Source of the DNA: Bacteroidales bacterium OttesenSCG-928-B11
GTDB lineage: Bacteria > Bacteroidota > Bacteroidia > Bacteroidales > WCHB1-69
Direction: 5' to 3'
Assembly (NCBI GenBank): GCA_030267125.1
Contig: JAJDJJ010000001.1
Coordinates: 78,027-142,026, forward strand
DNA length: 64,000 nucleotides
The position numbers were made by a program, and so were the translations under genes. The stretch's first letter is position 1, and each line of letters opens with the position of its first letter. Of this stretch, positions 1-64,000 are shown one piece after another. The notes under the pieces were generated by a model, which ran no database searches, was not told the DNA's origin, and saw only the letters and a program-made list of their open reading frames with translations.

Positions 1-1
1 G

Positions 2-874
2 TTGGATGTGGCACGGAAACAGGAGGAAATATCGCAAAATCAAGTCGAAAGGATCGAAAAGATGGTCGATTATGGTAGAAGTTCCGATGCCGATCTCTAC
101 GAAGCACAGGCCTCGTTGGCAGCTGATCAATACGCTGTCACCGAAGCCGCTAACAATCTGAGACTGTCGTTGTTAGACTTGACACAGCTGTTGAATCTGA
201 GCGGTATCGCCGAATTTGATGTGCAAGAGATGGATGATCTTTATTTCACGCAATTGTTGTCGCAGACGTATAATATGGATGCGTATCTCAACGGCGCATT
301 GACGAATCGTCCCGCCTTGAAAGCTACGGAGCAGCGCATTGCCATGAGCGAACGGCACATCAAAATGGCACGGTCGGGGTGGTATCCGTCGCTGAGTTTC
401 TCGGCAAACTATGGAACAGGTTACTATTATGCGTACCAATCCGCCTTTATCGAAAATAATTTGCCCTTTGGCACACAACTAAACAACAATAGCCGAGGCA
501 TGTTTTCCCTTTCGTTAAATATCCCCATTTTCGACAGATTGTCGACCTATAATTCTGTGAAAAAAGCGAAATTGAACTTGGCAAATTATCAAATACTATT
601 AGAAGAGAGTAAAGCTTCCATCACAAAGGAAATAGAGCAGGCTTACGCTAATGTATTGGCATCCAGAGAAAAATACCATTCTGCCGAAACGTATTTAGCC
701 GCGGCAAAGAAATCGTTTGCATACGAGGAGAAACGCTACGAAGCCGGTGCTTCTAATATCTTCCAATATAATGAATCCCGAAACCGCTACGAAAAGGCCC
801 AGTCGGATCTGCTGCAAGCCAAATACAGTTATTTGATAAGATTGAAAATCTTGGAATTTTACGGACAACAATAA
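2..874 (+). CDS. TolC-family outer membrane efflux protein, C-terminal part (5' end outside window)
   Basis: ORF is open from the window edge. It has the long helical/beta repeat pattern typical of OEP/TolC proteins (e.g. ...SNIFQYNESRNRYEKAQSDLLQAKYSYLIRLKILEFY). Confidence 0.8.
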   Translation: MDVARKQEEISQNQVERIEKMVDYGRSSDADLYEAQASLAADQYAVTEAANNLRLSLLDLTQLLNLSGIAEFDVQEMDDLYFTQLLSQTYNMDAYLNGALTNRPALKATEQRIAMSERHIKMARSGWYPSLSFSANYGTGYYYAYQSAFIENNLPFGTQLNNNSRGMFSLSLNIPIFDRLSTYNSVKKAKLNLANYQILLEESKASITKEIEQAYANVLASREKYHSAETYLAAAKKSFAYEEKRYEAGASNIFQYNESRNRYEKAQSDLLQAKYSYLIRLKILEFYGQQ

Positions 875-903
875 AAAAAGAAAAATGAAAGGAAAAGTAG
901 TGT

Positions 904-911
904 TAACTTTG
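904..911 (+). promoter_or_regulatory. Bacteroidota -7 box (TAnnTTTG) upstream of the WG-repeat gene
   Basis: TAACTTTG. Leaves a leader of roughly 115 nt. Confidence 0.4.
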
Positions 912-1035
912 CAAATCTAAACTTGACCCAAATAACAGTTAAGAATGGTGCAGGAATGGCCTATGAATGGGGTCTTATTGTTGTAAAACAGGAATAGAAT
1001 AACTAAGAAAAAACAGTAAAATAAAAAATGCCAAT

Positions 1036-2523
1036 ATGAAAAATCAAAGAATAATGCGATTATTGTTAGCAGGGATTATTATGGGATTCATGGTGTCGTG
1101 TGCAAACACTTTGGATAGAGAAAAACTATCAGAAGCTCTGCTCAAATGCGATTATTTTGGATCATTTCAAGAAGGTTTTGCAAAGGTAGTAAAGGATGGC
1201 AAGTATAGTTTTATTGATAAATCAGGGAAAGAAATTGTCCCATTTATATATGATGGAGCATACGATTTTCAAGAAGGTTTTGCAGTGGTAATAAAGGATG
1301 GCAAGTGTGGTTTTATTGATAAGTCAGGGAAAGAAATAGCCCCACTTATATATGATGTCGCTTTCGATTTTTGTGAAGGTCGTGCAAGAGTTTTCAGTAA
1401 GGAAGGCAAATGGGGTTTTATTGATAAGTCAGGGAGAGAAATTGTCTCATGTATATATGATAAGGTCTCCGATTTTCACGAAGGTTTTGCAAAGGTGAGC
1501 AAGGAAGGCAAATGGGGTTTTATTGATAAATCAGGGAAAGAAATTGTCCCATTTATATATGATGTAGCATACAATTTTCATGAAGATCGTGCAAAAGTAG
1601 AAAAGGATGGCAAGTGTGGTTTTATTACTAAATCAGGGAAAGAAATAGCTCCATTTATATATGACGACGCATGCGATTTTCAAGAAGGTTTAGCGATGGT
1701 AAACAAGGATGGCAAATATGGTTTTATTGATAAATCAGGGAAAGAAATAGCCCCACCTATATATAATTATACCTTAGGTTTTCACGAAGGTTTTGCACCG
1801 GTTTTCAAGGATGGTAAATTTGGCTTTATTGATAAATCAGGGAAAGAAATTATCCCATTAATATATGATAACATTTCCAAATTTCATGAAGATTGTGCAC
1901 TAGTTATTAAGGATGGCAAGTGTGGTTTTATTGCTAAATCTGGAAAGGAAATTATCCCGATTATATATGATGGCGCATACGATTTTAGCGAAGATCGTGC
2001 AATCGTTTTCAAGGATTGGAAATATGGTTTTATTGATAAGTCAGGGAAAGAAATTGTTCCATTTATATATGATAACGCTTCCAGATTTCAAGAAGGTTTT
2101 GCAAAGGTGAGCAAGGAAGGCAAATGGAGTTTTATTGATAAATCAGGGAAAGAAATTTGTCCATTTATATATGATGCCGCAGACGATTTCCAAGAAGGTT
2201 TTGCACCGGTTTCCAAGGATGGTAAATATGGTTTTATTGATAAGTCAGGAAGAGAAATTACCCCATTCATATATGATAACGGTTTAAGTTTTCAAGAAGG
2301 TTTTGCAAAGGTAAGAAAGGGTAGTAAATATGGTTTTATTGATAAAACAGGGAAAGAATTTATCCCTTGTATTTATGATGAACTATCACGAAACTTCTCG
2401 GATGGTTTAGCAATCGCTGTGTGGGGTGAACAACGAGGGTTTGTAGATAAAGATGGATATTATATCGGTAAAGGTTTCGTGAAAAAGTTATCAGAACTAG
2501 ATGGAATCAATATAACGGATTAA
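1036..2523 (+). CDS. WG-repeat (KWG-type) lipoprotein
   Basis: Signal peptide with lipobox (GFMVSC). About 12 tandem units of roughly 34 aa, consensus GFIDKSGKEIVPFIYDxAxDFxEGFAxVxKDGKx. Confidence 0.85.
   Translation: MKNQRIMRLLLAGIIMGFMVSCANTLDREKLSEALLKCDYFGSFQEGFAKVVKDGKYSFIDKSGKEIVPFIYDGAYDFQEGFAVVIKDGKCGFIDKSGKEIAPLIYDVAFDFCEGRARVFSKEGKWGFIDKSGREIVSCIYDKVSDFHEGFAKVSKEGKWGFIDKSGKEIVPFIYDVAYNFHEDRAKVEKDGKCGFITKSGKEIAPFIYDDACDFQEGLAMVNKDGKYGFIDKSGKEIAPPIYNYTLGFHEGFAPVFKDGKFGFIDKSGKEIIPLIYDNISKFHEDCALVIKDGKCGFIAKSGKEIIPIIYDGAYDFSEDRAIVFKDWKYGFIDKSGKEIVPFIYDNASRFQEGFAKVSKEGKWSFIDKSGKEICPFIYDAADDFQEGFAPVSKDGKYGFIDKSGREITPFIYDNGLSFQEGFAKVRKGSKYGFIDKTGKEFIPCIYDELSRNFSDGLAIAVWGEQRGFVDKDGYYIGKGFVKKLSELDGINITD
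1165..2400 (+). repeat. Tandem 102-105 bp coding repeats (about 12 copies) inside the WG-repeat gene
   Basis: The motif attgataa(a/g)tcaggga recurs at 1213, 1315, 1420 and onward with a 102/105-nt period. A 45-nt string (tattgataaatcagggaaagaaattgtcccatttatatatgatg) is identical at about 1212 and about 1521. Confidence 0.9.
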
Positions 2524-2676
2524 CCCCGCCTTTCCCAGAAGCCCGAAGCAAAAGGATGGGGATAGTTTAGAGAATCTGTTTTCCCTCAGAATATGCGATT
2601 CTCAGCGGTTTGCCTTGTCAAGGGTGCCGCATTGAATAATGTTAGGAAGAGCTTTATTTGCATTAGCATTATTTGT

Positions 2677-2684
2677 TATTTTTG
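2677..2684 (+). promoter_or_regulatory. -7 box upstream of GH29
   Basis: TATTTTTG, 29 nt before the ATG at 2713. Confidence 0.5.
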
Positions 2685-2712
2685 CTCCAATTTATATCAA
2701 TCATCAGGAATT

Positions 2713-4011
2713 ATGAAAAAAATCATCACACTCTGTCTTATTTTTTCTTTATTAACAACGATTTATGCCCAAAACAATTATGTTCCGGCGCCGGAAAATA
2801 TGAAAGCGCGGGAGGAGTTCCAAGACAATAAATTCGGAATCTTTATCCATTGGGGAATCTATAGCATGCTCGGCGATGGCGAATGGGTGATGAATAATAA
2901 AAGCCTCAATTACAAGGAGTATGAAAAATTGGCAGCTGGTTTTTATCCTGCCAATTTCGATGCGGCTGAATGGGTGGCAAATATCAAAGCATCGGGCGCA
3001 AAATATATATGTATTACTTCACGGCATCACGATGGTTTTTCGATGTTCGATACAAAGTATAGTGATTATAATATTGTAAAAGCAACGCCTTTCAAACGGG
3101 ATATCTTAAAAGAGATTGCGGATGAATGCGAAAAACAAGGCATTAAACTACATCTTTATTATTCGCATATTGATTGGAATCGGGCGGATTATGCGCCGAG
3201 GATATATACGGGTTTGAAAAACGGGCACACGGAGTTTGGTGATTTTTCGACATATTACCAGTTTATGAATAATCAAATCAAGGAGTTGCTTACCAATTAT
3301 GGATCTATCGGCGCAATTTGGTTCGATGGTGTTTGGGATCAAGAGAAGAATCCCGATTTTGATTGGCGATTGCCCGAACAATACGCCATGATTCACCAGC
3401 TACGTCCCGCCTGTTTGATTGCTAATAATCATCACATCAAACCGTTCCCGGGGGAAGATATTCAGATTTTTGAGCGGGATTTGCCTGGAGAGAATTTTGG
3501 TGGATTATCGGGGCAAGATGTGAGTGCACTGCCATTAGAAACCTGTGAGACGATGAACCGCACATGGGGATACCGTATCACTGATCAACATTATAAAACT
3601 ACTGAACAGTTAATCCACCTATTAGTCAAAGCGGCAGGAAAAAACGCCAATTTATTGTTAAATGTAGGCCCGCAACCCGATGGATCATTGCCTGCTGAGG
3701 CGGTAAGTCGGATGAAAGAGATTGGAGAATGGATGAACCGGTTTGGCGAGACAGTATATGGTACGCGAGGTGGTCCCGTGACTGCGCGCGACTGGGGTGT
3801 GACTACACAAAAAGAGAACAAGATATTTGTTCATATTCTTAATTTGGAAGATAAGGTGCTCTTTGTTCCGATTACAGGCAAGAAAATTAAGAAAGCGACT
3901 CGTTTCATTGACCAATCGCCCCTCAAATTTGCCCAAACTCCCGATGGCGTAATCATCACCCTGTTGGAAATTCCAACGGCGATAGATGAGGTGATAGAGT
4001 TGGTGTATTAG
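2713..4011 (+). CDS. alpha-L-fucosidase (GH29)
   Basis: Signal peptide begins at the ATG at 2713 (MKKIITLCLIFSLLTTIYAQ). GH29-like blocks FGIFIHWG, SRHHDGF, WFDGVW. The longer ORF from 2593 contains the promoter box at 2677. Confidence 0.9.
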   Translation: MKKIITLCLIFSLLTTIYAQNNYVPAPENMKAREEFQDNKFGIFIHWGIYSMLGDGEWVMNNKSLNYKEYEKLAAGFYPANFDAAEWVANIKASGAKYICITSRHHDGFSMFDTKYSDYNIVKATPFKRDILKEIADECEKQGIKLHLYYSHIDWNRADYAPRIYTGLKNGHTEFGDFSTYYQFMNNQIKELLTNYGSIGAIWFDGVWDQEKNPDFDWRLPEQYAMIHQLRPACLIANNHHIKPFPGEDIQIFERDLPGENFGGLSGQDVSALPLETCETMNRTWGYRITDQHYKTTEQLIHLLVKAAGKNANLLLNVGPQPDGSLPAEAVSRMKEIGEWMNRFGETVYGTRGGPVTARDWGVTTQKENKIFVHILNLEDKVLFVPITGKKIKKATRFIDQSPLKFAQTPDGVIITLLEIPTAIDEVIELVY

Positions 4012-4013
4012 AA

Positions 4014-4056
4014 ATAAAAAAGATAGGGGCGGAAATTTTCCACCCCTATCTTTTTT
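4014..4056. terminator. bidirectional rho-independent terminator between convergent GH29 and korB
   Basis: aaaaaa-GATAGGGG-(13 nt loop)-CCCCTATC-tttttt. Perfect 8-bp GC-rich stem flanked by A and T tracts. Confidence 0.85.
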
Positions 4057-4090
4057 GCGCATGATGCTGCGCTCCTACATCTCGTCACTT

Positions 4091-5113
4091 TTATTCTACA
4101 TCCCAAGTGTCTCCGCTGTTTAACAGGTCGTCAACACTGTGAATGGGGCAAGATTGAATATGCGTGGCGATGAGATCGTCCATGAGTTGGTCATAAGAAG
4201 CTGCGTCTGCGGAACGGATAACGCCTAATGCGATAGGGAATTGTGGCGGCTTCATCTTGGCTAACATCAAGTGGACACCCGGGTCTTGACGGGTCATATC
4301 GTGAACCAAAATATCATCGATAGTCACACCGTCTTCGCCGATGGTCACTACCTCCAGGCCATTTTGTCCCATGCGGATCCCTTTATTACCCTCTTTTCCG
4401 AAAATCATGGGCTCGCCTTGGCGAAGGATCAGTTGGCGGTCTTCTCTATTATCTTTATCAGATATGTATTTGTGGGCGCCATCGTTGAAGATCACGCAGT
4501 TTTGCAACATTTCCACCACGGAAGTTCCGTCGTGTTTAGCCGCTTCCAATAACACTTCGCTGATGAATTTCGGATGGGTGTCGATTACGCGGGCAAAGAA
4601 AGTGCCTTGTGCTCCCATTACCAACTCGCCCACGGTGAAAGGATGCTCGATCGTTCCTTGTGGAGAAGATTTGGTGATTTTTCCCATCGGGGAGGTGGGT
4701 GAATATTGCCCTTTTGTCAATCCGTAAATCTCGTTGTTGAAAAGTAAAATATTCACATCCAAATTTCTACGGATAATATGCACAAAATGGTTCCCTCCGA
4801 TAGCTAATGAGTCGCCGTCACCGGTAGCGATCCAAACGCTCAAATTGCGGTTGAAAAGTCTCACGCCGGTAGCGATGGCGTTGGCGCGTCCGTGGATGCC
4901 GTGGATGCCATACGTGTTCAGATAATAGGGTAGGCGAGAGGAACATCCGATACCGGAAACGACACAGAATTTCTCTTTTTTATAACCTATTTGAGGAAAA
5001 ACATTCTCGATTGCGGACAAAATCGCATGGTCGCCGCAACCGGGACACCATTTTACCATTTGATCACTGGCAAAATCTTGCTTAGTCAATTTTTCTGTTG
5101 TTCTTTCTATCAT
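4091..5113 (-). CDS. korB: 2-oxoglutarate:ferredoxin oxidoreductase, beta (TPP-binding) subunit
   Basis: N-terminal WCPGCGDH motif and TPP-binding GDGD...N region. Sits directly downstream of the alpha subunit with a 9-nt gap. Confidence 0.88.
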   Translation of the reverse strand: MIERTTEKLTKQDFASDQMVKWCPGCGDHAILSAIENVFPQIGYKKEKFCVVSGIGCSSRLPYYLNTYGIHGIHGRANAIATGVRLFNRNLSVWIATGDGDSLAIGGNHFVHIIRRNLDVNILLFNNEIYGLTKGQYSPTSPMGKITKSSPQGTIEHPFTVGELVMGAQGTFFARVIDTHPKFISEVLLEAAKHDGTSVVEMLQNCVIFNDGAHKYISDKDNREDRQLILRQGEPMIFGKEGNKGIRMGQNGLEVVTIGEDGVTIDDILVHDMTRQDPGVHLMLAKMKPPQFPIALGVIRSADAASYDQLMDDLIATHIQSCPIHSVDDLLNSGDTWDVE

Positions 5114-5122
5114 GGCTGTTCC

Positions 5123-6958
5123 TTATAAAGCGTTATTGATTTTAGTAACTAATTCTTCCACAGTGAAAGGTAAACCTTGCACTTTGTTATATTGTAAGTA
5201 TTCAAATTGAGGAAGTTGTGCGCGTAGATAATTGGCAAACTGTCCTTCGTTCAATTCGCAAACCAAAATTTTCTTGTATTTGGAGAAAATATCGGCGGTA
5301 TTTTTGGGCAATGGCATGATATTGGTGAAGTGTGCATGCCCTACGGATTTGCCACTTTCTCTAACCTCTCTTGCTGCCACGCACACCTGTCCGCGGGTTC
5401 CACCCCAGCTCACTACCAGCAAATCGCCTTCTTGCGTGCCGGAAACGGTTTGTTCCGGAATCCGGTTGGCCAAGCGGTTTATCTTCTCTTTTCTGTAGTA
5501 AACCATTTTTTCGTGGTTGAGCGGATCGGTGGAGACATTGCCGAATACATCGGTTTTTTCCAAACCGCCGATGCGGTGCCGCAAACCTTCCGTTCCAGGA
5601 ATCGCCCACTGTCTAACCAATGTTTCAGGATCTCTTTGATACGGATGGTAATCGGAATCGTTGGCTTTTGCTACCGGAGGAGTGATCGTCGGAAGATCGG
5701 CAACCTTCGGAATGCGGAAAAGTTCACTGCCTTGCCCAATGTAACCATCTGTCAGCAAGATGCATGGAGTCATTGTTTCCATGGCGTATTTTGCTGCGTT
5801 AAAAGCTTGGTAGAAACAATCGCAGGGCGAAGAAGCGGCAATCACGATGCAAGGGGCTTCGCCATTTCTGCCGTAAAGAGCTATATTTAAGTCGGATTGT
5901 TCTGATTTTGTAGGAAGTCCGGTTGACGGACCGCCGCGTTGCACGTCCACAACAACGATAGGAAGTTCGGTGATCACGGCCAAGCCGAGAGCTTCGGATT
6001 TCAGGGAAAGCCCGGGGCCGGAAGTGGTGGTGCAAGCCATGGCGCCGGCGTATGCCGCACCAATGGTAGAGCAGATTCCCGCGATTTCATCTTCCGCTTG
6101 GAAAACTTTTGCCGACAACGATTTGTATCTTGCCAATTCGCACAAAATTTCTGTTGCCGGAGTAATAGGGTAGGATCCTAAGAATAGTTTGTGGCCGGAT
6201 CGCTCGGCAGCCGCGAGCAAACCCCACGCCGTGGCGATATTGCCGGTTATATTTCTATATTTTCCTTTCGGAAGATCTACTGTTCCAACTTGGTAAGTGG
6301 TTTGGAAAAGCTCCATTGTTTCGGCGAAGTCATAGCCTTTTTGCATCACTTGTTTGTTCACCAAAGCCATATCCATTTTCTTGGCGAAACGTTTGTCTAA
6401 CAGTTTGAAAGGCGTTTCGAGTTCGAAATTGAAGATGTAATAGATCATGCCGAGTGAAAACATGTTTTTTGTTCTGGCCGCGCTTTTGTTGTCTAATCCT
6501 AACGCCATGGCCGTCTCTTTTGCCATGGTTGTGATCGGGGGGCTAACCACGCGGTATGAACTTAACGAACCGTCTTCCAGTGGGTTGGTAGTGCAGCACG
6601 CTTTCTTCAAAGCAGGGTCGTCAAATGCGTCACCGTCGGTCAAAATCACGCCGCCTGTCTTCACCCATTTCAGGTTGGCCAAAAGCGAAGCGGGATTCAT
6701 AGCCACCAAGATGTCGCATTGGTCTCCAATGATACGTGTTTCTTTGCCGATGTGAACTTGAAAGCCCGAAACACCCGCAATAGTGTTGTGCGGGGCGCGG
6801 ATTTCCGCCGGATAGTCGGGAAACGTTGCAATGTCGTTGCCCGCCAAGGCGGCTGTGTCAGAAAATAGCGTGCCCGTAAGCTGCATGCCGTCTCCGGAGT
6901 CTCCCGCAAACTTCACGACTACGCTGTCTCTTTCTACAATCTGTTTTTGTGTTGCCAT
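5123..6958 (-). CDS. korA: 2-oxoglutarate:ferredoxin oxidoreductase, alpha subunit (fused gamma+alpha domains)
   Basis: 611 aa. N-terminal gamma-type domain (FAGDSGDGMQLTG) followed by a pyruvate-flavodoxin oxidoreductase core domain. Paired with korB. Confidence 0.88.
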   Translation of the reverse strand: MATQKQIVERDSVVVKFAGDSGDGMQLTGTLFSDTAALAGNDIATFPDYPAEIRAPHNTIAGVSGFQVHIGKETRIIGDQCDILVAMNPASLLANLKWVKTGGVILTDGDAFDDPALKKACCTTNPLEDGSLSSYRVVSPPITTMAKETAMALGLDNKSAARTKNMFSLGMIYYIFNFELETPFKLLDKRFAKKMDMALVNKQVMQKGYDFAETMELFQTTYQVGTVDLPKGKYRNITGNIATAWGLLAAAERSGHKLFLGSYPITPATEILCELARYKSLSAKVFQAEDEIAGICSTIGAAYAGAMACTTTSGPGLSLKSEALGLAVITELPIVVVDVQRGGPSTGLPTKSEQSDLNIALYGRNGEAPCIVIAASSPCDCFYQAFNAAKYAMETMTPCILLTDGYIGQGSELFRIPKVADLPTITPPVAKANDSDYHPYQRDPETLVRQWAIPGTEGLRHRIGGLEKTDVFGNVSTDPLNHEKMVYYRKEKINRLANRIPEQTVSGTQEGDLLVVSWGGTRGQVCVAAREVRESGKSVGHAHFTNIMPLPKNTADIFSKYKKILVCELNEGQFANYLRAQLPQFEYLQYNKVQGLPFTVEELVTKINNAL

Positions 6959-7089
6959 AATTTTTTTTATAAGGTTACAGTATATTGGTCTCTAAAGAAG
7001 TTTTTTGTTGTTTTTTTGCGTTTTGTGTTTTTTGTAACTTGCTTTATTATAATATTTTAATATATAAAAATCGTTATCTCAATGCGCAA

Positions 7090-7097
7090 CAAAAGTA
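7090..7097 (-). promoter_or_regulatory. -7 box upstream of korA
   Basis: Minus strand reads TACTTTTG. Leader is about 130 nt. Confidence 0.45.
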
Positions 7098-7209
7098 TTT
7101 AAAAAAACGAATGTATGGCAGGGAAAAGGTTTTTTTCTTTTCTTAAGTGAATACGAGCCATAAAGCATTGACGAAAACCTTGTTTCTTGTTCCCTTATCC
7201 CCTTTTTAT

Positions 7210-7217
7210 TACTTTTG
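7210..7217 (+). promoter_or_regulatory. -7 box upstream of the flippase gene
   Basis: TACTTTTG, 25 nt before the ATG at 7242. Confidence 0.5.
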
Positions 7218-7241
7218 CCGTTTCATTGAAATATCAAGCCA

Positions 7242-8810
7242 ATGCCCTCCATTAACCGTAAGAGAATAGTTAAAAACACCGGATTCCTCTATTTCCGGAT
7301 GTTGCTGACGATGATGGTCAGCCTCTATACTTCGCGTGTGGTACTCAAGGTGTTGGGTGTGGAAGATTTTGGAATCTATGGAATCGTCTGTGGAGTCAGT
7401 ACACTGTTTGTCTTCCTTAATTCTGCGATGAGCGGTTCAACCTCCCGTTTTTTTACCGTCGAACTCGGACGTGATAACCGCGAACGTTTGCAGAAAACTT
7501 TTTCCACAGCACTCACCCTGCATCTGCTCATAGCGCTGATCGTTCTGGTTTTGGGTGAGACTATCGGGCTGTGGCTGCTGGAAAACAAGCTGAATATTCC
7601 GGCCGACCGGATGTATGCGGCTCGTTGGGTTTATCACCTTTCGCTCTTTTTTACCATCGCCAATATCATCCGCGTTCCCTATAATGCGGTAATCATTGCC
7701 CACGAAAAAATGAGTTTCTACGCATACACCGAAATACTCTACGTTTTGATGAAACTTGGGATAGTCTATATTTTGCTGGTTGTAAATATGGATAAACTAA
7801 TACTATATGCCTCGTTGATGTTTGTGGTGACGTTCATATTGCTGGGCGTCTATATGTGGTATTGCTTGTGGAAATTCAGCGAGTGCCGTTATAAATGGGG
7901 GTGGGATAAAGGGATTTTGTATCCAATGTTGAAGTTTTCAATTTGGGATACGTATGGTAGTTTGGGTGGGATGGCGCGGACGCAAGGGGTGGATATCCTG
8001 CTGAACATCTTCTTCGGGCCTATTTTCAACGCCGCCAGCTCTCTCGCCATGCAGGTGCAAGGTACGGTCATGGCATTTGGCACCAATGTGCTGACCGCGG
8101 TGAGACCGCAAATTATAAAGACGTATGCTGCCGGTGAATTTGAAAATACGCGCTACCTTGTCTTCAACGCGTCCAAGTTTACTTACCTGTTGATGCTGGC
8201 GTTGTCGCTGCCGTTGGTGCTCGAAATGGATTACGTGCTCACCTTATGGCTGGGAATCGTTCCCGATTATGGCGCGCTGTTTTGCCGGTTAATGCTCGTT
8301 TTCAACCTTTTCTATGTCATGATGATCCCGCTGTCCGGCGCAATCCATGCCACCGGCCGGATCAAGTGGATGAACCTTGTTAACGGAACGATCTACATGC
8401 TGGTCATTCCCATTACTTGGGTGGCTTTTCACTACGGTGCGCCCCCGGAACGACCCTACGTCATCAATATCATCGCCATTATCATCACCCTCTTCACCAG
8501 TATGTTGATTTTGAAAAAAAACATGCCGGTGTTTCAGTTGAAGATATTTGTGTTTAAGGTGTTATGTTTGTGCTTGCTCATCACGGTGATCGCGTCTGCC
8601 CTGTCGGTGTTCGTGCAATATTTTTTTACCCAAGGTTTTATAAGATTGTTGATTGTAACGCTCACCTCGACCCTTGCCATCGGGTTATGCACATGGACTA
8701 TGGCTGTCAATAAATCGATGAAAATAGTTTTGATAAACAGGGGTTTAGATTATGTTAAAGAGATGGGGAGGAAGTTAAAGAGACACCCTAATGAATCAAA
8801 AAAAAGTTAA
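7242..8810 (+). CDS. polysaccharide/oligosaccharide flippase (MOP/Wzx-like)
   Basis: 522-aa polytopic membrane protein. N-terminus (KNTGFLYFRMLLTMMVSLYTSRVVLKVLGVEDFGIYG) is typical of LPS-biosynthesis flippases. Confidence 0.8.
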   Translation: MPSINRKRIVKNTGFLYFRMLLTMMVSLYTSRVVLKVLGVEDFGIYGIVCGVSTLFVFLNSAMSGSTSRFFTVELGRDNRERLQKTFSTALTLHLLIALIVLVLGETIGLWLLENKLNIPADRMYAARWVYHLSLFFTIANIIRVPYNAVIIAHEKMSFYAYTEILYVLMKLGIVYILLVVNMDKLILYASLMFVVTFILLGVYMWYCLWKFSECRYKWGWDKGILYPMLKFSIWDTYGSLGGMARTQGVDILLNIFFGPIFNAASSLAMQVQGTVMAFGTNVLTAVRPQIIKTYAAGEFENTRYLVFNASKFTYLLMLALSLPLVLEMDYVLTLWLGIVPDYGALFCRLMLVFNLFYVMMIPLSGAIHATGRIKWMNLVNGTIYMLVIPITWVAFHYGAPPERPYVINIIAIIITLFTSMLILKKNMPVFQLKIFVFKVLCLCLLITVIASALSVFVQYFFTQGFIRLLIVTLTSTLAIGLCTWTMAVNKSMKIVLINRGLDYVKEMGRKLKRHPNESKKS

Positions 8811-8825
8811 ATCCAGTTATTATTC

Positions 8826-10148
8826 ATGAAAAACAATCTTTATTTAAGAGAAGAAAAAATAAACCGGACCGACATTCATTCCGCTGTTTTTTTTGCATTG
8901 ATGACGCTGATCATAGCGGTGCAGCCTTTTACGTTTTACTTAAATTTGCCGATCGCCATTGCATTGCTGATCAACTGGATTGCGGAATGGGATTGGAAAG
9001 CGAAGCGGCAACGTATTGACACGCCGCAGAAAAAAGTGCTGTTCTGCGTATTCTTATCCATCTTTGCGATTTATATGATCGGAATTTTCTATTCAACAAA
9101 CACCCAGCGAGCATTGGCTGAGTTAGAGTATAAGTTGTGGTTTCTGGTAGCTCCATTAACGATCTTCACTGCTCCGCCCGAAAGGTTGAATAACAAAAAA
9201 ATACTTTTCTTAGCCCGCATTTTCTTGATCTCCTTGCTGCTGTTGATTCTCACGAATTTCTCCATAGCTGTATGGAAATGTATTGAAGCACCCAGGTATT
9301 ATTATTTCGTTTACATCCACCTTTCAAATTTTATGCATCCGGCCTATAGTGCGATGCATGTCAGCACCGGATTGATTGTGGCTTTTCATCTGTTTTTACA
9401 TCAAAACAAACAGCGCCAATGGCGTTTTTTAACAACTATCTCGATGATTGTTTTCCCCATTTACATATTTCTATTGCAATCTAAAGCGGGGTTATTGGCA
9501 CTTTTGATTTTGTTTATTCTGATGAGTTTATATCTTATAAACCGGAGAAAACGGCGATTGCTGCCAAGTCTTGTTTTTGTCTCGTTACTTATTCTTATCC
9601 CTACGACTCTTTTTTTCGTTGTCCCGGAACCGTATAACCGTTTGAAACCGGCTGTGAGGCAATTGGTTTCGGATGATAGAGATAAAGATGCGTCGGATGG
9701 GACAGGATTGCGCTTGGCCGTTTGGCAAGCCAGTTGGAAAGTGGCGATGCAGCATCCGCTATTTGGCGTTGGTCCCGGTGATGTGCGAGACGAATTGATG
9801 AAAGAGTATGAAAAAAGCGACAATATACACTTGACGGAGCATCAGTTTAATTGCCATAATCAGTATCTGCAAACATTCGTAGGGCTGGGGCTTGCGGGGC
9901 TACTTGTCTTGCTGTGTTATTTTTGTATACCGTTAGGGTATGCCATTCGCCATAAGAAAATTACATACATCTTGTTCCTCCTCCTCATTCTCATCAACCT
10001 CTTTTCCGAATCTATGTTTGAACGAAAGGCCGGAGGAGATTTTATAGCGATAACCGGGGTTTTGTTTTGTTATTACTTTTTATGGAAGAAATCACCTCTC
10101 ACCGTATCCTCGCACTCATCCCCCCGCCTGCAGCAATCTTCTGTTTAA
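8826..10148 (+). CDS. O-antigen ligase/polymerase-like membrane protein (Wzy_C family)
   Basis: About 10-12 hydrophobic segments with a periplasmic-loop block (GTGLRLAVWQASWKVAMQHPLFGVGPGD...HNQYLQ) typical of the O-antigen ligase family. Follows the flippase gene. Confidence 0.7.
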   Translation: MKNNLYLREEKINRTDIHSAVFFALMTLIIAVQPFTFYLNLPIAIALLINWIAEWDWKAKRQRIDTPQKKVLFCVFLSIFAIYMIGIFYSTNTQRALAELEYKLWFLVAPLTIFTAPPERLNNKKILFLARIFLISLLLLILTNFSIAVWKCIEAPRYYYFVYIHLSNFMHPAYSAMHVSTGLIVAFHLFLHQNKQRQWRFLTTISMIVFPIYIFLLQSKAGLLALLILFILMSLYLINRRKRRLLPSLVFVSLLILIPTTLFFVVPEPYNRLKPAVRQLVSDDRDKDASDGTGLRLAVWQASWKVAMQHPLFGVGPGDVRDELMKEYEKSDNIHLTEHQFNCHNQYLQTFVGLGLAGLLVLLCYFCIPLGYAIRHKKITYILFLLLILINLFSESMFERKAGGDFIAITGVLFCYYFLWKKSPLTVSSHSSPRLQQSSV

Positions 10149-12201
10149 GTTTGGTTTTAGATGTAATTTTCATATTCTTAACGGAATATGATTTGGGATT
10201 ATCTTGCCAATGAGCATTATCGCCATCAGCGTAGAGTGTGAGTTCATACTGCTTTCCGGGTTTCAAAAAGCTGAAACTGATGACGGTTTCACGGGCATGT
10301 TCGTCGGTGATGGATCCGATGAACCATTCGTCCTTGCCGCGGGCTTTGCGGGCAATGGTGATGAAATCCCCCGGTTCGGCCTCGAGGATGCATGTGGTGT
10401 CCCAATCCACGGCAACATCCTTGATGAACTGGAAAGCATCGGGATGTTTTTCGTAGTTGACAGGCAAATCGGCAGCCATTTGCAGAGGGCTGTACATTAT
10501 TACATAGAGTGCCAATTGCTTTACCAGCGTGCTGCTCAGTTTGGCCGGATTGCTACCGTAAATCGAAAGATCGCCTTCGAAAATACCGGGAGTATAGTCC
10601 ATTGGGCCGCCCACCAAACGGGTGAAAGGGAGGATGGTCGTGTGATTGGGGTGATTGCCCCTGAAACTTTCAAACTCTGTTCCTCTTGCCGATTCCGCCG
10701 CCAACCAGTTAGGGTAGGTGCGGCACAATCCTGTGGGGCGTACCGATTCATGCGAGTTTACCATGATCTTGTATTCAGCAGCTTTTTCGATGACACGGTT
10801 GTAGTGATTCACCATCCACTGCCCATCGTGGTGTTCACTACGGGGGATGATCGGGCCAACATAACCGGTTTTTACGGCAGGATAACCATGCGTCACCATA
10901 AAACGAAATGCGGTATCCAATTGCCGTTCGTAACTGATTACGGCGGAAGTGGTTTCATGATGCATGATCAGTACGATACCCTTTTCCGAAGCATACTGTC
11001 GCAACTTCTTTACATCAAAGTCGGGGTATGGCTTTGTGAAGTTATAAATCTCATCTTTCACAAAAGCGACATTATCTTCCCAACCTTCGTTCCAACCTTC
11101 CACCAACACGGCATCAAAGCCATGTTTTGCGGCGAAATCAATATGATATTTCACATTCTCGGTGGTGGCACCGTGCTTGCCGCTGGGCGTGAGCTTGCTA
11201 TAATCTGTCTCGCCAATGCGGATTCCCTGATGCTTGGTGTATGACCATGAAGAACCGCCTCCCGTGAAATATTCCCACCAAACGCCAATGTACTTCATCG
11301 GTTTGATCCAAGAAAAATCCTCTATTTTGCAAGGTTCATTAAGGTTTAGAATGAGATTGGATGCCAGTATGTCGCGTGCGTCATCCGAAACGATGATGGT
11401 GCGCCAAGGCGAGCGATCCCCCGTTTGTGCATAGACTTTATTGCCTCGAAAGTCGGGTACAAGGTGTGCGCTAAGTTGGAAGTTGAGGTCGTCCACATTC
11501 AGCTGCATTGCCGCAAAGTTAACTAAAGCGGCTTCATGGATGTTGATGTAAAGCCCGTTGTCACTTTTCAGTAACAACGGCGTTTGTATCGCCAGATTCG
11601 GCGTGAAACTCTTGGCGGCGAGTGGTTCTTCCCGCACCTTATCGATCAGCTGGTTAATCTCTGAAAGTTTGGAAATGGTGGTTGGATATTCGTTGGTGTC
11701 GTAATCGCCGGGCAACCAAAAAGCAGTGTGATCTCCGGTAAGATTGAATTGTGTAATTTCTTCTTGGATAATGAAATGCAAAAGGTTGTCTTGCATTGGA
11801 AAATCATATCGAAATCCTAATCCATCGTTAAATAGTCTAAAAGTGATCAGAAGAATGCGATTTGTCTCTTTCTGCTTTAGTTTAACAACCAATTCGTTAT
11901 AATGATTCCGAATGAAACGGTTCTCCCCCCACACCGTCTCCCAAGTGTGATCCACACTGTTTTGTGTGGCGTCGACAATGGTGAAATCATGGGCCAGCGG
12001 TGTGCTCCATTGGATATGGAATCCCATTTTACTCTCTTTAATTACCGGCTTGTTTTTATACGAAAGCGCATAGACCGGTTCGCCATCTTCGCTGACTTTA
12101 AATGTTAAATTCAGTTGCTTATCGGGTGAATAGAGAGAAATATTAGCATATCCCAAAGCCGAGAATAAAACAAAGGCTGCAAACAGTAAGTGACGTTTCA
12201 T
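10099..12201 (-). CDS. glycoside hydrolase family 97 (SusB-like alpha-glucosidase)
   Basis: 700 aa with a signal peptide. N-terminal pattern SPDKQLNLTFKVSEDGEPVYALSYKNKPVIKESKMGF and overall length match GH97. Confidence 0.88.
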   Translation of the reverse strand: MKRHLLFAAFVLFSALGYANISLYSPDKQLNLTFKVSEDGEPVYALSYKNKPVIKESKMGFHIQWSTPLAHDFTIVDATQNSVDHTWETVWGENRFIRNHYNELVVKLKQKETNRILLITFRLFNDGLGFRYDFPMQDNLLHFIIQEEITQFNLTGDHTAFWLPGDYDTNEYPTTISKLSEINQLIDKVREEPLAAKSFTPNLAIQTPLLLKSDNGLYINIHEAALVNFAAMQLNVDDLNFQLSAHLVPDFRGNKVYAQTGDRSPWRTIIVSDDARDILASNLILNLNEPCKIEDFSWIKPMKYIGVWWEYFTGGGSSWSYTKHQGIRIGETDYSKLTPSGKHGATTENVKYHIDFAAKHGFDAVLVEGWNEGWEDNVAFVKDEIYNFTKPYPDFDVKKLRQYASEKGIVLIMHHETTSAVISYERQLDTAFRFMVTHGYPAVKTGYVGPIIPRSEHHDGQWMVNHYNRVIEKAAEYKIMVNSHESVRPTGLCRTYPNWLAAESARGTEFESFRGNHPNHTTILPFTRLVGGPMDYTPGIFEGDLSIYGSNPAKLSSTLVKQLALYVIMYSPLQMAADLPVNYEKHPDAFQFIKDVAVDWDTTCILEAEPGDFITIARKARGKDEWFIGSITDEHARETVISFSFLKPGKQYELTLYADGDNAHWQDNPKSYSVKNMKITSKTKLKQKIAAGGGMSARIR

Positions 12202-12244
12202 ACGGTTATGTTTTTTATGTTAAACTCAGTTCATAAGGAATATG

Positions 12245-12270
12245 AAAAATGGCGATATTATCGCCATTTT
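12245..12270 (-). terminator. terminator downstream of lipoprotein gene 12299-12748
   Basis: aaaaATGGCGATAttATCGCCATtttt palindrome with a T tract on the minus strand. Confidence 0.75.
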
Positions 12271-12298
12271 AACTTGCTATTATGTGTTCTTTGAAGAT

Positions 12299-12748
12299 TT
12301 ATTGCTTTGAGAAAGTAACACCTTGAACACTAACTGCTTCCAAGCCGGCTGCGTCATCTCTTGGTATGCTGATATCTAAGGTCATCGTTTTTTTATCGAC
12401 AGTTCCATTCCAAGTTGCCCCTTTTGCGGAAATAGTAATATCTTTTTTGTCGCAGCTGAACGTCCCGATATAGGGTATCTCGGTGGTGAAGCTAGGGCTG
12501 GCGCTATTATTGTACTTGAAAACTATCTTATGATTGACGCTCACAGCATTACCTGAGAAATCCAGATCGATGTTATGCGTGTATGTACCTACTGGATTTG
12601 TCTGTTCAAAGCTGCTGCTTTTCCAAGTGGTGCCGTCCAATTTGTTCTCCATATTACATGAAAAAATGGCGACAGCAAATAAAGTTAAGAATAATCCTCT
12701 TGAAATTTTAGTGGCTTTTGTGCTGAATTGTGTAAATCTTTTTTTCAT
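12299..12748 (-). CDS. small lipoprotein (lipocalin-like, function unknown)
   Basis: Signal peptide with lipobox (AIFSC). LDGTTWKSS motif. 149 aa. Confidence 0.6.
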   Translation of the reverse strand: MKKRFTQFSTKATKISRGLFLTLFAVAIFSCNMENKLDGTTWKSSSFEQTNPVGTYTHNIDLDFSGNAVSVNHKIVFKYNNSASPSFTTEIPYIGTFSCDKKDITISAKGATWNGTVDKKTMTLDISIPRDDAAGLEAVSVQGVTFSKQ

Positions 12749-12944
12749 TTTTTTGGTGTTTAACGTCCATCCTTTGCATGGACAAGTTAATGGGTTTGTG
12801 ATTCAAGAATGCAAAAGTAGCTTTTTTATAAATATGTTGAGATGAATATTTCACTTTTACAGATAAAGAAATAACACCATCTGCAAATGCGGATAATTTT
12901 AATCATTCTTCTCCCTGTCACCCACCTTTATACTTATTAGCCCC

Positions 12945-15900
12945 TTAATCTCCCGGCTTCACATTCGCCTTCAACGAATCGCTGATCAGTTTCTTCAGTC
13001 TCATGATTTCTTGATCGACAACGCGTTGTTTTTTAGGATTGTAGAGATGTGCGTATTTGCAAGGGACAAGCTTAAACTTATAGTCTCCGTCAACGGCTCT
13101 GACATCCAAGCCGAGCCGGATGGGAAGTGGGGTGTCGGTTACGGAGATGTGGTAGTTGCCGGTCATCTTGCGATTTTCAGCGGATTTGGCATGGTCATAG
13201 AAGGAGAAATTGTGCTTGCCGTCGATGACCGCCTGCCAACGGTCGATAGATATGACAAACGGATAGACATCCACCTCGTTGCGGAAAAGAGTCATTTCCA
13301 CGGATAGACTGTCAATGAGATTCTTCGTTTTTTTCTTGAAATTCAACATGTTGGATATTTCGGAAAAGGTCTCTCCGTCCAATACCACCAAGCTGTCGCC
13401 GCTGATGGCCATCGCCCCGCGCAAAGTGGAGAACTTGATGTCGTAGTTTGATTTAAGATATGTTTCTACTGCAAAATGAAATTCCGCATCGCCTTCAAAA
13501 GAACCGAGCATCGGCAGCATTCCTTCTAAAAATGGCAACATCTCAATGAGTTTGGCTATGTTGACATCCAAGAGATGGAAATCAACGCCCGCAAAAAGAT
13601 GGTTCATCCTGGACGACCGGTAGATGGCGGTGAGCTGCATCTCGGCAGCTTCACTGGTGAATCCCATCTGTTCTAAAACCAGCACTCCGTCTTTGACCAC
13701 TAATTTGCCCCCCAAATCCATCAATGCCGTATTCCCGAAGAGCGCATTCTTGGCAGTGGTAACTAATGTGATATCAATACCGTGTGGCACCATGAAAGGA
13801 TTGTCAGTTGCGTTTTCCTTCTCTTCAATCTCCGTGGAATCCGCATTCAATCCATTGAAAACATCCATGATTTGGTTCACATCTACAAAATCGGAGACAA
13901 ACTCCAGATCGCCTTTCAAAAGACCGGTTTTGTCTAAGTATTTGTCGATATCGGTTACTAATCCCGAAAGGTTGAAGATGGAATTGCCAAAGATGATCCG
14001 GCTTTTTTGAATGTCAAATTTACCCGGGGTGAAATCGAAGTTGATACTGGGGATTTCAATGGGGTAGGGGATTTCCGCCATATTGACCGTCGCATTTTGT
14101 AAATCCACTTTCAGATTCGGATTCCATTGCAGTAAAAATTCTTCCTTTTTGTCATCATAAACGGCATGCCCTTCGAGAGCTAATTTTTCTGTTCCGGCAT
14201 AGATGTTTTTCCCGTTACGCAGTTGCAGGCTACTATTGTTAAATGAGAAATGGATATCCGGATTTTGTGGGTTGCGTGTGGCGGGCTTCAGATTTATAAT
14301 GCCGCTGGGTTGGGTGGATTTAACAAATAAAGTGTCCATTTCCATGGATATATTGCCGAAACTGAAGGCGCAGTCGATGAACGGCAAACGGGTGGTGTCC
14401 ATGAAATTAGAGATTGTCATTTCCAGACTGGCATTTTTAAGATTGGCATCCAGCAGATCGGTCATGGAAACAGTGAGGGCGCCTGCATCAATCTCAGCGG
14501 AAAGCAGCCGGTTCGCACGGGTTATCTCTTTAGGCGGCATGGAAAAATCCACAACGGCCACATCGCTTTTAATCAGCATTGAGTCCCCATAACTGACATC
14601 CAGCCCCTTTGCCTTTATGGAGCCGGATGCTTTGATTTTTTCTAACTCCAAATTAGTTAATTGTCCGATTGTAAAGCTACCGGTTGCTGTTAGATCAACG
14701 TTCCCGATTGCCGTGATATCCTTTGGGAGAAGTGGCGCCAACTCCGGTAGGTTTACGTTGCCGGCTACTTGCAAGTCACATACTCCGTCGGTCATCAGGT
14801 CTTTTACCGTTCCACTTAGGGAGAGGTCGGATTCGCCGGTCTTTGCCTCGAAATTTTCGATTGTGAGTGACGTGTTACCATCATCGGTCAAGTCGAGATG
14901 GACATGGGTGTTGATATTTTGAAAATGATAGGGTATTGTGGTGTGGCTGAAAGCAGCATCATACAATTTTACCCCAACGGAAATTGACGGGATCAGCGTG
15001 TCGTTATAGGTGCCTCGCAATGCGCCCGTAAAGGCAAAATCTCCGCTCATGTCGATATTCTCCAGTAGGTAATTGAATTCCGAAGGCACTAATGTTAATA
15101 GTTGCCCGATATCCCATGTCTCGCTTTCGATTTGCAGATCCATCTCCACATCGCCTGTTTTTTTGTACGCGGCACTGCCTTTGATCTTCAATAAGTGTTC
15201 CTTGACTTTGACTATGGCTAAATTGGTTGAAAATGCTTGTTTATTGATAGATGCGTATAATGGCGCATCCAGGGAAGCATCCCATTTGTCCACATACACC
15301 GAATCTTTCAAGCTCAAAAACAACTTCGATAAGTCTAAAGCCAAATCGCCTTCAATCTCGTCGAAATTAACAAGTTTTCCATTAAAATCCAATGCTAAAT
15401 TATTACTTTTAGCAACTACATTGTTGCTGTCGGATAATGCGAATGAAATAGACCCCGTGTTTAACTTTGCCTTAGCGTTGATCACATCATCTTTCATGTT
15501 ACCCTGAATAGTTGTGTTGATGTTATTGATTTTCGTGGAAATATCGTTAGATCTGTCCCGATAAGACACATTCAGTTTTTTCACATCGACTTTTTGAATA
15601 TCCACACCGCCAATTGTAAATTGACTATCGTCCTCTGATTCAGGGATAATGAAAACATCAAAATTGGTATTGCCTTTGGAGTCTACAAAAAGGTTTGTAA
15701 AAGCATCTTCCAAAAAGAATTTATTGATGATATAGTTGTTGCTTTTTAGCAGCTCCCGAATATTTAGCGAAACTACACACTCTTTTATTTTAGCCAGTGT
15801 GTCAGACGGCGCCCCTTTTGTCGGATTGACTAATATCACATCATTGATTTTCACCCCTACATCGGGAAAAGTCTTGAACACAGTGAGTTCTACTTTTCCG

Positions 15901-16067
15901 AAATGATACTCGCAACTGATGAACCGTGCCGCTTGTTTGTTGACAATGGGAGTTAACCTTTCGGGTGTAACCAATATTCTTGCCGCAATGGTTATTGCGA
16001 TTATCGCCAACACAAGCAGTGAAGCCAGTACAATTAGGGTGATTTTAACAACTTTTCTTCTTCTCAT
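12945..16067 (-). CDS. AsmA-family outer-membrane biogenesis protein
   Basis: 1040 aa with a single N-terminal TM anchor (ITLIVLASLLVLAIIAITIAA), then a long beta-rich region as in AsmA/TamB-like proteins. Confidence 0.8.
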   Translation of the reverse strand: MRRRKVVKITLIVLASLLVLAIIAITIAARILVTPERLTPIVNKQAARFISCEYHFGKVELTVFKTFPDVGVKINDVILVNPTKGAPSDTLAKIKECVVSLNIRELLKSNNYIINKFFLEDAFTNLFVDSKGNTNFDVFIIPESEDDSQFTIGGVDIQKVDVKKLNVSYRDRSNDISTKINNINTTIQGNMKDDVINAKAKLNTGSISFALSDSNNVVAKSNNLALDFNGKLVNFDEIEGDLALDLSKLFLSLKDSVYVDKWDASLDAPLYASINKQAFSTNLAIVKVKEHLLKIKGSAAYKKTGDVEMDLQIESETWDIGQLLTLVPSEFNYLLENIDMSGDFAFTGALRGTYNDTLIPSISVGVKLYDAAFSHTTIPYHFQNINTHVHLDLTDDGNTSLTIENFEAKTGESDLSLSGTVKDLMTDGVCDLQVAGNVNLPELAPLLPKDITAIGNVDLTATGSFTIGQLTNLELEKIKASGSIKAKGLDVSYGDSMLIKSDVAVVDFSMPPKEITRANRLLSAEIDAGALTVSMTDLLDANLKNASLEMTISNFMDTTRLPFIDCAFSFGNISMEMDTLFVKSTQPSGIINLKPATRNPQNPDIHFSFNNSSLQLRNGKNIYAGTEKLALEGHAVYDDKKEEFLLQWNPNLKVDLQNATVNMAEIPYPIEIPSINFDFTPGKFDIQKSRIIFGNSIFNLSGLVTDIDKYLDKTGLLKGDLEFVSDFVDVNQIMDVFNGLNADSTEIEEKENATDNPFMVPHGIDITLVTTAKNALFGNTALMDLGGKLVVKDGVLVLEQMGFTSEAAEMQLTAIYRSSRMNHLFAGVDFHLLDVNIAKLIEMLPFLEGMLPMLGSFEGDAEFHFAVETYLKSNYDIKFSTLRGAMAISGDSLVVLDGETFSEISNMLNFKKKTKNLIDSLSVEMTLFRNEVDVYPFVISIDRWQAVIDGKHNFSFYDHAKSAENRKMTGNYHISVTDTPLPIRLGLDVRAVDGDYKFKLVPCKYAHLYNPKKQRVVDQEIMRLKKLISDSLKANVKPGD

Positions 16068-16420
16068 TGCATTTTAGTGAAATTATAACTCCTGTCATAG
16101 GTGTCTTCATACTGCAACGTTGTGGAATTGAGTTCGGTAACCTTATAGTTTTTAGGAATCCTACCCCCCATCTCCATGATATGGATGTGTTCCAGTTTAT
16201 CTTTATTTAAAGACCATTCAAAAGGTTGTGCCTCTTCTTCGGTCACATCATCGGCTTCATCCCAAGTGTAACCGGTGCCATCGGATTTGTAAACCTCAAA
16301 CAGCGTGTTTTGCTTCCATTTTCCGTGAAGTAGTGTGGGATCGAATTCTTTTTCCCGTTCACAAGCTATACAAAAAACAACTAATATCGCGCTTAAAATG
16401 AGGAGTTTATTTTTTTTCAT
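16064..16420 (-). CDS. small lipoprotein (lipocalin-like)
   Basis: Start is likely MKKNKLLILSAILVVFCIAC, at the ATG whose first base is 16420. LHGKWK motif. Its stop overlaps the asmA start (ATGA at 16064-16067). Confidence 0.6.
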   Translation of the reverse strand: MKKNKLLILSAILVVFCIACEREKEFDPTLLHGKWKQNTLFEVYKSDGTGYTWDEADDVTEEEAQPFEWSLNKDKLEHIHIMEMGGRIPKNYKVTELNSTTLQYEDTYDRSYNFTKMQ

Positions 16421-16470
16421 ATCGATTTGTGTTGTATTTCTAACAGACCTGCAAATATACAAGTTCTTCA

Positions 16471-17124
16471 TCAAAGAAATCTGACCAAATCTTCATAAAG
16501 CATATCGTTGTCTTGAATGTAAGTTTCATGTTTATGTCCGGGGATAATTTTGAGTTTTGCGTTAGGCATGGTGTTTACAAGATTAGTATAGGTTTCTAAT
16601 TTGAAAACCTCTTTCTCCGCGGCAATAATTAGTGTTTCCGTATGGATATCCCGAACATCTCCCAGTTCGATATTGGGTTCGTCCAGCATCAATTTCAATA
16701 GGGGATCTTTGGTCTCATTGTAATTTTTCCAGATGATATCGTAGATTTTATCCCTGAAATCGGTCGGTTTCAAATTCACTCCTAATAAAACCAATTTGTC
16801 GAAAACACTTTGATCCTCAATCGCCATCATCAACCCAATGATGGCGCCGTCACTAAAACCGAGCAATGAAACTTGTTCCAGGTTTAGCGCTTCGATGAAA
16901 GCAAACATATCCTCCCGCATTGTCTCGTAAGAAAACAAATCGGTTTTTTCACTCTCCCCATGGTTGCGACTGTCAATGGCATATATGGTGTAGTGATTTT
17001 TTAATTTTGCTGCTAACTTGTCAAAAATGTGATGATCTTCGCCATTTCCGTGCAAAAGCAGCAGCGGTTTTCCATTCCCCGATTTTTCATAATGGATGGT
17101 GACGTCGTTTACGGTAATTTTCAT
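16471..17124 (-). CDS. alpha/beta hydrolase
   Basis: HGNGED oxyanion region and GFSDG nucleophile elbow (GxSxG). 217 aa. Confidence 0.85.
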   Translation of the reverse strand: MKITVNDVTIHYEKSGNGKPLLLLHGNGEDHHIFDKLAAKLKNHYTIYAIDSRNHGESEKTDLFSYETMREDMFAFIEALNLEQVSLLGFSDGAIIGLMMAIEDQSVFDKLVLLGVNLKPTDFRDKIYDIIWKNYNETKDPLLKLMLDEPNIELGDVRDIHTETLIIAAEKEVFKLETYTNLVNTMPNAKLKIIPGHKHETYIQDNDMLYEDLVRFL

Positions 17125-17146
17125 TTTAGTTGATTTTGATAAACGG

Positions 17147-17154
17147 CAAAGATA
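17147..17154 (-). promoter_or_regulatory. -7 box upstream of the alpha/beta hydrolase-lipoprotein-asmA unit
   Basis: Minus strand reads TATCTTTG, 23 nt before the ATG at 17124. Confidence 0.5.
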
Positions 17155-17217
17155 AGGGAGATTTTTATAGGAGCGAATTTTATTTGATTAAGTTTTATTA
17201 ACATTTGAAAATTGTTG

Positions 17218-17225
17218 TATGTTTG
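17218..17225 (+). promoter_or_regulatory. -7 box upstream of the radical SAM gene
   Basis: TATGTTTG, 22 nt before the ATG at 17247. Confidence 0.45.
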
Positions 17226-17246
17226 CAACTTAATAATCATAACGAT

Positions 17247-18479
17247 ATGAAAAAAGAAAAAAAAGGTAAACAAGATCGTGCAGGAAGTTCTTTTGAACAG
17301 ATGAGCAAAACCAGAAAATTGGAATCTATATTTCTGTTTGTTACAGGGAAATGCAATGCGAAATGCAAAATGTGCTTCTATGCCGATGACATGGATATGA
17401 AAGAGGCGGATCTCACTTTTGAAGAGATGAGAAAACTGTCGGAAACCGCAGGGGAGTTTAACCGGCTATGGCTTTCGGGAGGCGAACCCACCTTGCGCGA
17501 AGATCTTCCTGAAATCATCGAGATGTTCTATAAAAACAACAAAGTCAAGGATATAAATATGCCTACTAATGGATTAAAACCCGACCGAGTGGTGGAGTGG
17601 GTGAAACGATTGCGCCAATCTTGTCCCGATTGTTCGATCACCGTGAGCATATCGCTTGATGGATTTGGAGATACGCATGATACACAGCGGGGTGTTCCCG
17701 GAAATTTCTATAAAGCAATAGAGACGATGCAGAAATTGACCGAAAATTTTAAAGATGACAAGAAAGTGTTGAAAAACGCCACCACAGTCATTACTCGATA
17801 TAATGTGGATGAGGTGCTGGATTTTATGATGTGGATGTTTGGTCGTTTCGATACTTCTACCCACACCATCGAGGCCGCAAGAGGCGAGACACGTGAAGAT
17901 GGCGTGAAGGTGTTGACCGAAAGTTCACTGAAAAAACTACAAGACGAAATGGCGCCAATCTACTCTGCGTATGCCGATCGAATGGTTAAAGATGACCAAG
18001 GAATGCGCAAATTTATGACCAAATTCTTCTTTCTCGGACTGATTCGCACACTATATGATGTCCGCGCAAGCAATATTGACAAGCCCACACCCTGGGGAAT
18101 GGACTGTACTGCAGGGGAAACCACATTGGTCGTTGACTATGACGGTCGGTTCCGTTCGTGTGAATTGCGTGAGCCAATCGGAAATGTGAAAGATTATGGG
18201 TGTGATGTGATGCAAATCATGCACGGCGAAGCCATGAAAAATGAAGTTGACGAGATTGGGTATGGCGACAAAGCCAATTGTTGGTGCACGCATGGTTGCT
18301 GGATCATGTCTTCAATCATCTTTAATCCTAAAAAAATGATAGCCAAGGTTTTCAAAGGTTACCGCCAGACAAAAAAGTTGAGTAAACCGCTGACATTTGA
18401 AGAGTCATTCTTGCAAGGATTGGAAGCTAAATATAATTTAGATAGAGAGAAACTTCAAAAACTAAACATTGTTAAATAA
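17247..18479 (+). CDS. radical SAM protein with C-terminal SPASM/twitch-like Cys region
   Basis: CNAKCKMC (CX3CX2C) at nt 17352-17375. GGEPTL SAM-binding block. C-terminal DCTAGE...DGRFRSC and CWCTHGC. The promoter box at 17218 favours the ATG at 17247 over the TTG at 17205. Confidence 0.85.
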   Translation: MKKEKKGKQDRAGSSFEQMSKTRKLESIFLFVTGKCNAKCKMCFYADDMDMKEADLTFEEMRKLSETAGEFNRLWLSGGEPTLREDLPEIIEMFYKNNKVKDINMPTNGLKPDRVVEWVKRLRQSCPDCSITVSISLDGFGDTHDTQRGVPGNFYKAIETMQKLTENFKDDKKVLKNATTVITRYNVDEVLDFMMWMFGRFDTSTHTIEAARGETREDGVKVLTESSLKKLQDEMAPIYSAYADRMVKDDQGMRKFMTKFFFLGLIRTLYDVRASNIDKPTPWGMDCTAGETTLVVDYDGRFRSCELREPIGNVKDYGCDVMQIMHGEAMKNEVDEIGYGDKANCWCTHGCWIMSSIIFNPKKMIAKVFKGYRQTKKLSKPLTFEESFLQGLEAKYNLDREKLQKLNIVK

Positions 18480-18485
18480 TTGATT

Positions 18486-19718
18486 ATGAAGATAGTACTT
18501 GTGACGAGAGGGTCGCACGGCGACGTGTATCCCTATTTCAATATTGCCAAAGAGTTGGAGAAAAGAGGTCACGAAGTGATACTGAGCATTCCTAAATTAT
18601 TTGAGCATGATGTGAAACAGTATCAATTAAATCATGTATTGCAAGATTTTGAAGATATAACAGGGATGACCGCTAAGGCGGATACAAAAAAATCCGGTGT
18701 GAAAGTGCTGCTGGATTGGGTGCGAGACTCCATTGATAAACAATTTGAACAATTGCTTCCTATTGTGGAAAAATCGGACTTGCTCATTGCCGCAAACACA
18801 GAATTCGCGGCGTCAAGCATTGCCGAGTATTGTCAAAAGCCGCTTATCAGAACAGCGTATGCACCGTTCCTCCCAGGCAAAAGCATTTCGCCTCCCATAT
18901 TTCCATTCCCCAAAGCGCCTCGCATTATGATCCCTTTTTTGTGGAAAATATTGAACTATCCAACCGATCTGATGATGGCTAAATCCATTAACCGGAATCG
19001 AAAATCATTAGGAATGAAGCCGATGAAAAACTTAACCACCCATTTGCCTGCCAATGCGCATAATGTGCTGCTATATAGTCCGTCGTTGGGTTCTACCGAT
19101 CCGTATTGGGAGTGGAAATGGAAAATCAATGGCTACTGTTTCAATGACAATTTTCATTACGAAAAAGAAGCGTATGATAATTTGATGAGTTTTGTGGATC
19201 AAGATGATCGGCCGGTGATTTTCTTCACGTTAGGAAGCTGTAATTCAAAGAAAAAAGGTCGTTTTGTCTCTTGTCTTTCGCAAATAATAAAAGATAAAAA
19301 TTATAAATTGATCATAGGGTCGGGTTGGTCAAAGGATGATGCCGATTGGGAGTGCGAAGATCATGTTTTTAGATTAGACAAGGCGATTCCACATTATTTG
19401 CTATTGCCGAAATGTACGGGGGTGATTCATCATGGCGGGTCGGGGACCACGCATAACGTGGCGCGCTATGGCATCCCCCAGATGATTCTTCCATTGTTTA
19501 TAGATCAGCATTATTGGGGCTATCAGGTGGAAAAATTGGGCCTTGGCCCCGGTTACGCAAACATCGGAAAAATATCGAAAGAAGAACTGGAGAAAAAGGT
19601 GGACGATTTGGTGCACAACCCACTGTACAAAAAAAATGCAAGCGCTATTCATGCTCAAATCCAGCAGGAAAACGCGACAGATAAATTCTGTGATTTTATT
19701 TCAAATTATTTAGGATGA
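18486..19718 (+). CDS. GT1-family (MGT/UDP-glycosyltransferase-like) glycosyltransferase
   Basis: N-terminal TRGSHGDVYPY acceptor-domain motif. C-terminal nucleotide-sugar signature HHGGSGTTHNVARYGIPQMILPLFIDQ. Confidence 0.8.
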   Translation: MKIVLVTRGSHGDVYPYFNIAKELEKRGHEVILSIPKLFEHDVKQYQLNHVLQDFEDITGMTAKADTKKSGVKVLLDWVRDSIDKQFEQLLPIVEKSDLLIAANTEFAASSIAEYCQKPLIRTAYAPFLPGKSISPPIFPFPKAPRIMIPFLWKILNYPTDLMMAKSINRNRKSLGMKPMKNLTTHLPANAHNVLLYSPSLGSTDPYWEWKWKINGYCFNDNFHYEKEAYDNLMSFVDQDDRPVIFFTLGSCNSKKKGRFVSCLSQIIKDKNYKLIIGSGWSKDDADWECEDHVFRLDKAIPHYLLLPKCTGVIHHGGSGTTHNVARYGIPQMILPLFIDQHYWGYQVEKLGLGPGYANIGKISKEELEKKVDDLVHNPLYKKNASAIHAQIQQENATDKFCDFISNYLG

Positions 19719-20587
19719 AAATACTGGAAAAATCGCCCAAAATAACCGCCGATCTGCTTTATAAAGCGGAAGCTTCGACGGGAGAAGGAGCAATTTGGCA
19801 CCCCGGCAGGAATACGCTGTTTTGGGTTGATATAGAGGGAAAAACGTTGTATGAATATTTCCCGAAACGCAGGGAGTGTTATCGCCGGCAATTCGACAAG
19901 ATGGTGACGACCGTTGTTCCTGAAACGGAAAACAGCGTCATTGTGGCTTTGCAAAACGAGATCATTCGGCTGAACCTTGAAACGGGCGATACCGATTCGC
20001 TTGCTTTCATTGACGATAAGAATGGAACGTTGCGCTGCAATGACGGCAAATGTGATCCCCAAGGTCGTCTTTGGATCGGCACAATGGTGCTGGATGCTCC
20101 GCCGGGAACAGCGGCGTTATACACATTATTGCCGGATGGAAAATTGAAGCAACAGCGGGATGGCATCACCATTTCCAATGGTTTAGGATGGAGCAAAGAT
20201 CAACGCTACTTCTTTTACATAGATACTCCGACCCAAAAAATGGAACGTTACCTGTACAATCCTGAAACCGCCGACATTATTGAAGATGGAGTTGTGGTCG
20301 AGATTCCCAAGTGTATGGGCAGTCCCGATGGCATGACCATTGATGCCGCCGGGAATTTGTGGGTTGCCTTGTGGAACGGATTTGGCGTTCACTGCTACCA
20401 TCCCGCTACAGGCGAATTACTTATGCGAGTAGAATTGCCGGTTCCTAATGTCACTTCCTGTGCTTTTGGAGGCGAAGAGCTGGATACATTATATATAACG
20501 ACAGCCCGGAGTGGTTTGTCAACCGAAGAGTTAGACAAATATCCTTTGAGCGGAAGTTTGTTTGTGTGTAAACCGTTTGAGGTTTGA
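19715..20587 (+). CDS. SMP-30/gluconolactonase/LRE-family beta-propeller protein
   Basis: GEGAIWHP...LFWVDI N-terminal block and NGLGWS, PDGMTID, ITTA blocks. Overlaps the GT1 stop by 4 nt. Confidence 0.85.
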   Translation: MKILEKSPKITADLLYKAEASTGEGAIWHPGRNTLFWVDIEGKTLYEYFPKRRECYRRQFDKMVTTVVPETENSVIVALQNEIIRLNLETGDTDSLAFIDDKNGTLRCNDGKCDPQGRLWIGTMVLDAPPGTAALYTLLPDGKLKQQRDGITISNGLGWSKDQRYFFYIDTPTQKMERYLYNPETADIIEDGVVVEIPKCMGSPDGMTIDAAGNLWVALWNGFGVHCYHPATGELLMRVELPVPNVTSCAFGGEELDTLYITTARSGLSTEELDKYPLSGSLFVCKPFEV

Positions 20588-20927
20588 GGCTTCTGCTTTT
20601 TGATCTCAAGTTACTACTGATGTGTCAATATTTCGGTTTCTCTTGTAATTGTCTGATTACAAAATGCATGGAATCGTTTTTTGATTTGAATTGACAGTAA
20701 CTTTGCATCTCAACAAATTGCAAGATTTGAATCTCGAATATACCAAAACGAATGTTTTTATCCAAAGAAAGAGTGTGTTCACTTGCTTTATTTCCGTCTG
20801 ATTTTTCACGACGAAAATCAAGACAGACGATTAAACGCGGGAAACGGCAGAGTGGATGGTGGTCGCAAAGTCTTGCTTCGTAGGAAAGTTTTGCCGAAAA
20901 AGGAGCTTGTCTCTTCGCGGGAAACAT

Positions 20928-20935
20928 TATCTTTG
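20928..20935 (+). promoter_or_regulatory. -7 box upstream of pbpC, followed by a 5' hairpin (20942-20960)
   Basis: TATCTTTG, then CTTTGGCA-aaa-TGCCAAAG. Confidence 0.5.
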
Positions 20936-20991
20936 CCTCGCCTTTGGCAAAATGCCAAAGCATTAGATGGCAGTGTGGAAAACTGATAAAA

Positions 20992-23379
20992 ATGGGATCA
21001 TTGAAAAAATATCCACGTCAATGCCGAATTCGCACCAATAAGCTGTTAATTGTGGGTCTGCAAAAAAATAAAACGATCTTCACCAACCCTCTCTCTTGGA
21101 AAAGAAGCACCCAGGTCATAGTTGTCATTGCGGTAGTTTTGTTGGTGCTCTACGCTTTCTGTTTGCCGAGGCAGCTTTTCAACGTTCCTTATTCCACCGT
21201 GGTGGAGGATAGGGGCGGGGAGTTGTTGGGCGCGCGAATTGCAGAGGATGGACAGTGGCGATTTCCGGTGTGTGACACTGTGCCGGATAAATTTAAGACT
21301 TGTATCATCCACTTTGAAGATCGTTATTTTTACTATCATTGGGGAGTGAATCCACTGGCGATTGGTCGGGCTTTATCACAGAATATCAAAGAGAAAAGAG
21401 TGGTCAGCGGAGGAAGTACGCTTACTATGCAGACCATTCGGTTGGCACGCAATAAGAATCGCACCGTGTGGGAAAAACTGATCGAGGCTGTGTGGGCTAC
21501 GCGGCTGGAGTTCCGCTGTTCCAAGAAAGAGATATTGGCATTGTATGCTTCGCATGCGCCTTTTGGAGGTAATGTGGTGGGATTGGAGGCCGCCGCTTGG
21601 CGCTACTTCGGTCGTTCTGCCGATCAGCTCTCTTGGGCGGAAGCTGCCACGCTGGCTGTGCTCCCCAACGCACCGGCTATGATCCACCTGTCGAAAAACA
21701 GACAACAACTCCTGCGCAAACGCAACCTGTTACTTCATCGTCTCCACGAGCGAGGTGTCATTGATGAGGTTGACTACACGCTGGCGTTAGGGGAGGAATT
21801 ACCCGGCGAGCCGTTGCCCCTTCCGCAAATAGCTCCACATTTGGTGACTTATTTCCACCAACAACACAAAGGGGAGCGTATCACGTCCACTATCGACATA
21901 GGCATGCAGGTGAAAGTGGAACGGTTGCTCGTCCGTTGGAATCGAGACTTTTCCCGTAGTGATATAAACAACATCGCAGCTATGGTGATTGATGTGGATA
22001 ACAATAAAGTGGTTTCTTATTGTGGTAATGTCAATTTTGCGGATGATAAAGCCGCCAATCAAGTTGACATTTTGCGTTCCCCGCGAAGTACGGGAAGCAT
22101 TTGGAAGCCATTGCTTTATTATGCCGCATTACAAGATGGGGAGATATTACCGCACACGTTGCTTGCTGATATACCTGTGAGTCTCAATGGGTTTAATCCG
22201 CAGAATTTTTCGTTGCGTTACGATGGAGCCGTTCCTGCCTCGCAGGTGATCTCCCGTTCGCTCAATATTCCATCGGTGTTGCTGTTGCGGGACTACGGTG
22301 TTGCGAAATTCTACGACTTTCTGAAGCAGGCCGGGTTTACGACTCTTACTAGACCTTCAGCACATTACGGATTGTCACTGATTTTGGGAGGTGCGGAGGC
22401 TATGCCGTGGGAAGTTGCAACCATCTATGCGGAGATGGCGCGTAGCCTGCGAGGACTGGAACCTACGAAATCGCAAATCAATAATCGAGTGAAACCGGAG
22501 GTGGTGGCCAGGGTTTTTAAGCCCGAAGGTGTGTGGCAGGTTTTCGAAGCGATCAAGGAGGTGAACCGGCCGGAAGAGATTGATTGGCGCGACATTCCCT
22601 CGATGCAGACCATTGCCTGGAAAACAGGTACCAGCTATGGATTTCGTGATGCCTGGGCGGTGGGTGTGACACCGAAGTTTGTGGTTGCCGTGTGGGTAGG
22701 CAACGCTTCCGGTGAAGGAAAACCCGGATTGGTGGGTGCCAGAACCGCCGGCCCGGTGATGTTTGACATTTTTAATATGTTGCCAACTTCTCCTTGGTTT
22801 TCAATGCCTGACGGTGATTTTGCCGCCGCGGAAGTCTGCCGGCAATCGGGACATTTGAAAAATCGGTTCTGCGATGAGGTCGACACAGTCTTTATTTGCG
22901 CCAATGGCCTCCGTTCCGAACCTTGTCCGTATCATGTGCCGGTGCACCTCACGATCGATGGACGTAATCGTGTTTACGAACATTGCGCCGGTGAGTTTGG
23001 AGCGGTACAGCGTAGTTGGTTTGTACTGCCACCGGCCTGGGAGTGGTACTATAAGCAACAGCATCCTGGCTACAAGGTTCTTCCGCCTTTTAAAACCGGT
23101 TGTGACGATGGAGCGCAATCGATCATGCAATTTATTTATCCCCAGCATAATGCCCGCATCTCTCTGCCCCGTCAATTAGATGGTTCGCCCGGAAAGGTGA
23201 CTTTCGACTTGGCACACCGCAACAATGCCGCTACCGTTTTTTGGCACATCGATGAAGAGTATGTCACTGCCACCCGCGACTTTCATCAACTAACCGTCGC
23301 GCTTGCCGCCGGCGAGCATTATGTCACTGTGGTGGATGGAGAGGGACGTGTATTGTCGGTACGGATTTTTGTGGAATAA
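20992..23379 (+). CDS. pbpC: penicillin-binding protein 1C (bifunctional transglycosylase/transpeptidase)
   Basis: GT51 motifs EDRYFYYHWGVNP and GGSTLTMQ. Transpeptidase motifs SIWK (SxxK), SLN and KTGTS. C-terminal PbpC-type beta domain. The -7 box at 20928 favours the ATG at 20992. Confidence 0.9.
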   Translation: MGSLKKYPRQCRIRTNKLLIVGLQKNKTIFTNPLSWKRSTQVIVVIAVVLLVLYAFCLPRQLFNVPYSTVVEDRGGELLGARIAEDGQWRFPVCDTVPDKFKTCIIHFEDRYFYYHWGVNPLAIGRALSQNIKEKRVVSGGSTLTMQTIRLARNKNRTVWEKLIEAVWATRLEFRCSKKEILALYASHAPFGGNVVGLEAAAWRYFGRSADQLSWAEAATLAVLPNAPAMIHLSKNRQQLLRKRNLLLHRLHERGVIDEVDYTLALGEELPGEPLPLPQIAPHLVTYFHQQHKGERITSTIDIGMQVKVERLLVRWNRDFSRSDINNIAAMVIDVDNNKVVSYCGNVNFADDKAANQVDILRSPRSTGSIWKPLLYYAALQDGEILPHTLLADIPVSLNGFNPQNFSLRYDGAVPASQVISRSLNIPSVLLLRDYGVAKFYDFLKQAGFTTLTRPSAHYGLSLILGGAEAMPWEVATIYAEMARSLRGLEPTKSQINNRVKPEVVARVFKPEGVWQVFEAIKEVNRPEEIDWRDIPSMQTIAWKTGTSYGFRDAWAVGVTPKFVVAVWVGNASGEGKPGLVGARTAGPVMFDIFNMLPTSPWFSMPDGDFAAAEVCRQSGHLKNRFCDEVDTVFICANGLRSEPCPYHVPVHLTIDGRNRVYEHCAGEFGAVQRSWFVLPPAWEWYYKQQHPGYKVLPPFKTGCDDGAQSIMQFIYPQHNARISLPRQLDGSPGKVTFDLAHRNNAATVFWHIDEEYVTATRDFHQLTVALAAGEHYVTVVDGEGRVLSVRIFVE

Positions 23380-23499
23380 AGAGAGGGCGAACGACAGTTT
23401 CCCGTTTTTGCATATGCCGGAGTTGGGCGCCACCCGTGAGCGACAGTGCAAAATTTGATAGATTTTTTTGAAAGAGTATTTATAACCAAATGAAAATTG

Positions 23500-23507
23500 T
23501 ACTTTTG
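23500..23507 (+). promoter_or_regulatory. -7 box upstream of the DUF1016 gene
   Basis: TACTTTTG, 20 nt before the ATG at 23527. Confidence 0.5.
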
Positions 23508-23526
23508 TAAAAAGTGAAAAACAAAT

Positions 23527-24576
23527 ATGATTTCAAAAAACCAAAAGACAAAAGACACAGCAACTTCCGAATTTTTAGAGTGGATAACAACACTCAAAAG
23601 TAAAATTCGCAGTGCAAGGAATAAATTAGCCTTTTCAATTAATTCACAAGTACTTGAATTGTATTGGGAACTTGGAAAAGATATTGCCGAAAAACAACAA
23701 AATTCTAGTTTTGGCAGTAATTTCATTGAACAAGTTGCCGAAGAATTAAAACACGACTTTCCTGAAATAAAAGGTTTTTCCCGCCGAAATCTGTATGCGA
23801 TTTTACAATGGTACAAATTTTATTCCGAGAAATATCAATTTGTGCCACAAGTCGTGGCACAAATTCCGTGGGGACATAATCGACTGATAATTACAAAAAT
23901 AAAGAATATTGAAGAAGCTGAATTTTATTGTCGTGCAACCATTCAAAACGCTTGGGACAGAGATACTTTAGAAATTCAAATTGACAATAAATATTACCTG
24001 ACTTCGGGAAATTCTACGCACAATTTCAACAATACTTTACCCGCAAAACAATCAGAACTTGCCACGCAAACGCTGAAAGACCCTTACAACTTTGATTTTC
24101 TTGGATTGGAAAGCGATGCCTTAGAAAAAGCAATTGAAGACGAACTGATAAAGAATGTTACCGAATTTTTGCTTGAACTTGGCAAAGGGTTTGCCTTTCT
24201 CGGACGACAATATAAAATTGAAATTGGCGAAAACGACCATTTTCTTGATATGCTTTTCTATCACGTAGAATTGCGTTGTTACATTGTGATAGAATTAAAA
24301 GCAGGAAAATTTCTTCCCGAATATGCGGGCAAACTCAATTATTATTTATCGGCTGTTGATAGTCAGTTGCGAAAGAAAGACGATAATCCAACTATCGGAA
24401 TACTTTTGTGCAAGAAAAAGAATAAAATTGATGTGGAATACTCGTTGCGTGACATTCACAAACCAATGGGCATAAGCGAATATATATTAACGGATTCTAT
24501 TCCCGATGAAATTAAACCTCAATTGCCTTCGGTGGAAGAACTTGAGCGAGAATTAGAAAAACGACAATCAGAATAA
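23527..24576 (+). CDS. DUF1016/YhcG-type PDDEXK nuclease-fold protein
   Basis: 349 aa. C-terminal core D-x(n)-IELK (DMLFYHVELRCYIVIELKAGKF) is typical of PD-(D/E)xK. N-terminal helical domain as in the YhcG family. Confidence 0.8.
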   Translation: MISKNQKTKDTATSEFLEWITTLKSKIRSARNKLAFSINSQVLELYWELGKDIAEKQQNSSFGSNFIEQVAEELKHDFPEIKGFSRRNLYAILQWYKFYSEKYQFVPQVVAQIPWGHNRLIITKIKNIEEAEFYCRATIQNAWDRDTLEIQIDNKYYLTSGNSTHNFNNTLPAKQSELATQTLKDPYNFDFLGLESDALEKAIEDELIKNVTEFLLELGKGFAFLGRQYKIEIGENDHFLDMLFYHVELRCYIVIELKAGKFLPEYAGKLNYYLSAVDSQLRKKDDNPTIGILLCKKKNKIDVEYSLRDIHKPMGISEYILTDSIPDEIKPQLPSVEELERELEKRQSE

Positions 24577-24683
24577 GAAGGTAAAATGGGCGAGCGTACA
24601 ACAAGCAGTTTGCCAAAAGCGGGTCTATCGCTTCGTAGGAAAGTGATTTGCAAATAGATAGTTGATTTCTTTGTAGAAAGTTT

Positions 24684-24691
24684 TATCTTTG
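24684..24691 (+). promoter_or_regulatory. -7 box followed by a hairpin (24696-24729) directly upstream of the truncated nitroreductase remnant
   Basis: TATCTTTG, then CCTTCGCTG-(16 nt)-CAGCGAAGG. Confidence 0.4.
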
Positions 24692-24733
24692 CCCGCCTTC
24701 GCTGCTAAACCGTTAGCCGTCAGCGAAGGATAG

Positions 24734-25072
24734 ATAGGTGCTGATGGTTCGCAATGTGTTTTAATAGTTTGTCGTGATAGAAGAAACGAATTGATACGCT
24801 CCTACGACCAGAAATGCTCTGGCGACTTGGATATTGGTATTGTTTGCGACCATATAATGCTTTGTGCGCGAGAATTAGGAATTGGAAGCGTAATGGTTGG
24901 ATTATTTGACCCTAAAATTATTAGAAGAGAATTTTTTATACCAAACCACATAGAACCCACGGCATTGATAATGTTAGGTAATCCGATAAATGGTTTTTTA
25001 GACGCTGAACGACACCATACAGAACGGAAAAAACTTGAAGAAACGGTTGTGTATGAAATGTACAATGAATAA
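24734..25072 (+). pseudogene. 5'-truncated nitroreductase-family gene remnant
   Basis: The frame is open only from 24734, with no ATG. It encodes just the C-terminal roughly 110 aa (VLIVCRDRR...DIGIVCDHIMLCARELGIGSVMVG...) and lacks the N-terminal FMN-binding region. Confidence 0.6.
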
Positions 25073-25435
25073 TGCCAGCAGCCGGATGTAATGGACGTTT
25101 TTAATGGTTTTTCAGATCAGCTATGCATCAATTAGCAGAGTTTTTGTACGATTATTATTACACTACTTTATAGTGAAGTGTTATCGGATAAATCATGCCA
25201 AGTGGGATTTTGATTTACAAAAATAATATCTCAAAAAAATTAAATCAAATAAATATAAAACAGAAAGAAAAAAACGAGCTGTTTTGTTGAAAATCACGAC
25301 TCGAATCCCGGCCAAAAATAGCAGTGAAAAACCCCTTGAATAAAGAAAAAAATCTCTATTCATCTTCTTGATTATGAGGGAGAAAAATAATTATTCAAAA
25401 ATGTTTTCCGGGTATTTTTTATATGAAATTTGTTG

Positions 25436-25443
25436 TACTTTTG
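25436..25443 (+). promoter_or_regulatory. -7 box upstream of the receiver gene and hyd locus
   Basis: TACTTTTG, about 100 nt before the ATG at 25544. Confidence 0.45.
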
Positions 25444-25543
25444 CATCGCTTGAAAGATTTTTGGAGCGAGGAAACAAGAAGATTTCGGGTGTAAATTAAT
25501 AGGAGCAGGAAGCATTTAATTAGAACAACCAATACAGAGCGTT

Positions 25544-26041
25544 ATGGAAAGCAAAAAAATTTTAATTGTTGATGATGATATTGACGTGATCACCATCATC
25601 GAAACCATTCTATCCCAAAAGGGATACAATGTTATTTCGGCTACAAACAAAGTGGAGGGCATGCGGAAGATTCGCAATGAAAAGCCAGACTTGGCCATTT
25701 TGGATGTGATGATGACGACACATTATGAGGGATTTGAATTAGCCAAAGAGCTTACCGATGATCCCGAGCTGAGAAAGCTGCCCATTTTGATGCAAACTTC
25801 TATAGATATTCTAACCACTACCAAGCCGGATGTGCAATCCATGGCTCGGGAATTTCGCAAGAATCCGGGTTTCAAAGAGTTGCATGTGATTTTGGTCAAA
25901 GATATCAATTCCGGGAAAGCCGGTGTTGACTATTTGAGCGAAAACGGCGAATCGATTTGGTTCCCTGTGGACGGTTTCGTGAGAAAGCCGGTGGATGGTA
26001 AAAAAGTCTTGACAGAAATAGATAGAATATTGGGTGAATAG
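25544..26041 (+). CDS. stand-alone response-regulator receiver protein (no output domain)
   Basis: DDD (10-12), phospho-acceptor D54 (AILDVMM), T85/S86, K148-P149. About 40 extra residues lie between the conserved T/S and the conserved K. Confidence 0.85.
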   Translation: MESKKILIVDDDIDVITIIETILSQKGYNVISATNKVEGMRKIRNEKPDLAILDVMMTTHYEGFELAKELTDDPELRKLPILMQTSIDILTTTKPDVQSMAREFRKNPGFKELHVILVKDINSGKAGVDYLSENGESIWFPVDGFVRKPVDGKKVLTEIDRILGE

Positions 26042-26189
26042 AAGCGAGATTTGACATTTTTTTATTGCAATTTTTTTTATTGAAGATATCTTTCTTCAAT
26101 GCAGGAGCTTTTGCAATATCGGTGCATAAGCCAAATTAAAGAATCAGAGTTATAAACCTAAAATAAATTTAAGTAACCAAAAATTTATT

Positions 26190-26651
26190 ATGAAAAAATC
26201 GATTGATAACATCTTAGAGAAGTACGAAAACAGCGGAAGGGATGCCCTTATCGCGTTACTCCAAGAAATTCAGGACAACGAGGGCTTTCTGTCAGAAGAG
26301 GCTATTGTTAAGACTGGGAAAAAACTAAACATTCCCACGAGTAAGATTTACGGCGTGGCGACATTTTACAATCAATTCCGGTTCGACCCCCAAGGAAGAT
26401 ATCACATTCAGGTATGTCGGGGAACAGCTTGCCATGTGTTAGGCTCGCTCACCGTGTTGCAAGAACTGGAAAAAACCCTTAAAGCTAAGGCCGGACAAAC
26501 TACTCGCGACGGTATGTTCAGTATCGAGGTGGTAGCCTGTATCGGGGCTTGCGGTCTCGCACCCGTGATCAGTGTCAACGGAACCTTCCATGCCAATATG
26601 ACCGCTGAAAGTATTAATGAATTAGTTGAAACCTATAGAAATAAAGAATAA
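26190..26651 (+). CDS. hydC: [FeFe]-hydrogenase NuoE-like [2Fe-2S] subunit
   Basis: 153 aa. Cys pattern VCRGTACHV ... VACIGACGLAPV (C-x4-C...C-x3-C) of the NuoE/HndA family. Confidence 0.9.
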   Translation: MKKSIDNILEKYENSGRDALIALLQEIQDNEGFLSEEAIVKTGKKLNIPTSKIYGVATFYNQFRFDPQGRYHIQVCRGTACHVLGSLTVLQELEKTLKAKAGQTTRDGMFSIEVVACIGACGLAPVISVNGTFHANMTAESINELVETYRNKE

Positions 26652-26653
26652 TT

Positions 26654-28597
26654 ATGACCGGGATGAATTCAGAAAAAAGGACACAATTGTTGATGGACCT
26701 TATCAAAGGCCAAAAAATTGAAAACGCTGAAGCCAAAAAAGAGCTGGGCGTAATTAGGCGGGAAATTATTGATACCCCGATCATCTATGTGGGAGCGGGT
26801 ACTTGCGGATTGGGCGCCGGAGCAGGCGAAACGATCACCGCTATCAGACAATATATAGAAAATAACAAAATAGCAGCCGATGTGATGGAGGTGGGTTGTA
26901 TTGGTTTATGTACAGCCGAACCCATCGTTGATGTGCAGCTTCCGGGTAAAAATAGAGTCTCTTTCAAGAAAGTAACGTACGATAAGGTGAACGATGTCTT
27001 GGATGCCGCTTTCGCTAAAAAACCGGAAACCCAAGAAAACCTTGGCCAACTTGATGTGGAAGGTAGCGAGAAATGGGATACCCTGCCCAATTTCAACGAC
27101 CATCCGTTCTTCGCGCGCCAACGCCGGATTGTTCTCAAAAGCTGCGGGTTGATTAATCCCGAAAGCATCGACGAATATATCGCTTTCGGTGGTTACGCTA
27201 CGATGCTGAAAATGATAACTAATCATTCGGACTTCGAAGTTTGCGACCTTATCGAGAAGAGCGGATTGCGCGGCCGTGGCGGCGGTGGTTTCCCCACCGG
27301 AAGGAAGTGGAAGTTTGCGCAAAAAGAACAAAATGATCAAAAATATATTATATGTAACGCCGACGAGGGTGACCCAGGGGCATTCATGGATCGTGCCGTT
27401 ATCGAAGGCGACCCGCACCGTCTCCTCGAAGGTATGGCGATCGGCGCTTATGCAATCGGCGCTTCCGTGGGGTATATTTATATCCGCGCGGAATATCCGT
27501 TGGCTATTAAACGCTTGCAAATTGCTATCAAACAAGCGAAAGAGTATGGCCTGCTGGGTGAAAACATATTTGGAACCGGTTTTAGTTTCGAACTGAAAAT
27601 CAAGATGGGGGCAGGTGCATTCGTTTGCGGAGAAGAGACCGCTTTGATCCACAGTATTGAAGGAAAACGCGGTATGCCGCGCCCTCGCCCGCCATTCCCG
27701 GCAGTGAGCGGATTGTTCGGCAAGCCTACCGTGATTAATAATGTGGAAACTTTTGCCAACGTGGCCGAAATCTTAACCAAAGGTTGGGAGTGGTTCGCAT
27801 CTGTGGGAACTGCAACCAGTAAAGGTACCAAAGTGTTCGCCTTGTCAGGGAAGATTAAAAATACCGGATTGGTTGAGATCCCCATGGGAACTACTATCCG
27901 CCAAATCATATTTGACATTGCCGATGGTATTGCTAACGGTAAAAAATTTAAAGCCGTACAGATAGGTGGGCCGTCAGGAGGTTGCGTTACTGAACAAAAT
28001 CTGGATATTCAAATCGACTACGAAACGCTCTTGACTGTGGGCGCGATGATGGGCTCCGGCGGATTGGTGGTGATGGACGAAGATAACTGTATGGTAGATG
28101 TGGCTAAGTTCTTTATGGACTTCATCCAGCGCGAAAGTTGCGGGAAATGTATCCCCTGCCGCGAAGGAACACGCCGTATGTTGGAAATCCTCGAAAGTAT
28201 CACCACAAAACCGATCCATAACGGACCGAACTCCGCATTGGAAAGAATGAAAGGAGTTATGCAACTGGAAAAATTAGCGACCGTGATCAAAGAAACGTCA
28301 TTGTGCGCTTTGGGGCAGTCAGCTCCGAATCCGGTACTTAGCACCTTGAAATGGTTCAGGAACGAGTACGAAGAACATATTTTCGAAAGAAACTGCCCGA
28401 CCAAGACATGCACGGAATTGAGAAAATTCAAAATTCATGCCGACTTGTGTACCGGTTGTACGCTTTGCGCGAGAAAATGCCCTACCGGTGCGATTATTGG
28501 ATCTAAGAAAGCGCCGCACTTCATCATCGATGACAAATGTATTGGCTGTGGCTCTTGCAAAGAGTCATGTAATTTTAACGCAATTGAAATGATTTAA
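26654..28597 (+). CDS. hydB: [FeFe]-hydrogenase NuoF-like flavoprotein subunit (NAD(P)H/FMN, Fe-S)
   Basis: GLRGRGGGGFPTGRKW FMN/NADH block. ESCGKCIPCREG [4Fe-4S]. N-terminal thioredoxin-like 2Fe-2S domain. C-terminal CTGCTLCARKCP and CIGCGSCKESC. Confidence 0.9.
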   Translation: MTGMNSEKRTQLLMDLIKGQKIENAEAKKELGVIRREIIDTPIIYVGAGTCGLGAGAGETITAIRQYIENNKIAADVMEVGCIGLCTAEPIVDVQLPGKNRVSFKKVTYDKVNDVLDAAFAKKPETQENLGQLDVEGSEKWDTLPNFNDHPFFARQRRIVLKSCGLINPESIDEYIAFGGYATMLKMITNHSDFEVCDLIEKSGLRGRGGGGFPTGRKWKFAQKEQNDQKYIICNADEGDPGAFMDRAVIEGDPHRLLEGMAIGAYAIGASVGYIYIRAEYPLAIKRLQIAIKQAKEYGLLGENIFGTGFSFELKIKMGAGAFVCGEETALIHSIEGKRGMPRPRPPFPAVSGLFGKPTVINNVETFANVAEILTKGWEWFASVGTATSKGTKVFALSGKIKNTGLVEIPMGTTIRQIIFDIADGIANGKKFKAVQIGGPSGGCVTEQNLDIQIDYETLLTVGAMMGSGGLVVMDEDNCMVDVAKFFMDFIQRESCGKCIPCREGTRRMLEILESITTKPIHNGPNSALERMKGVMQLEKLATVIKETSLCALGQSAPNPVLSTLKWFRNEYEEHIFERNCPTKTCTELRKFKIHADLCTGCTLCARKCPTGAIIGSKKAPHFIIDDKCIGCGSCKESCNFNAIEMI

Positions 28598-28610
28598 AAA
28601 AAACAGAGTT

Positions 28611-30338
28611 ATGAGTATGCAAATTGAAGTTAATGGTAATAAAATAGAGGCCTTTGAAGGCGAAACCATATTAAGTGCGTTGAATAGGAACGGAATCAAA
28701 ATACCGACCCTATGCCACATGAAAAAATTTATCCCTTCCGGTGCGTGTCGTATCTGTGTCGTGGAAGTTATAGGAAGTCCTAAGTTAGTTACAGCTTGTT
28801 CTTTCCCCGTTGCCGACGGGATGAAAATTCTCACGCATTCGCTGAAAGTTACTGAAGCGCGTAAGACGATTATCGAACTGTTGCTTTCAAACCATCCCGA
28901 CGATTGTTTGTACTGTTTGCGCAATGGGAACTGCGAATTGCAGAGTCTTTCGAAAGAGTACCACGTGGTGGAAAGAAGAATCCGCGGCAAAAAGAATAGT
29001 TTTAAATTAGACCATTCCGGTCCGAGTATCGTGCGCGACCCCGAGAAATGTATCCTTTGCGGTCGCTGTGTGCGCGTATGCGAAGAGGTGATGGGTGTGG
29101 CTTGTATCGATTACATCAACAGAGGAAGCCAAACATTTATCGGCACAACTTTGAAAAAACCGTTGAATACCTCCAGCTGCATAAATTGCGGACAGTGTAT
29201 CATGGTTTGTCCTACCGGAGCTTTGACCGAGAAAAACAATGTAGCCTTGATGCAAGAAGCTTTGCATCGCAAAGATAAAAAAGTGGTTGTGCAATATGCT
29301 CCCGCTATTACGGTTTCCATTGCTGAGGCATTTGGCTTGGAACCTGGTACGGATTTGAACGGCGTGTTGAATGCCGCTCTCCGGAAAATGGGCTTTAATT
29401 ATGTGTTTGACACTACGTTCAGCGCCGACTTAACCATTATGGAAGAGGCGTCAGAGTTGATTCATCGAGTGGTAAACGGAGGCAAACTGCCGATGTTCAC
29501 CAGCTGTTGCCCGGGGTGGATTAAATATGCGGAGGAGTTTGCGCCGGATATGTTGGCTAATTTGTCCTCTTGTAAATCGCCGCAACAGATGTTGGGCGCG
29601 GTAATCAAGAGTTATTTCGCTGAACAGGTGAATTTGAAACCGGAAGAGATAACCTCCGTGTCCATCATGCCTTGCACTGCGAAGAAATTTGAGGCTGAAC
29701 GCGCAACGATGGGGCGCGACGGTGTCCCCGATGTAGATATCGTGCTGACTACCCGTGAATTGATCGAAATGATCAAGTTGTACGGTATCGATCTGAAAAA
29801 CATCGAACCCGAAATCACAGACTCGCCGCTTGGCGTTAGAAGCTCTGCGGGTAAAATTTTTGGCGCTAGTGGCGGTGTAATGGAAGCGGCGATCAGAACG
29901 GCGTATAAGATGATTACCGGTGAAGAACTCGCCAATTTTAGAGTGTGCGCGGTCAGAGGCTTTGACGGACACAAAGAGGCGAAAATCAAAATCAACGAAA
30001 ACTTGGAGATCGGTGTGGCGGTTGTTAGCGGATTGGCTAATGCGGCTACTTTAATTGAGGAGATCCGTAATGGACGTGACGACATCCACTTCATAGAGGT
30101 GATGACTTGCCCCGGCGGTTGTATTGCGGGCGGTGGACAGATCATCGGCGTGAACGAATCTTTCATTGCTGCGCGTATGAAGTCGCTCTATGACATCGAT
30201 GAAAGAGAAACTATCAAAGTGTCTCATAAAAATCCGGAAGTTATCGAGTTGTATGATAAATATTTGGGTAAGCCGCTTGGACACAAGAGCCACGACTTGC
30301 TTCACACTTCTTACGAAAAAAGAGATGTATTATTGTAA
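28611..30338 (+). CDS. hydA: catalytic [FeFe]-hydrogenase large subunit (group A, multimeric type)
   Basis: All three H-cluster signatures are present: FTSCCPGW (nt 29496-29519), MPCTAKKFE, EVMTCPGGCIAGGGQ. N-terminal 2Fe-2S and three 4Fe-4S motifs. Confidence 0.95.
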   Translation: MSMQIEVNGNKIEAFEGETILSALNRNGIKIPTLCHMKKFIPSGACRICVVEVIGSPKLVTACSFPVADGMKILTHSLKVTEARKTIIELLLSNHPDDCLYCLRNGNCELQSLSKEYHVVERRIRGKKNSFKLDHSGPSIVRDPEKCILCGRCVRVCEEVMGVACIDYINRGSQTFIGTTLKKPLNTSSCINCGQCIMVCPTGALTEKNNVALMQEALHRKDKKVVVQYAPAITVSIAEAFGLEPGTDLNGVLNAALRKMGFNYVFDTTFSADLTIMEEASELIHRVVNGGKLPMFTSCCPGWIKYAEEFAPDMLANLSSCKSPQQMLGAVIKSYFAEQVNLKPEEITSVSIMPCTAKKFEAERATMGRDGVPDVDIVLTTRELIEMIKLYGIDLKNIEPEITDSPLGVRSSAGKIFGASGGVMEAAIRTAYKMITGEELANFRVCAVRGFDGHKEAKIKINENLEIGVAVVSGLANAATLIEEIRNGRDDIHFIEVMTCPGGCIAGGGQIIGVNESFIAARMKSLYDIDERETIKVSHKNPEVIELYDKYLGKPLGHKSHDLLHTSYEKRDVLL

Positions 30339-30341
30339 ACA

Positions 30342-32333
30342 ATGACTTCGATGGCACGCTTAAATAACGAGCTTGTTTTTACTGTCAAAGACAGGTGTAA
30401 GGTTTGTTATACCTGTGTGAGAGGATGCCCTGTCAAGGCCATTAAGATTGTTAATGGCCAGGCAGAGGTGATCTCAAGCCGTTGTATAGGTTGTGGAAAT
30501 TGTACCCGAGTATGCAGTCAAAATGCTAAGAAATTCCTTGATAATACCGAAGATGCCATGGAGCTGCTGGATATGAAAGGAGTCAAAGTAGCATGCCTTG
30601 CACCAAGCTATGTCGCAGAGTTCGTAGATATAGTAGACTACAAGGTGCTGGTCGGGATGATCAAAAAGCTGGGCTTTGATTATGTGACGGAAGTCTCTTT
30701 CGGAGCGGATCTTATTGCCAATGAGTATAATAAGATGTACGAAGATGAAGACTGTCCAGCCTCTATTTCCACCGATTGCCCCGCAATCGTCTATTATGTT
30801 AAACATTATGTTCCGGAGTTGACCAACATGTTGGCTCCCATTGTTTCACCAATGGTTGCTTCTGTGCGTGTTGCAAAAAAGCTCTATGGTGATGGCATCA
30901 AAACGGTGTTTATCGGACCATGCGTGGCAAAAAAAGCGGAGTCTACCGAAGTTGATATTGTACTCACTTTTAAAGAACTGCGTAAGTTATTCAGAGTTAA
31001 TAATATCGCTTTGCATAATAGCACACCTTCGGGGTTTGACGGGCCAGAGGGCAACAAGGCGGCACTATTCCCTGTTACAAGAGGGAAATTGCATGCTGTC
31101 AATAAATTGGATGATATCGGAGAAGATAACATCCTTGTTGCCTCGGGTAAAGGGAACTTTCGAGAAGCGATAAAGGAGTTTGATGCGGGGTTGGATCGTT
31201 CGCAACATTTGGAACTGCTTTGCTGCAACGGTTGCATTATGGGGCCGGGAATGACGCAAGGCGCGCATTATTATGCCAAAGTCTCACACATGAAAGAGTT
31301 TGTATCCAATAAGATCAAAACGATGGATCAAGAGAAATGGCAAAAATATTTCGACCAATTCAAGAATGAAGACTACTCCCAATCATTTTATCCCGCAGAT
31401 CGTCGTATTCCCAATCCGTCTAACGAAGAGATCGAAAATGTGTTGATATCCATGGGGAAGGCCAATCCAAAAGAACACCTCAATTGTGGCGCTTGCGGAT
31501 ATGAAACTTGTATTGACCATGCCATCGCCATTGTGGAAGGTTTGGCGGAAACGGAGATGTGTCTGCCGTTTACTATCGAAAAATTGCACAAATTAGTGGC
31601 GGAATTGAACCTCTCCAATGAAAAATTGGCGTCGACTCAACAATCGCTCCGACAGAGTGAGAAATTAGCGTCAATGGGGCAGCTCTCCGCAGGTATTGCG
31701 CATGAACTGAATAACCCATTGGGAATCATTACTATGTATAGTAATATTTTGTTGGAAGAACTGCCGGAAGGAAATTCACAGCGCAATGATTTGCAGTTGA
31801 TTGTAGAGCAGGCCGAGCGTTGTCGGAAAATCGTTGGCGGTTTGTTGAACTTTGCGCGCAAGAATCAGGTTCATTACCAAGAGACCGATATTGATGCTTT
31901 CGTTCTGCGAAGTATCGAGTCGGTGATTGTGCCGGACTTGGTTAACGTGGAATTGCAATCTAACTTGACAGATAAGTTGGTGGAGATCGATACGGATCAG
32001 TTTATGCAGGTTCTTACTAATATTGAAAAAAATGCCATTGAAGCTATACCGGAAACGGGCGGAACTCTATCTATCACCATTAATGGGGATGAAAAAGAGG
32101 TGGAATTCCTTATTTCGGATACCGGCGCGGGAATTTCGGAAGAGAATATGGATAAGATATTCACACCGTTTTTCACGACTAAGCCAGTGGGACAAGGCAC
32201 GGGATTAGGACTGCCGCTCATCTATGGAATAGTGAAAATGCACAAGGGACAAATTCAGGTCACTTCAAATAATAATCCTGAAAAAGGTCCGACAGGAACA
32301 ACATTTAAAATTAAAATACCAAGAAGAAAATAA
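30342..32333 (+). CDS. hydrogenase-like (H-domain) sensor fused to a histidine kinase
   Basis: Two ferredoxin 4Fe-4S motifs. Degenerate H-cluster motifs STDCP / GPCVAKKAE / LLCCNGCIMGPGM. CGACGYETC Fe-S motif. H-box AHELNNP (His454). N-box NIEKNAIEA, DTGAGI, GTGLGL. Confidence 0.85.
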   Translation: MTSMARLNNELVFTVKDRCKVCYTCVRGCPVKAIKIVNGQAEVISSRCIGCGNCTRVCSQNAKKFLDNTEDAMELLDMKGVKVACLAPSYVAEFVDIVDYKVLVGMIKKLGFDYVTEVSFGADLIANEYNKMYEDEDCPASISTDCPAIVYYVKHYVPELTNMLAPIVSPMVASVRVAKKLYGDGIKTVFIGPCVAKKAESTEVDIVLTFKELRKLFRVNNIALHNSTPSGFDGPEGNKAALFPVTRGKLHAVNKLDDIGEDNILVASGKGNFREAIKEFDAGLDRSQHLELLCCNGCIMGPGMTQGAHYYAKVSHMKEFVSNKIKTMDQEKWQKYFDQFKNEDYSQSFYPADRRIPNPSNEEIENVLISMGKANPKEHLNCGACGYETCIDHAIAIVEGLAETEMCLPFTIEKLHKLVAELNLSNEKLASTQQSLRQSEKLASMGQLSAGIAHELNNPLGIITMYSNILLEELPEGNSQRNDLQLIVEQAERCRKIVGGLLNFARKNQVHYQETDIDAFVLRSIESVIVPDLVNVELQSNLTDKLVEIDTDQFMQVLTNIEKNAIEAIPETGGTLSITINGDEKEVEFLISDTGAGISEENMDKIFTPFFTTKPVGQGTGLGLPLIYGIVKMHKGQIQVTSNNNPEKGPTGTTFKIKIPRRK

Positions 32334-32343
32334 GAAAAAAATT

Positions 32344-32751
32344 ATGGAACAATTCAAAAACATGACAGCGCTAATCGCTGACGATGATGTGGATATGACC
32401 ACACAATTGTCACTTCAACTTCAAAAAATGGGTTTCAAAGTATTGATTGCCGAATCGCAAAAAGAGACGGAAGAGATTATGGAAGCCACCAAACCGGACA
32501 TCGCCATCTTTGATTTGATGATGGACAATAAGGACAGCGGGTTTATCCTCAGTTATAAAATGAAGAAGAAATATCCCGATGTGCCGGTGATTATCCTTTC
32601 TGCTGTTACTTCCGATACCGGGATGATGTTTGGTGTGAATACCGATGAGGAAAAGGCTTGGATTAAAGCCGATTGCTATTTGGAAAAAGGCTTGCGAACC
32701 GAACAGCTCGAAAAGGAAATATTCCAATTGTTAAACAAAGAACATAATTAG
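32344..32751 (+). CDS. stand-alone response-regulator receiver protein
   Basis: DDD (13-15), D57 (AIFDLMM), S86, K115. 135 aa with no output domain. Confidence 0.85.
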   Translation: MEQFKNMTALIADDDVDMTTQLSLQLQKMGFKVLIAESQKETEEIMEATKPDIAIFDLMMDNKDSGFILSYKMKKKYPDVPVIILSAVTSDTGMMFGVNTDEEKAWIKADCYLEKGLRTEQLEKEIFQLLNKEHN

Positions 32752-32753
32752 TC

Positions 32754-33896
32754 ATGGCTACGTTGAATGTACTCATCGTTGACGATGAACCGGGCATTAG
32801 ATCGGGAATCACCCGTATTTTACGAGATTTTTCCGTTGATTTTCCGTTCTTGAATGAAGAGTTCGACTTCAATCTCATTGAGGTTGAAACGGGTGAATCG
32901 GCGGTCGAGCATCTGGATGCGGGAGAGGTAGATATTGTCCTGCTGGATAACAAACTGCCCGGAATTGACGGCATAGAAGTGTTGGAGTACATTAACGACA
33001 AAGAATTTGACTGTAGTGTAATGATGATTACGTCGTACGCGTCGTTGGATCTGGCGATCAAAGCTACGAACAACGGCGCGTATAATTTTGTGCCCAAGCC
33101 GTTCACTCCGACAGAGCTAAAAACTTCCATGGAAGGGATTACCAAGAATCTTTACCTGAGAAGGATGACCAAGAAGATGAACACGGAGGGCAAACAGATT
33201 CGTTTCCAATTCCTCTCCGTCCTCTCCCATGAGCTCAAATCTCCGCTTAATGCCATTGAGGGTTATCTCAATATTATTAAGGAGAGACAGTTGGGTGATA
33301 ATGTCACAGATTATGAGATGATGATCGATCGATCGTTGGAACGAATTAAAGGGATGCGCTCTCTCATTATGGATATGCTCGACCTTACCCGTCTTGAATC
33401 CAGTGCCAAAAAACGCGATGTGCAGAAAGTGGATTTAGTTGAAATCATGCGCCTCTCCAAGGATACGATGAGTCCATTAGCTATCCAGAAAAATATCAAA
33501 ATTAATATAGACGTACAACCTGACCATATCTTTTATATGGCCGATCGCCAAGAGATTGAAATTATATTTAATAACCTTGTGTCTAACGCTGTTAAGTATA
33601 ATAAAGACAACGGTGAGGTCAGCTGTGTGCTTCGCGAAGAGGGAGATCGCATCCGCATCTCTGTCAGTGATACCGGCATCGGTATCTCCGAAGAAGATAT
33701 ACCCAAACTCTTCCAGGATTTTGTCCGAATCAAGAACGAAAAAACCAAAACCATCAGCGGTAGCGGATTGGGTCTTTCAATCATGAAGAAAATCGCAGAA
33801 GAGGTTTACCACGGGACAGTTTCCGTTGAAAGTCAGCCGGATATGGGGTCGACCTTTACCGTGACCTTGCCGCGAACACCAACGATGGGGCGATAG
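32754..33896 (+). CDS. hybrid receiver-histidine kinase (REC-HisKA-HATPase_c)
   Basis: N-terminal REC (LIVDDEPG...IVLLDNKLPGIDG). H-box LSHELKSPLNAI. N-box NLVSNAVKYN, DTGIGI, GSGLGLSI. Confidence 0.85.
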   Translation: MATLNVLIVDDEPGIRSGITRILRDFSVDFPFLNEEFDFNLIEVETGESAVEHLDAGEVDIVLLDNKLPGIDGIEVLEYINDKEFDCSVMMITSYASLDLAIKATNNGAYNFVPKPFTPTELKTSMEGITKNLYLRRMTKKMNTEGKQIRFQFLSVLSHELKSPLNAIEGYLNIIKERQLGDNVTDYEMMIDRSLERIKGMRSLIMDMLDLTRLESSAKKRDVQKVDLVEIMRLSKDTMSPLAIQKNIKINIDVQPDHIFYMADRQEIEIIFNNLVSNAVKYNKDNGEVSCVLREEGDRIRISVSDTGIGISEEDIPKLFQDFVRIKNEKTKTISGSGLGLSIMKKIAEEVYHGTVSVESQPDMGSTFTVTLPRTPTMGR

Positions 33897-33964
33897 GTGA
33901 TGAATTAAATTCCACTTAACAGAGCAATAATGTGCACACTTTTTTGGAATGTTTACCGCATAAG

Positions 33965-33994
33965 AAAAAAGCTCCGATTTTTCGGAGCTTTTTT
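33965..33994. terminator. bidirectional terminator between the hybrid kinase gene (+) and the tRNA-Gly/Leu unit (-)
   Basis: aaaaaa-GCTCCGA-tttt-TCGGAGC-tttttt. Confidence 0.85.
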
Positions 33995-33995
33995 G

Positions 33996-34068
<73 letters not shown>

Positions 34069-34078
34069 CTATTTGTTG

Positions 34079-34163
34079 TACCTCGGGCGGGACTTGAACC
34101 CGCACGAACGCAATGTTCACGGGATTTTAAGTCCCGCGTGTCTACCAATTCCACCACCAAGGC
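34079..34163 (-). tRNA. tRNA-Leu (anticodon TAA), long variable arm
   Basis: The reverse complement is GCCTTGGTGGTGGAATTGGTAGACACGCGGGACTTAAAATCCCG...GCGGGTTCAAGTCCCGCCCGAGGTA. 85 nt. The end coordinates may be off by 1 nt. Confidence 0.85.
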
Positions 34164-34195
34164 GACTATCAAAGAACATTGCTTGTTTGAGGCTG

Positions 34196-34203
34196 CAAAA
34201 ATA
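34196..34203 (-). promoter_or_regulatory. -7 box upstream of the tRNA-Leu/tRNA-Gly unit
   Basis: Minus strand reads TATTTTTG, 33 nt upstream of the tRNA-Leu 5' end. Confidence 0.5.
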
Positions 34204-34313
34204 CACTATTTTTCCAAACGTGCAACAAGAAAGAACATTTTTTTCATAAAAAAATGCTTGCCTCTTTTTTCTTATCTTTAACCTCATAAAAAAATAAAAT
34301 AAACTCATTCAAA

Positions 34314-37300
34314 ATGAAACGATTAACTGTGTTTGCATTGCTATGCTTTCCGATATTTCTTTTTTCACAACAATCGGCAAAGGAGATGAAAACGGTTCTA
34401 TTGCATATTCAAGAACTGAAAATAACAACGGATGATTATTTTGATTCCACATATCATATTTTAAACCAGCAGATCGAGAATAATGAGGGTGTTGCGATGG
34501 CATTGTGGGAGAGTATGTTGGGAAAATTTTTGTTTGAATACTATAATGTTAACCGTTATCAAATTGGGCAACGTACTTCGATTGTAGGGGAGCTGCCGGA
34601 AGATTTTAAAACATGGGACGAAGAAACATTGAAATCACAGATACACAGTTGTTTTGAAAAATCATTGGCGGAAAAAGAGGGGCTAAAAAATACACCCGTG
34701 CTAAATTACGACTCGCTTTTCATTGCCATTTCTAATCCCGATAATGCAAATTTGTATGACTATGTGATGGGGTGTTATATTGACATTTGTGGAGATATCA
34801 TTTCCGTAGGATCTACTGTTCCGGAGATTAGTTTCCGTAAAATACTTATTCCCAATACGGAGTTTGTCAACTTCAATTATCCGGCAATCATTGGAGATGT
34901 GGACATGTTAAAACTGTTGGAATTATATCAGGAATATACCCAATATTGCATGAAACAGAGTAAAGGACGAGTTGTGAAAACAACATTGAAGCGTCTTAGC
35001 ATTGTTAAAAGAATCTCCCATAGTATTTATTTCGACGAATACATGGAGGCGGTATTGGCATTTGAGAAAGAGCAGCAGGGAAAGGAAGATTATGACAGGT
35101 TATGCTTTGAGATTGGAAATATGTACTATGATATTGCCGAATTTGGTTTTATGACGAAAGAACGTAATGCGGAAAATTGTGCTCTTGCCATCTCATGGAT
35201 GGAAAAAGTCATTGCAAACAGTTCCGATACGACATTAATTAAGACAGCGAAAAATAAGATCGATTTTATAAAAGAAAAAGATATAACGTTAAATATAGAA
35301 TCGTATCACCCTTCCAACCAGCCAATAATAGCCTCTTTAGAATATAAAAATAGTGATACGGCGACAATCCTTATTTATGATCTCCAATCAGAGGGATTTC
35401 CGGAAACTGATAGGCGCAATACCGAAGAGTGGGTGAAAAAGTGTTTGAAGTTTAACTATTTCAAGCAAATACAACTCCCGTTGATCACGCCGCATCAATA
35501 TGTATATCACCAGGCGGATCTCATCTTGCCTGCATTGCCATCGGGTGAATATCTAATCCTAGCGTTAAATGAAAGTGTTGATTCCGTTTTAAATCGGGAA
35601 TATTTCTCAGATATTCTGGATATAAAACAAATTGTTGTTTCGGATTTGCAGCTGCTGTTTCGTGAAAATTCGGAAAATTTGCAATTCTTTGTTACCAATC
35701 GTATTACAGGTAATCCTTTGGCAAAGGCCAATATAGAACTCGCATTTTATGAGGGAGATTCACTCTTCCAAAAAACGAATCTTATCACAGATAAAAACGG
35801 AGAGGCAAAGTGTGATATCCAATCCGTTGGGCGTAAGAATTTTTCATATACTATTTTAGTTACGTACAAAAAAGAGACGTTGCAATACAATAATTATGGC
35901 AATCTGAAAATACGACATTGGGAAAGAAACCGGCAACAACAAAGACCGGATATGGTAACGTATCTGGATCGTGCTATTTACCGCCCGGGTGATACCGTGC
36001 AGTTTAAATCTATTTTATGCAAAACGATGGATAGCGAATGTGTTGTTTTATCGGACTCGAGTATTCAGATATCCTGCCGTACTCCCAACTGGAAAATTCT
36101 CGATTCCATGACGCTTAAATTGAATGATTTCGGTTCTGTTTCAGGCTTTTTTATTATTCCAAAGAATGCGGAAACAGGACAGTACTCCATATCTGCTGAA
36201 AACATGGCTTCCGGTTATAAATATTTTCAAGTGGAGGAGTATAAACGGCCGAAATTTAAAATAGGCATAGATAAATCGACAAATTGTTATGAGATAAATG
36301 AACAAATGGAAATTACCGGAAAAGTAGAGGCTTATTCGGGTTATTCGTTAGAAGATATCCAGGTGAAATATCAAATAACAAGTCGGGTATATTTTCAAAC
36401 CCCATTGGGACGATCAGGATCGGGTGGTTATCCGATACAATTTACATATAAAACGGAAACGGGATTGTTAAAAACGGATCAAGATGGCGCATTTTCAATC
36501 AACCTTTTTCCCAATGATTCCATTTTTCCCGAGTTAGTCAAAGAGATAAGATATGGCATTGTCGTTACGGCAACCGATATTACCGGCGAGACACAAGAAA
36601 CGAGTTCTACGCTCAGGGTTGTCAAAAACAAAATCGAGATCATTCCGGATATCCCTGATGAGGTGGCATTAGATCAGAAATTTAGCTATCCTATCCATAC
36701 AACCGCATGTGATGGAATTCAGCAGCCGATTACGTTGAGTTATACGGTTCACCGATTGGAGGCCCCTTTCCAATATTATCATCGTTTCGACCGTTTGGGG
36801 AACTTGTTGAAGCTGGGGGATACCACGCTTTTTGAAAAATATTTTCCGGATTACGATTTGTATGATTATGGAAATCCTGAAAAGTGGAAAGATGCGGGAA
36901 TTGTGACCTCCGGTACACTAAATGCGGGCATTGATAGCTTGCTTACTATTGCCGGTACGAAAAATTGGAAAGAGGGGCATTACATCGTAAAATTTGAACA
37001 TATCAATGTAAATGGCGATACGATCCGGGCAGAAAAGAGCTTTAGAGGAATAAAGAAGGAAGAAAAATCGTGTCATATTTATGAGGCTTTATGGATTAAA
37101 TCAGAACAAGATCACTTGTTTGCCGATGATGTTTTGGAATTTTCCATTGGCTCCTATTGTAAAAATGCGAAAGTGTTACTGGAGGTTGATAATCAGGGTA
37201 AAGTCGTTTTTTCTGAATGGATTACGCTAAATAAGAGTAAGGAACTTATTAAAATACCAATGCTGGGAATGACGCAAGGCGATATATCCATCCAGGCGAC

Positions 37301-40295
37301 ATTGGTGCAGGCAAACGAAGTTTATATGGTCAACAAATCGCATACATATAATGGTAATAAAAAGAAAATGACTGTAGAACTGCACTCTTTTCGCGATCAG
37401 TATCTCCCAGGGGAAACCGTTACGTTAAGTTTGCAAACAACCGATGAAGATAAAAAACATCCGAAAACAGAGCTCCTTTGCGCCATGTACGATGCGTCGC
37501 TGGATATATTCGGCGAAAACAAATATTATCCATTTCATAATCGGATAAATTCTATTTCGTTATCTTCATTGCGCTATTCCCGAGGGGGACGTTCAATCTA
37601 TTTGAATTATCATCGTTCTGGAAATTACTTATTTAGTTACGATAATGTGAAATTTATTGGGATTAGTGACATTTGGAATTTTAATCCATGGGTGGTATAC
37701 GCTAATAATGCAGGTGGAGATTATTTTAGTCGAAATTTTGATGCGGAAATTTTCGACGAACTTGTCCTGATGGAAGATTCTTCTGTGCCGGGGTTTGGTG
37801 GTGGAGATGGATCTGACGTCAACGGAACAATAGTAAGGCATTCCAAACCAATGATAAGCGGCGAACAACTTCAGAAAAGTCGGAGTAATGGTGATGCCGG
37901 CCTGTCTGATGCTACCTCTTCAGCTCCTGAATTATCATCCTTTCGCACCAATTTTGCTGAAACAGCCTTCTTCTATCCGCATTTGCAAACAGATGAAAAA
38001 GGAGAAGTCTCTTTCACGTTCACGATGCCGGAGAGTTTGACAGCGTGGCACTTCCAAGCCGTGGCGCACACAAAGGACTTGAAAATGGGAGTATTGTCCA
38101 AGCAATTCAAGACTGTCAAACCGTTGATGGTGGTGACTAATCCGCCTCGCTTCTTTCGTGAGGGTGACACCATCGACTTCAGTGCTAAAATTGTGAGCCA
38201 GTTAGAAGAAGATTGTCGTGTTGTGGTCAACTTGCAATTGTTGGATGTTGAAACTGGAATCCCTGTTCGTTTTCAGCCAGACAGCAAAGTTGTTGACACG
38301 TTAACGGTAAAAACCAACGAAAGCACGTCTTGGCAATGTCGCTTTGTGGTACCTAAAGAGACACGGGGTATCACTTACCGGATCATGGCAAAGATGATTG
38401 GTTCAGTAGTGATGGATGGAGTGGAAATAACCCATAGCGATGGCGAAGAGCAGACCATTCCCGTGCTTCCCAACCGTACTTTGGTGACCGAAAGCATGCC
38501 TCTCTTTGTTGGAGGGAAACAGACGAAGGCGTTTGTGTTTAAGACGATGAAAGAAAATAACTCTCCAACGCTCGAAAACTTCCGTTATACTGTGGAGTTC
38601 ACCGCTAACCCGATTTGGGAGGTGTTGTTATCGTTGCCCTACATTATGGAATATCCTCACGATTGCAATGAACAGATTTTCAGTAGACTGTATGCGAATA
38701 GTGTTGGTGCGATGGTGGTGGATAGCCGCCCCGGAATCAAGGCGGTTTTCGCCCAATGGGAGAAAGAAGGTGCCTCTGCGCTGCAATCGCCCTTGGAGAA
38801 TAATCCGGAACTGAAAGGTGTTTTGTTGCAAGAAACACCGTGGTTAGTGGAAGCAGAGAATGAAACGCAACAACGGAAAAATATCGCCAAACTTTTTGAT
38901 AGAGATAATCTGCAAAAAGAAAACCAATCCGCTTTGCGTAAACTGAAACAAAATCAAAACAGTGATGGAGGTTGGAGTTGGTTTGCGGGTGGAAGATCCA
39001 ACACTTTCATCACCCGTCATATCCTTGCCGGATTTGGCAAACTCAACCGGTTGGGGGTCAATGTGAACACTGATTCTGTTATGATCAATAAAGCACTCGT
39101 CTTCGCAGATCAGGAACAGTTCTACGCATATAAGCAACTTAAAAAGAACAAGGATTTCAATGCGAACAGCCATTATTTATCATCGGATGTTTCGCACTAT
39201 TTGTATTGTAGATCCCTGTTTATTAACAAAAAAATAATCGGAAACGAGCAACAGGAGATGTATGATTTCTATCTGTCCCAAGCGGAAAAAAACTGGCGGT
39301 CGCAATCGTTTTATAACCAAGCATTGTTAGCTATCGCCTTGTATCACAACGATAAAATTGATATTGCTAAAACGATAGTGAAGAACCTGAAGAGCAAAGC
39401 ACAACACAGCGAATCGTTAGGGATGTATTGGAAGAAAGAGGGATTGGGATGGCGTTGGTATGAGGCGCCAATTGAGCGGCAAGCCTTGCTGATCGAAGCA
39501 TTCGCGTTGATAGGCGATGAGGAGGAGAGTGTGGAAAAGATGCGACAGTGGCTACTTTGCCAAAAACAGAGTCAGCATTGGGGAACCACCAAGGCGACCG
39601 TGGAAGCTTGTCATGCTTTGTTATCCACATCCGCGGCAAACTTGCCCGCAACGAATGACGTCATACTTACCATTGGTGATGCTGTTTTCGATTTGGACAA
39701 AACGGCGGCCGAGAGCGGTACCGGTTATTTCAAGCAAAGCTGGAATGGCGTGGAAATCCAATCGGACATGGCTAATATCCATATTACGAAAAAATCTTCC
39801 GATGTAGCGTGGGGCGGTGCATATTGGCAGTATTACGAGGAACAGGAAAAGGTGAAGCCAACGCAAGGCGATCTTTCCGTGAGTAAGAATCTTTATGCGG
39901 TTGTGATGAAGGATGGCAAGGAGCAGCTACTTCCTCTTAACGATGCTTCTCAATTTTCCGTTGGCGACCGCATCCGGGTGCGCATGGAAATTCGCAGCGA
40001 CCGTGATATCGATTTTGTCCATCTCAAAGATTCCCGTGCTTCGGCATTTGAACCGGTGAGTCAACTGTCGGGATATCGTAGCCAGGATGGATTGTGGTAT
40101 TATGAAGCTCCCCGCGATGCCGCGACCCATTTCTTCATCGATTTTCTACCTCGCGGTACTTACGTGATAGAATATACTTTAGTGGCTACACAAACCGGTG
40201 CCTTTAACACTGGTGCTGCCACCATCCAATCGATGTACGCGCCGGAATTTTCAGCGAATAGCGGAGGAGGAGGGAAAGTGAAAATCGGGAATTGA
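34314..40295 (+). CDS. bacterial alpha-2-macroglobulin family protein with thioester motif
   Basis: 1993 aa with a signal peptide. A2M signature RTNFAETAFFYPHLQTDEKGEVSFTFTMPESLTAWHF. CxEQ thioester motif CNEQ at nt 38664-38675. Long MG-domain-like beta regions. Confidence 0.9.
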   Translation: MKRLTVFALLCFPIFLFSQQSAKEMKTVLLHIQELKITTDDYFDSTYHILNQQIENNEGVAMALWESMLGKFLFEYYNVNRYQIGQRTSIVGELPEDFKTWDEETLKSQIHSCFEKSLAEKEGLKNTPVLNYDSLFIAISNPDNANLYDYVMGCYIDICGDIISVGSTVPEISFRKILIPNTEFVNFNYPAIIGDVDMLKLLELYQEYTQYCMKQSKGRVVKTTLKRLSIVKRISHSIYFDEYMEAVLAFEKEQQGKEDYDRLCFEIGNMYYDIAEFGFMTKERNAENCALAISWMEKVIANSSDTTLIKTAKNKIDFIKEKDITLNIESYHPSNQPIIASLEYKNSDTATILIYDLQSEGFPETDRRNTEEWVKKCLKFNYFKQIQLPLITPHQYVYHQADLILPALPSGEYLILALNESVDSVLNREYFSDILDIKQIVVSDLQLLFRENSENLQFFVTNRITGNPLAKANIELAFYEGDSLFQKTNLITDKNGEAKCDIQSVGRKNFSYTILVTYKKETLQYNNYGNLKIRHWERNRQQQRPDMVTYLDRAIYRPGDTVQFKSILCKTMDSECVVLSDSSIQISCRTPNWKILDSMTLKLNDFGSVSGFFIIPKNAETGQYSISAENMASGYKYFQVEEYKRPKFKIGIDKSTNCYEINEQMEITGKVEAYSGYSLEDIQVKYQITSRVYFQTPLGRSGSGGYPIQFTYKTETGLLKTDQDGAFSINLFPNDSIFPELVKEIRYGIVVTATDITGETQETSSTLRVVKNKIEIIPDIPDEVALDQKFSYPIHTTACDGIQQPITLSYTVHRLEAPFQYYHRFDRLGNLLKLGDTTLFEKYFPDYDLYDYGNPEKWKDAGIVTSGTLNAGIDSLLTIAGTKNWKEGHYIVKFEHINVNGDTIRAEKSFRGIKKEEKSCHIYEALWIKSEQDHLFADDVLEFSIGSYCKNAKVLLEVDNQGKVVFSEWITLNKSKELIKIPMLGMTQGDISIQATLVQANEVYMVNKSHTYNGNKKKMTVELHSFRDQYLPGETVTLSLQTTDEDKKHPKTELLCAMYDASLDIFGENKYYPFHNRINSISLSSLRYSRGGRSIYLNYHRSGNYLFSYDNVKFIGISDIWNFNPWVVYANNAGGDYFSRNFDAEIFDELVLMEDSSVPGFGGGDGSDVNGTIVRHSKPMISGEQLQKSRSNGDAGLSDATSSAPELSSFRTNFAETAFFYPHLQTDEKGEVSFTFTMPESLTAWHFQAVAHTKDLKMGVLSKQFKTVKPLMVVTNPPRFFREGDTIDFSAKIVSQLEEDCRVVVNLQLLDVETGIPVRFQPDSKVVDTLTVKTNESTSWQCRFVVPKETRGITYRIMAKMIGSVVMDGVEITHSDGEEQTIPVLPNRTLVTESMPLFVGGKQTKAFVFKTMKENNSPTLENFRYTVEFTANPIWEVLLSLPYIMEYPHDCNEQIFSRLYANSVGAMVVDSRPGIKAVFAQWEKEGASALQSPLENNPELKGVLLQETPWLVEAENETQQRKNIAKLFDRDNLQKENQSALRKLKQNQNSDGGWSWFAGGRSNTFITRHILAGFGKLNRLGVNVNTDSVMINKALVFADQEQFYAYKQLKKNKDFNANSHYLSSDVSHYLYCRSLFINKKIIGNEQQEMYDFYLSQAEKNWRSQSFYNQALLAIALYHNDKIDIAKTIVKNLKSKAQHSESLGMYWKKEGLGWRWYEAPIERQALLIEAFALIGDEEESVEKMRQWLLCQKQSQHWGTTKATVEACHALLSTSAANLPATNDVILTIGDAVFDLDKTAAESGTGYFKQSWNGVEIQSDMANIHITKKSSDVAWGGAYWQYYEEQEKVKPTQGDLSVSKNLYAVVMKDGKEQLLPLNDASQFSVGDRIRVRMEIRSDRDIDFVHLKDSRASAFEPVSQLSGYRSQDGLWYYEAPRDAATHFFIDFLPRGTYVIEYTLVATQTGAFNTGAATIQSMYAPEFSANSGGGGKVKIGN

Positions 40296-40307
40296 GTTGT
40301 ATAAACT

Positions 40308-41156
40308 TCATAATCCCAGTTTCTTCCGCAACGCTTTGTATCCATTGTCGCTCACTAAAATCTTATCGCCATTCTTCAGTGTGATTTGGCGGGTCTGCTT
40401 ACCGTATTGGGCGATACCGGAGATCGTCTCTACATTGACAATGTAGGAGCGGTGGATTCGTACGAAGAGATTCTGCGGAAGAGCATTCTCGAAATACTTC
40501 ATTGTTTGTTCTTTCAGATAAGTGGCATTGGCAGTGTGGAGCTGTACGTAATCGCCGTCCGCTTTCAGATAGTAAAGTTGCTCTACGGGAATGACAACCA
40601 ACTTGTCGCGAACTTTCACCGCAATTCGTTCCAAAATTTGTTCGGCATCCGTTTCCAAATGCGAATCGGTTTTTTTTGTTGAAATGGCGGGTGGGGTAGG
40701 AGGTTCGTGGCATTCTGTCTGTTCGATCTCGAAGGTGTCAACCAATCTGTTTTTTGTTTGAATGTGAACGATATAACAGATGGTCAACGCAACTCCAATC
40801 CGGATGGGAATGGTTGCCGCAATGGTAGCGATGAATGTCTTGCCCATGAAGATGAATGCAAGCAGCAGAGAGATGCCGGGATAGCAGCATAAAACGAAAA
40901 ATAATCCCAATAAAAATATTCGAACTGTTCTCCAGTTGTATGAGATGATTAATGGATTTTGATTTCCCCTGATCATCAAGATCAGATGTAACAAGATGAT
41001 GTTTAAGGACGAGATAAATGCATCAATGATTTTGTGAGATACGGACGCATTGTATAATGGCGTGATTAGCAGATAAAAAAGAACAGCGAAAAGTAGTAGC
41101 AGTAACGCTTTCCGCATGATCTTGATTTTATGGACTAATGATAGGTTTTCAAACAT
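40308..41156 (-). CDS. membrane-anchored LytTR-family DNA-binding protein (no receiver domain)
   Basis: N-terminal region with about 5 TM segments. C-terminal LytTR domain (IPVEQLYYLKADGDYVQLHT...VRIHRSYIVNV). Confidence 0.85.
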   Translation of the reverse strand: MFENLSLVHKIKIMRKALLLLLFAVLFYLLITPLYNASVSHKIIDAFISSLNIILLHLILMIRGNQNPLIISYNWRTVRIFLLGLFFVLCCYPGISLLLAFIFMGKTFIATIAATIPIRIGVALTICYIVHIQTKNRLVDTFEIEQTECHEPPTPPAISTKKTDSHLETDAEQILERIAVKVRDKLVVIPVEQLYYLKADGDYVQLHTANATYLKEQTMKYFENALPQNLFVRIHRSYIVNVETISGIAQYGKQTRQITLKNGDKILVSDNGYKALRKKLGL

Positions 41157-41923
41157 TAGTCACGGATTTCGATGGTGGAAAAAACAGCTTCGCCGGAAAC
41201 GACCACTACCCGGTCGCTATTCAGTGCTTCGGACATGATGCGTCGGTCATTATTGCTGCCGAAGACGGTACTGACGGTGGAGATCACTTGGCAATCCTGA
41301 GGGAAAATCACCGTCAGGGTTCCGAATACCACCTCGATTTGTAGATAACTCTCGCCTATGGGAATTTCTGTCTTTCGCAAGTCAAGAGTCATCGAGCCAA
41401 AGACGACAGATACTTTTCCACCCACGAATTGTTGTTCCAGAATGATATGTTCACAGTCGCCGAAGACAACGCTTTTGTCGATGAATCCTTCATCACCCGA
41501 TGTGAAATAACGCTTTTTTTCGCCGTGGTGATTGTGTCTGTTCTGAGACACCCAACGTTTTCGTGGTTTGAAGAATGAGCTGATGATGATCGCTGCACCA
41601 CCCACAATCAGCAAAATAGGCCAATAGTTAGTGATGAAATCGGTTTGGATAAACCAAAATTCATCGGGAAAAACACGGCTTAGCTTGGGTAGAATGAAGA
41701 AAGTGCCGACACCCATCATGATGAGTCCGAAAGAATAATCTTTATGGGAAAGAAAAAATAGCCCAATGGCAATCAAGAGCATCTGCCATGAAAAAACAAT
41801 AGTGCGAAACTGCCATGGTAACAATCCCGTATTTGTAAATATTAATACGAATCCCACAATCAATAAAAGTAAGCCAAAGATAATTCCTGATCTCACATCT
41901 TTGTTATTAGTCCTGTTTCTCAT
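41156..41923 (-). CDS. LiaF/YvqF-like membrane protein (putative envelope-stress module)
   Basis: Four TM segments followed by a beta-rich C-terminal domain (VSVVFGSMTLDL...IEVVFGTLTVIFP...VVVSGEAVFSTIEI). The promoter box at 41948 favours the ATG at 41923. The stop overlaps the LytTR start (TAATG). Confidence 0.6.
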   Translation of the reverse strand: MRNRTNNKDVRSGIIFGLLLLIVGFVLIFTNTGLLPWQFRTIVFSWQMLLIAIGLFFLSHKDYSFGLIMMGVGTFFILPKLSRVFPDEFWFIQTDFITNYWPILLIVGGAAIIISSFFKPRKRWVSQNRHNHHGEKKRYFTSGDEGFIDKSVVFGDCEHIILEQQFVGGKVSVVFGSMTLDLRKTEIPIGESYLQIEVVFGTLTVIFPQDCQVISTVSTVFGSNNDRRIMSEALNSDRVVVVSGEAVFSTIEIRD

Positions 41924-41947
41924 CTTGAAAGGTTTTAAATTTTTCGG

Positions 41948-41955
41948 CAAAAATA
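41948..41955 (-). promoter_or_regulatory. -7 box upstream of the LiaF-like/LytTR pair
   Basis: Minus strand reads TATTTTTG, 25 nt before the ATG at 41923. Confidence 0.45.
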
Positions 41956-42118
41956 GAGACTGTCTTGCTGCAATCCAAACAAAAAACGATGAAAACGGAA
42001 ATTTTCCCGATGAACGGAACAATTTTTTTTCCTAATTTAGCCACCTAAAAAATAGTATTTGTTGCTTGGGGTTGATAAATACCGGAATTGATAAAAAAAT
42101 ATTGCGAAAACACTTTAT

Positions 42119-42625
42119 ATGAAACCATTAGTAAGTATTATTATGGGAAGCACCAGTGATCTTCCTGTAATGAAAAAAGCGGCGGATCTTCTCGATGAGA
42201 TGCAGATCCCGTTTGAAATTCACGCCCTTTCGGCGCATCGTACTCCCAAAGAGGTGGAAGATTTTGCCACCCATGCAGCTGAGCGCGGAATTAAGGTTAT
42301 TATTGCTGCGGCAGGTATGGCGGCACACCTTCCGGGCGTGATCGCATCCATGACAACTCTCCCCGTGATTGGCGTTCCCATTAAATCAACTCTGGAAGGG
42401 GTGGATGCACTGCTCGCTATCGTGCAGATGCCTCCGGGGATACCGGTTGCAACGGTAGGTATTGATGCCGCTCTTAATGCAGGATTGTTAGCCGTTCAGA
42501 TGCTGGCTCTTAGCGACCAAAACCTGCAACAGAAATTCGCTCAATACAAGGAGAAGCTGAAAGGGAAAATCGTTAAAGCCAATGAAGAGTTACAAAAAAT
42601 AGAGTATAAATACAAAACAAACTAA
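42119..42625 (+). CDS. purE: 5-(carboxyamino)imidazole ribonucleotide mutase
   Basis: [12 protein letters not shown]...SAHRTP...[14 protein letters not shown]...PVIGVP are canonical PurE blocks. Confidence 0.95.
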
Positions 42626-42635
42626 CAGATAGAAT

Positions 42636-43370
42636 ATGTACAATACAAAAGAACTTGAAAGAATGTATGTGGGTAAAACAAAAGATGTTTACCGGTTGGA
42701 AAATGGAAACCTACTCCTACAGTTTACGAATAAAACAACAATGAATGATTTGGGGGAAGAGGATCCCGGTGGAAATAAAATAGGAAAAGAGGTTGCCGGT
42801 AGCGCTCGGGCTTGCATTCTGATGACGCAGCATTTTTTCAAATTGTTTGCGGATGCGGGAATCCCAACTCACTTGATAGGGATTGATGTGGAAAATTTGC
42901 AGATGGAAGTGAAGCCGGTTACTACTATTGGAAAAGAGACTTTTGTAAATGAAACCGGTGGTGTTGAGTGGATATGGCGAAACCGATTTACCGGAAGTTT
43001 CCGGAAGATTTTCGGACGATATAATAAGAATTTTAAAGATGGAGATATCTTTTCGTCTCCGGTGATTCATGCGACGGTGAAAGACGATGAAGCCGGAGAT
43101 CCTTACATTGAAAAGGACTTCATGGATGCTCTTGATATTTTATCCGGTGATGATTATGATACGCTGAAAGGATATACAAAAGTAATCGGGGAGATCCTAT
43201 ATGCTGAATTCCAGAAGTTGGGATGTGATATTTGGGATTTTAAAGTTGAGTATGGCAGAGACCGGGACGGAAATCTGATTCTGATTGATGAAATTGGACC
43301 CGGTAGCGCCCGCGTTTATAGAGATGGTAAGAAGATGGAGAAAATTGAAATCGGCGAACTGTTTGGATAG
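42636..43370 (+). CDS. purC: SAICAR synthetase (short bacterial type)
   Basis: YVGKTKDVY N-terminal ATP-binding block and DFKVEYG...LIDEI C-terminal block. Adjacent to purE. Confidence 0.8.
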   Translation: MYNTKELERMYVGKTKDVYRLENGNLLLQFTNKTTMNDLGEEDPGGNKIGKEVAGSARACILMTQHFFKLFADAGIPTHLIGIDVENLQMEVKPVTTIGKETFVNETGGVEWIWRNRFTGSFRKIFGRYNKNFKDGDIFSSPVIHATVKDDEAGDPYIEKDFMDALDILSGDDYDTLKGYTKVIGEILYAEFQKLGCDIWDFKVEYGRDRDGNLILIDEIGPGSARVYRDGKKMEKIEIGELFG

Positions 43371-43412
43371 AATCCTGGTGGCAATTCCGTTTTACTAAAA
43401 ACTCATGGTGAT

Positions 43413-43469
43413 CTTAGTGCCCCTTGCGGTTAATTAATTTATTTTCAATTAACCACAAGGGGCACTAAG
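43413..43469. other. 57-nt near-perfect hairpin (23-bp stem, 1 mismatch, 11-nt loop)
   Basis: cttagtgccccttgcggttaatt / aattaaccacaaggggcactaag are reverse complements except at one position. No immediately adjacent T tract on either strand. Confidence 0.8.
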
Positions 43470-43553
43470 TGCACAAAGATATCCCGATATTTTTTACCTA
43501 TTGCAGGAAATTTGTATAAACGGCACACATTTGGGAAGAGTAAGCCTCGAACT

Positions 43554-44081
43554 TCATACTTTCAGTATCGCCTCGTATGGGTCGCCTTCGAGACCGAGTA
43601 GCTGGGCAAAGGCAGGTTCGGTTTTTATTCCTTGTTGCTTGAGTTTGATAACATGGTCCTTGAATGTGTCGCCCATTAGAAGCAAAATACGGTTTTCGAT
43701 GAGCAGATGCCGATAGGATTGTTGTTCCGTGACGGGTAACTTTTGCCCGAAAATCTCAACAGGAAAACTCTCTAACCGGAATGAAGCGATAATCGAGGGT
43801 TGTTGGTGGATATCCTTCTCTTCTAATTTGTATTCGGGATATGACGCAAACTGCTGAAGGCAATCTCGGAATTCGGCAGCGTCTTTGTAGCAGCAGATGA
43901 TATCCAAGTCGCTGGTGTCTATGTCGATGGAAAGAGGTATTGTGCCTGTGAGAATCGGAGTGTATAACTTCAACCTTTCCATCACGCTATGTTCAGTAAG
44001 CAGATGGTATGCCTCTTGTTGACGGGGAGTTCCTTTTTGTAAATAGTTGATTGAAAGGAATAAATTCTTGTGGTTGTTCAT
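43554..44081 (-). CDS. DUF4269-like nucleotidyltransferase-fold protein
   Basis: [18 protein letters not shown] resembles the G[ST]...DxD minimal nucleotidyltransferase motif. Family assignment is from memory only. Confidence 0.45.
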
Positions 44082-44521
44082 TCTCCGATAATTTTAATCA
44101 GTGCGCGTTTTTTTCTTTTACCATCTAATTCATAGTAGAAGATCTGTTCCCACGGACCAAAATCAAGTTGTCCGTTGGTGATAGCCACAACCACTTCGCG
44201 CCCCATAATCGTCCTTTTTAGATGGGCGTCGGCATTGTCTTCAAAGCCGTTGTGCCGATATTGGTTGTATGGTTTTTCGGGAGCTAATTTTTCTAACCAC
44301 ACTTCATAGTCGTGGTGAAGACCGCTTTCATCATCATTGATAAAAACGCTAGCGGTGATGTGCATGGCATTCACTAATACCAGCCCTTCGCGCACACCGC
44401 TCCCGGTAATTGCTTGCTGAACCTCAGTAGTAATGTTGACTAAACCCCTGCGTTGGGGAATGTTGAAAAACAGTTCTTTTCTGTAAGATTTCATAAGATT
44501 GTGATTGCTTTTACTTAACAA
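44078..44521 (-). CDS. YjbQ/UPF0047-family protein (secondary thiamine-phosphate synthase-like)
   Basis: LVNITTEV...[18 protein letters not shown]...[12 protein letters not shown]...[13 protein letters not shown] blocks are typical of YjbQ. Confidence 0.85.
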
Positions 44522-45384
44522 CTGATCGTTCTCTCTAAAACTGTGTCGATTAGTTTATCCATGGCGGGTTGATAGTTGGCGGTGAAGTCGCCGGTGAATC
44601 GGTTAGCGATACCCACGCAAACGGTCAACGTTTTGTGTCCCAAAAGTTTCCCTAATCCATAAATAGCAGAGCATTCCATCTCTAGATTCATGATGCGGAG
44701 GCCGTCATATCTAAACATTTCAATGCGTTTTTTCAAATCGGGGAAACGCACCTTGGCTCTGATTTCTCTCCCTTGAGGTCCATAAAAACCGGGGGCGGAT
44801 GCGGTAATCCCATGGGTCATGTCGTGGCCAATGGTTTTCAGCAGATGATCATCCGCAGGAACGCAGTAGGGATACGGTAATTTATCATCCCAGTTAGTCT
44901 GTTTAACAAAATCGTCTGCAATGTCATCACGGAAGATGTCGCCGTGCTGGTAGAAGTGCAGTAATCCATCGAATCCAAATCCAAATTCGGAAACGATATA
45001 GCTTTCAAGAGGTATGTCGGGTTGTACGATTCCGCATGTTCCGATACGGATGAGGTTAAGTGATTTGTGTTCGGCGTTAACCACCCCTTTGTTTAAGTCC
45101 ACATTAGCAAGTGCGTCTAACTCATTGATGACAATGTCGATATTGTCCGTGCCCATGCCGGTGGAAAGCGCCGTTATGGATTTCCCACCTAATAATCCCG
45201 AATGGGTGACAAGTTCGCGGTTTTGTCTTTTTACCGTGATGGAATCGAAACGTTTGGATACCGATTCCACGCGGTCAGGGTCGCCAACTAAAATGACGGT
45301 GTCACCTAACTCTTCGGAAATTAAATTGAGATGGTATATTTTGCCTCCATCTTTTAATGGCATTTCTGATGATTTGATTCTCAT
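44515..45384 (-). CDS. nucleoside phosphorylase (PNP/UDP family 1)
   Basis: 289 aa. [25 protein letters not shown] and EMECSAIY blocks of uridine/purine nucleoside phosphorylases. Confidence 0.8.
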
Positions 45385-45512
45385 GATCGTATATTTAAAA
45401 TGTTACTATTTCATAACCTGAAAACGAGCGGATTGTTTTGTGTAAGAGAAAAGAATGTCTAATAAAGTGTTGAATTGAAGTGCTTGATGTTAGAAAATTC
45501 TGTAGGTGGAGA

Positions 45513-45560
45513 GATAAAAAAATGACCAAATGTAACTTAACATCCGGTCATTTTTTTATC
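45513..45560. terminator. bidirectional terminator downstream of the DUF1573 gene
   Basis: gataaaaaaatgacc-(18 nt)-ggtcatttttttatc, a perfect 15-nt inverted repeat that includes A/T tracts. Confidence 0.75.
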
Positions 45561-45577
45561 TGAGGTATATCATTTTA

Positions 45578-46666
45578 TTATTTTATCACTTTTGCACTGT
45601 AATTAACTACGATTACATCGTTTGCAGGATCGTTAGTGATAAATTCGACCGTCCCTTTTGCATTTCCAACTCTACGAGGATAATATTTTAAAGAAATGGT
45701 TTCCGATTTGCCAGAATCGATGGTTATAGTTGTTACGGTTGTCGTCATATCGCGGTGTGACGATGCTATTTTGCGGATGATAAGTGGGTTGCGACCTTCG
45801 TTCTTGATGGTGATCTCAGTCTCTTTATTTTGGTTGACTGTAACTTCCCCCATATCGATCGTGTTGCTCTCTATGGTAGCCTTGGGCGCTTTCGCTAAAT
45901 TCACTTTCGCAAAATCTTCCCGGATAGTGGCATTGAAGCTCACAGCCTTTTTTGCATCCAAAGAATCGGTAGTTTTCAAGATGATATGCTCATTGATCGT
46001 GCCGAAATCATTCTTCTTTGTGGCGTCATATTTGAAAACGATGATCTCTTCCTTGTCGGGTTGGATCTCACCCTTGAAACTCCTGTACACCTCGGTGATA
46101 TATTCAGGTAGTTTCTCATATTCCACAGTGATGGGTTTAGTCCAAAAGTTTTTCACAGTGATAGTATCCAAGTGGGTTTCCGTATTTTTGATGGTGAATT
46201 TGATGTTGGGGTCTTTCACGCGCATCATACCGGTACCTATTTTGTAACCAGCTTGTTCGAAAATTGTAGGAGGTCTTTTTTCAACATTTCCTTTGAGATA
46301 GAGAACATAAGGAGAAGCTTTGCTTTCGCCTTGAAATTTCGGTTCATTGGTGGTAACTCTAACGTTTTTGTTGATGCCTCCGGGGCGACCGGATGGGTTG
46401 TACGCAGCATCGATAAAGCCTTTTTCGCCGGGAGCAATGGGTGTTCTGGTGTAATCTGTAGCGGTACAGCCACAACTGGCTTTGACTTGGGTTAAGACTA
46501 ATGCGCTGTCACCCACATTCGTAAATTCAAATCTACCGGTTTGTCTTCCCCCTTCTTCCTTGATGGTGCCAAAATCGTGTGTAGTTTTTTCAAATTGAAT
46601 TTTGGGTTGTGCAAAAGAAATCATTCCTAACAACACAATCCATAATGTAAATCCGAATTTTTTCAT
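45578..46666 (-). CDS. DUF1573 domain-containing secreted protein
   Basis: Signal peptide. HDFGTIKEEGG...FEFTNVGDSALVLTQVKASCGCT is the hallmark DUF1573 block, and a second degenerate copy lies near the C-terminus. Confidence 0.8.
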   Translation of the reverse strand: MKKFGFTLWIVLLGMISFAQPKIQFEKTTHDFGTIKEEGGRQTGRFEFTNVGDSALVLTQVKASCGCTATDYTRTPIAPGEKGFIDAAYNPSGRPGGINKNVRVTTNEPKFQGESKASPYVLYLKGNVEKRPPTIFEQAGYKIGTGMMRVKDPNIKFTIKNTETHLDTITVKNFWTKPITVEYEKLPEYITEVYRSFKGEIQPDKEEIIVFKYDATKKNDFGTINEHIILKTTDSLDAKKAVSFNATIREDFAKVNLAKAPKATIESNTIDMGEVTVNQNKETEITIKNEGRNPLIIRKIASSHRDMTTTVTTITIDSGKSETISLKYYPRRVGNAKGTVEFITNDPANDVIVVNYSAKVIK

Positions 46667-46677
46667 GATGATTGATT

Positions 46678-48060
46678 TTAATTATTATTATTTTTTGAAG
46701 TGTGCAAAAGTACAATTTTATTTCCTAACTCGTTTAAATCTACTCCATTAAAATTCCCAGACGACATAAATAAGTAGACCGAAGGTGATTCGATATGCAA
46801 TAATATCTTATCAATTAATTCCTTAGAATCAGTAAAAACATCTAAATTTTCTTGATTAAAAAAGTCTTTCACGATGTTTTTTTCCAATTTAGGTAATCTC
46901 TTATGTTCTAATGCGTGAAAATTATAATAGACAATAGACGCATCAGCGCCCCTCATTGTTCCCTCGTATTCGCGTAAAAAATCCTCGTTTAAGCTGCTGA
47001 AAGTATGTAGCTCCATGAAAGCTAATAATTTACGGTTTGGAAATTGTTCGCGAACAGCTTCAATAGTGGCTTTCAGTTTGGATGGAGAATGGGCAAAATC
47101 CTTGTAAACGGCAATACTATCGCTCTTTGCAATCAATTCCAAACGTTTCGAAGCACCTTTAAATGAAGAGATCGCTTGGTAGAAATCTTTCTCGTCCACT
47201 CCAACAGCCAAGCAAGCGTGACGGGCAGCGTTGAGGTTTGCCAGATTGTGTTTTCCGAAAATTTGCAACGGAATATCGCCGTATTGTGTTTCTAAAAAAG
47301 TGGTGCCATTAGTGATATGATACGCTGGTATTGAATAGGGGATTTTGTTTTTTATAGCGATTTTTTCACTCATTTTGGCCAACACATCATCATCTTTACA
47401 ATAGATGTAAGTGCCATTTTGAGGAATCATTTCCGCAAAAATTTGAAACTGTTCCACATAGTTTTCAAAAGTAGGAAAAACGTTGATGTGATCCCAAGCG
47501 ATTCCGCTGATAATTCCGATATCCGGTTGATATAGATGGAATTTTGGACGGCGATCAATCGGAGATGTGAGATATTCATCGCCTTCAATGATCATGATGT
47601 TTGCTTCCTCACTCAATTTAACCATAACCTCGAAGCCTTCTAACTGTGCGCCAACCATATAGTCGCAATCCCGCTTTAGCTTTTGTAAAACATGGATAAT
47701 CATCGAGGTAATAGTTGTTTTTCCATGACTTCCACCAATCACGATACGGGTTTTGTCTTTGCTTTGTTCGTATAAAAATTCGGGATAAGAATAGATTTTA
47801 ATACCCAATTTTTTAGCTTTCAGTAACTCCGGGTTATCTTCCCTGGCATGCATTCCTAGGATAACCGCATCCAGATCAGAGGTAATCGCATCCGGATTCC
47901 AGCCGATGTTTTGGGGTAACAGGCCATATTTTTCCAATCTTCCTTTTGCCGGATCAAAAATTTCGTCGTCGGAACCGGTGATCTCATAGCCTTTCAAATG
48001 CAAGGCAATGGCGAGGTTGTGCATGGCGCTCCCACCGATGGCAATAAAATGTATTTTCAT
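46678..48060 (-). CDS. mpl: UDP-N-acetylmuramate:L-Ala-gamma-D-Glu-meso-DAP ligase (murein peptide ligase)
   Basis: MKIHFIAIGGSAMHNLAIALHLKGYEITGSDD N-terminus and GSHGKTTITSM P-loop. 460 aa. Confidence 0.85.
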   Translation of the reverse strand: MKIHFIAIGGSAMHNLAIALHLKGYEITGSDDEIFDPAKGRLEKYGLLPQNIGWNPDAITSDLDAVILGMHAREDNPELLKAKKLGIKIYSYPEFLYEQSKDKTRIVIGGSHGKTTITSMIIHVLQKLKRDCDYMVGAQLEGFEVMVKLSEEANIMIIEGDEYLTSPIDRRPKFHLYQPDIGIISGIAWDHINVFPTFENYVEQFQIFAEMIPQNGTYIYCKDDDVLAKMSEKIAIKNKIPYSIPAYHITNGTTFLETQYGDIPLQIFGKHNLANLNAARHACLAVGVDEKDFYQAISSFKGASKRLELIAKSDSIAVYKDFAHSPSKLKATIEAVREQFPNRKLLAFMELHTFSSLNEDFLREYEGTMRGADASIVYYNFHALEHKRLPKLEKNIVKDFFNQENLDVFTDSKELIDKILLHIESPSVYLFMSSGNFNGVDLNELGNKIVLLHTSKNNNN

Positions 48061-48085
48061 AAAACAGTATTTTTATTAACAGCGG

Positions 48086-48093
48086 CAAAGATA
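48086..48093 (-). promoter_or_regulatory. -7 box upstream of mpl
   Basis: Minus strand reads TATCTTTG, 26 nt before the ATG at 48060. Confidence 0.5.
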
Positions 48094-48131
48094 ATTAATA
48101 AGAAGCAAGGAAGACGGGGCATCATTGATCA

Positions 48132-50666
48132 TTATTCCATCATTTCTTCTTCGCTGTTTTCTCCCCGTTCGGGGGTGCGGCGTTGTTTGAAGTTGTTGAT
48201 TTTATAACTTAATGTCAGGTAGGCTTGAAATTGCGAGTTATAACGTGTGCTGGTCGCATCATAACCACTCACCTCTTCGTGGGAGTAGGTGTTTACGATT
48301 GTGGTCCGGCGATAGATCAAATCGCGGATATTCAAACTGACGGTGAGGGTTTTCTTAAAGAAAGATTTGCGCGCGCTGAGACCGAGAGAGTAGCTTGGTG
48401 AGCGTCGTCCCTGTCCTACGCCGCCACTTCCCCAGCCCATACTGCCGGTTGTCAAGGATCCGGAACGGTAACGAAAATTGAGCTGTGCCTCCCAGTCTTT
48501 GGGGAATGTGAAATATTGGTTAAGCCGCGCCCCCCATGCCCAGTCGCGGGAGAGGTTCTCATCGATCAAGTCGTCACTGTTGATGATCACGCGGTAGAAG
48601 TCGGCATTCAGATTGAAACGCCAAACCTTGTTGATTCGCATGCCAAGAACTGCTTCGAATCCAAAATTCTGACTCTTGTTCAAGTTCTCGTATGAAGTCA
48701 GCGTATAAGTGTATTCTCCGCCATCCTCATTAATCCCTTCAAAAATTTGAGTATAGCGGGTGATGATATTCTTGCGTTGACGATAGAAGGCCGTGACATT
48801 TAAGGACCCCTTTTTCATGATGTAGAGATACGAAAGTTCTAACGAATTGACAAACTCAGGCATTAATAACGGGTTGCCGACACGGAGATTCATCTTGTCG
48901 GAAATATCCACAAATGGGTTGAGTTGATAGACACGCGGACGGGAGACCCTGCGCGAATAGCTGAATTGGAAATTGTGCTTTTCCGAAGGTTCGTAGCGGA
49001 TGTGTAGCGTGGGGAAGAGGTTGAAATACGGGTTTTTGATGATGGTGTCGGCAGAACGCAAATCGGAGGAAGTGTTGGCCTGTTCGGCGCGTAAACCTGC
49101 TTGAACTTTCAATTTTTTCCAAAAAGTATTGGAATAGATGAGGTATGCGGCGTTGATATATTCGGTGTAAAGAAAATCGTTGATTTGCAAGGAGTCGATA
49201 ACTAAAGACTCTTCTCTGTGCCCATCAAAAAGGGAGTAGTCTTGACCGTTCATCCGCAGCGAGAATTTGTAGCCAGCTTCAATACGCCCGCCGTTGCCGA
49301 CTGGTGATACAAAATCAATTTGCGCAGTGGCATTCCGGTTTGACGTGATATTTTCGGTACGTTGAAAATAGTTGGGCGTACTGTCCGGGATGGTGTAAAA
49401 TTGGCTCATTCTGTTGATGTTATTGCCTTGCATCTGTGTGTAATACAAATCCGCAACTAATTCCATACCTTTTACGTTGAACTCTTTTTTATAGTTGATA
49501 TTAGCATTAAAATGGTTGTTTCCGTTATCCGATTTACTCAATTGATCGTATGTCATATAGGGGAAATATTCGCCATAACGAACCCTTGCGTTGTCGGAGG
49601 ATGTTTCGCTGGAAGAGTTTCGATTACTATTGTTATAACCGAAAGAGAAGGCCAGCGTATTTTGTTTGTTGATAAACCAGTCTAATCCCGTCCGCAAACT
49701 GTGGCTCATGCCGGAATTGTCGCTACTGTTTTCTTGAAAGAGATAGGATGTGTCAATGGTGTTAAACCAAGAGGTGCGCTCCATTGTTCCGGCACTATGC
49801 CGGCCATTTGTCCGGAAATTATAATTAAGATAAAGTGTGATTTTGTTATATGTGTAATTCAGATTCACGTTTCCATTATAATTTTCAAAGTAAGCTTTAT
49901 TTTGAAAGATGGTCATCCCGCTGCCGAGGCTTACCATGCCGGTGAATCCGCTCTCTTTTTTCTTTTTTAGCACTACGTTTAAAATGCCGGCCATGCCATC
50001 GGGTTCCAAGCGGGCCGAAGGGTTAGTGATCACCTCGATTGATTCAATTTGTGCGGCGGGAATCTGCTCCAGCGTTAAGTTTGTGGGCCGGCCATCTACC
50101 AAGATGGTCACGTTTTCACTACCCCGTAGCGTCACATTCCCCTCCAAATCCACATCCACGGAAGGGATGTCTTGCAAAACCTCCACCGCTGTGGCGCCAT
50201 CCGCCGAAATATTTGCATCCACATTGAAGACTTTTTTGTCCAAATTGGTGGTCAGCATATTCTTTTGCGCTGTAACCGTAACACTTTCCAGCATCTCTGA
50301 TCTCTCTTCCAGTTTGTAGCGCGGCATTCGGTGCATGGGATTTTCTTTCGATATCGTGAATGGCTTTGTGAGATGGTTTTTATACCCCATCGCATTAATG
50401 TCGATGTAATAGAGGCCGTAATGGATAGGGTTGAAGGAAAAGCGACCGTCTTCATCGCTGATAGTCATGCCTTGAGATAGTGAATCGGGAAGACTGCGTA
50501 TGTGGATGGTGGCGTATGGGATCGGTTGCATGCCGGCATCCACTAACGAACCCATCACAATGCCCGCACTATCGGGGATTTGTATCTGTGGGCGTTGTTG
50601 GGAATAAACGGGGAAAGAAAGGAGTAGGGTTAAGATAGAGTTGAACAGGATAATTTTTCTCATCAT
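48132..50666 (-). CDS. TonB-dependent-receptor-like outer membrane beta-barrel protein with CarboxypepD_reg domain
   Basis: Signal peptide. N-terminal carboxypeptidase-regulatory-like domain (GSLVD...PYATIHI...SDEDGRFSF). Plug-like block (VEVLQDIPSVDVD...NVTLRGSENVTILVDGRP). Long beta-barrel. Confidence 0.8.
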   Translation of the reverse strand: MMRKIILFNSILTLLLSFPVYSQQRPQIQIPDSAGIVMGSLVDAGMQPIPYATIHIRSLPDSLSQGMTISDEDGRFSFNPIHYGLYYIDINAMGYKNHLTKPFTISKENPMHRMPRYKLEERSEMLESVTVTAQKNMLTTNLDKKVFNVDANISADGATAVEVLQDIPSVDVDLEGNVTLRGSENVTILVDGRPTNLTLEQIPAAQIESIEVITNPSARLEPDGMAGILNVVLKKKKESGFTGMVSLGSGMTIFQNKAYFENYNGNVNLNYTYNKITLYLNYNFRTNGRHSAGTMERTSWFNTIDTSYLFQENSSDNSGMSHSLRTGLDWFINKQNTLAFSFGYNNSNRNSSSETSSDNARVRYGEYFPYMTYDQLSKSDNGNNHFNANINYKKEFNVKGMELVADLYYTQMQGNNINRMSQFYTIPDSTPNYFQRTENITSNRNATAQIDFVSPVGNGGRIEAGYKFSLRMNGQDYSLFDGHREESLVIDSLQINDFLYTEYINAAYLIYSNTFWKKLKVQAGLRAEQANTSSDLRSADTIIKNPYFNLFPTLHIRYEPSEKHNFQFSYSRRVSRPRVYQLNPFVDISDKMNLRVGNPLLMPEFVNSLELSYLYIMKKGSLNVTAFYRQRKNIITRYTQIFEGINEDGGEYTYTLTSYENLNKSQNFGFEAVLGMRINKVWRFNLNADFYRVIINSDDLIDENLSRDWAWGARLNQYFTFPKDWEAQLNFRYRSGSLTTGSMGWGSGGVGQGRRSPSYSLGLSARKSFFKKTLTVSLNIRDLIYRRTTIVNTYSHEEVSGYDATSTRYNSQFQAYLTLSYKINNFKQRRTPERGENSEEEMME

Positions 50667-50688
50667 ATATTTAGATACTTTTATGCAA

Positions 50689-50729
50689 TAAAAAAACCCA
50701 GCATAGACAATCTGTATTATGCTGGGTTT
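50689..50729 (-). terminator. terminator downstream of the ppiD-like gene
   Basis: aaaaaaaa-CCCAGCATA-(12 nt)-TATGCTGGG-ttt. Confidence 0.8.
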
Positions 50730-50748
50730 AACTTAGGGGTAAAATATT

Positions 50749-52977
50749 TTATGGAATCAATCGACCTCTATTATCGAGGATCTCAATATTTTTTCTCAAA
50801 CCGGTGATTACCATGTATTCATTGCGCATGCCTCTGCCCGAAAAGATGTTACGTAATAAGAACTTCTCTTGTTGGAGTGTTTCGGAAGGTTGTGCGCCGT
50901 CCACTACACTGCCGGCTGCAAAAACATAAACATTGTCTTTGCCGGCAATTGTCTGCACACCGTTGTTGGAACTTTTAGCGAACATTTCTCCGGTAGCACC
51001 GTTGTCAACACCTCTGTTTTGGCCTTGTTCGCCAAGATAAGTCATTTTCACGCTGTCCATTACGATGGAGCCATACGCGGAAGCCACATCTTTCATTGAT
51101 TTTCCAGCGGCGATTTCAGCGGCGATTTTCTCTTTCACTAATTCCACCTTTTTAATATGTGTCATCTCTGCGGAAATAGCATCTTTAACATCTTCAAATT
51201 TAGGAGTGCCTTGCGGATGTTTTTCCACTACGGTTGCCACGGCAAAATAGCCGTTGTCTAATTTGAAAATATCGGAAACCGCATTTTTCGCAGTGTTTTC
51301 GTTGAATGCCCAATAAACAACCGATCTAAAACCTGGCATTTGGTTGATAGATGTTGCCATAGGAGTGATGGCATTTCCGTTCATTACTTGTACGCCAGCG
51401 TTATTGGCTTCAGTGTGAAATTCTTCGGTGGTGCTACTTGCCGATGCCAATTGTTGTGCTTGCGAACGCAATGAGTTAATCGTTTCATCCGAAGCAATGA
51501 TGTCAGCTGCGTAAAGAGCATATTGTTTTTTAATTATCGGATCCGTTTTAGCCAGGACTTGGAAAATATTGTAAGCGGTAGCTTTATTGTTTTCAACATA
51601 AACCCCGCCAACAGGAGTTTCGAGCAGGTTGGAGTATAAATCTATGTTGCCGCGGAAATCGTCTTCGGAAATCCACAGTGTAGTATCGGTTGCATTTCTG
51701 CCGCCAAGATAATTTGGCAACAATTCAAAAACGGAAGCTTCGCCGTTCAATATCACATTTTTCACACTGTCAGCTTCAAGACGAGCCTCTTTTTTAGTGC
51801 GGGTGCCGTTCGGATTTTGTTGAGACTTGTAATCCACGAATAATAAAGCAACCAATATGGAGTCAGAGCGTTGCGCGGTTCCGAATGTCTGTCCGTAAAA
51901 CCAGATTTGGTCTTCATGGTTGTAAGGTTCGATGTAGTCGCCAGGGGCGGAATTGAAGATGATTTTTTCTAATGTGTCGATCACATCCAATGCGATATAT
52001 CCGTTTGTCGTGTTTACAATCAGATTGCTTCCGGCTTTATGGTATGAGCTGTCCACGATTTGGAACATTTGCGCCCTGTTGAAGCTGTCAAGAGTTGTAG
52101 ACTGCAAGTTCTCGAATTTCTCCCGAATTTCATTCTCAATATTTTGCTTATCTGTATTTGTCGGTATAATTGGGAAAAGAGCGATATCGATGTCGCGTGT
52201 TTCCACCAAATTGTTATAACGGAATTTATTCTCGTTATACCAGTTTTTCATCTCTTTTTCAGAAACAGTTGCATCGATTTCAGCGAAAGAGGCGTGCTGC
52301 GGATTGATGCTCATCAATTGCGCCGTCATTGTTTTATTTTCAGTGGCGATTTTTTTCGCTAACTCATCCGAGAAATTCATTGTGCCCATAGCGAATCCTC
52401 TGTAAGTATTCATTTTGCTTTCGAAAACGATCCGGTCTTGGATAACCTTATACATATAATATAAGTCAGCATAGTCCGGCTGGTCTTTTAAGTCGCGGAT
52501 GCTCATGAGTACTTGTTGGGCAAACTCCTCGCCTCTCATTTTTGCCAAGTAGCTATAATAGCCAATCAGGTAGTTATTTGGTTGTTGGGTAGATAGAGTG
52601 GCGAATACCTCATCCATGATGACCTCAATTGCTTCGTCGGTGTAGATGATGCCTAACGATTCAAACTCCTTGTTTAATGTGATCTCTGTGAGCAGTTGCT
52701 CCCAAGTTAACTCGTGGATGAAATAGGTCTCAGCCTCTTCCAATGTGTTTTTGTCGTTTAATATTTTATACAAAACAGTGAGTTCTTCGTACAAAGTAGC
52801 GTAACGCTCATCAACATATTGCCCGTCTATTTTGCCTCGCGTGTACTGGTCACCGTGGATGAACCTATTTAACGTGTTTCCATCAAAAAGTCCGGTTAAT
52901 AAAAAGAGTACCAGAGCAAAACCAATAACTATCATCATTAGTACCCCGTGTTTGCGAATTGATCCAATTGCTGCCAT
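50749..52977 (-). CDS. PpiD/SurA-like periplasmic chaperone (peptidyl-prolyl isomerase family)
   Basis: 742 aa. N-terminal anchor MAAIGSIRKHGVLMMIVIGFALVLFLL as in PpiD. Long helical chaperone region. Confidence 0.7.
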   Translation of the reverse strand: MAAIGSIRKHGVLMMIVIGFALVLFLLTGLFDGNTLNRFIHGDQYTRGKIDGQYVDERYATLYEELTVLYKILNDKNTLEEAETYFIHELTWEQLLTEITLNKEFESLGIIYTDEAIEVIMDEVFATLSTQQPNNYLIGYYSYLAKMRGEEFAQQVLMSIRDLKDQPDYADLYYMYKVIQDRIVFESKMNTYRGFAMGTMNFSDELAKKIATENKTMTAQLMSINPQHASFAEIDATVSEKEMKNWYNENKFRYNNLVETRDIDIALFPIIPTNTDKQNIENEIREKFENLQSTTLDSFNRAQMFQIVDSSYHKAGSNLIVNTTNGYIALDVIDTLEKIIFNSAPGDYIEPYNHEDQIWFYGQTFGTAQRSDSILVALLFVDYKSQQNPNGTRTKKEARLEADSVKNVILNGEASVFELLPNYLGGRNATDTTLWISEDDFRGNIDLYSNLLETPVGGVYVENNKATAYNIFQVLAKTDPIIKKQYALYAADIIASDETINSLRSQAQQLASASSTTEEFHTEANNAGVQVMNGNAITPMATSINQMPGFRSVVYWAFNENTAKNAVSDIFKLDNGYFAVATVVEKHPQGTPKFEDVKDAISAEMTHIKKVELVKEKIAAEIAAGKSMKDVASAYGSIVMDSVKMTYLGEQGQNRGVDNGATGEMFAKSSNNGVQTIAGKDNVYVFAAGSVVDGAQPSETLQQEKFLLRNIFSGRGMRNEYMVITGLRKNIEILDNRGRLIP

Positions 52978-53019
52978 ATCAACAAATTTATTATTTTTAG
53001 ATTTTTAAAATTCAAGGCG

Positions 53020-53027
53020 CAAAAATA
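53020..53027 (-). promoter_or_regulatory. -7 box upstream of the ppiD-like gene
   Basis: Minus strand reads TATTTTTG. Confidence 0.45.
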
Positions 53028-53074
53028 GTATTTTTTTTGAGATAAATTTTTTTCGAGAGAAAGAAAAATTTACT

Positions 53075-53082
53075 TACTTTTG
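53075..53082 (+). promoter_or_regulatory. -7 box upstream of rplY
   Basis: TACTTTTG, 43 nt before the ATG at 53125. Confidence 0.5.
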
Positions 53083-53124
53083 CACGCTTTTAAAAAGACC
53101 AGTAATTAATTAAAAAAAAGAACA

Positions 53125-53697
53125 ATGAAATCAGTATCTATTAGCGGTTCTCTAAGGGAGAACGTAGGGAAAAAAGATGCAAAAGCACAAAGAGTTAACG
53201 GCATGGTGCCTTGTGTTTTATACGGTGGGAAACAACAATACCAATTTGTAGTGCCGGAAGAACAATTCCGGAAATTACTTTATACACCCGAAGTGCGGTA
53301 TGCTGAGCTTACCGTGGGAGATAGAACATGTAATGCCATCGTGCAAGCAACTCAATTTCATCCTATTAGCGATAAATTGTTGCATGTTGACTTCTTGGAA
53401 GTTATCGATGGGAAACCTATTACGATTGATATTCCAATCAAAATAACCGGAACTTCGCCCGGTGTTCTCCGCGGTGGGAAATTGGCGAAAAAAGTGAGAA
53501 AATTGAAAGTGAAAGGTGAATTGAAAGATATTCCGGAAAATATCATGGTGGATATTTCAAACCTTGAAATCAATGATACATTTAAAATTGGCAATTTGGG
53601 AATAGATAAAATCCAATTTATGGAAAGTCCTAACAAAATCATACTTTCTATCCTTACGACAAGAAATGTGGAAGCTTCTGCTGAAAACGAAGGGTAA
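53125..53697 (+). CDS. rplY: 50S ribosomal protein L25/general stress protein Ctc
   Basis: RENVGKKDAKAQRVNGMVPCVLYGG...HPISDKLLHVDFLEV is typical of long-form L25/Ctc. Confidence 0.9.
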   Translation: MKSVSISGSLRENVGKKDAKAQRVNGMVPCVLYGGKQQYQFVVPEEQFRKLLYTPEVRYAELTVGDRTCNAIVQATQFHPISDKLLHVDFLEVIDGKPITIDIPIKITGTSPGVLRGGKLAKKVRKLKVKGELKDIPENIMVDISNLEINDTFKIGNLGIDKIQFMESPNKIILSILTTRNVEASAENEG

Positions 53698-53722
53698 GCA
53701 TGGTCTGTTTTTCCTGAAAGAC

Positions 53723-53760
53723 AAAAAAAAGTTGCTTGAGAAATCAGGCAACTTTTTTTT
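53723..53760 (+). terminator. terminator downstream of rplY
   Basis: aaaaaaaaGTTGC-(12 nt)-GCAACtttttttt. Confidence 0.75.
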
Positions 53761-53767
53761 ATATTTG
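53760..53767 (+). promoter_or_regulatory. -7 box upstream of the T9SS protein gene
   Basis: TATATTTG, immediately after the rplY terminator. Confidence 0.45.
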
Positions 53768-53793
53768 CGGATTGTTAATTAAAACCTGATCTC

Positions 53794-54828
53794 ATGAAAA
53801 AAACATTACAAATTACTTCTATTTTGTTCCTTTTAATTATGATGTGCACTCATTTTGTTAAGGCACAAGATGATACACACTATTGGATCAAAGAAAACTT
53901 TAGAACATTTGATCTCCCCATTGACTATTATCAATTTGACACCTCTTACGCTACTTTGCCTACTGGAGTTGAGCTGCACGCTTATTATGCCAATACCGAG
54001 TATTCGGAAGGCGAGTGTCAAAACGATAGTATCCATTTTAGGATTCGTGGATTAAAAGATGGTGGGTTCGCCTATTTTACAGTACCTGACGCTAAAATTG
54101 TCACCATCGACGTGAAAGGGAAAAGCAACTCGGAAGATCGTATTGCTTATCTTTACAGAAATGACCAACTGATCGATTCAATCACCGGCTTGGATCGCGA
54201 CCATTGCGGGACATTTATCGATTCGGTATTTACAAAAGAGGAAGTTACGTACAAAATTACCGGAGGAGATGTTGCTAGTACGAAGCCGGTGGTGATCACA
54301 TACATCGAGGTGGAGAAAATGATTCAAACTTATACCGTTGATGCCACGGCAAGTGCTAATGGAACGATTGCTCCTTCAGGTATATTCACCATGGTGGAAG
54401 GTGCGGATACTGTTTTTATCATCAAACCGAATAATGGTTACAAAGTTGATAATATTGTAGTTAATGGTCTTCCGGTTACGTTGGAACAAGATTCAATCTA
54501 CCGCTTGCAAAATATCACGGAAGATCAAGTGATCCGGGTTGATTTTGCATTGGCGACTTCGCGCCACACTAAGAGCGATGGAATAATGGTTTACCCCAAT
54601 CCGGCGCAAGAGTTCCTTTATGTAGAGGACCGCAATGCAAACACAAATCTCATCTACCATAAGATAGAGATATATACACCGATGGGCAAGAAAATTTTTG
54701 AGAGCGAAAACAAAGGAAATCCAAAGATGATGATCGATTTGAGTAAGTATGCCAATGGGGCTTATTTGCTGCATATCTCTGTTGGAGATGGCGTGGTAGT
54801 GAAAAAATTCGTTGTTGAGAAAAGATAG
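53794..54828 (+). CDS. T9SS-secreted protein (Ig-like repeat plus C-terminal sorting domain)
   Basis: Signal peptide. YTVDATASANGTIAPSG...NGYKVDNIVVNG repeat domain. C-terminal VYPNPAQEFLYV...GAYLLHI... Por-secretion tail. Confidence 0.8.
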   Translation: MKKTLQITSILFLLIMMCTHFVKAQDDTHYWIKENFRTFDLPIDYYQFDTSYATLPTGVELHAYYANTEYSEGECQNDSIHFRIRGLKDGGFAYFTVPDAKIVTIDVKGKSNSEDRIAYLYRNDQLIDSITGLDRDHCGTFIDSVFTKEEVTYKITGGDVASTKPVVITYIEVEKMIQTYTVDATASANGTIAPSGIFTMVEGADTVFIIKPNNGYKVDNIVVNGLPVTLEQDSIYRLQNITEDQVIRVDFALATSRHTKSDGIMVYPNPAQEFLYVEDRNANTNLIYHKIEIYTPMGKKIFESENKGNPKMMIDLSKYANGAYLLHISVGDGVVVKKFVVEKR

Positions 54829-54859
54829 ACGTTGTTTTGCTTATAGTTGAAATTTATCA

Positions 54860-54899
54860 ATCTGAAAAACAGTTTGACATCTGTTTTTCAGATTTTTTT
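54860..54899. terminator. bidirectional terminator between the T9SS protein gene (+) and the DUF721 gene (-)
   Basis: ATCTGAAAAACAG-tttgacat-CTGTTTTTCAGAT-tttttt. Perfect 13-bp stem. Confidence 0.85.
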
Positions 54900-55179
54900 A
54901 TCTGAAAATGACATCCTTCACAACCGGAACTCCCGCTTTCTCATTGATTTTCTTGATGATTTCGCTTTTACGTCCCATCATCTCAAACTTCAAGGAGGCA
55001 TTGAGCAACGAAACATACAGCACGCCATTTTGCATCGAGACACTCTTGGTGTATCGAAAAATAGAATCGCCCATTTCAGTCTTCCATAATTGAACCGCAA
55101 CTTGCTCGTAGTATATGTTACTCTTTTGATTTTTGCGCAAAAAATCTTCAATTAATTCGCTGATCTTAAATTCGCTCAT
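54898..55179 (-). CDS. DUF721 (DciA-like) small protein
   Basis: 93 aa. W....G..I...T....M.NGVLYV...NASLKFEM pattern typical of DUF721. Confidence 0.65.
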   Translation of the reverse strand: MSEFKISELIEDFLRKNQKSNIYYEQVAVQLWKTEMGDSIFRYTKSVSMQNGVLYVSLLNASLKFEMMGRKSEIIKKINEKAGVPVVKDVIFR

Positions 55180-55696
55180 TCTTCTTTAGCTCTTTTAAAT
55201 TCCGTGATATCTTTCTCTTTATCATTTTAATAGATGGAACAGATGTTTCTACTTCCATGTTTTCTAAAACACATTCCAGTTCTTGGCGTAATTCGGGGTA
55301 TGGCTTGCACATCTTGAAAGCGAGCTTGGCGCTGAGAGTGATGATGCCGGGAGGCTCCAGTAACGAGCGCAGGTTTAGTAAGCAACGGTCGAGAAGGTCG
55401 ACACGTGTCGGCTCGGGGAGTGGATTGAGGTTGATGAGTGTCAATAATAACCGCCTTTTGCCCACATGATTGCAGACGAGAGCCTCGTCAATAAGCGCAT
55501 TTTGCTTGTTTGCCAGCCACTTGATCTCGTCGGGATTAAAGTGGGTGAATACCCACGCTGCTTGATAAGCGACCGTATCATCCTCGTCGAAAAGCAACAC
55601 GTACAACTCTTCAAGCAATGTCTGGTCGCTCCGAATGTTAGCGATGACCTTCCTGATATATCCGATACTGATGCGTTTAGATAAATGTGATTTCAT
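55166..55696 (-). CDS. hypothetical all-helical (HEAT/ARM-like) protein
   Basis: 176-aa ORF overlapping the DUF721 start by 14 nt. I could not recognise a confident family. Confidence 0.45.
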   Translation of the reverse strand: MKSHLSKRISIGYIRKVIANIRSDQTLLEELYVLLFDEDDTVAYQAAWVFTHFNPDEIKWLANKQNALIDEALVCNHVGKRRLLLTLINLNPLPEPTRVDLLDRCLLNLRSLLEPPGIITLSAKLAFKMCKPYPELRQELECVLENMEVETSVPSIKMIKRKISRNLKELKKNERI

Positions 55697-55725
55697 GTTG
55701 CAAAACTAAACAACCGGATAATTAA

Positions 55726-56499
55726 CTATTCGGTTGCGGTATGAGTAAAGATTTTCCAGCTTTTCTCCGCCTGTATTTCAAACATCCGATTTCCGTTCAA
55801 TATTTTTGCGCCTTTTTCTTCGCCAAGTTGCAAGAATGGTGTTTTTTCAGGATTATAGATCATGTCAAAAAGGTGGTGTTTGTCCGTGATATTATCCGGA
55901 GAGATCGGTAACTGTTGAGTTGGGAAGTTAAGCATGCCGACAGGTGTGGCGTTGACCAACAAACTGTGCTCTGCAAACATTGACGGCGTAATCTCTTCGT
56001 AAGTGATGTAGCCCTTTTGGGTAGTACGCGACACTTTGGTGACAGTGATGCCTTGCATCTCCAAGGCATAGTGGGCAGCCGCGGCCGCACCTCCACTTCC
56101 AAACACCATTGCTTTGCGGAAATCCAATCCCCAAGCTTCTTCCAGCGATTCGATGAAAGCGTCGGCATCCGTGTTGTAACCGATCAGCTCAGTAGTCTCA
56201 CCTTCGTGAACGATCTTGATAGCGTTTACGGCTCCGATTTCTTCCGCAGTCTTATCCAATCGGTGAAGGTGTGGAATGACTGTTTGCTTGTGTGGAGTCG
56301 TGACATTTAGACCATATAAAAAAGGGTGGCTTTTAATGAGTGGGTGTATTTTGAAAATAGTGTCGATCTCGAAGAGATGGTAGAAATGCCAAGCCAGGTT
56401 TTCCTTTTCAAACTTTTGATGGAAATACTGGGGGGAACGGCTGTGTGATAGCGGAAAGCCGATGATGCCGAATTCTCTAACTACATTATGTTCTGCCAT
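55726..56499 (-). CDS. aroE: shikimate dehydrogenase
   Basis: GIIGFPLSHSRSP..., LNVTTPHK, GAVN...G.NTD and FGSGGAAAAA (NADP Gly-rich) blocks. Confidence 0.85.
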   Translation of the reverse strand: MAEHNVVREFGIIGFPLSHSRSPQYFHQKFEKENLAWHFYHLFEIDTIFKIHPLIKSHPFLYGLNVTTPHKQTVIPHLHRLDKTAEEIGAVNAIKIVHEGETTELIGYNTDADAFIESLEEAWGLDFRKAMVFGSGGAAAAAHYALEMQGITVTKVSRTTQKGYITYEEITPSMFAEHSLLVNATPVGMLNFPTQQLPISPDNITDKHHLFDMIYNPEKTPFLQLGEEKGAKILNGNRMFEIQAEKSWKIFTHTATE

Positions 56500-56540
56500 T
56501 GTTTTGAACTTGTCATATTTTACATCCAGAAAAGCATCAA

Positions 56541-57323
56541 TTATTTTTCCGATGTGGATTTTCTGCGTTTTTTAATTGCTTTGAAGATGAGGTAACACGC
56601 AAGCAGTGCTGCAAGTCCCAGTAAAACCCATGAAAGTTCATGGCTGTATTTGTCGATGAGGTCGCGTTGTCCATGTGCGACAAATCCTAAGACAGCCAAA
56701 ATTATATTCCAAATACCGGCGCCCAGCATGGTGAAAAGGATGAAGGGGGTGATTTTCATTTTTGCCAAACCGGCAGGGACGGAAATCAGTTGTCGGATGC
56801 CTGGAACCAAACGACCGATAAAGGTGGAAATGTTGCCGTGTGCCACAAAGTAGTCTTCGGCTTTTTTTATCTTTTCGCCGTTGAGTAGCAGGAGATGTCC
56901 TAACTTGCTGTCGGCAAACCAATAGATGATAGGCCGTCCTAAAAACAGAGCCAGAAAGTAGTTGATTAATGCACCCACTATAGCACCCAGCGTGGCAAAG
57001 AGTACTACTAATGAGATGTTGATGAATTTGCTGTCTGTAGTATAAAGCGAGGTGTTCTCGGGGTTGCAGGCAGCGTAAGCGGCAGGCGGTACCACAACCT
57101 CTGAAGGAAACGGGATGAACGAACTTTCAATGGTCATCAGCAATGTTACTGTGCCGTAGTTCAGATTATCCATATACCAATCCACAACCCGGTTGACAAA
57201 TGATGATTTCTCAACAGTTTCGGTAGGTTGTTGCACTGAAAGCGAATCAATATGCTCATGGGCAGAACAACTGCAAAACAGCGCCACGGTGAAAAAAATG
57301 GTGTAAAAAGCTTTTTTCATCAA
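56541..57323 (-). CDS. DedA-family membrane protein
   Basis: ESSFIPFPSEVVVPPAAY and GRLVPGIRQLISVPAGLAKM blocks typical of DedA/SNARE-associated proteins. Confidence 0.85.
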   Translation of the reverse strand: MMKKAFYTIFFTVALFCSCSAHEHIDSLSVQQPTETVEKSSFVNRVVDWYMDNLNYGTVTLLMTIESSFIPFPSEVVVPPAAYAACNPENTSLYTTDSKFINISLVVLFATLGAIVGALINYFLALFLGRPIIYWFADSKLGHLLLLNGEKIKKAEDYFVAHGNISTFIGRLVPGIRQLISVPAGLAKMKITPFILFTMLGAGIWNIILAVLGFVAHGQRDLIDKYSHELSWVLLGLAALLACYLIFKAIKKRRKSTSEK

Positions 57324-58714
57324 CTTCTAAATATTTCGATAAGGTTTATAATGTCGGGGATCTCTTCCAACTTGGAATTCAGATTCAAGAAGGTTCTGTA
57401 TTGTTTGAAATTGAGCATTAGAGCATTACATAGATGTTGGTTGCCATTAGCGATATCCCCCGACAGGTAATAGCACGCTGCGATGAAATAATCCTTCATT
57501 TGGCTCACTGCTTTGTGCGATTCATAATGCCGGAAGATGATCAAGCCGTCCAAATAATGCTCGTAAGTACAACAATAAATGATGAAATCTTCAAAATGAA
57601 GTTCTTCGAATTCGGTGAGCTCCAGTGTGCAGGCGAATAATTCGATCAGTTTTTCCTCATGCAGGGTTTCGTCATACAACTGCAAAGCGAAAAAAAGGAG
57701 GTCGAAATTGTTGGGCATAGCCTTGATCGCTTTCATTACGTAGTTGCGAGTTGCGGCCGTATTATTGCTCTCTTTGCATAAGTTAATCATGCCGTAAAGC
57801 GCATCCACATTTTCGGGCTCCAACTCCAAAGCTTTCAGATAATAGTCTCGCGCCATGTCGAAATTCCCCAATTTGTAGTAACAATCGCCAATGCAAGCGA
57901 TTGAATTGAAGTCGTTTTGTTCAATTTCCCATGATGTCATATAGGATTGGATCGCATTTTCATACTGTTCCATGTCGAAGTAGGAATTGCCGATATTGTA
58001 ATAGGCCGTGGGGATATCGTCATCGATGCTTAAAGCGTATTTGTATGCGTTGATGGCCTCTTCATGATTTCCTAACCAGCTGTAAACTAAGCCTAATCCG
58101 AACCAAGTTCCTTTGAGCAGCGGAAATTCATCCGTCAAACTCGAATAGAAGACGAGGGCATCGGAATAGTTGGCGCTATGCTCAAAATAGTAGGAGAAGT
58201 GATATAGCTTTTCTGCGAACTCTTCATCCTCTCGGATGGCGAATTTTAGGCGGTCGATGGCTTTCCCAAGTTGGTTTCTTTTGAGGTATTCAAATGACAG
58301 GAAGAATTGTGTTTCAGGATCTTTAGGATCCATATCCTGCGCTTTCAGTAGTAACCGGTAATTTTCAGGGTCATCTTCGAGGATAGAATTAAGCACATAT
58401 TTTTCTTTATACAGTTCCGGAGACGGAGGAAACTGACTCTCCACCAAACGCAGTTCCTCTTCCGCCTTCTCGAACTCGATCTCCATGCGGAACTTCTTGG
58501 CTCTCAATATGTGGAAGATGGCTTGCTGTGGAAAAACGGAGATAGCATAATCCAACGCCTTGTCGCAATATTCAAAATCGAAGAAAAATAAAAACTCTTC
58601 GATGATAATCTCCATCTCCTCCGAATCGAAGAAATGAGGATTATTTCCTTTTATCATTTGTTTGAAACGACTTACTAATTCGTCGTAATTTTCTCTCTCT
58701 AACTGTTCCATCAA
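57320..58714 (-). CDS. tetratricopeptide-repeat protein
   Basis: Multiple 34-aa TPR-like units (e.g. AINAYKYALSIDDDIPTAYYNIGNSYFDMEQYENAIQSY...). 4-nt overlap with the dedA-like start. Confidence 0.8.
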   Translation of the reverse strand: MMEQLERENYDELVSRFKQMIKGNNPHFFDSEEMEIIIEEFLFFFDFEYCDKALDYAISVFPQQAIFHILRAKKFRMEIEFEKAEEELRLVESQFPPSPELYKEKYVLNSILEDDPENYRLLLKAQDMDPKDPETQFFLSFEYLKRNQLGKAIDRLKFAIREDEEFAEKLYHFSYYFEHSANYSDALVFYSSLTDEFPLLKGTWFGLGLVYSWLGNHEEAINAYKYALSIDDDIPTAYYNIGNSYFDMEQYENAIQSYMTSWEIEQNDFNSIACIGDCYYKLGNFDMARDYYLKALELEPENVDALYGMINLCKESNNTAATRNYVMKAIKAMPNNFDLLFFALQLYDETLHEEKLIELFACTLELTEFEELHFEDFIIYCCTYEHYLDGLIIFRHYESHKAVSQMKDYFIAACYYLSGDIANGNQHLCNALMLNFKQYRTFLNLNSKLEEIPDIINLIEIFRS

Positions 58715-58832
58715 ATTGTCCCTGTCCTGTTGCTAAAAAACGGTCGCGAAGATAACGAAAAAAGAAGGACGTGGAGATGGAAACAACGACCTCGGATTAA
58801 ACACAAGGTACACAATGGTTTTGCAAGGTCAC

Positions 58833-58871
58833 AAAAAAAACTGTATAACTCGAAAATGCGGTTATACAGTT
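58833..58871 (-). terminator. terminator downstream of asnS
   Basis: aaaaaaaaCTGTATAAC-(11 nt)-GTTATACAGtt. On the minus strand the stem is followed by an 8-T tract. Confidence 0.8.
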
Positions 58872-58915
58872 AATATGTTTATGTCAATTGGTGTGGTCAT
58901 TCGACCGATGGGTCA

Positions 58916-60319
58916 TTAGAACTCCGCATTCATCGGTGTGCGAGGGAACGGAATCACATCTCTGATATTGGATAACCCGGTGACAAAGAGCATCAACCGT
59001 TCAAAGCCGAGACCGAATCCGGCATGAGGGGCGGTGCCAAATTGACGCGTCTCCAAGTACCACCAAACATCCTTTTCGGGAATGCCCAGCTCTCGCACGC
59101 GTTGGAGTAGTTTGTCGTAATCAGCTTCGCGTTCCGAACCGCCGATGATCTCGCCGATCTTCGGGAAAAGTACGTCCATGGCTCGTACCGTCTTGCCGTC
59201 GTCATTTTGTTTCATATAGAAAGCCTTGATCTCTTTGGGGTAATCCACCAAAATAACCGGCTTGTGAAAATGTTCCTCTACTAAATAACGCTCGTGTTCC
59301 GATTGCAGGTCAACACCCCATTCCACCTTAAACTCGAACTTTTTGCCCGATTTTAACAAAATATCAATCGCTTCTGTGTAAGCTAATCGCACGAAATCAT
59401 TTTTTGTAACAAACTGGAGACGTTCGATCAACTCTTTGTCTATCATGTTGTTGAGGAATTCGAGGTCATCACTGTTGTTATCCAATGCATATTGCACGAG
59501 ATATTTGATAAACTCTTCCGCCAAATCCATATTGTCAGTATTGTCGTTGAAAGCGACTTCGGGTTCGATCATCCAAAATTCGGCCAAGTGTCTGGGAGTA
59601 TTGCTGTTTTCCGCTCTGAAAGTAGGGCCGAAAGTGTAAATACCGCCTAAAGCTAATGCGCCAAGTTCACCTTCAAGTTGTCCTGAAACGGTCAGGTTGG
59701 TAGGTTTCCCAAAGAAATCTTGTGCATAATCGACTTTCCCTTCTTCTGTCTTCGGAATATTTTGCAGATCGAGGGTGGTGACATTAAACATGGCGCCGGC
59801 ACCTTCAGCGTCGGAGCCAGTAATGATCGGCGTATGCATGTAGAAATAGCCCTTATCGTTGAAAAACTTGTGGATGGCGAAAGACATGGCGTGGCGTAGA
59901 CGGAGCACGCAACCGAAATAGTTGGTACGCGGCCGCAGGTGAGCGATTTCGCGTAGAAACTCCATGCTGTGCCCTTTCTTCTGCAACGGGTAAACTTCCG
60001 GATTCGCCGTGCCAAACACTTCGATATTGTCGGCTTGAATCTCAACGGATTGTCCTTTCCCTTGCGATTCAACGAGGATGCCGGTTGCGCAGATGCACGC
60101 ACCGGTGGTCACCAATTTCATCATTTCGGGATCAAACTTCTCCAAGTCTGCCACGATTTGGATATTTTGCACGATAGAGCCATCATTGAGGGCGATGAAC
60201 GCAACGTTATTGTTGCCTCTTTTCGTTCTAACCCAGCCCTTAACAAGAGCTTTATTGCCAATACCAATAACTTCCGGTCTTTTTAAAAGATCGACTATTT
60301 TTGAACGTTTCACTGTCAT
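58916..60319 (-). CDS. asnS: asparagine--tRNA ligase
   Basis: OB-fold N-terminus ([21 protein letters not shown]). Class II motifs [19 protein letters not shown] and [11 protein letters not shown]...GFGLGFERL. The ATG directly abuts the rpoD stop (TAAATG). Confidence 0.95.
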
Positions 60320-61189
60320 TTATCCTAAATAAGCTTTAAGGTTTTTGCATTTGGAAGAGTGTTTCAATCTGCGGATTGCTTTCTCTTTGATTTGTCTAAC
60401 CCTTTCGCGGGTAAGGTCGAATTTCTCTCCGATCTCCTCCAGCGTCATTGGGTGTTTGCTGTCTAAGCCAAAGTACAACTTCACGATGTCGGCTTCGCGC
60501 TGTGGCAATGTGTCGATTGCCCGGTTGATCTCCAACTTCAGTGATTCGTACAGCAGGCCGGTATCCGGTGTTGGCGACTCTTCCGACTTGATCACATCGT
60601 ACATGTTATTATCTTCGTCTTGTGTCAGCGAGGCGTCCATGGAGAGGTGGCGGGAAGAGTTTCTCATGGAATCCTTCACCTCCGCCTCGGTGATGTCGAG
60701 CAGCAGAGCGATCTCTTCCACTTTGGGCTCGCGCTCGTACTCTTGTTCGAGCTGTGCGTAAGCTTTGTTGATCTTGTTGATAGTCCCGATCTTGTTGAGC
60801 GGAAGTCTCACGATCCGAGATTGTTCGGCCAATGCTTGCAGGATCGATTGTCTGATCCACCAAACAGCATAGGAGATAAATTTGAACCCGCGCGTTTCAT
60901 CAAAACGTTGTGCTGCCTTAATTAACCCGAGATTTCCCTCGTTGATAAGGTCGGGTAAATTAAGTCCTTGGTTTTGATACTGTTTAGCAACGGAAACAAC
61001 GAACCGGAGGTTTGCTTTTGTTAATTTCTCCAGTGCTTGTTGGTCGCCGTCTTTAATTAATCGCGCCAATCTCACCTCTTCATCAGCGGTGATAAGGTCT
61101 ACTTTTCCAATGTCGTGCAGATACTTATCTAACGAGGCGGTTTCACGATTGGTAACTTGTTTCGTAATGTTAAGCTGTCTCATAGGCAA
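60320..61189 (-). CDS. rpoD: primary RNA polymerase sigma factor (short Bacteroidota sigma-A type)
   Basis: Region 2 ([36 protein letters not shown]) and region 4 ([27 protein letters not shown]). Confidence 0.95.
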
Positions 61190-61252
61190 AAAATTTAGTT
61201 GCTAATACGATCGGGTTTTACTTTTGTTACGATTCCGAAAAACAAAAGCCGG

Positions 61253-61260
61253 CAAAAGTA
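61253..61260 (-). promoter_or_regulatory. -7 box upstream of rpoD-asnS
   Basis: Minus strand reads TACTTTTG, 64 nt before the ATG at 61189. Confidence 0.5.
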
Positions 61261-61366
61261 CTAAAAAAGAAGACGTGGAAAGTTCGGTATCCGATATTTG
61301 TGTTTCTCAAGATGAAAAACGGCTACATTGTATATAGTATCAGCCTGCTCTTTTGCTTTAAATGCA

Positions 61367-61400
61367 AAAGACAGTAATTGTCTTGTAAATTACTGTCTTT
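61367..61400. terminator. hairpin terminator downstream of tRNA-Pro (T-rich flanks on both strands)
   Basis: AAAGACAGTAATT-gtcttgta-AATTACTGTCTTT. Perfect 13-bp stem. Confidence 0.75.
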
Positions 61401-61417
61401 CATTTTGTTTCAAATCG

Positions 61418-61491
61418 TCGGGGTGAGAAGACTCGAACTTCCGACCCCTTGCACCCCATGCAAGTACGCTAGCCAACTGCGCCACACCCCG
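61418..61491 (-). tRNA. tRNA-Pro (anticodon GGG)
   Basis: The reverse complement is CGGGGTGTGGCGCAGTTGGCTAGCGTACTTGCATGGGGTGCAAGGGGTCGGAAGTTCGAGTCTTCTCACCCCGA. Anticodon loop is ATGGGGT. Confidence 0.88.
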
Positions 61492-61502
61492 TTTTGAGGG
61501 TG

Positions 61503-61510
61503 CAAAAATA
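61503..61510 (-). promoter_or_regulatory. -7 box upstream of tRNA-Pro
   Basis: Minus strand reads TATTTTTG, 12 nt upstream of the tRNA 5' end. Confidence 0.5.
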
Positions 61511-61617
61511 CTATTTTTTCCTTACGATTTTCAAGCAAAACAGTTTTTTTTATAATAGGCATTCGATAGTGTGATAATAAATGTGATTGTGCACTCCATT
61601 AGGACCGGCAAAAGTAT

Positions 61618-61625
61618 TATTTTTG
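61618..61625 (+). promoter_or_regulatory. -7 box upstream of the kinase-family gene
   Basis: TATTTTTG, 28 nt before the ATG at 61653. Confidence 0.45.
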
Positions 61626-61652
61626 CGCTTTTCTAAAAATCACAAATAATCT

Positions 61653-63314
61653 ATGGCAAATATTACAGTATATATTAAAGACTTGGCAAAGGTCTGCAAA
61701 TATCCGTTCGGCACTTCGTTGAGCGAAATCGTTAAAGCGGAAAAAATGACCTCCGAATATCCTTTTTTGGGTGCATTGGTTAATAATAAGGTGCGGGATT
61801 TGAATTACCGGCTCCACAAACCGGTTGCTATAAATTTTTTTGACATCACCTCCACGCACGGCATAGATATGTATAGCCGTTCCTTATATTTTATTTTGTT
61901 CAAGGCTGTTAGGGATGAATTACCTCACGTAACACTTAAGATTTTACATTCGATTTCCGGTGGCAAGTATTGTGAACTGGAAGGTTTAGAGGGTGAATTG
62001 ACACAAGACATTGTGGATCGCTTGGAACAACGAATGAAGGAAATTACCGCACGCAATATTCCCTTTTTGCGAGACGAGATGCTTACCCCCAATGCGTTGG
62101 CGGAGTTCAAAAAACATAATTTATACGAGAAGGCGCGTCTCTTTGAAGATAGAGGTAAGATATTCACTTCCGTCTATCGGTTGGATGATGATGTCAATTA
62201 CTACTATGGTGTATTGGTTCCCTCAACCGGTATTGTGGATACCTATAAATTAGAGATTTACGAAAGTGGGCTGTTGTTGAAACTCCCACCTCGAAAATCA
62301 CCCAAGACATTGCCTAAAACCCGGAAATTGCCTAAGCTGTTTTCTGTATATCAGGCATATAATAGATGGGTGATGCAAATGGGTGTTCCTTATATTTCCG
62401 ATATCAATGATCGGATAGATAGCGGTGAAATTGATGATTTTGTAAGAATTACCGAGGCTTTTCATGAAAAATTGATCGCCAATTTGGCGGATAAGGTACA
62501 CGAAAAAGGTGGTGTGAAAATCGTGCTGCTTAGTGGTCCCTCCAGTTCGGGGAAAACAACAACCTGCCGGCGGTTGTCGGTGCAATTAGGCGTTTTGGGT
62601 TACAAGCCCGTGCAGATATCGGTGGACGATTTCTTTGTGGAACGCAGCGAAACACCTCGTGATGAAAACGGGGACTACGACTTTGAAACGATTGATGCTG
62701 TTGATCTTCCCCTTTTTAATCAAACACTCAACGAGTTGTTGCAAGGTAAAGAGGTGCGGATGCCTACCTTTAATTTTGCCACAGGTCAAAAAGAGTGGCG
62801 CGGAAAGACGCTCCAAATAAACGAGAAGTCAATTCTGATTGTGGAGGGTATTCACTGCCTGAATCCTAAACTTACTGAAAGGATCGATGACAGATATAAA
62901 TTCAAAATATTTGCATCCGCATTGATTTCAGTGAGCATTGATTCACAAAATCCGATTCCTACTTCCGATAACCGGTTGATACGTCGCATTATTCGTGATT
63001 ACCGCTACCGGAACTATTCCGCATTGGACACGCTGCGCAGATGGCCAAGCGTGCGTAACGGTGAGGCAAAATATATCTTTCCCTTTCAAGAAAACGCCGA
63101 CATCATGTTCAATACATCGCTGAGTTGCGAGCTGGGGATTTTGAAACAGTATGCCATTCCGATCCTGCGCGAGGTGCCCGAAACCGAGCCCGAATACGCC
63201 GAGGCGAGCCGTTTGCTAAAGTTTCTCTCCTTCTTCAAAACCATTCCCGAAAAATCAGTGCCTCCGGGATCCATCTTGCGAGAGTTTGTGGGAGGAAGTC
63301 ATTTTAGCTATTGA
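61653..63314 (+). CDS. uridine-kinase/nucleoside-kinase family P-loop protein with long N-terminal (TGS/ThrRS-like) extension
   Basis: P-loop LLSGPSSSGKTTT and IVEGIHCLNP kinase block, with about 290 aa N-terminal to the kinase domain. Confidence 0.7.
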   Translation: MANITVYIKDLAKVCKYPFGTSLSEIVKAEKMTSEYPFLGALVNNKVRDLNYRLHKPVAINFFDITSTHGIDMYSRSLYFILFKAVRDELPHVTLKILHSISGGKYCELEGLEGELTQDIVDRLEQRMKEITARNIPFLRDEMLTPNALAEFKKHNLYEKARLFEDRGKIFTSVYRLDDDVNYYYGVLVPSTGIVDTYKLEIYESGLLLKLPPRKSPKTLPKTRKLPKLFSVYQAYNRWVMQMGVPYISDINDRIDSGEIDDFVRITEAFHEKLIANLADKVHEKGGVKIVLLSGPSSSGKTTTCRRLSVQLGVLGYKPVQISVDDFFVERSETPRDENGDYDFETIDAVDLPLFNQTLNELLQGKEVRMPTFNFATGQKEWRGKTLQINEKSILIVEGIHCLNPKLTERIDDRYKFKIFASALISVSIDSQNPIPTSDNRLIRRIIRDYRYRNYSALDTLRRWPSVRNGEAKYIFPFQENADIMFNTSLSCELGILKQYAIPILREVPETEPEYAEASRLLKFLSFFKTIPEKSVPPGSILREFVGGSHFSY

Positions 63315-63424
63315 GGAAATGAACGGACAAGGCCGCAAAGTAATAGACCGCAGCAGAAAACTATGTGCAACGGGTCCCGTTTCGCATTTTGAACAAAAGC
63401 ATCAATTAATCGTATCATACTTAT

Positions 63425-64000
63425 ATGCAGAATAGAAAAAATAACAAACGCACGCTGAAGCCCGGCAATATGCTAAATCCCATGCCGGTAGTAATGGTGA
63501 GTTGCGGAACTACTCCCGATAATTATAATATCATCACGGTGGCGTGGACGGGCACCATTTGCTCTGATCCGCCGATGTGCTATGTTGCCATTCGACCAAC
63601 CAGGCATTCTTACAATATTATTAAAGAAGAAAAAGAATTTGTTATCAATTTAGTGTCTAGTGAATTAGTTACAGTAACGGATTGGTGTGGTGTGAAGTCA
63701 GGCAAGAAAGTGAACAAGTTTATGCAAACTAATTTGACACCGGTAAGAGGGGAGAAGGTCAAATCGCCATTGATATTCGAATCGCCGGTAAACTTGGAGT
63801 GCGTAGTAAAAGAAATCGTTCCGCTGGGTACACACGATATGTTTATTGCCGAGATCGTCGCTGTGCATGCAGACCAAAACCTCTTCGACAGAAAGAGCGA
63901 CGCGCTATTGTTAGAGAGGGCTAATTTGGTTGCCTATTCGCACGGACAATATTATAATTTGGGTAAAAGATTGGGCAAGTTTGGATTTTCGGTTCAAAAA
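63425..64000 (+). CDS. flavin reductase-like FMN-binding protein (3' end outside window)
   Basis: ATG at 63425. The frame stays open for 192 codons to the window edge. PMPVVMVSCG...NIITVAWTGTICSDPPM... is typical of the flavin reductase domain. This ORF is not in the supplied track because it has no stop. Confidence 0.75.
   Translation, partial: MQNRKNNKRTLKPGNMLNPMPVVMVSCGTTPDNYNIITVAWTGTICSDPPMCYVAIRPTRHSYNIIKEEKEFVINLVSSELVTVTDWCGVKSGKKVNKFMQTNLTPVRGEKVKSPLIFESPVNLECVVKEIVPLGTHDMFIAEIVAVHADQNLFDRKSDALLLERANLVAYSHGQYYNLGKRLGKFGFSVQK

Follow-up and report, generated by a model that had tools for sequence, protein, structure and literature searches.

An [FeFe]-hydrogenase operon with a putative hydrogenase-type sensor kinase, a Rec-controlled kinase and no recognisable output domain in a Bacteroidales bacterium

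The window, i.e. the whole stretch of 64,000 nt from Bacteroidales bacterium OttesenSCG-928-B11 that was analysed (GCA_030267125.1 JAJDJJ010000001.1:78027-142026), contains seven consecutive ORFs, all on the + strand: REC1, hydC, hydB, hydA, hydS-HK, REC2 and REC-HK. From hydC to REC-HK the ORF coordinates give intergenic gaps of 2, 13, 3, 10 and 2 nt, and both ORFs and gaps are as reported in an initial annotation of this DNA; the NCBI start of the fourth gene from hydC, hydS-HK, lies 3 codons later, resulting in a protein of 660 aa and a preceding gap of 12 nt. The same annotation had placed a closing terminator at 33965, and a hairpin, AAAAAAGCUCCGA-UUUU-UCGGAGCUUUUUU, is indeed present at 33965..33994. 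Its sequence and fold (-36.7 kcal/mol, z = -4.5, for the region 33897-34030) identify it as a bidirectional intrinsic terminator, common to the operon and two convergent tRNA genes, tRNA-Gly and tRNA-Leu, on the - strand (33995-34163). The hairpin is absent from the output of a consensus terminator scan, probably because its A/T tracts pair. With its short gaps (2-13 nt) and its closing terminator the locus is a single operon. The 148-nt spacer between REC1 and hydC contains an 8-bp perfect inverted repeat, ATTGAAGA-N6-TCTTCAAT (26079..26100), which is not conserved in the orthologous REC1-hydC spacers (25-207 nt long).

Three of the genes encode the hydrogenase. HydC (26190..26651) is a 2Fe-2S_thioredx protein (PF01257, 169 bits), i.e. 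the NuoE-like [2Fe-2S] subunit of a bifurcating hydrogenase, and scores 150-151 bits on the NuoE models of NCBIfam, exceeding their cut-offs. HydB (26654..28597), the NuoF-like FMN/NADH subunit, contains Complex1_51K, NADH_4Fe-4S and two Fer4 domains, the latter forming a C-terminal 2x[4Fe-4S] region, and reaches 484.5 bits on nuoF_fam, below the equivalog cut-off of 558.65. HydA (28611..30338) is the catalytic [FeFe]-hydrogenase subunit of group A3 (NCBI 'A6' type), with 807.9 bits on NF040763 (FeFe_hydrog_A6) versus a cut-off of 765 and the Pfam domains Fer2_4, NADH-G_4Fe-4S_3, Fer4, Fe_hyd_lg_C and Fe_hyd_SSU. By its genes HydCBA is a group A3 HydABC, bifurcation itself being predicted.

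The gene downstream of hydA, hydS-HK (30342..32333), combines a sensory-type [FeFe]-hydrogenase module with a histidine kinase, as seen from its Pfam domains (Fer4, Fe_hyd_lg_C, FeS (PF04060), HisKA and HATPase_c), its motifs and its alignment. The N-terminal part consists of 2x[4Fe-4S] (aa 15-62) and an H-domain (aa 83-302) and is followed by a Cx2Cx4Cx16C cluster (aa 382-407; PF04060 match at aa 380-409). Searches with Pfam and NCBIfam find no PAS domain after this C-terminal cluster; HisKA (aa 445-508, with His454) and HATPase_c (aa 550-662) are located there instead. The linker of ~45 residues between cluster and kinase core is predicted to be helical, and as the AF2 model of HydS-HK is poor (pLDDT 62) this helical coupling is read from the sequence only. 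The H, N, G1, F and G2 boxes of the kinase (AHELNNP, NIEKNAIEA, DTGAGI, FTPFFTTK and GTGLGL) are all present, with Pfam scores exceeding the cut-off.

Aligned with T. maritima HydA (7p5h) and with 8a6t, HydS-HK has C146, C194, C295 and C298 at the four H-cluster cysteines and K197 at the conserved Lys (Lys358 equivalent), while D145, G192 and L293 occupy the positions of Cys299, Met353 and Met497 of the catalytic enzymes. The motifs SDCP, GPCxAKKxE and ELLCCxGCIMGPG are invariant in alignment A1. Among 80 related loci the Cx2Cx4Cx16C motif and the HE[LVI]NNP box of HydS-HK occur in all 80, a regular expression for the second H-cluster motif matches in 77, and a loosened one for the third in 72, the remainder being taken as misses of the expression. 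The Cys299 position is Asp in 48 loci, Ser in 15, Thr in 13, Ala in 2 and Asn in 1; all loci with Asp are labelled Bacteroidota, except one labelled 'bacterium' (L015) and one labelled Thiohalospira (L018). By these residues and motifs, HydS-HK has the full cofactor-binding anatomy of the HydS-type 'sensory' [FeFe]-hydrogenases and is a putative H2 sensor. The protein had been listed as an 'H-domain kinase', but its HydS-type identity, which defines the putative input, had not been drawn out.

REC-HK (32754..33896) is a Rec-controlled histidine kinase composed of a receiver (Response_reg, aa 6-125, with Asp65), HisKA (152-216, with His159) and HATPase_c (264-375), with no other domain in Pfam. 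It carries the kinase boxes SHELKSP, NLVSNAVKYN, DTGIGI, FQDFVR and GSGLGL, and its Pfam scores exceed the cut-off. The orthologues are 70-85% identical, uniformly ~376-380 aa long and without any extra domain, and D65, T93, K115 and H159 are kept in 62-63 of 63 (H159 in all 63). REC-HK thus has the LvrB-type Rec-DHp-CA architecture, lacking any other sensor domain and with a linker that is probably helical. REC2 (32344..32751), a single-domain receiver of 135 aa (Pfam Response_reg), has an equally conserved active site, with D57 in 64/65, T/S86 in 65/65 and K115 in 63/65 orthologues. Pfam confirms the count of three receiver domains and two kinase cores, and both kinases and all three receivers retain every residue required for phosphorylation chemistry, the phospho-acceptors being kept in 62-65 of 63-65 orthologues.

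The third receiver, REC1 (25544..26041; 165 aa), is the first gene of the locus. Its match to Response_reg in Pfam is limited to residues 6-87, and the ~40 extra residues noted earlier between T85/S86 and K148-P149 are real: D10, D11, D54, T85, S86, K148 and P149 are invariant in 14 orthologues, and an AlphaFold2 model (pLDDT 86) folds the insertion as a three-stranded β meander (115-142) between α4 and β5. In the PDB, REC1 matches only ordinary ~120-aa receivers, the top structural matches including RR468 bound to HK853. Its homologues are 74-91% identical, and in relatives REC1, at times fused with another receiver, is tied to a separate NarL-type two-component system.

Conservation was assessed in the 80 related loci, which according to the taxon labels in the record titles represent about ten phylum-level groups. 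Among the 60 loci with enough flank, the set hydC-hydB-hydA-hydS/HK-REC-REC/HK is complete in 58. REC1 precedes hydC in only 13 of 59 loci. The seven-gene arrangement put forward for comparison with other genomes is therefore conserved as six genes, and the 'four-protein' relay of the initial annotation reduces to a conserved core of three signalling proteins; REC1 is lineage-specific and lies outside this core. Recurrence in dozens of other genomes excludes that the arrangement is due to chance. Adjacent to hydS-HK are REC-HK in 73/73, REC2 in 70/73 and hydA in 71/74 loci, and even where REC2 has moved or is missing (L062, L065 and L074) hydS-HK and REC-HK remain neighbours. This tight linkage contradicts the possibility, raised with the initial annotation, that the signalling genes do not co-occur with hydABC elsewhere. 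At least 559 species-representative genomes contain the module, which is represented by >7,500 protein clusters, with >7,500 homologues of HydS-HK.

No HTH, LytTR, GGDEF, CheB/CheR, Hpt or other effector family was found at E <= 0.01 in any of the seven proteins with Pfam and NCBIfam. The lack of an effector domain, already noted earlier, thus withstands profile searches, which revealed no cryptic DNA-binding or enzymatic domain in the relay proteins. In the related loci the relay proteins match those of the window in length and domain architecture, and none of them carries an output domain. Few response regulators with an output domain lie within +-10 kb of the 80 loci, and none is consistently linked across them.

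Rex, which senses NADH/NAD+ and represses genes for fermentation and hydrogenases, is, unlike the relay proteins, a one-component regulator without receiver domain. A rex gene lies within the operon in 45 of the 80 related loci, and tandem boxes of the type TTGTTAA-N4-TTAACAA are located upstream of hydC in 23/25 loci of group B, which match the described Bacteroidota arrangement in which a second copy, of PAS type, precedes hydC. These boxes suggest that in the relatives transcription of the operon is handled by Rex. The window has no rex gene and no Rex boxes beyond chance, with none in the upstream region 25073-26189, thus lacking features that most relatives have. Thus, a locus without any DNA-binding protein, as originally described, is what the window contains, but as most relatives' operons carry Rex, albeit not as a two-component output, the complete lack of such a protein is a feature of the locus in this lineage.

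The term 'phosphorelay', under which the locus was first described, does not hold in its strict sense. As an Hpt domain is missing and the step from receiver to kinase within REC-HK would be allosteric, as in LvrB, the system lacks the classical His-Asp-His-Asp order, where two receivers are bridged by an Hpt domain or a Spo0B-like phosphotransferase, and is better described as a kinase cascade. The family resemblances suggest how this cascade may be wired. The core of HydS-HK is most similar to AtoS/ZraS (NCBIfam) and to the ZraS structure, and the receiver of REC-HK has AtoC, LuxO and NtrC among its best scores. The core of REC-HK in turn best matches PnpS/PhoR/WalK (NCBIfam) and VicK/HK853 (structure), and both REC1 and REC2 best match DivK/PhoB/RpaB (NCBIfam). 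We infer the wiring from these best hits, the receiver families differing by a few bits only; a covariation test with 48 operons did not discriminate among the four possible kinase-receiver pairings.

Based on our findings we consider it probable that HydCBA is coupled, within one operon, to a dedicated cytoplasmic kinase cascade with a hydrogenase-like sensor input. The input to HydS-HK would be H2 (or the redox state): H2 reacting at the H-cluster would determine how reduced the accessory clusters are, among them the C-terminal one beside the linker helix, and this redox state would switch HydS-HK between kinase and phosphatase modes. The AtoS/ZraS-like core of HydS-HK may then phosphorylate Asp65 in the NtrC/AtoC-like receiver of REC-HK, and the phosphorylated receiver would allosterically activate the PhoR/VicK/HK853-like kinase core, as shown for LvrB. 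REC-HK in turn would phosphorylate the PhoB/RR468-like REC2, in this lineage perhaps also REC1, with an unlinked response regulator as alternative or additional target. As three loci have no adjacent REC2, REC2 is not the sole exit everywhere. The single-domain receivers would act via protein contacts, and the cascade may serve to adjust the activity of the hydrogenase, or the disposal of electrons in fermentation, to the H2 partial pressure, complementing Rex, which responds to NADH/NAD+ and apparently controls operon transcription in most relatives.

A branched scheme is a possible, but clearly less favoured, reading. Here HydS-HK would phosphorylate both REC2 and the receiver of REC-HK, REC2 (and REC1 where present) would only drain or buffer phosphoryl groups, and the output would be an unlinked DNA-binding or anti-sigma regulator phosphorylated by REC-HK, just as LvrC is by LvrB. 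The absence of a consistently linked output-domain response regulator from the 80 loci would fit this scheme, as would the Lvr precedent, where it took profiling to find the unlinked partner of the Rec-controlled kinase, and the dispensability or relocation of REC2 in the three loci that keep hydS-HK and REC-HK adjacent. Moreover, HisKA kinases have the phosphatase motif E/DxxT/N, and the His+4 residue of REC-HK is Ala or Ser in 61/63 orthologues, not Thr or Asn, predicting weak phosphatase activity and hence the need for another phosphate drain. However, 70/73 loci keep REC2, whose active site is fully conserved and whose insertion is conserved as well, more than simple sinks usually need, receiver-family resemblance pairs it with REC-HK and not with HydS-HK, and no candidate for the unlinked regulator was identified.

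That the HydS module senses the cellular redox state, via ferredoxin- or NADH-derived electrons entering the Fe-S clusters, and not H2, or that it lacks the [2Fe] subcluster, seems unlikely to us. In its favour, a survey of Hydrogenedentota reported that canonical H-cluster motifs were hard to find in group C1 sequences associated with an HK. At the first relay position, Cys299, Bacteroidota have Asp, the other loci mostly Ser/Thr and three loci Ala/Asn, and the C-terminal cluster could report the redox state directly. The canonical proton-transfer residues are not kept either when the HydS-HK segment FGADLIANEYNKMYEDED is aligned by eye to the HydA of the window: what we take to be the CpI Glu279 position is Tyr129 in HydS-HK, and the presumed Glu282 and Arg286 positions are not kept. 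Nevertheless, the Lys358 equivalent is invariant, as are all four cysteines that ligate the cluster, and in many loci the module is adjoined by genes resembling the maturases hydG, hydF and hydE (assigned by size and sequence). Of the characterised relatives, both TmHydS and TamHydS bind an H-cluster and react with H2, and the Asp, Ser or Thr at the relay position, being protic, suggests that the protein can still handle protons.

Alternatively, there may be no transcriptional output at all, and phosphorylated REC2 and, in this lineage, REC1 may, as terminal receivers, bind HydABC (or Rex) directly as a fast post-translational brake or direction switch responding to H2. REC1 is highly conserved and its β meander sits on the α4-β5-α5 output face; we nonetheless regard such direct control as doubtful. 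If true, it would represent a two-component system with a metabolic enzyme complex from the same operon as effector. Finally, HydS-HK is most improbably just a structural or catalytic fourth hydrogenase subunit with unrelated receivers as neighbours: the literature names its type as the T subunit ('BfuT' of 'BfuABCT') of sub-type IV/V BfuABC clusters and hydS-HK is always encoded directly 3' of hydA, but its kinase core is complete and conserved, REC2 (70/73) and REC-HK (73/73) are linked to it as tightly as hydA is, its features are those of low-activity sensory enzymes, and docking of HydS-HK onto HydABC would be compatible with the kinase cascade that we favour.

The fusion of a histidine kinase to a hydrogenase module beside hydABC is already known (HydDB group C; 'BfuT'). 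HydDB lists [FeFe] group C1 as 'histidine kinase-linked (putative)', and 'BfuT' belongs to the sub-type V bfuCBA-T clusters of Hydrogenedentota, Caldithrix and Bacteroidota. HydS-HK is very probably of this same protein class (HydDB C1/C3, 'BfuT'), i.e. a sensory hydrogenase with a His-kinase encoded downstream of bfuA/hydA; published HydDB assignments of apparently equivalent proteins differ, being C1 in Petrimonas and C3 for HK-bearing BfuT. The C1/'BfuT' papers mention neither a downstream receiver and Rec-controlled kinase, nor Rex, nor the missing output domain, with 0 occurrences of 'response regulator' in their text, and we found no description of a conserved relay without output domain in the literature. 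Among the carriers are fermenters of gut, sediment and digester habitats, in which the H2 partial pressure decides the fermentation products, so the module could be a point at which H2 metabolism is widely controlled.

Among characterised proteins, HydS-HK resembles TmHydS (group C) and TamHydS (group D) in the N-terminal 2x[4Fe-4S], the H-domain with four Cys ligands, the loss of Cys299, Met353 and Met497, the Cx2Cx4Cx16C features and the location beside a group A hydrogenase. It differs in that the PAS domain (group C / M2f) is replaced by a full HisKA/HATPase core and in the residue at the Cys299 position, which is Ala in both TmHydS and TamHydS and in only 2/80 HydS-HK loci; the partners of HydS-type systems are PP2C phosphatases, those of HydS-HK receivers and a second kinase. 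Ever since groups C and D were defined, the literature has labelled their enzymes only 'putative' as signal transducers responding to H2, and as the characterised examples end in PAS or nothing they offer no biochemical readout. In HydS-HK the sensor is fused to a kinase, and thus autophosphorylation under H2 versus inert gas would be a direct sensing assay, with the immediate partners encoded next door.

In its logic only, the locus resembles the regulatory systems HoxBC-HoxJ-HoxA and HupUV-HupT-HupR (HydDB group 2b), where H2 is sensed by a hydrogenase of low activity that controls a histidine kinase governing H2 metabolism; their [NiFe] centre is unrelated to the [FeFe] centre found here. 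In these systems sensor and kinase are separate proteins joined via a PAS domain, and transfer takes place in a single step, the recipient being a DNA-binding regulator of NtrC type whose gene belongs to the cluster. In contrast, the present locus has the sensor fused to the kinase, a second kinase interposed and no linked DNA-binding receiver, and neither NiFe, PAS, sigma-54 activator nor HTH families were detected in it by Pfam and NCBIfam.

The proposed order kinase, REC-HK and single-domain receiver is also that of the CheA3-CheS3-CheY3 pathway of Rhodospirillum centenum, where the first kinase phosphorylates the receiver of the second (CheS3, a REC-HK) and only CheS3 phosphorylates the single-domain receiver CheY3. 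Yet CheA3 is a chemotaxis-type CheA with chemoreceptor input, the pathway controls cyst development, and sequence kinship is limited to the shared domains. The closest architectural parallel to REC-HK is LvrB in the LvrA-LvrB-LvrC pathway of Leptospira, both proteins being Rec-DHp-CA kinases (380 versus 382 aa) with Asp65/His159 in REC-HK and Asp56/His161 in LvrB. The receiver of LvrB is phosphorylated by the upstream kinase and, via a linker that is helical, activates the kinase core, and the downstream partner is not encoded beside the kinase. REC-HK was rejected as an LvrB orthologue, its core being VicK/HK853-like and that of LvrB HydS-HK-like, and the Lvr input is host-related and not a hydrogenase domain. 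Taken together, the module may be regarded as a second Rec-controlled kinase cascade, naturally paired and with an upstream signal that would be chemically defined.

The hydCBA genes of the window belong to an operon that continues into a hydrogenase-kinase fusion (hydS-HK), a stand-alone receiver (REC2), and a receiver-kinase protein (REC-HK), an arrangement that recurs in related loci far beyond chance. All seven open reading frames, from REC1 (25544-26041) to REC-HK (ending at 33896), lie on the + strand as initially annotated, and, starting with hydC, are separated by gaps of 2, 13, 3, 10, and 2 nt. The proposed closing terminator corresponds to a strong hairpin with flanking A and T tracts (33965-33994), directly beyond which two convergent tRNA genes, tRNA-Gly(gcc) and tRNA-Leu(taa) (33995-34163), form the downstream border. 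REC1 (165 aa) matches Response_reg over residues 6-87 only, HydC is NuoE-like and exceeds the NCBIfam cut-offs, HydB is NuoF-like, combining FMN and NADH modules with two [4Fe-4S] motifs, and HydA is assigned by NCBIfam to 'NADH-dependent [FeFe] hydrogenase, group A6' (808 bits vs. a cut-off of 765). These are followed by HydS-HK (663 aa; Fer4, Fe_hyd_lg_C, the PF04060 Fe-S motif, HisKA, and HATPase_c), REC2 (135 aa; receiver), and REC-HK (380 aa; Response_reg, HisKA, and HATPase_c). The count of three receivers and two kinase cores without an effector domain was confirmed: in searches of the seven proteins against Pfam and NCBIfam (E ≤ 0.01) HTH, LytTR, GGDEF, CheB/R, Hpt, and other effector families gave no matches, i.e. 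no cryptic DNA-binding or enzymatic domain was detected. The REC1-hydC spacer contains a perfect 8-bp inverted repeat, ATTGAAGA-N6-TCTTCAAT (26079-26100), which is not conserved in the orthologous spacers.

The HydS-HK fusion is represented by more than 7,500 homologous clusters in which length and architecture are kept, and it occurs in at least 559 species-representative genomes; cultured carriers include Draconibacterium orientale, Petrimonas mucosa, Caldithrix abyssi, and Tenuifilum. The 80 best-scoring loci were fetched and the seven proteins of the window mapped onto them; this sample is a best-scoring subset, consisting mostly of metagenome bins and analysed by simple ORF calling, and the fractions given here, whose denominators are the loci with sufficient flank, hold for the sample rather than for the whole family. 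REC-HK is encoded no more than 1.2 kb downstream of hydS-HK in 73/73 loci, REC2 is adjacent in 70/73, hydA lies directly upstream of hydS-HK in 71/74, and the complete order hydC-hydB-hydA-hydS/HK-REC-REC/HK is found in 58/60, showing that the signalling genes clearly travel with hydABC. HydS-HK and REC-HK are separated in no sampled locus; REC2 precedes hydS-HK rather than following it in six loci and is non-adjacent in three. According to their record titles the loci stem from Bacteroidota, Planctomycetota, Hydrogenedentota, Sumerlaeota, Eisenbacteria, Neomarinimicrobiota, Myxococcota, Acidobacteriota, Bdellovibrionales, and 'Deltaproteobacteria'. The phosphorylation residues are conserved almost throughout, both in REC2 (D57 in 64/65, T/S86 in 65/65, and K115 in 63/65 orthologues) and in REC-HK (D65 and H159, each in 63/63). 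In four loci from Planctomycetota, Myxococcota, and Acidobacteriota (L069, L070, L071, and L080), where REC2 precedes hydS-HK, the HydB position is taken by a protein of ~1,085 aa, presumably HydB with an extra domain.

This conservation covers the six genes from hydC to REC-HK, but not the seventh, as REC1 is found upstream of hydC in only 13/59 loci. Thus, the conserved core comprises three signalling proteins instead of the four originally proposed, and since no Hpt domain is present the system is better called a 'kinase cascade' than a 'phosphorelay'. In the window the locus is flanked by a PBP1C-type gene (20944-23379) on one side and a bacterial alpha-2-macroglobulin gene (34314-40295) on the other, with a YhcG/DUF1016 nuclease gene (23527-24576) and a 93-aa nitroreductase fragment (24791-25072) at its upstream border. 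PBP1C and alpha-2-macroglobulin genes are usually neighbours, and the hyd locus between them looks like an insertion or rearrangement, which is consistent with the spread of the module across phyla. Just past the alpha-2-macroglobulin gene a 282-aa protein with a C-terminal LytTR domain is encoded beside a LiaF-like membrane protein (40308-42022, - strand); it has no detectable receiver domain and no evident link to the hyd locus.

HydS-HK had been described simply as an H-domain kinase, which is incomplete, as the whole anatomy of a HydS-type putative sensor is present. The protein contains two N-terminal [4Fe-4S] motifs, the H-domain, and a C-terminal Cx2Cx4Cx16C motif and, judged from its sequence, it has the anatomy that defines the HydS-type putative sensory [FeFe]-hydrogenases. 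In the alignment the four H-cluster cysteines correspond to C146, C194, C295, and C298 and the conserved lysine to K197, whereas Met353, Met497, and the proton-relay Cys299 are replaced by Gly192, Leu293, and Asp145 (codon at 30774-30776), respectively, i.e. the residues responsible for the speed of group A enzymes have been exchanged, just as in the characterised sensory enzymes. Across the 80 loci the position of Cys299 (CpI numbering) is occupied by Asp in 48, nearly all labelled Bacteroidota, and in the remainder mostly by Ser or Thr; two loci have Ala and one has Asn. Ala has been reported at this position for TmHydS and TamHydS. The structure of the CpI C299D variant (6glz) scores slightly better against HydS-HK than wild-type CpI. 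HydS carries a PAS domain at the place where HydS-HK has its kinase core: the last cluster cysteine, C407, is followed by ~45 heptad-like residues, a DHp helix with His454, and a complete catalytic domain. An AlphaFold2 model of the protein (pLDDT 62, pTM 0.48; 12-sequence alignment) was too poor for inference.

The kinase core of HydS-HK is closest to AtoS and ZraS (180 and 165 bits, respectively) and to the ZraS structure. AtoS and ZraS serve NtrC-family receivers, and AtoC, LuxO, and NtrC are among the best matches of the receiver of REC-HK. The kinase core of REC-HK is closest to PnpS, PhoR, and WalK, and among structures to VicK and HK853, while REC1 and REC2 resemble the receivers of PhoB, RpaB, and DivK, and the best structural matches of REC1 include RR468, which is the single-domain receiver that partners HK853. 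Based on this family resemblance and on the invariant adjacency of the two kinases we tentatively favour an order, with a likelihood somewhat short of even and with small margins, in which HydS-HK would phosphorylate the receiver of REC-HK, this receiver would control the REC-HK kinase, and the latter would act on REC2 and perhaps on REC1. Covariation between kinases and receivers (APC-corrected mutual information, 48 operons) is uninformative on the pairing, as the top scores of 0.33-0.43 are alike for all four pairings. Position four after the phospho-His belongs to the phosphatase motif of HisKA domains; it is Asn in HydS-HK and Ala or Ser in 61/63 REC-HK orthologues, suggesting that REC-HK may be mostly a kinase and HydS-HK may be bifunctional. 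As a whole, the locus probably encodes a kinase cascade that is driven by H2 or redox state and serves HydABC specifically.

The 13 loci with REC1 are all labelled Bacteroidetes, Bacteroidota, Bacteroidales, Lentimicrobiaceae, or Draconibacterium, and as the gap to hydC is 25-207 nt the operon starts with REC1 in them. REC1 is unusually conserved, with 74-91% identity (more than 100 clusters) vs. 59-79% for the sensor kinase, and the insertion noticed initially is real and invariant. In a confident model (pLDDT 86) REC1 adopts a normal receiver fold with a three-stranded β meander (residues 115-142) between α4 and β5, which is predicted to sit on the usual output face of receivers; among solved structures only ordinary receivers were matched. 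The insertion alone matched no NCBIfam model, and the meander VILVKDINSGKAGVDYLSENGESIWFPV (25886-25969) has weak local similarity to single ELWxxDGT repeat units (FLVKDINPGKAGVNIHYL..., in the proteins P0376, P0388, and P0398), although the NCBIfam model for this repeat does not match REC1. The insertion-only search of 1.8 billion representatives that revealed this similarity also retrieved, from some relatives, proteins of 309-315 aa in which REC1 is preceded by a fused NarL-type receiver lacking the HTH. Their genes are again the direct upstream neighbours of hydC; these dual-receiver proteins (1671-2600 in the further locus L081; P0361, P0363, P0365, and P0381) lie downstream of a complete NarL-type regulator. 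Moreover, nine close relatives encode, just upstream of REC1, a kinase of the HisKA_3 type together with a DNA-binding regulator of the NarL type, a pair absent from the window, where the nuclease gene and the nitroreductase fragment occupy this place. Thus REC1, a candidate member of the H2 relay, may belong or bridge to this second, NarL-type system.

All ORFs of the 80 neighbourhoods were clustered and then scanned with profiles. Recurrent neighbours are hydG-, hydF-, and hydE-like maturase genes (assigned by size and sequence only), TM1266-like small proteins, RibF, Rex, and a set consisting of a divergent PAS-type HydS, a SpoIIE/PP2C phosphatase, and a small [2Fe-2S] protein. Among receiver-containing ORFs within ±10 kb of the loci, an HMM search found as output regulators the NarL-type protein with its own kinase in the nine close relatives and others only sporadically, none of them in the window. 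As receivers with output domains are rare and inconsistent, no member of the sampled family provides the relay with a dedicated effector domain. In relatives, Rex instead appears to govern the transcription of the operon. The rex gene is present in 45 of the 80 loci; in Planctomycetota, Myxococcota, and others it precedes hydC by 0-14 nt, in a second Bacteroidota group it directly follows REC-HK, and it is absent throughout the REC1-containing group of the sample. De novo k-mer counting revealed a tandem operator, ATTGTTAATAAAATAACAATGTTTATTTATTAACAAT, composed of two Rex-type boxes, in the divergent intergenic region upstream of hydC, mostly 55-95 nt from the gene, in 23 of the 25 Bacteroidota loci with rex after REC-HK (within L004-L047, L068, and L073), far above shuffles; on the other side of these regions the PAS-type HydS, PP2C phosphatase, and [2Fe-2S] protein are encoded. 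This box is of the Clostridium type, and an exact search of the loci for the T. maritima-type box in a loosened pattern, TGTGA-N8-TCACA, was nearly empty. Rex-like boxes are found upstream of REC1 in several loci of the REC1 group. The window itself contains no rex gene, and searches for TGTGAA-N6-TTCACA and TTGTTAA-N4-TTAACAA yielded hits at no more than the chance level, with none preceding REC1 or hydC. Taken together, the initial interpretation is supported in part: the missing output domain is real and conserved, the signalling core is smaller than assumed, the input is a recognisable module of the putative H2-sensor class, and relatives add Rex to the operon.

Parts of this arrangement are on record. 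In HydDB, [FeFe] group C1 appears as 'histidine kinase-linked (putative)', a Petrimonas genome paper reports a histidine kinase-linked hydrogenase gene beside hnd, and work on Hydrogenedentota from 2024 reports sensory hydrogenases, 'BfuT', that carry a His-kinase domain and are encoded downstream of bfuA, with a second, PAS-type copy upstream in some Bacteroidota. Thus, both the kinase fusion and the place where it is encoded have been described, though solely at the genomic level, and the class of the HydS-HK input module is already recorded as a putative H2 sensor; the receiver and the second kinase are not mentioned in these papers. Our literature search for experiments on H2-sensing two-component systems of the [FeFe] type returned genomic mentions only. 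The main value of the locus is practical: the fused kinase offers the long-sought biochemical readout on whether sensory [FeFe]-hydrogenases sense H2, and the first candidate partners of the sensor kinase are encoded next door. The [NiFe] regulatory hydrogenase systems (HydDB group 2b) follow a similar logic with unrelated parts, but end in a linked DNA-binding regulator, which the hyd locus lacks. REC-HK has the architecture of LvrB, the recently established prototype of Rec-controlled kinases, whose receiver is phosphorylated by the upstream kinase LvrA, resulting in coiled-coil formation and release of the catalytic domains, and whose downstream partner LvrC is encoded elsewhere; BeF3- stimulates the autokinase activity of LvrB. 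A second precedent is the Che3 cascade of Rhodospirillum centenum, which terminates in a single-domain receiver.

Follow-up and report, generated by a model that had tools for sequence, protein, structure and literature searches.

The open reading frame that directly follows hydA in the window (the whole 64-kb stretch of DNA that was analysed) probably encodes a sensory [FeFe] hydrogenase of group C, of the histidine kinase-linked C1 type, which would relay H2 state to a kinase carried on the same chain. The earlier note on this DNA had proposed a one-polypeptide H2 sensor, a reading that is supported, though not proven, by sequence, fold and gene context. Its description of the fused kinase form was accurate, but the novelty claimed for it was overstated: an entry for "[FeFe] group C1, histidine kinase-linked (putative)" has stood in HydDB since 2016 (Sondergaard, Pedersen and Greening; PMC5037454), and this form is very widespread. 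The protein is therefore not new; it is a good member of a widespread, catalogued class, to which it can presumably be assigned by its architecture and by its orthology to proteins that others have classed as C1. A literature search found no study showing H-cluster binding or a response to H2 in any kinase-fused form. The new details offered here are a cassette that is shared across phyla and lacks any DNA-binding output, the many outputs to which the sensory module is joined, and an Asp145 that is specific to Bacteroidota.

The features of the locus are collected in Table 1. The open reading frame of the sensor kinase begins 3 nt past the hydA stop at 30338, and the NCBI copy, an identical protein from a Bacteroidales MAG, starts at Met4 and therefore has 660 residues. 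Pfam analysis bears out the architecture that had been claimed, namely two Fer4 motifs, an H-domain, a PF04060-type FeS domain and a complete kinase core, with neither PAS nor GAF at E ≤ 0.01; each of the profiles that the earlier note wished to see searched (Fe_hyd_lg_C, PF04060, HisKA and HATPase_c) gave a match. The motif positions had also been placed correctly (Asp145-Cys146, 30774-30779; Cys194, 30921; Cys294/295/298, 31221-31235; CGACGYETC, 31485-31511; His454, 31701). The collinearity that it had noted with the H-cluster domain of the adjacent HydA is confirmed by BLASTP, which aligns the two proteins across the F- and H-domains at 25% identity (E = 6e-22).

Table 1. Features of the hyd operon and domains of the sensor kinase (positions are those of the window).
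Feature	Position	Strand	Basis
Stand-alone response-regulator receiver, 165 aa, insertion before beta5, upstream of hydC	25544..26041	+	Pfam Response_reg, E = 1.6e-15
hydC, NuoE-like 2Fe-2S subunit of HydABC	26190..26651	+	PF01257, E = 7e-50; NuoE family
hydB, NuoF-like flavin/NADH subunit	26654..28597	+	Complex1_51K + NADH_4Fe-4S; nuoF_fam
hydA, catalytic [FeFe] hydrogenase	28611..30338	+	FeFe_hydrog_A6; Fe_hyd_lg_C + Fe_hyd_SSU
Sensor kinase, 663 aa (F-domain, H-domain, C-terminal FeS domain, helical linker, HisKA, HATPase_c)	30342..32333	+	
N-terminal F-domain, two [4Fe-4S] ferredoxin motifs (Cys19/22/25/29 and Cys48/51/54/58)	30384..30527	+	Pfam Fer4 family matches, aa 15-62
H-domain, aa 83-302	30588..31247	+	PF02906 Fe_hyd_lg_C, E = 1.8e-41
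C-terminal [4Fe-4S] motif Cx2Cx4Cx16C (Cys382, 385, 390, 407)	31485..31562	+	PF04060, aa 380-409, E = 1.8e-8
Helical linker, directly after ligand Cys407, into DHp helix	31563..31673	+	AlphaFold model; no Pfam domain in region
HisKA (DHp), phospho-acceptor His454 in AHELNNP	31674..31865	+	PF00512, aa 445-508, E = 6.4e-14
HATPase_c with N, G1 (DTGAGI), F and G2 (GTGLGL) boxes	31989..32327	+	PF02518, aa 550-662, E = 2.7e-22
Stand-alone receiver, 135 aa, 10 nt downstream of sensor kinase	32344..32751	+	Response_reg, E = 4.7e-14
Receiver-HisKA-HATPase_c hybrid kinase, 380 aa	32754..33896	+	Pfam

Conservation was assessed in 150 diverse relatives, at most about 55% identical, and in a set of 66 closer relatives, in which all eight Cys of the F-domain are invariant. 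The four H-cluster ligands Cys146, Cys194, Cys295 and Cys298 align with HydA Cys300, 355, 500 and 504, and are kept in 147, 149, 148 and 146 of the 150 diverse relatives, respectively. Position 294 is mostly Phe, Ala or Tyr in this sample, and because 295 and 298 are conserved while 294 is not, the L3 ligand pair is read as Cys295-x2-Cys298, a CxxC that is one residue shorter than the CxxxC of group A. The claim that the four ligating Cys are retained consequently stands, whereas the naming of Cys294 as an L3 ligand does not. The residues that hold the 2Fe subsite are likewise kept: Pro88/Ser89 (CpI P231/S232), Ser169/Pro170 (S323/P324), Lys197 (K358), Glu200 (E361) and Phe243 (F417). Lys197 is found in 131/150, Glu200 in 143/150, Pro88 in 145/150 and Ser89 in 133/150, and these four residues, like the ligand Cys, are invariant in the 66 closer relatives. 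The C-terminal CGACGYETC had been recognized as an Fe-S motif, correctly but incompletely; with Cys407 as fourth ligand it becomes Cx2Cx4Cx16C, the Cys of which are present in 142-144 of the 150 relatives. Published work on the group C/D sensory hydrogenases describes this motif as the feature that unites them (PMC8163306, PMC13104023).

The AlphaFold model (mean pLDDT 80; mostly > 90 in the H-domain) reveals HydA of HydABC, CbA5H, DdH and CpI as the closest folds to the H-domain, so that the structure prediction for which the earlier note had called returns true hydrogenases as its best matches. These results bear on a Nar1-like or degenerate H-domain, one with only [4Fe-4S] clusters or none, serving as a scaffold for a kinase that answers another signal. 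Such a domain would be in keeping with the canonical P1-P3 signatures being barely found in Hydrogenedentota C1 proteins (PMC11406978) and with NCBIfam hydrogenase scores far under their cutoffs (FeFe_hydrog_B1, 149.6 vs 450), but it is exceedingly unlikely: the signatures are altered rather than absent, all four Cys ligands and the 2Fe pocket are preserved, true hydrogenases lead both the sequence and the fold matches, and residues 8-418 are collinear, at 33-49% identity, with PAS-type proteins of HydS architecture. Nar1-type proteins are absent from the PDB matches by sequence and by fold, through which kinship to Nar1 was judged. In an approximate NJ tree built from 149 sequences, in which the window HydA served as outgroup and there were no group B, E-G or Nar1 references, the sensor kinase falls inside a kinase-fused clade, far from HydA.

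The adjacent HydA has canonical motifs (TSCCPGW, MPCTAKKFE and EVMTCPGGCIAGGGQ) and scores 807.9 bits against NCBIfam FeFe_hydrog_A6, where the cutoff is 765. The group A tuning positions are replaced in the sensor kinase (CpI numbering: C299 by Asp145, M353 by Gly192 and M497 by Leu293), as is the group A proton pathway (E279 by Y129, E282 by K131, S319 by A165; also R286D), and the GGGQ motif of HydA is gone. Comparable replacement of group A tuning and proton residues has been described for TmHydS and TamHydS (PMC10055695, PMC8163306). As far as these residues tell, the group A proton pathway is lost except for the Asp at the Cys299 position. The earlier note had read the exchange of the proton-relay Cys for Asp as lost catalytic tuning; the substitutions are as it described, but the inference is too simple, because among the reported C299 substitutions only Asp preserves the activity of group A enzymes (PMC10055695, citing Morra 2012 and Duan 2018). 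Asp145 occurs in 66/66 close relatives, and Lys249, at the position of TamHydS E252, is found only where Asp145 is present. Both these patterns and the activity of the group A Asp variants would suit a protein that is mainly an enzyme, a competent hydrogenase whose proton relay is restored by Asp145 and whose kinase half reports turnover or is secondary. This we consider very unlikely, given that the remaining residues of the group A proton pathway are absent, that M353, M497 and the GGGQ motif are lost, that position 145 is Thr, Ser, Ala or Pro in orthologues that belong to the same cassette in other phyla, and that a catalytic HydA is encoded directly upstream.

Two characterized sensory hydrogenases provide the closest comparison for the sensory half, which shows the sequence features of the group C/D module: the F-domain, the H-domain ligands, Cx2Cx4Cx16C and the replaced group A residues. 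TmHydS of Thermotoga maritima (group C, M2f) resembles it in its two N-terminal [4Fe-4S] sites, H-domain ligands and Cx2Cx4Cx16C (PMC10055695, PMC8163306); both proteins have Gly at M353, have lost the group A proton pathway, and are encoded with a group A hydrogenase. They differ at the C299 position (Ala131 in TmHydS, Asp145 here) and at the M497 position (Ser267 and Leu293), and TmHydS has a PAS domain at its C-terminus and depends on separate signalling partners, whereas here the FeS domain leads through a helix into HisKA/HATPase_c. TamHydS of Thermoanaerobacter mathranii (group D, M2e) shares the three-part Fe-S architecture, the lack of PAS and Leu at M497; its gene is flanked by that of a kinase-like ATPase, but TamHydS itself carries no kinase fusion (PMC8163306). 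It further has Ala137 at C299 and Ser at M353, and a separate proton path of its own, E252/E289 (PMC10407848), with Lys249 here taking the place of E252. Both TmHydS and TamHydS take up the 2Fe subsite and show reactivity towards H2 (PMC10055695, PMC8163306), and the N-terminal half of the window protein, with its two [4Fe-4S] sites, its H-domain with a complete H-cluster site and its C-terminal [4Fe-4S] site, would similarly bind and slowly turn over H2, the redox or protonation state of the H-cluster therefore tracking cellular H2.

It is, by comparison, rather unlikely that the clusters sense redox, O2 or CO instead, with F-clusters that equilibrate with ferredoxin, or an H-cluster or FeS clusters that are hit by O2 or bind CO. 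The kinase would then report redox state or oxygen exposure, and an O2-sensitive hydrogenase would be made only under suitable conditions. The protein does have four Fe-S sites and an exposed ferredoxin-like F-domain, and Fe-S proteins are known gas and oxidative-stress sensors (PMC13104023). The C-terminal [4Fe-4S] of TamHydS is not reduced by H2, and its authors argue against redox signalling via this cluster (PMC13104023, 2026). The module is, moreover, joined to many generic outputs and is at some loci away from hyd genes (e.g. L004 and L068-L070). A plain Fe-S sensor, however, would have no need of the strongly conserved residues around the CN/CO-ligated 2Fe subsite (equivalents of K358, S232, P231, P324 and E361); the gene shows tight linkage to hydCBA, and in many cases to hydGFE as well; and reaction with H2 is established for TmHydS and TamHydS, whose module is the same.

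In the favoured H2-sensing scheme, a change of H-cluster state would be relayed by the C-terminal FeS domain, the last ligand of which, Cys407, heads a long helix that may run into the DHp helix bearing His454 and so set the balance of autokinase and phosphatase. Between residues 408 and 507 the AlphaFold model contains nothing but helices (a helix at 408-432, a low-confidence stretch at 433-443 and a further helix from 444), with pLDDT < 50 at residues 422-455 of the linker region; this low confidence, like the behaviour of the C-terminal cluster in TamHydS, counts against the scheme. The kinase half is closest in fold to ZraS, which is the nearest solved kinase and the best PDB sequence match (E = 1.5e-36), and AHELNNP, NIEKNAIEA, DTGAGI, FTPFFTTK and GTGLGL are invariant in the family. 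Judged by these intact motifs, it appears to be a working class I (HisKA-type) histidine kinase. From their adjacency, the two intact receivers of the operon, the 135-residue receiver and that of the REC-HisKA-HATPase hybrid, are the putative phosphotransfer partners to which phosphoryl groups would flow, in a multi-kinase relay that may end by adjusting production or activity of the co-encoded bifurcating HydABC.

The genes from hydC through the hybrid kinase are separated by gaps of only 2-13 nt. The 165-residue receiver, for which the best NCBIfam match is a DVU0259/DivK-type single-domain response regulator, also lies upstream of hydC in the closest Bacteroidales loci. No hydE, hydF or hydG maturase gene was found in the window by phmmer with the maturases of related locus L001 against all window ORFs, and NCBIfam scans of candidate ORFs gave unrelated functions, a further point against the H2-sensing scheme. 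A search for sigma-54 promoters found none near the operon and two matches elsewhere in the window, which are at chance level, as are the sigma-70-like matches. Terminator-like sites number 16, against a shuffle mean of 9.3 (sd 3.0), and none of them lies at the operon ends; Rfam, over 24600-34400, revealed two tRNAs as the only hits in a search for regulatory RNA.

Full-length relatives occur in at least 576 species genomes of more than 10 phyla, and hydCBA, the sensor kinase, the small receiver and the receiver-kinase hybrid form a cassette, in many cases with hydGFE behind it, that recurs from phylum to phylum. The hydA end is < 600 nt upstream of the sensor gene in 59/77 related loci, a homologue of the 135-residue receiver adjoins the sensor gene in 59/75, a homologue of the REC-HK hybrid lies downstream in 69/75, from many phyla, and same-strand hydG/E/F follow in 29/66; the window differs from many relatives in that hydGFE do not come after the cassette. 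The neighbourhoods of the related loci contain no DNA-binding response regulator as a conserved cassette member. Sigma-54 activators occur in three related loci, and a NarL-type two-component pair is present in a few Bacteroidales loci and absent from the window. Since the cassette has no DNA-binding regulator and the window operon no sigma-54 promoter, the link from sensor to hyd transcription is one of association only. Having no DNA-binding member, the cassette could instead act on HydABC or on its maturation through contacts between proteins. That it does so, and not through transcription, while the Bacteroidota Asp145, often with Lys249, rebuilds a proton relay at the adt amine and the sensor turns over H2, is distinctly unlikely as a combined reading; true turnover via such a relay would have the kinase read flux and not mere binding.

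Pfam on 10 exemplars and jackhmmer classification of 150 representatives show the Fer4x2, H-domain and FeS module joined to PAS alone, directly to HisKA kinases, to PAS/GAF kinases, and to sigma-54 activators, GGDEF and MCP. In L087 the relative is fused to a sigma-54 activator, and after it comes a TGGCAG-N5-TTGCA site, 155 nt upstream of hydC, which gives that relative a link to transcription. C1 proteins, in which an H-domain is joined to a histidine kinase and whose genes, as here, lie next to a bifurcating HydABC/Hnd operon, and for which a function has only been proposed, occur in Bacteroidales and many other phyla, and nothing essential sets the window protein apart from them. Examples include Petrimonas mucosa ING2E5A_0849 beside hndABCD (PMC7768429) and the HATPase_c-containing proteins of Hydrogenedentota beside A3 hydrogenases (PMC11406978); Hydrogenedentota loci L043, L048 and L073 have the same cassette, at 43-49% identity. 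The logic by which a low-activity hydrogenase acts through a histidine kinase on hydrogenase genes is shared with the regulatory [NiFe] systems HoxBC-HoxJ-HoxA of Cupriavidus necator and HupUV-HupT-HupR of Rhodobacter capsulatus, which are HydDB 2b, "histidine kinase-linked" (PMC5037454 Table 1; PMC6776011). Those systems, however, have an unrelated metal site and family, a sensor and kinase that are separate polypeptides connected via a PAS-like domain, and a known DNA-binding output, whereas here sensor and kinase form a single polypeptide.

The value of these observations lies in the class as a whole, already familiar to specialists, and not in the single window locus. The two characterized [FeFe] sensory hydrogenases lack an output of their own, and with a kinase-fused module the signal could be read directly at the bench, by comparing autophosphorylation in the presence and absence of H2; such a module would also be a compact building block for synthetic H2 biosensors. 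In Bacteroidota of gut, sediment and digester, where H2 partial pressure steers fermentation, the class is common.

The 663-aa sensor kinase ORF starts 3 nt past the hydA stop codon. Pfam reveals a hydrogenase H-domain and a histidine kinase in this single ORF, with neither a PAS nor a GAF domain, as the earlier note had read from the sequence with every motif and nucleotide coordinate exact. From Met4 the protein is identical to an NCBI entry named [quoted passage not shown] BLASTP bears out its collinearity with the adjacent catalytic hydrogenase, HydA, across the F- and H-domains (25% identity, E = 6e-22). A tree and a structure prediction both agree with the assignment. A rough NJ tree groups the protein with other sensors fused directly to a kinase and well away from group A HydA, and the AlphaFold2 model (built from 66 relatives; mean pLDDT 80, H-domain mostly >90) finds its best Foldseek matches in true [FeFe] hydrogenases, namely HydA of T. 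kivui HydABC, CbA5H, DdH, and CpI, while the kinase half is closest to ZraS.

Sensor kinase domains and genes of the surrounding region
Feature	Position	Strand	Remarks
pbpC (PBP1C)	20944-23379
Receiver	25544-26041	+	165 aa with insertion; first gene of unit
hydC	26190-26651
hydB	26654-28597
hydA	28611-30338	+
Sensor kinase	30342-32333	+	663 aa
Ferredoxin-type 4Fe-4S motifs	aa 15-62 of sensor kinase		Pfam
Fe_hyd_lg_C	aa 83-302 of sensor kinase		Pfam, E = 1.8e-41
FeS domain PF04060	aa 380-409 of sensor kinase		Pfam
HisKA	aa 445-508 of sensor kinase		Pfam
HATPase_c	aa 550-662 of sensor kinase		Pfam
135-aa receiver	32344-32751	+	3′ of sensor kinase
REC-HisKA-HATPase hybrid	32754-33896	+	last gene of unit
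tRNA-Gly(gcc)	33995-34068	-	directly past hybrid kinase gene
tRNA-Leu(taa)	34078-34163	-	next to tRNA-Gly(gcc)
Bacterial alpha-2-macroglobulin	34314-40295		1993 aa

Searching exhaustively with residues 1-420, the sensor half, yielded 150 diverse representatives, mostly 33-49% identical, with a few fragments reaching 55%. Since HydA and the group A reference CpI are numbered alike at C299/C300 and M353-C355, HydA served as the ruler for CpI positions. The four Cys expected to ligate the H-cluster are indeed kept, CpI C300, C355, and C499/C503 corresponding to Cys146, Cys194, and Cys295/Cys298. The pocket is also kept (P231/S232 = Pro88/Ser89, S323/P324 = Ser169/Pro170, K358 = Lys197, E361 = Glu200, F417 = Phe243); these residues occur in 131-148 of the 150 representatives, the exception being position 243 (Phe 77, Tyr 57). 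They are invariant among the 66 closer relatives but for the same position (Phe 62, Tyr 4). Cys295 and Cys298 are conserved (148/150 and 146/150), but Cys294, which had been listed with them, is variable and mostly replaced by Phe, Ala or Tyr; this makes the third signature E-x-L-x-C-x-G-C, with one residue fewer than E-x-M-x-C-x-x-G-C of group A. Replaced relative to CpI are C299 (Asp145), M353 (Gly192), M497 (Leu293), E279 (Tyr129), E282 (Lys131), R286 (Asp135), and S319 (Ala165). The putative PAS-type group C sensor TmHydS exhibits the same replacement pattern (Ala131, Gly177, Ser267; PMC10055695, PMC8163306), and the putative group D sensor TamHydS the same combination of kept ligands and replaced residues (PMC8163306, PMC10407848); both accept the 2Fe subsite, and both are reactive towards H2 (PMC10055695, PMC8163306, PMC10407848). 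The P1-P3 signatures could "hardly" be found in Hydrogenedentota proteins of HydDB group C1, "histidine kinase-linked (putative)" (PMC11406978), because the motifs are altered, though ligand-complete.

The suggestion that the proton-relay Cys had become Asp and catalytic tuning was lost stands in part. C299 does align with Asp145 and the rest of the pathway is replaced, but Asp is the sole C299 substitution reported to keep activity in group A enzymes (PMC10055695), which makes lost tuning unsafe from residue 145 alone. The absence of the remaining group A pathway is the stronger argument. All 66 sequences of the Bacteroidota clade have Asp145; orthologues from other phyla with the same gene cassette carry Thr, Ser, Ala, Asn or Pro. 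The spread across the 150 representatives (Ala 57, Pro 23, Thr 21, Ser 15, Cys 14) resembles that of published HydDB sensory sequences (PMC10055695). Lys249 (31086-31088), which aligns with CpI V423 and TamHydS E252, occurs exclusively alongside Asp145 (30774-30776), in 48/66 close relatives, and was never seen with Thr, Ser or Ala at the C299 position. This hints that the two may form a coupled pair beside the adt amine.

The CGACGYETC motif was correctly located in the earlier note without its fourth ligand, Cys407, which completes Cx2Cx4Cx16C, the motif by which sensory [FeFe] hydrogenases of groups C and D are described as being marked out (PMC8163306, PMC13104023). In the AlphaFold2 model, helix 408-432 begins directly after Cys407 and is followed by a low-confidence stretch and the DHp helix from residue 444. 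Because no sensor domain lies between, it is plausible that the FeS domain would pass the signal mechanically along this helix into the kinase. The C-terminal cluster of TamHydS is unresponsive to H2 by EPR (PMC13104023), which counts against a simple redox relay. The kinase core is complete, its H-box (His454) and N, G1, F, and G2 boxes being invariant among relatives; the nearest families are AtoS, ZraS, and NtrB-like.

Judged from the 150 representatives, the Fer4x2, H-domain, and FeS module is a promiscuous input domain. What comes after it is just a PAS-like tail in ~71, a direct HisKA or HisKA_3 kinase in ~36, a PAS/GAF kinase in ~7, a sigma-54 AAA+ activator in 14, GGDEF in 5, and an MCP signalling domain in 3. 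Two of the activator fusions adjoin hydABC-type genes. At one such locus (L087) a near-consensus sigma-54 promoter, TGGCAGCGAATTTGCA (7686-7701), lies directly 3′ of the fusion gene and 155 nt 5′ of hydC on the right strand. It is the only TGGCAC-N5-TTGCW-like match in the locus (expected ~0.63 per whole locus, ~0.01 in that spacer). This site lends independent, indirect support to the idea that the sensor module controls hyd transcription. AT-rich inverted repeats are present further upstream in the spacer.

A word-index search gave 7,536 matches, the best 120 of which share the same architecture (59-100% identity). Scanning one genome per species, at least 576 genomes encode a relative. The best 80 of these, all of them full-length fusions, come from Bacteroidota, Planctomycetota, Hydrogenedentota, Myxococcota, Acidobacteriota, Ignavibacteriota, Chloroflexota, Elusimicrobiota, Verrucomicrobiota, Spirochaetota, and others. 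Among the loci of these 80, hydA ends <600 nt 5′ of the sensor gene in 59/77, a REC-HK hybrid lies 3′ in 69/75, a small receiver adjoins in 59/75, and hydG/E/F follow 3′ on the same strand in 29/66. No gene of the conserved cassette core encodes a DNA-binding domain in the loci examined. The receiver 5′ of hydC varies, being a 309-aa double receiver in L001 (4835-5764) and two separate receivers in L003 (4761-5747); a PAS-HisKA_3 kinase and RR-GerE pair stands still further 5′ in a few loci only. Many Bacteroidales loci (L008, L011, L012, L023, L025-L030, L035, L036, L053) carry a second, divergently transcribed HydS-like gene (- strand) ~2-5 kb 5′ of hydC, consisting of Fer4x2, H-domain, FeS domain, and a ~200-aa tail without Pfam match; the hyd locus of these genomes thus encodes a pair of hydrogenase-like sensors. 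No such gene is present in the window.

In the window the order is receiver, hydC, hydB, hydA, sensor kinase, 135-aa receiver, and hybrid kinase, with gaps of 2-13 nt from hydC onwards. HydA scores above the NCBIfam cutoff for "NADH-dependent [FeFe] hydrogenase, group A6." Two opposite-strand tRNA genes bound the unit on its 3′ side, occupying the position where hydG, hydF, and hydE stand in many related loci; no maturase genes were found within the 64-kb window. Apart from these tRNA genes, no Rfam element was found at the operon, nor any sigma-54 promoter near it. The 470-nt AT-rich non-coding stretch 5′ of the first receiver gene (25073-25543) gave no Rfam match, sigma-54 site or promoter. 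Genes for PBP1C and alpha-2-macroglobulin are typical bacterial neighbours. Here they are ~11 kb apart, and between them lie a gene for a YhcG/DUF1016 nuclease, the remnant of an ORF (93 aa), the entire hyd/sensor operon, and the tRNA pair; an insertion or rearrangement may have brought the hyd cassette to this place.

The sensor kinase belongs to a known, named class. Described C1 cases include a Bacteroidales protein beside hnd genes (PMC7768429) and, in Hydrogenedentota, proteins with HATPase_c beside A3 hydrogenases (PMC11406978). The class is very widespread, and the earlier caveat that it figures only in genome surveys is borne out, no study of the kinase-fused form being found in the literature searched, which excludes most subscription journals. 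Added here are the three-gene signalling cassette, present across phyla without DNA-binding output, and the Bacteroidota-specific Asp145 (with Lys249), the CxxC form of the third signature, and the full Cx2Cx4Cx16C motif. The one-polypeptide H2 sensor proposed earlier is a reasonable, but unproven, interpretation, supported by conservation, by the fold, by the promiscuity of the domain, and by its operon context. The logic resembles that of the [NiFe] regulatory hydrogenase with HoxJ/HupT, to which the sequence is unrelated. Specialists will find the result unsurprising; the kinase-fused class is the most direct handle for tests of signalling by [FeFe] sensors.
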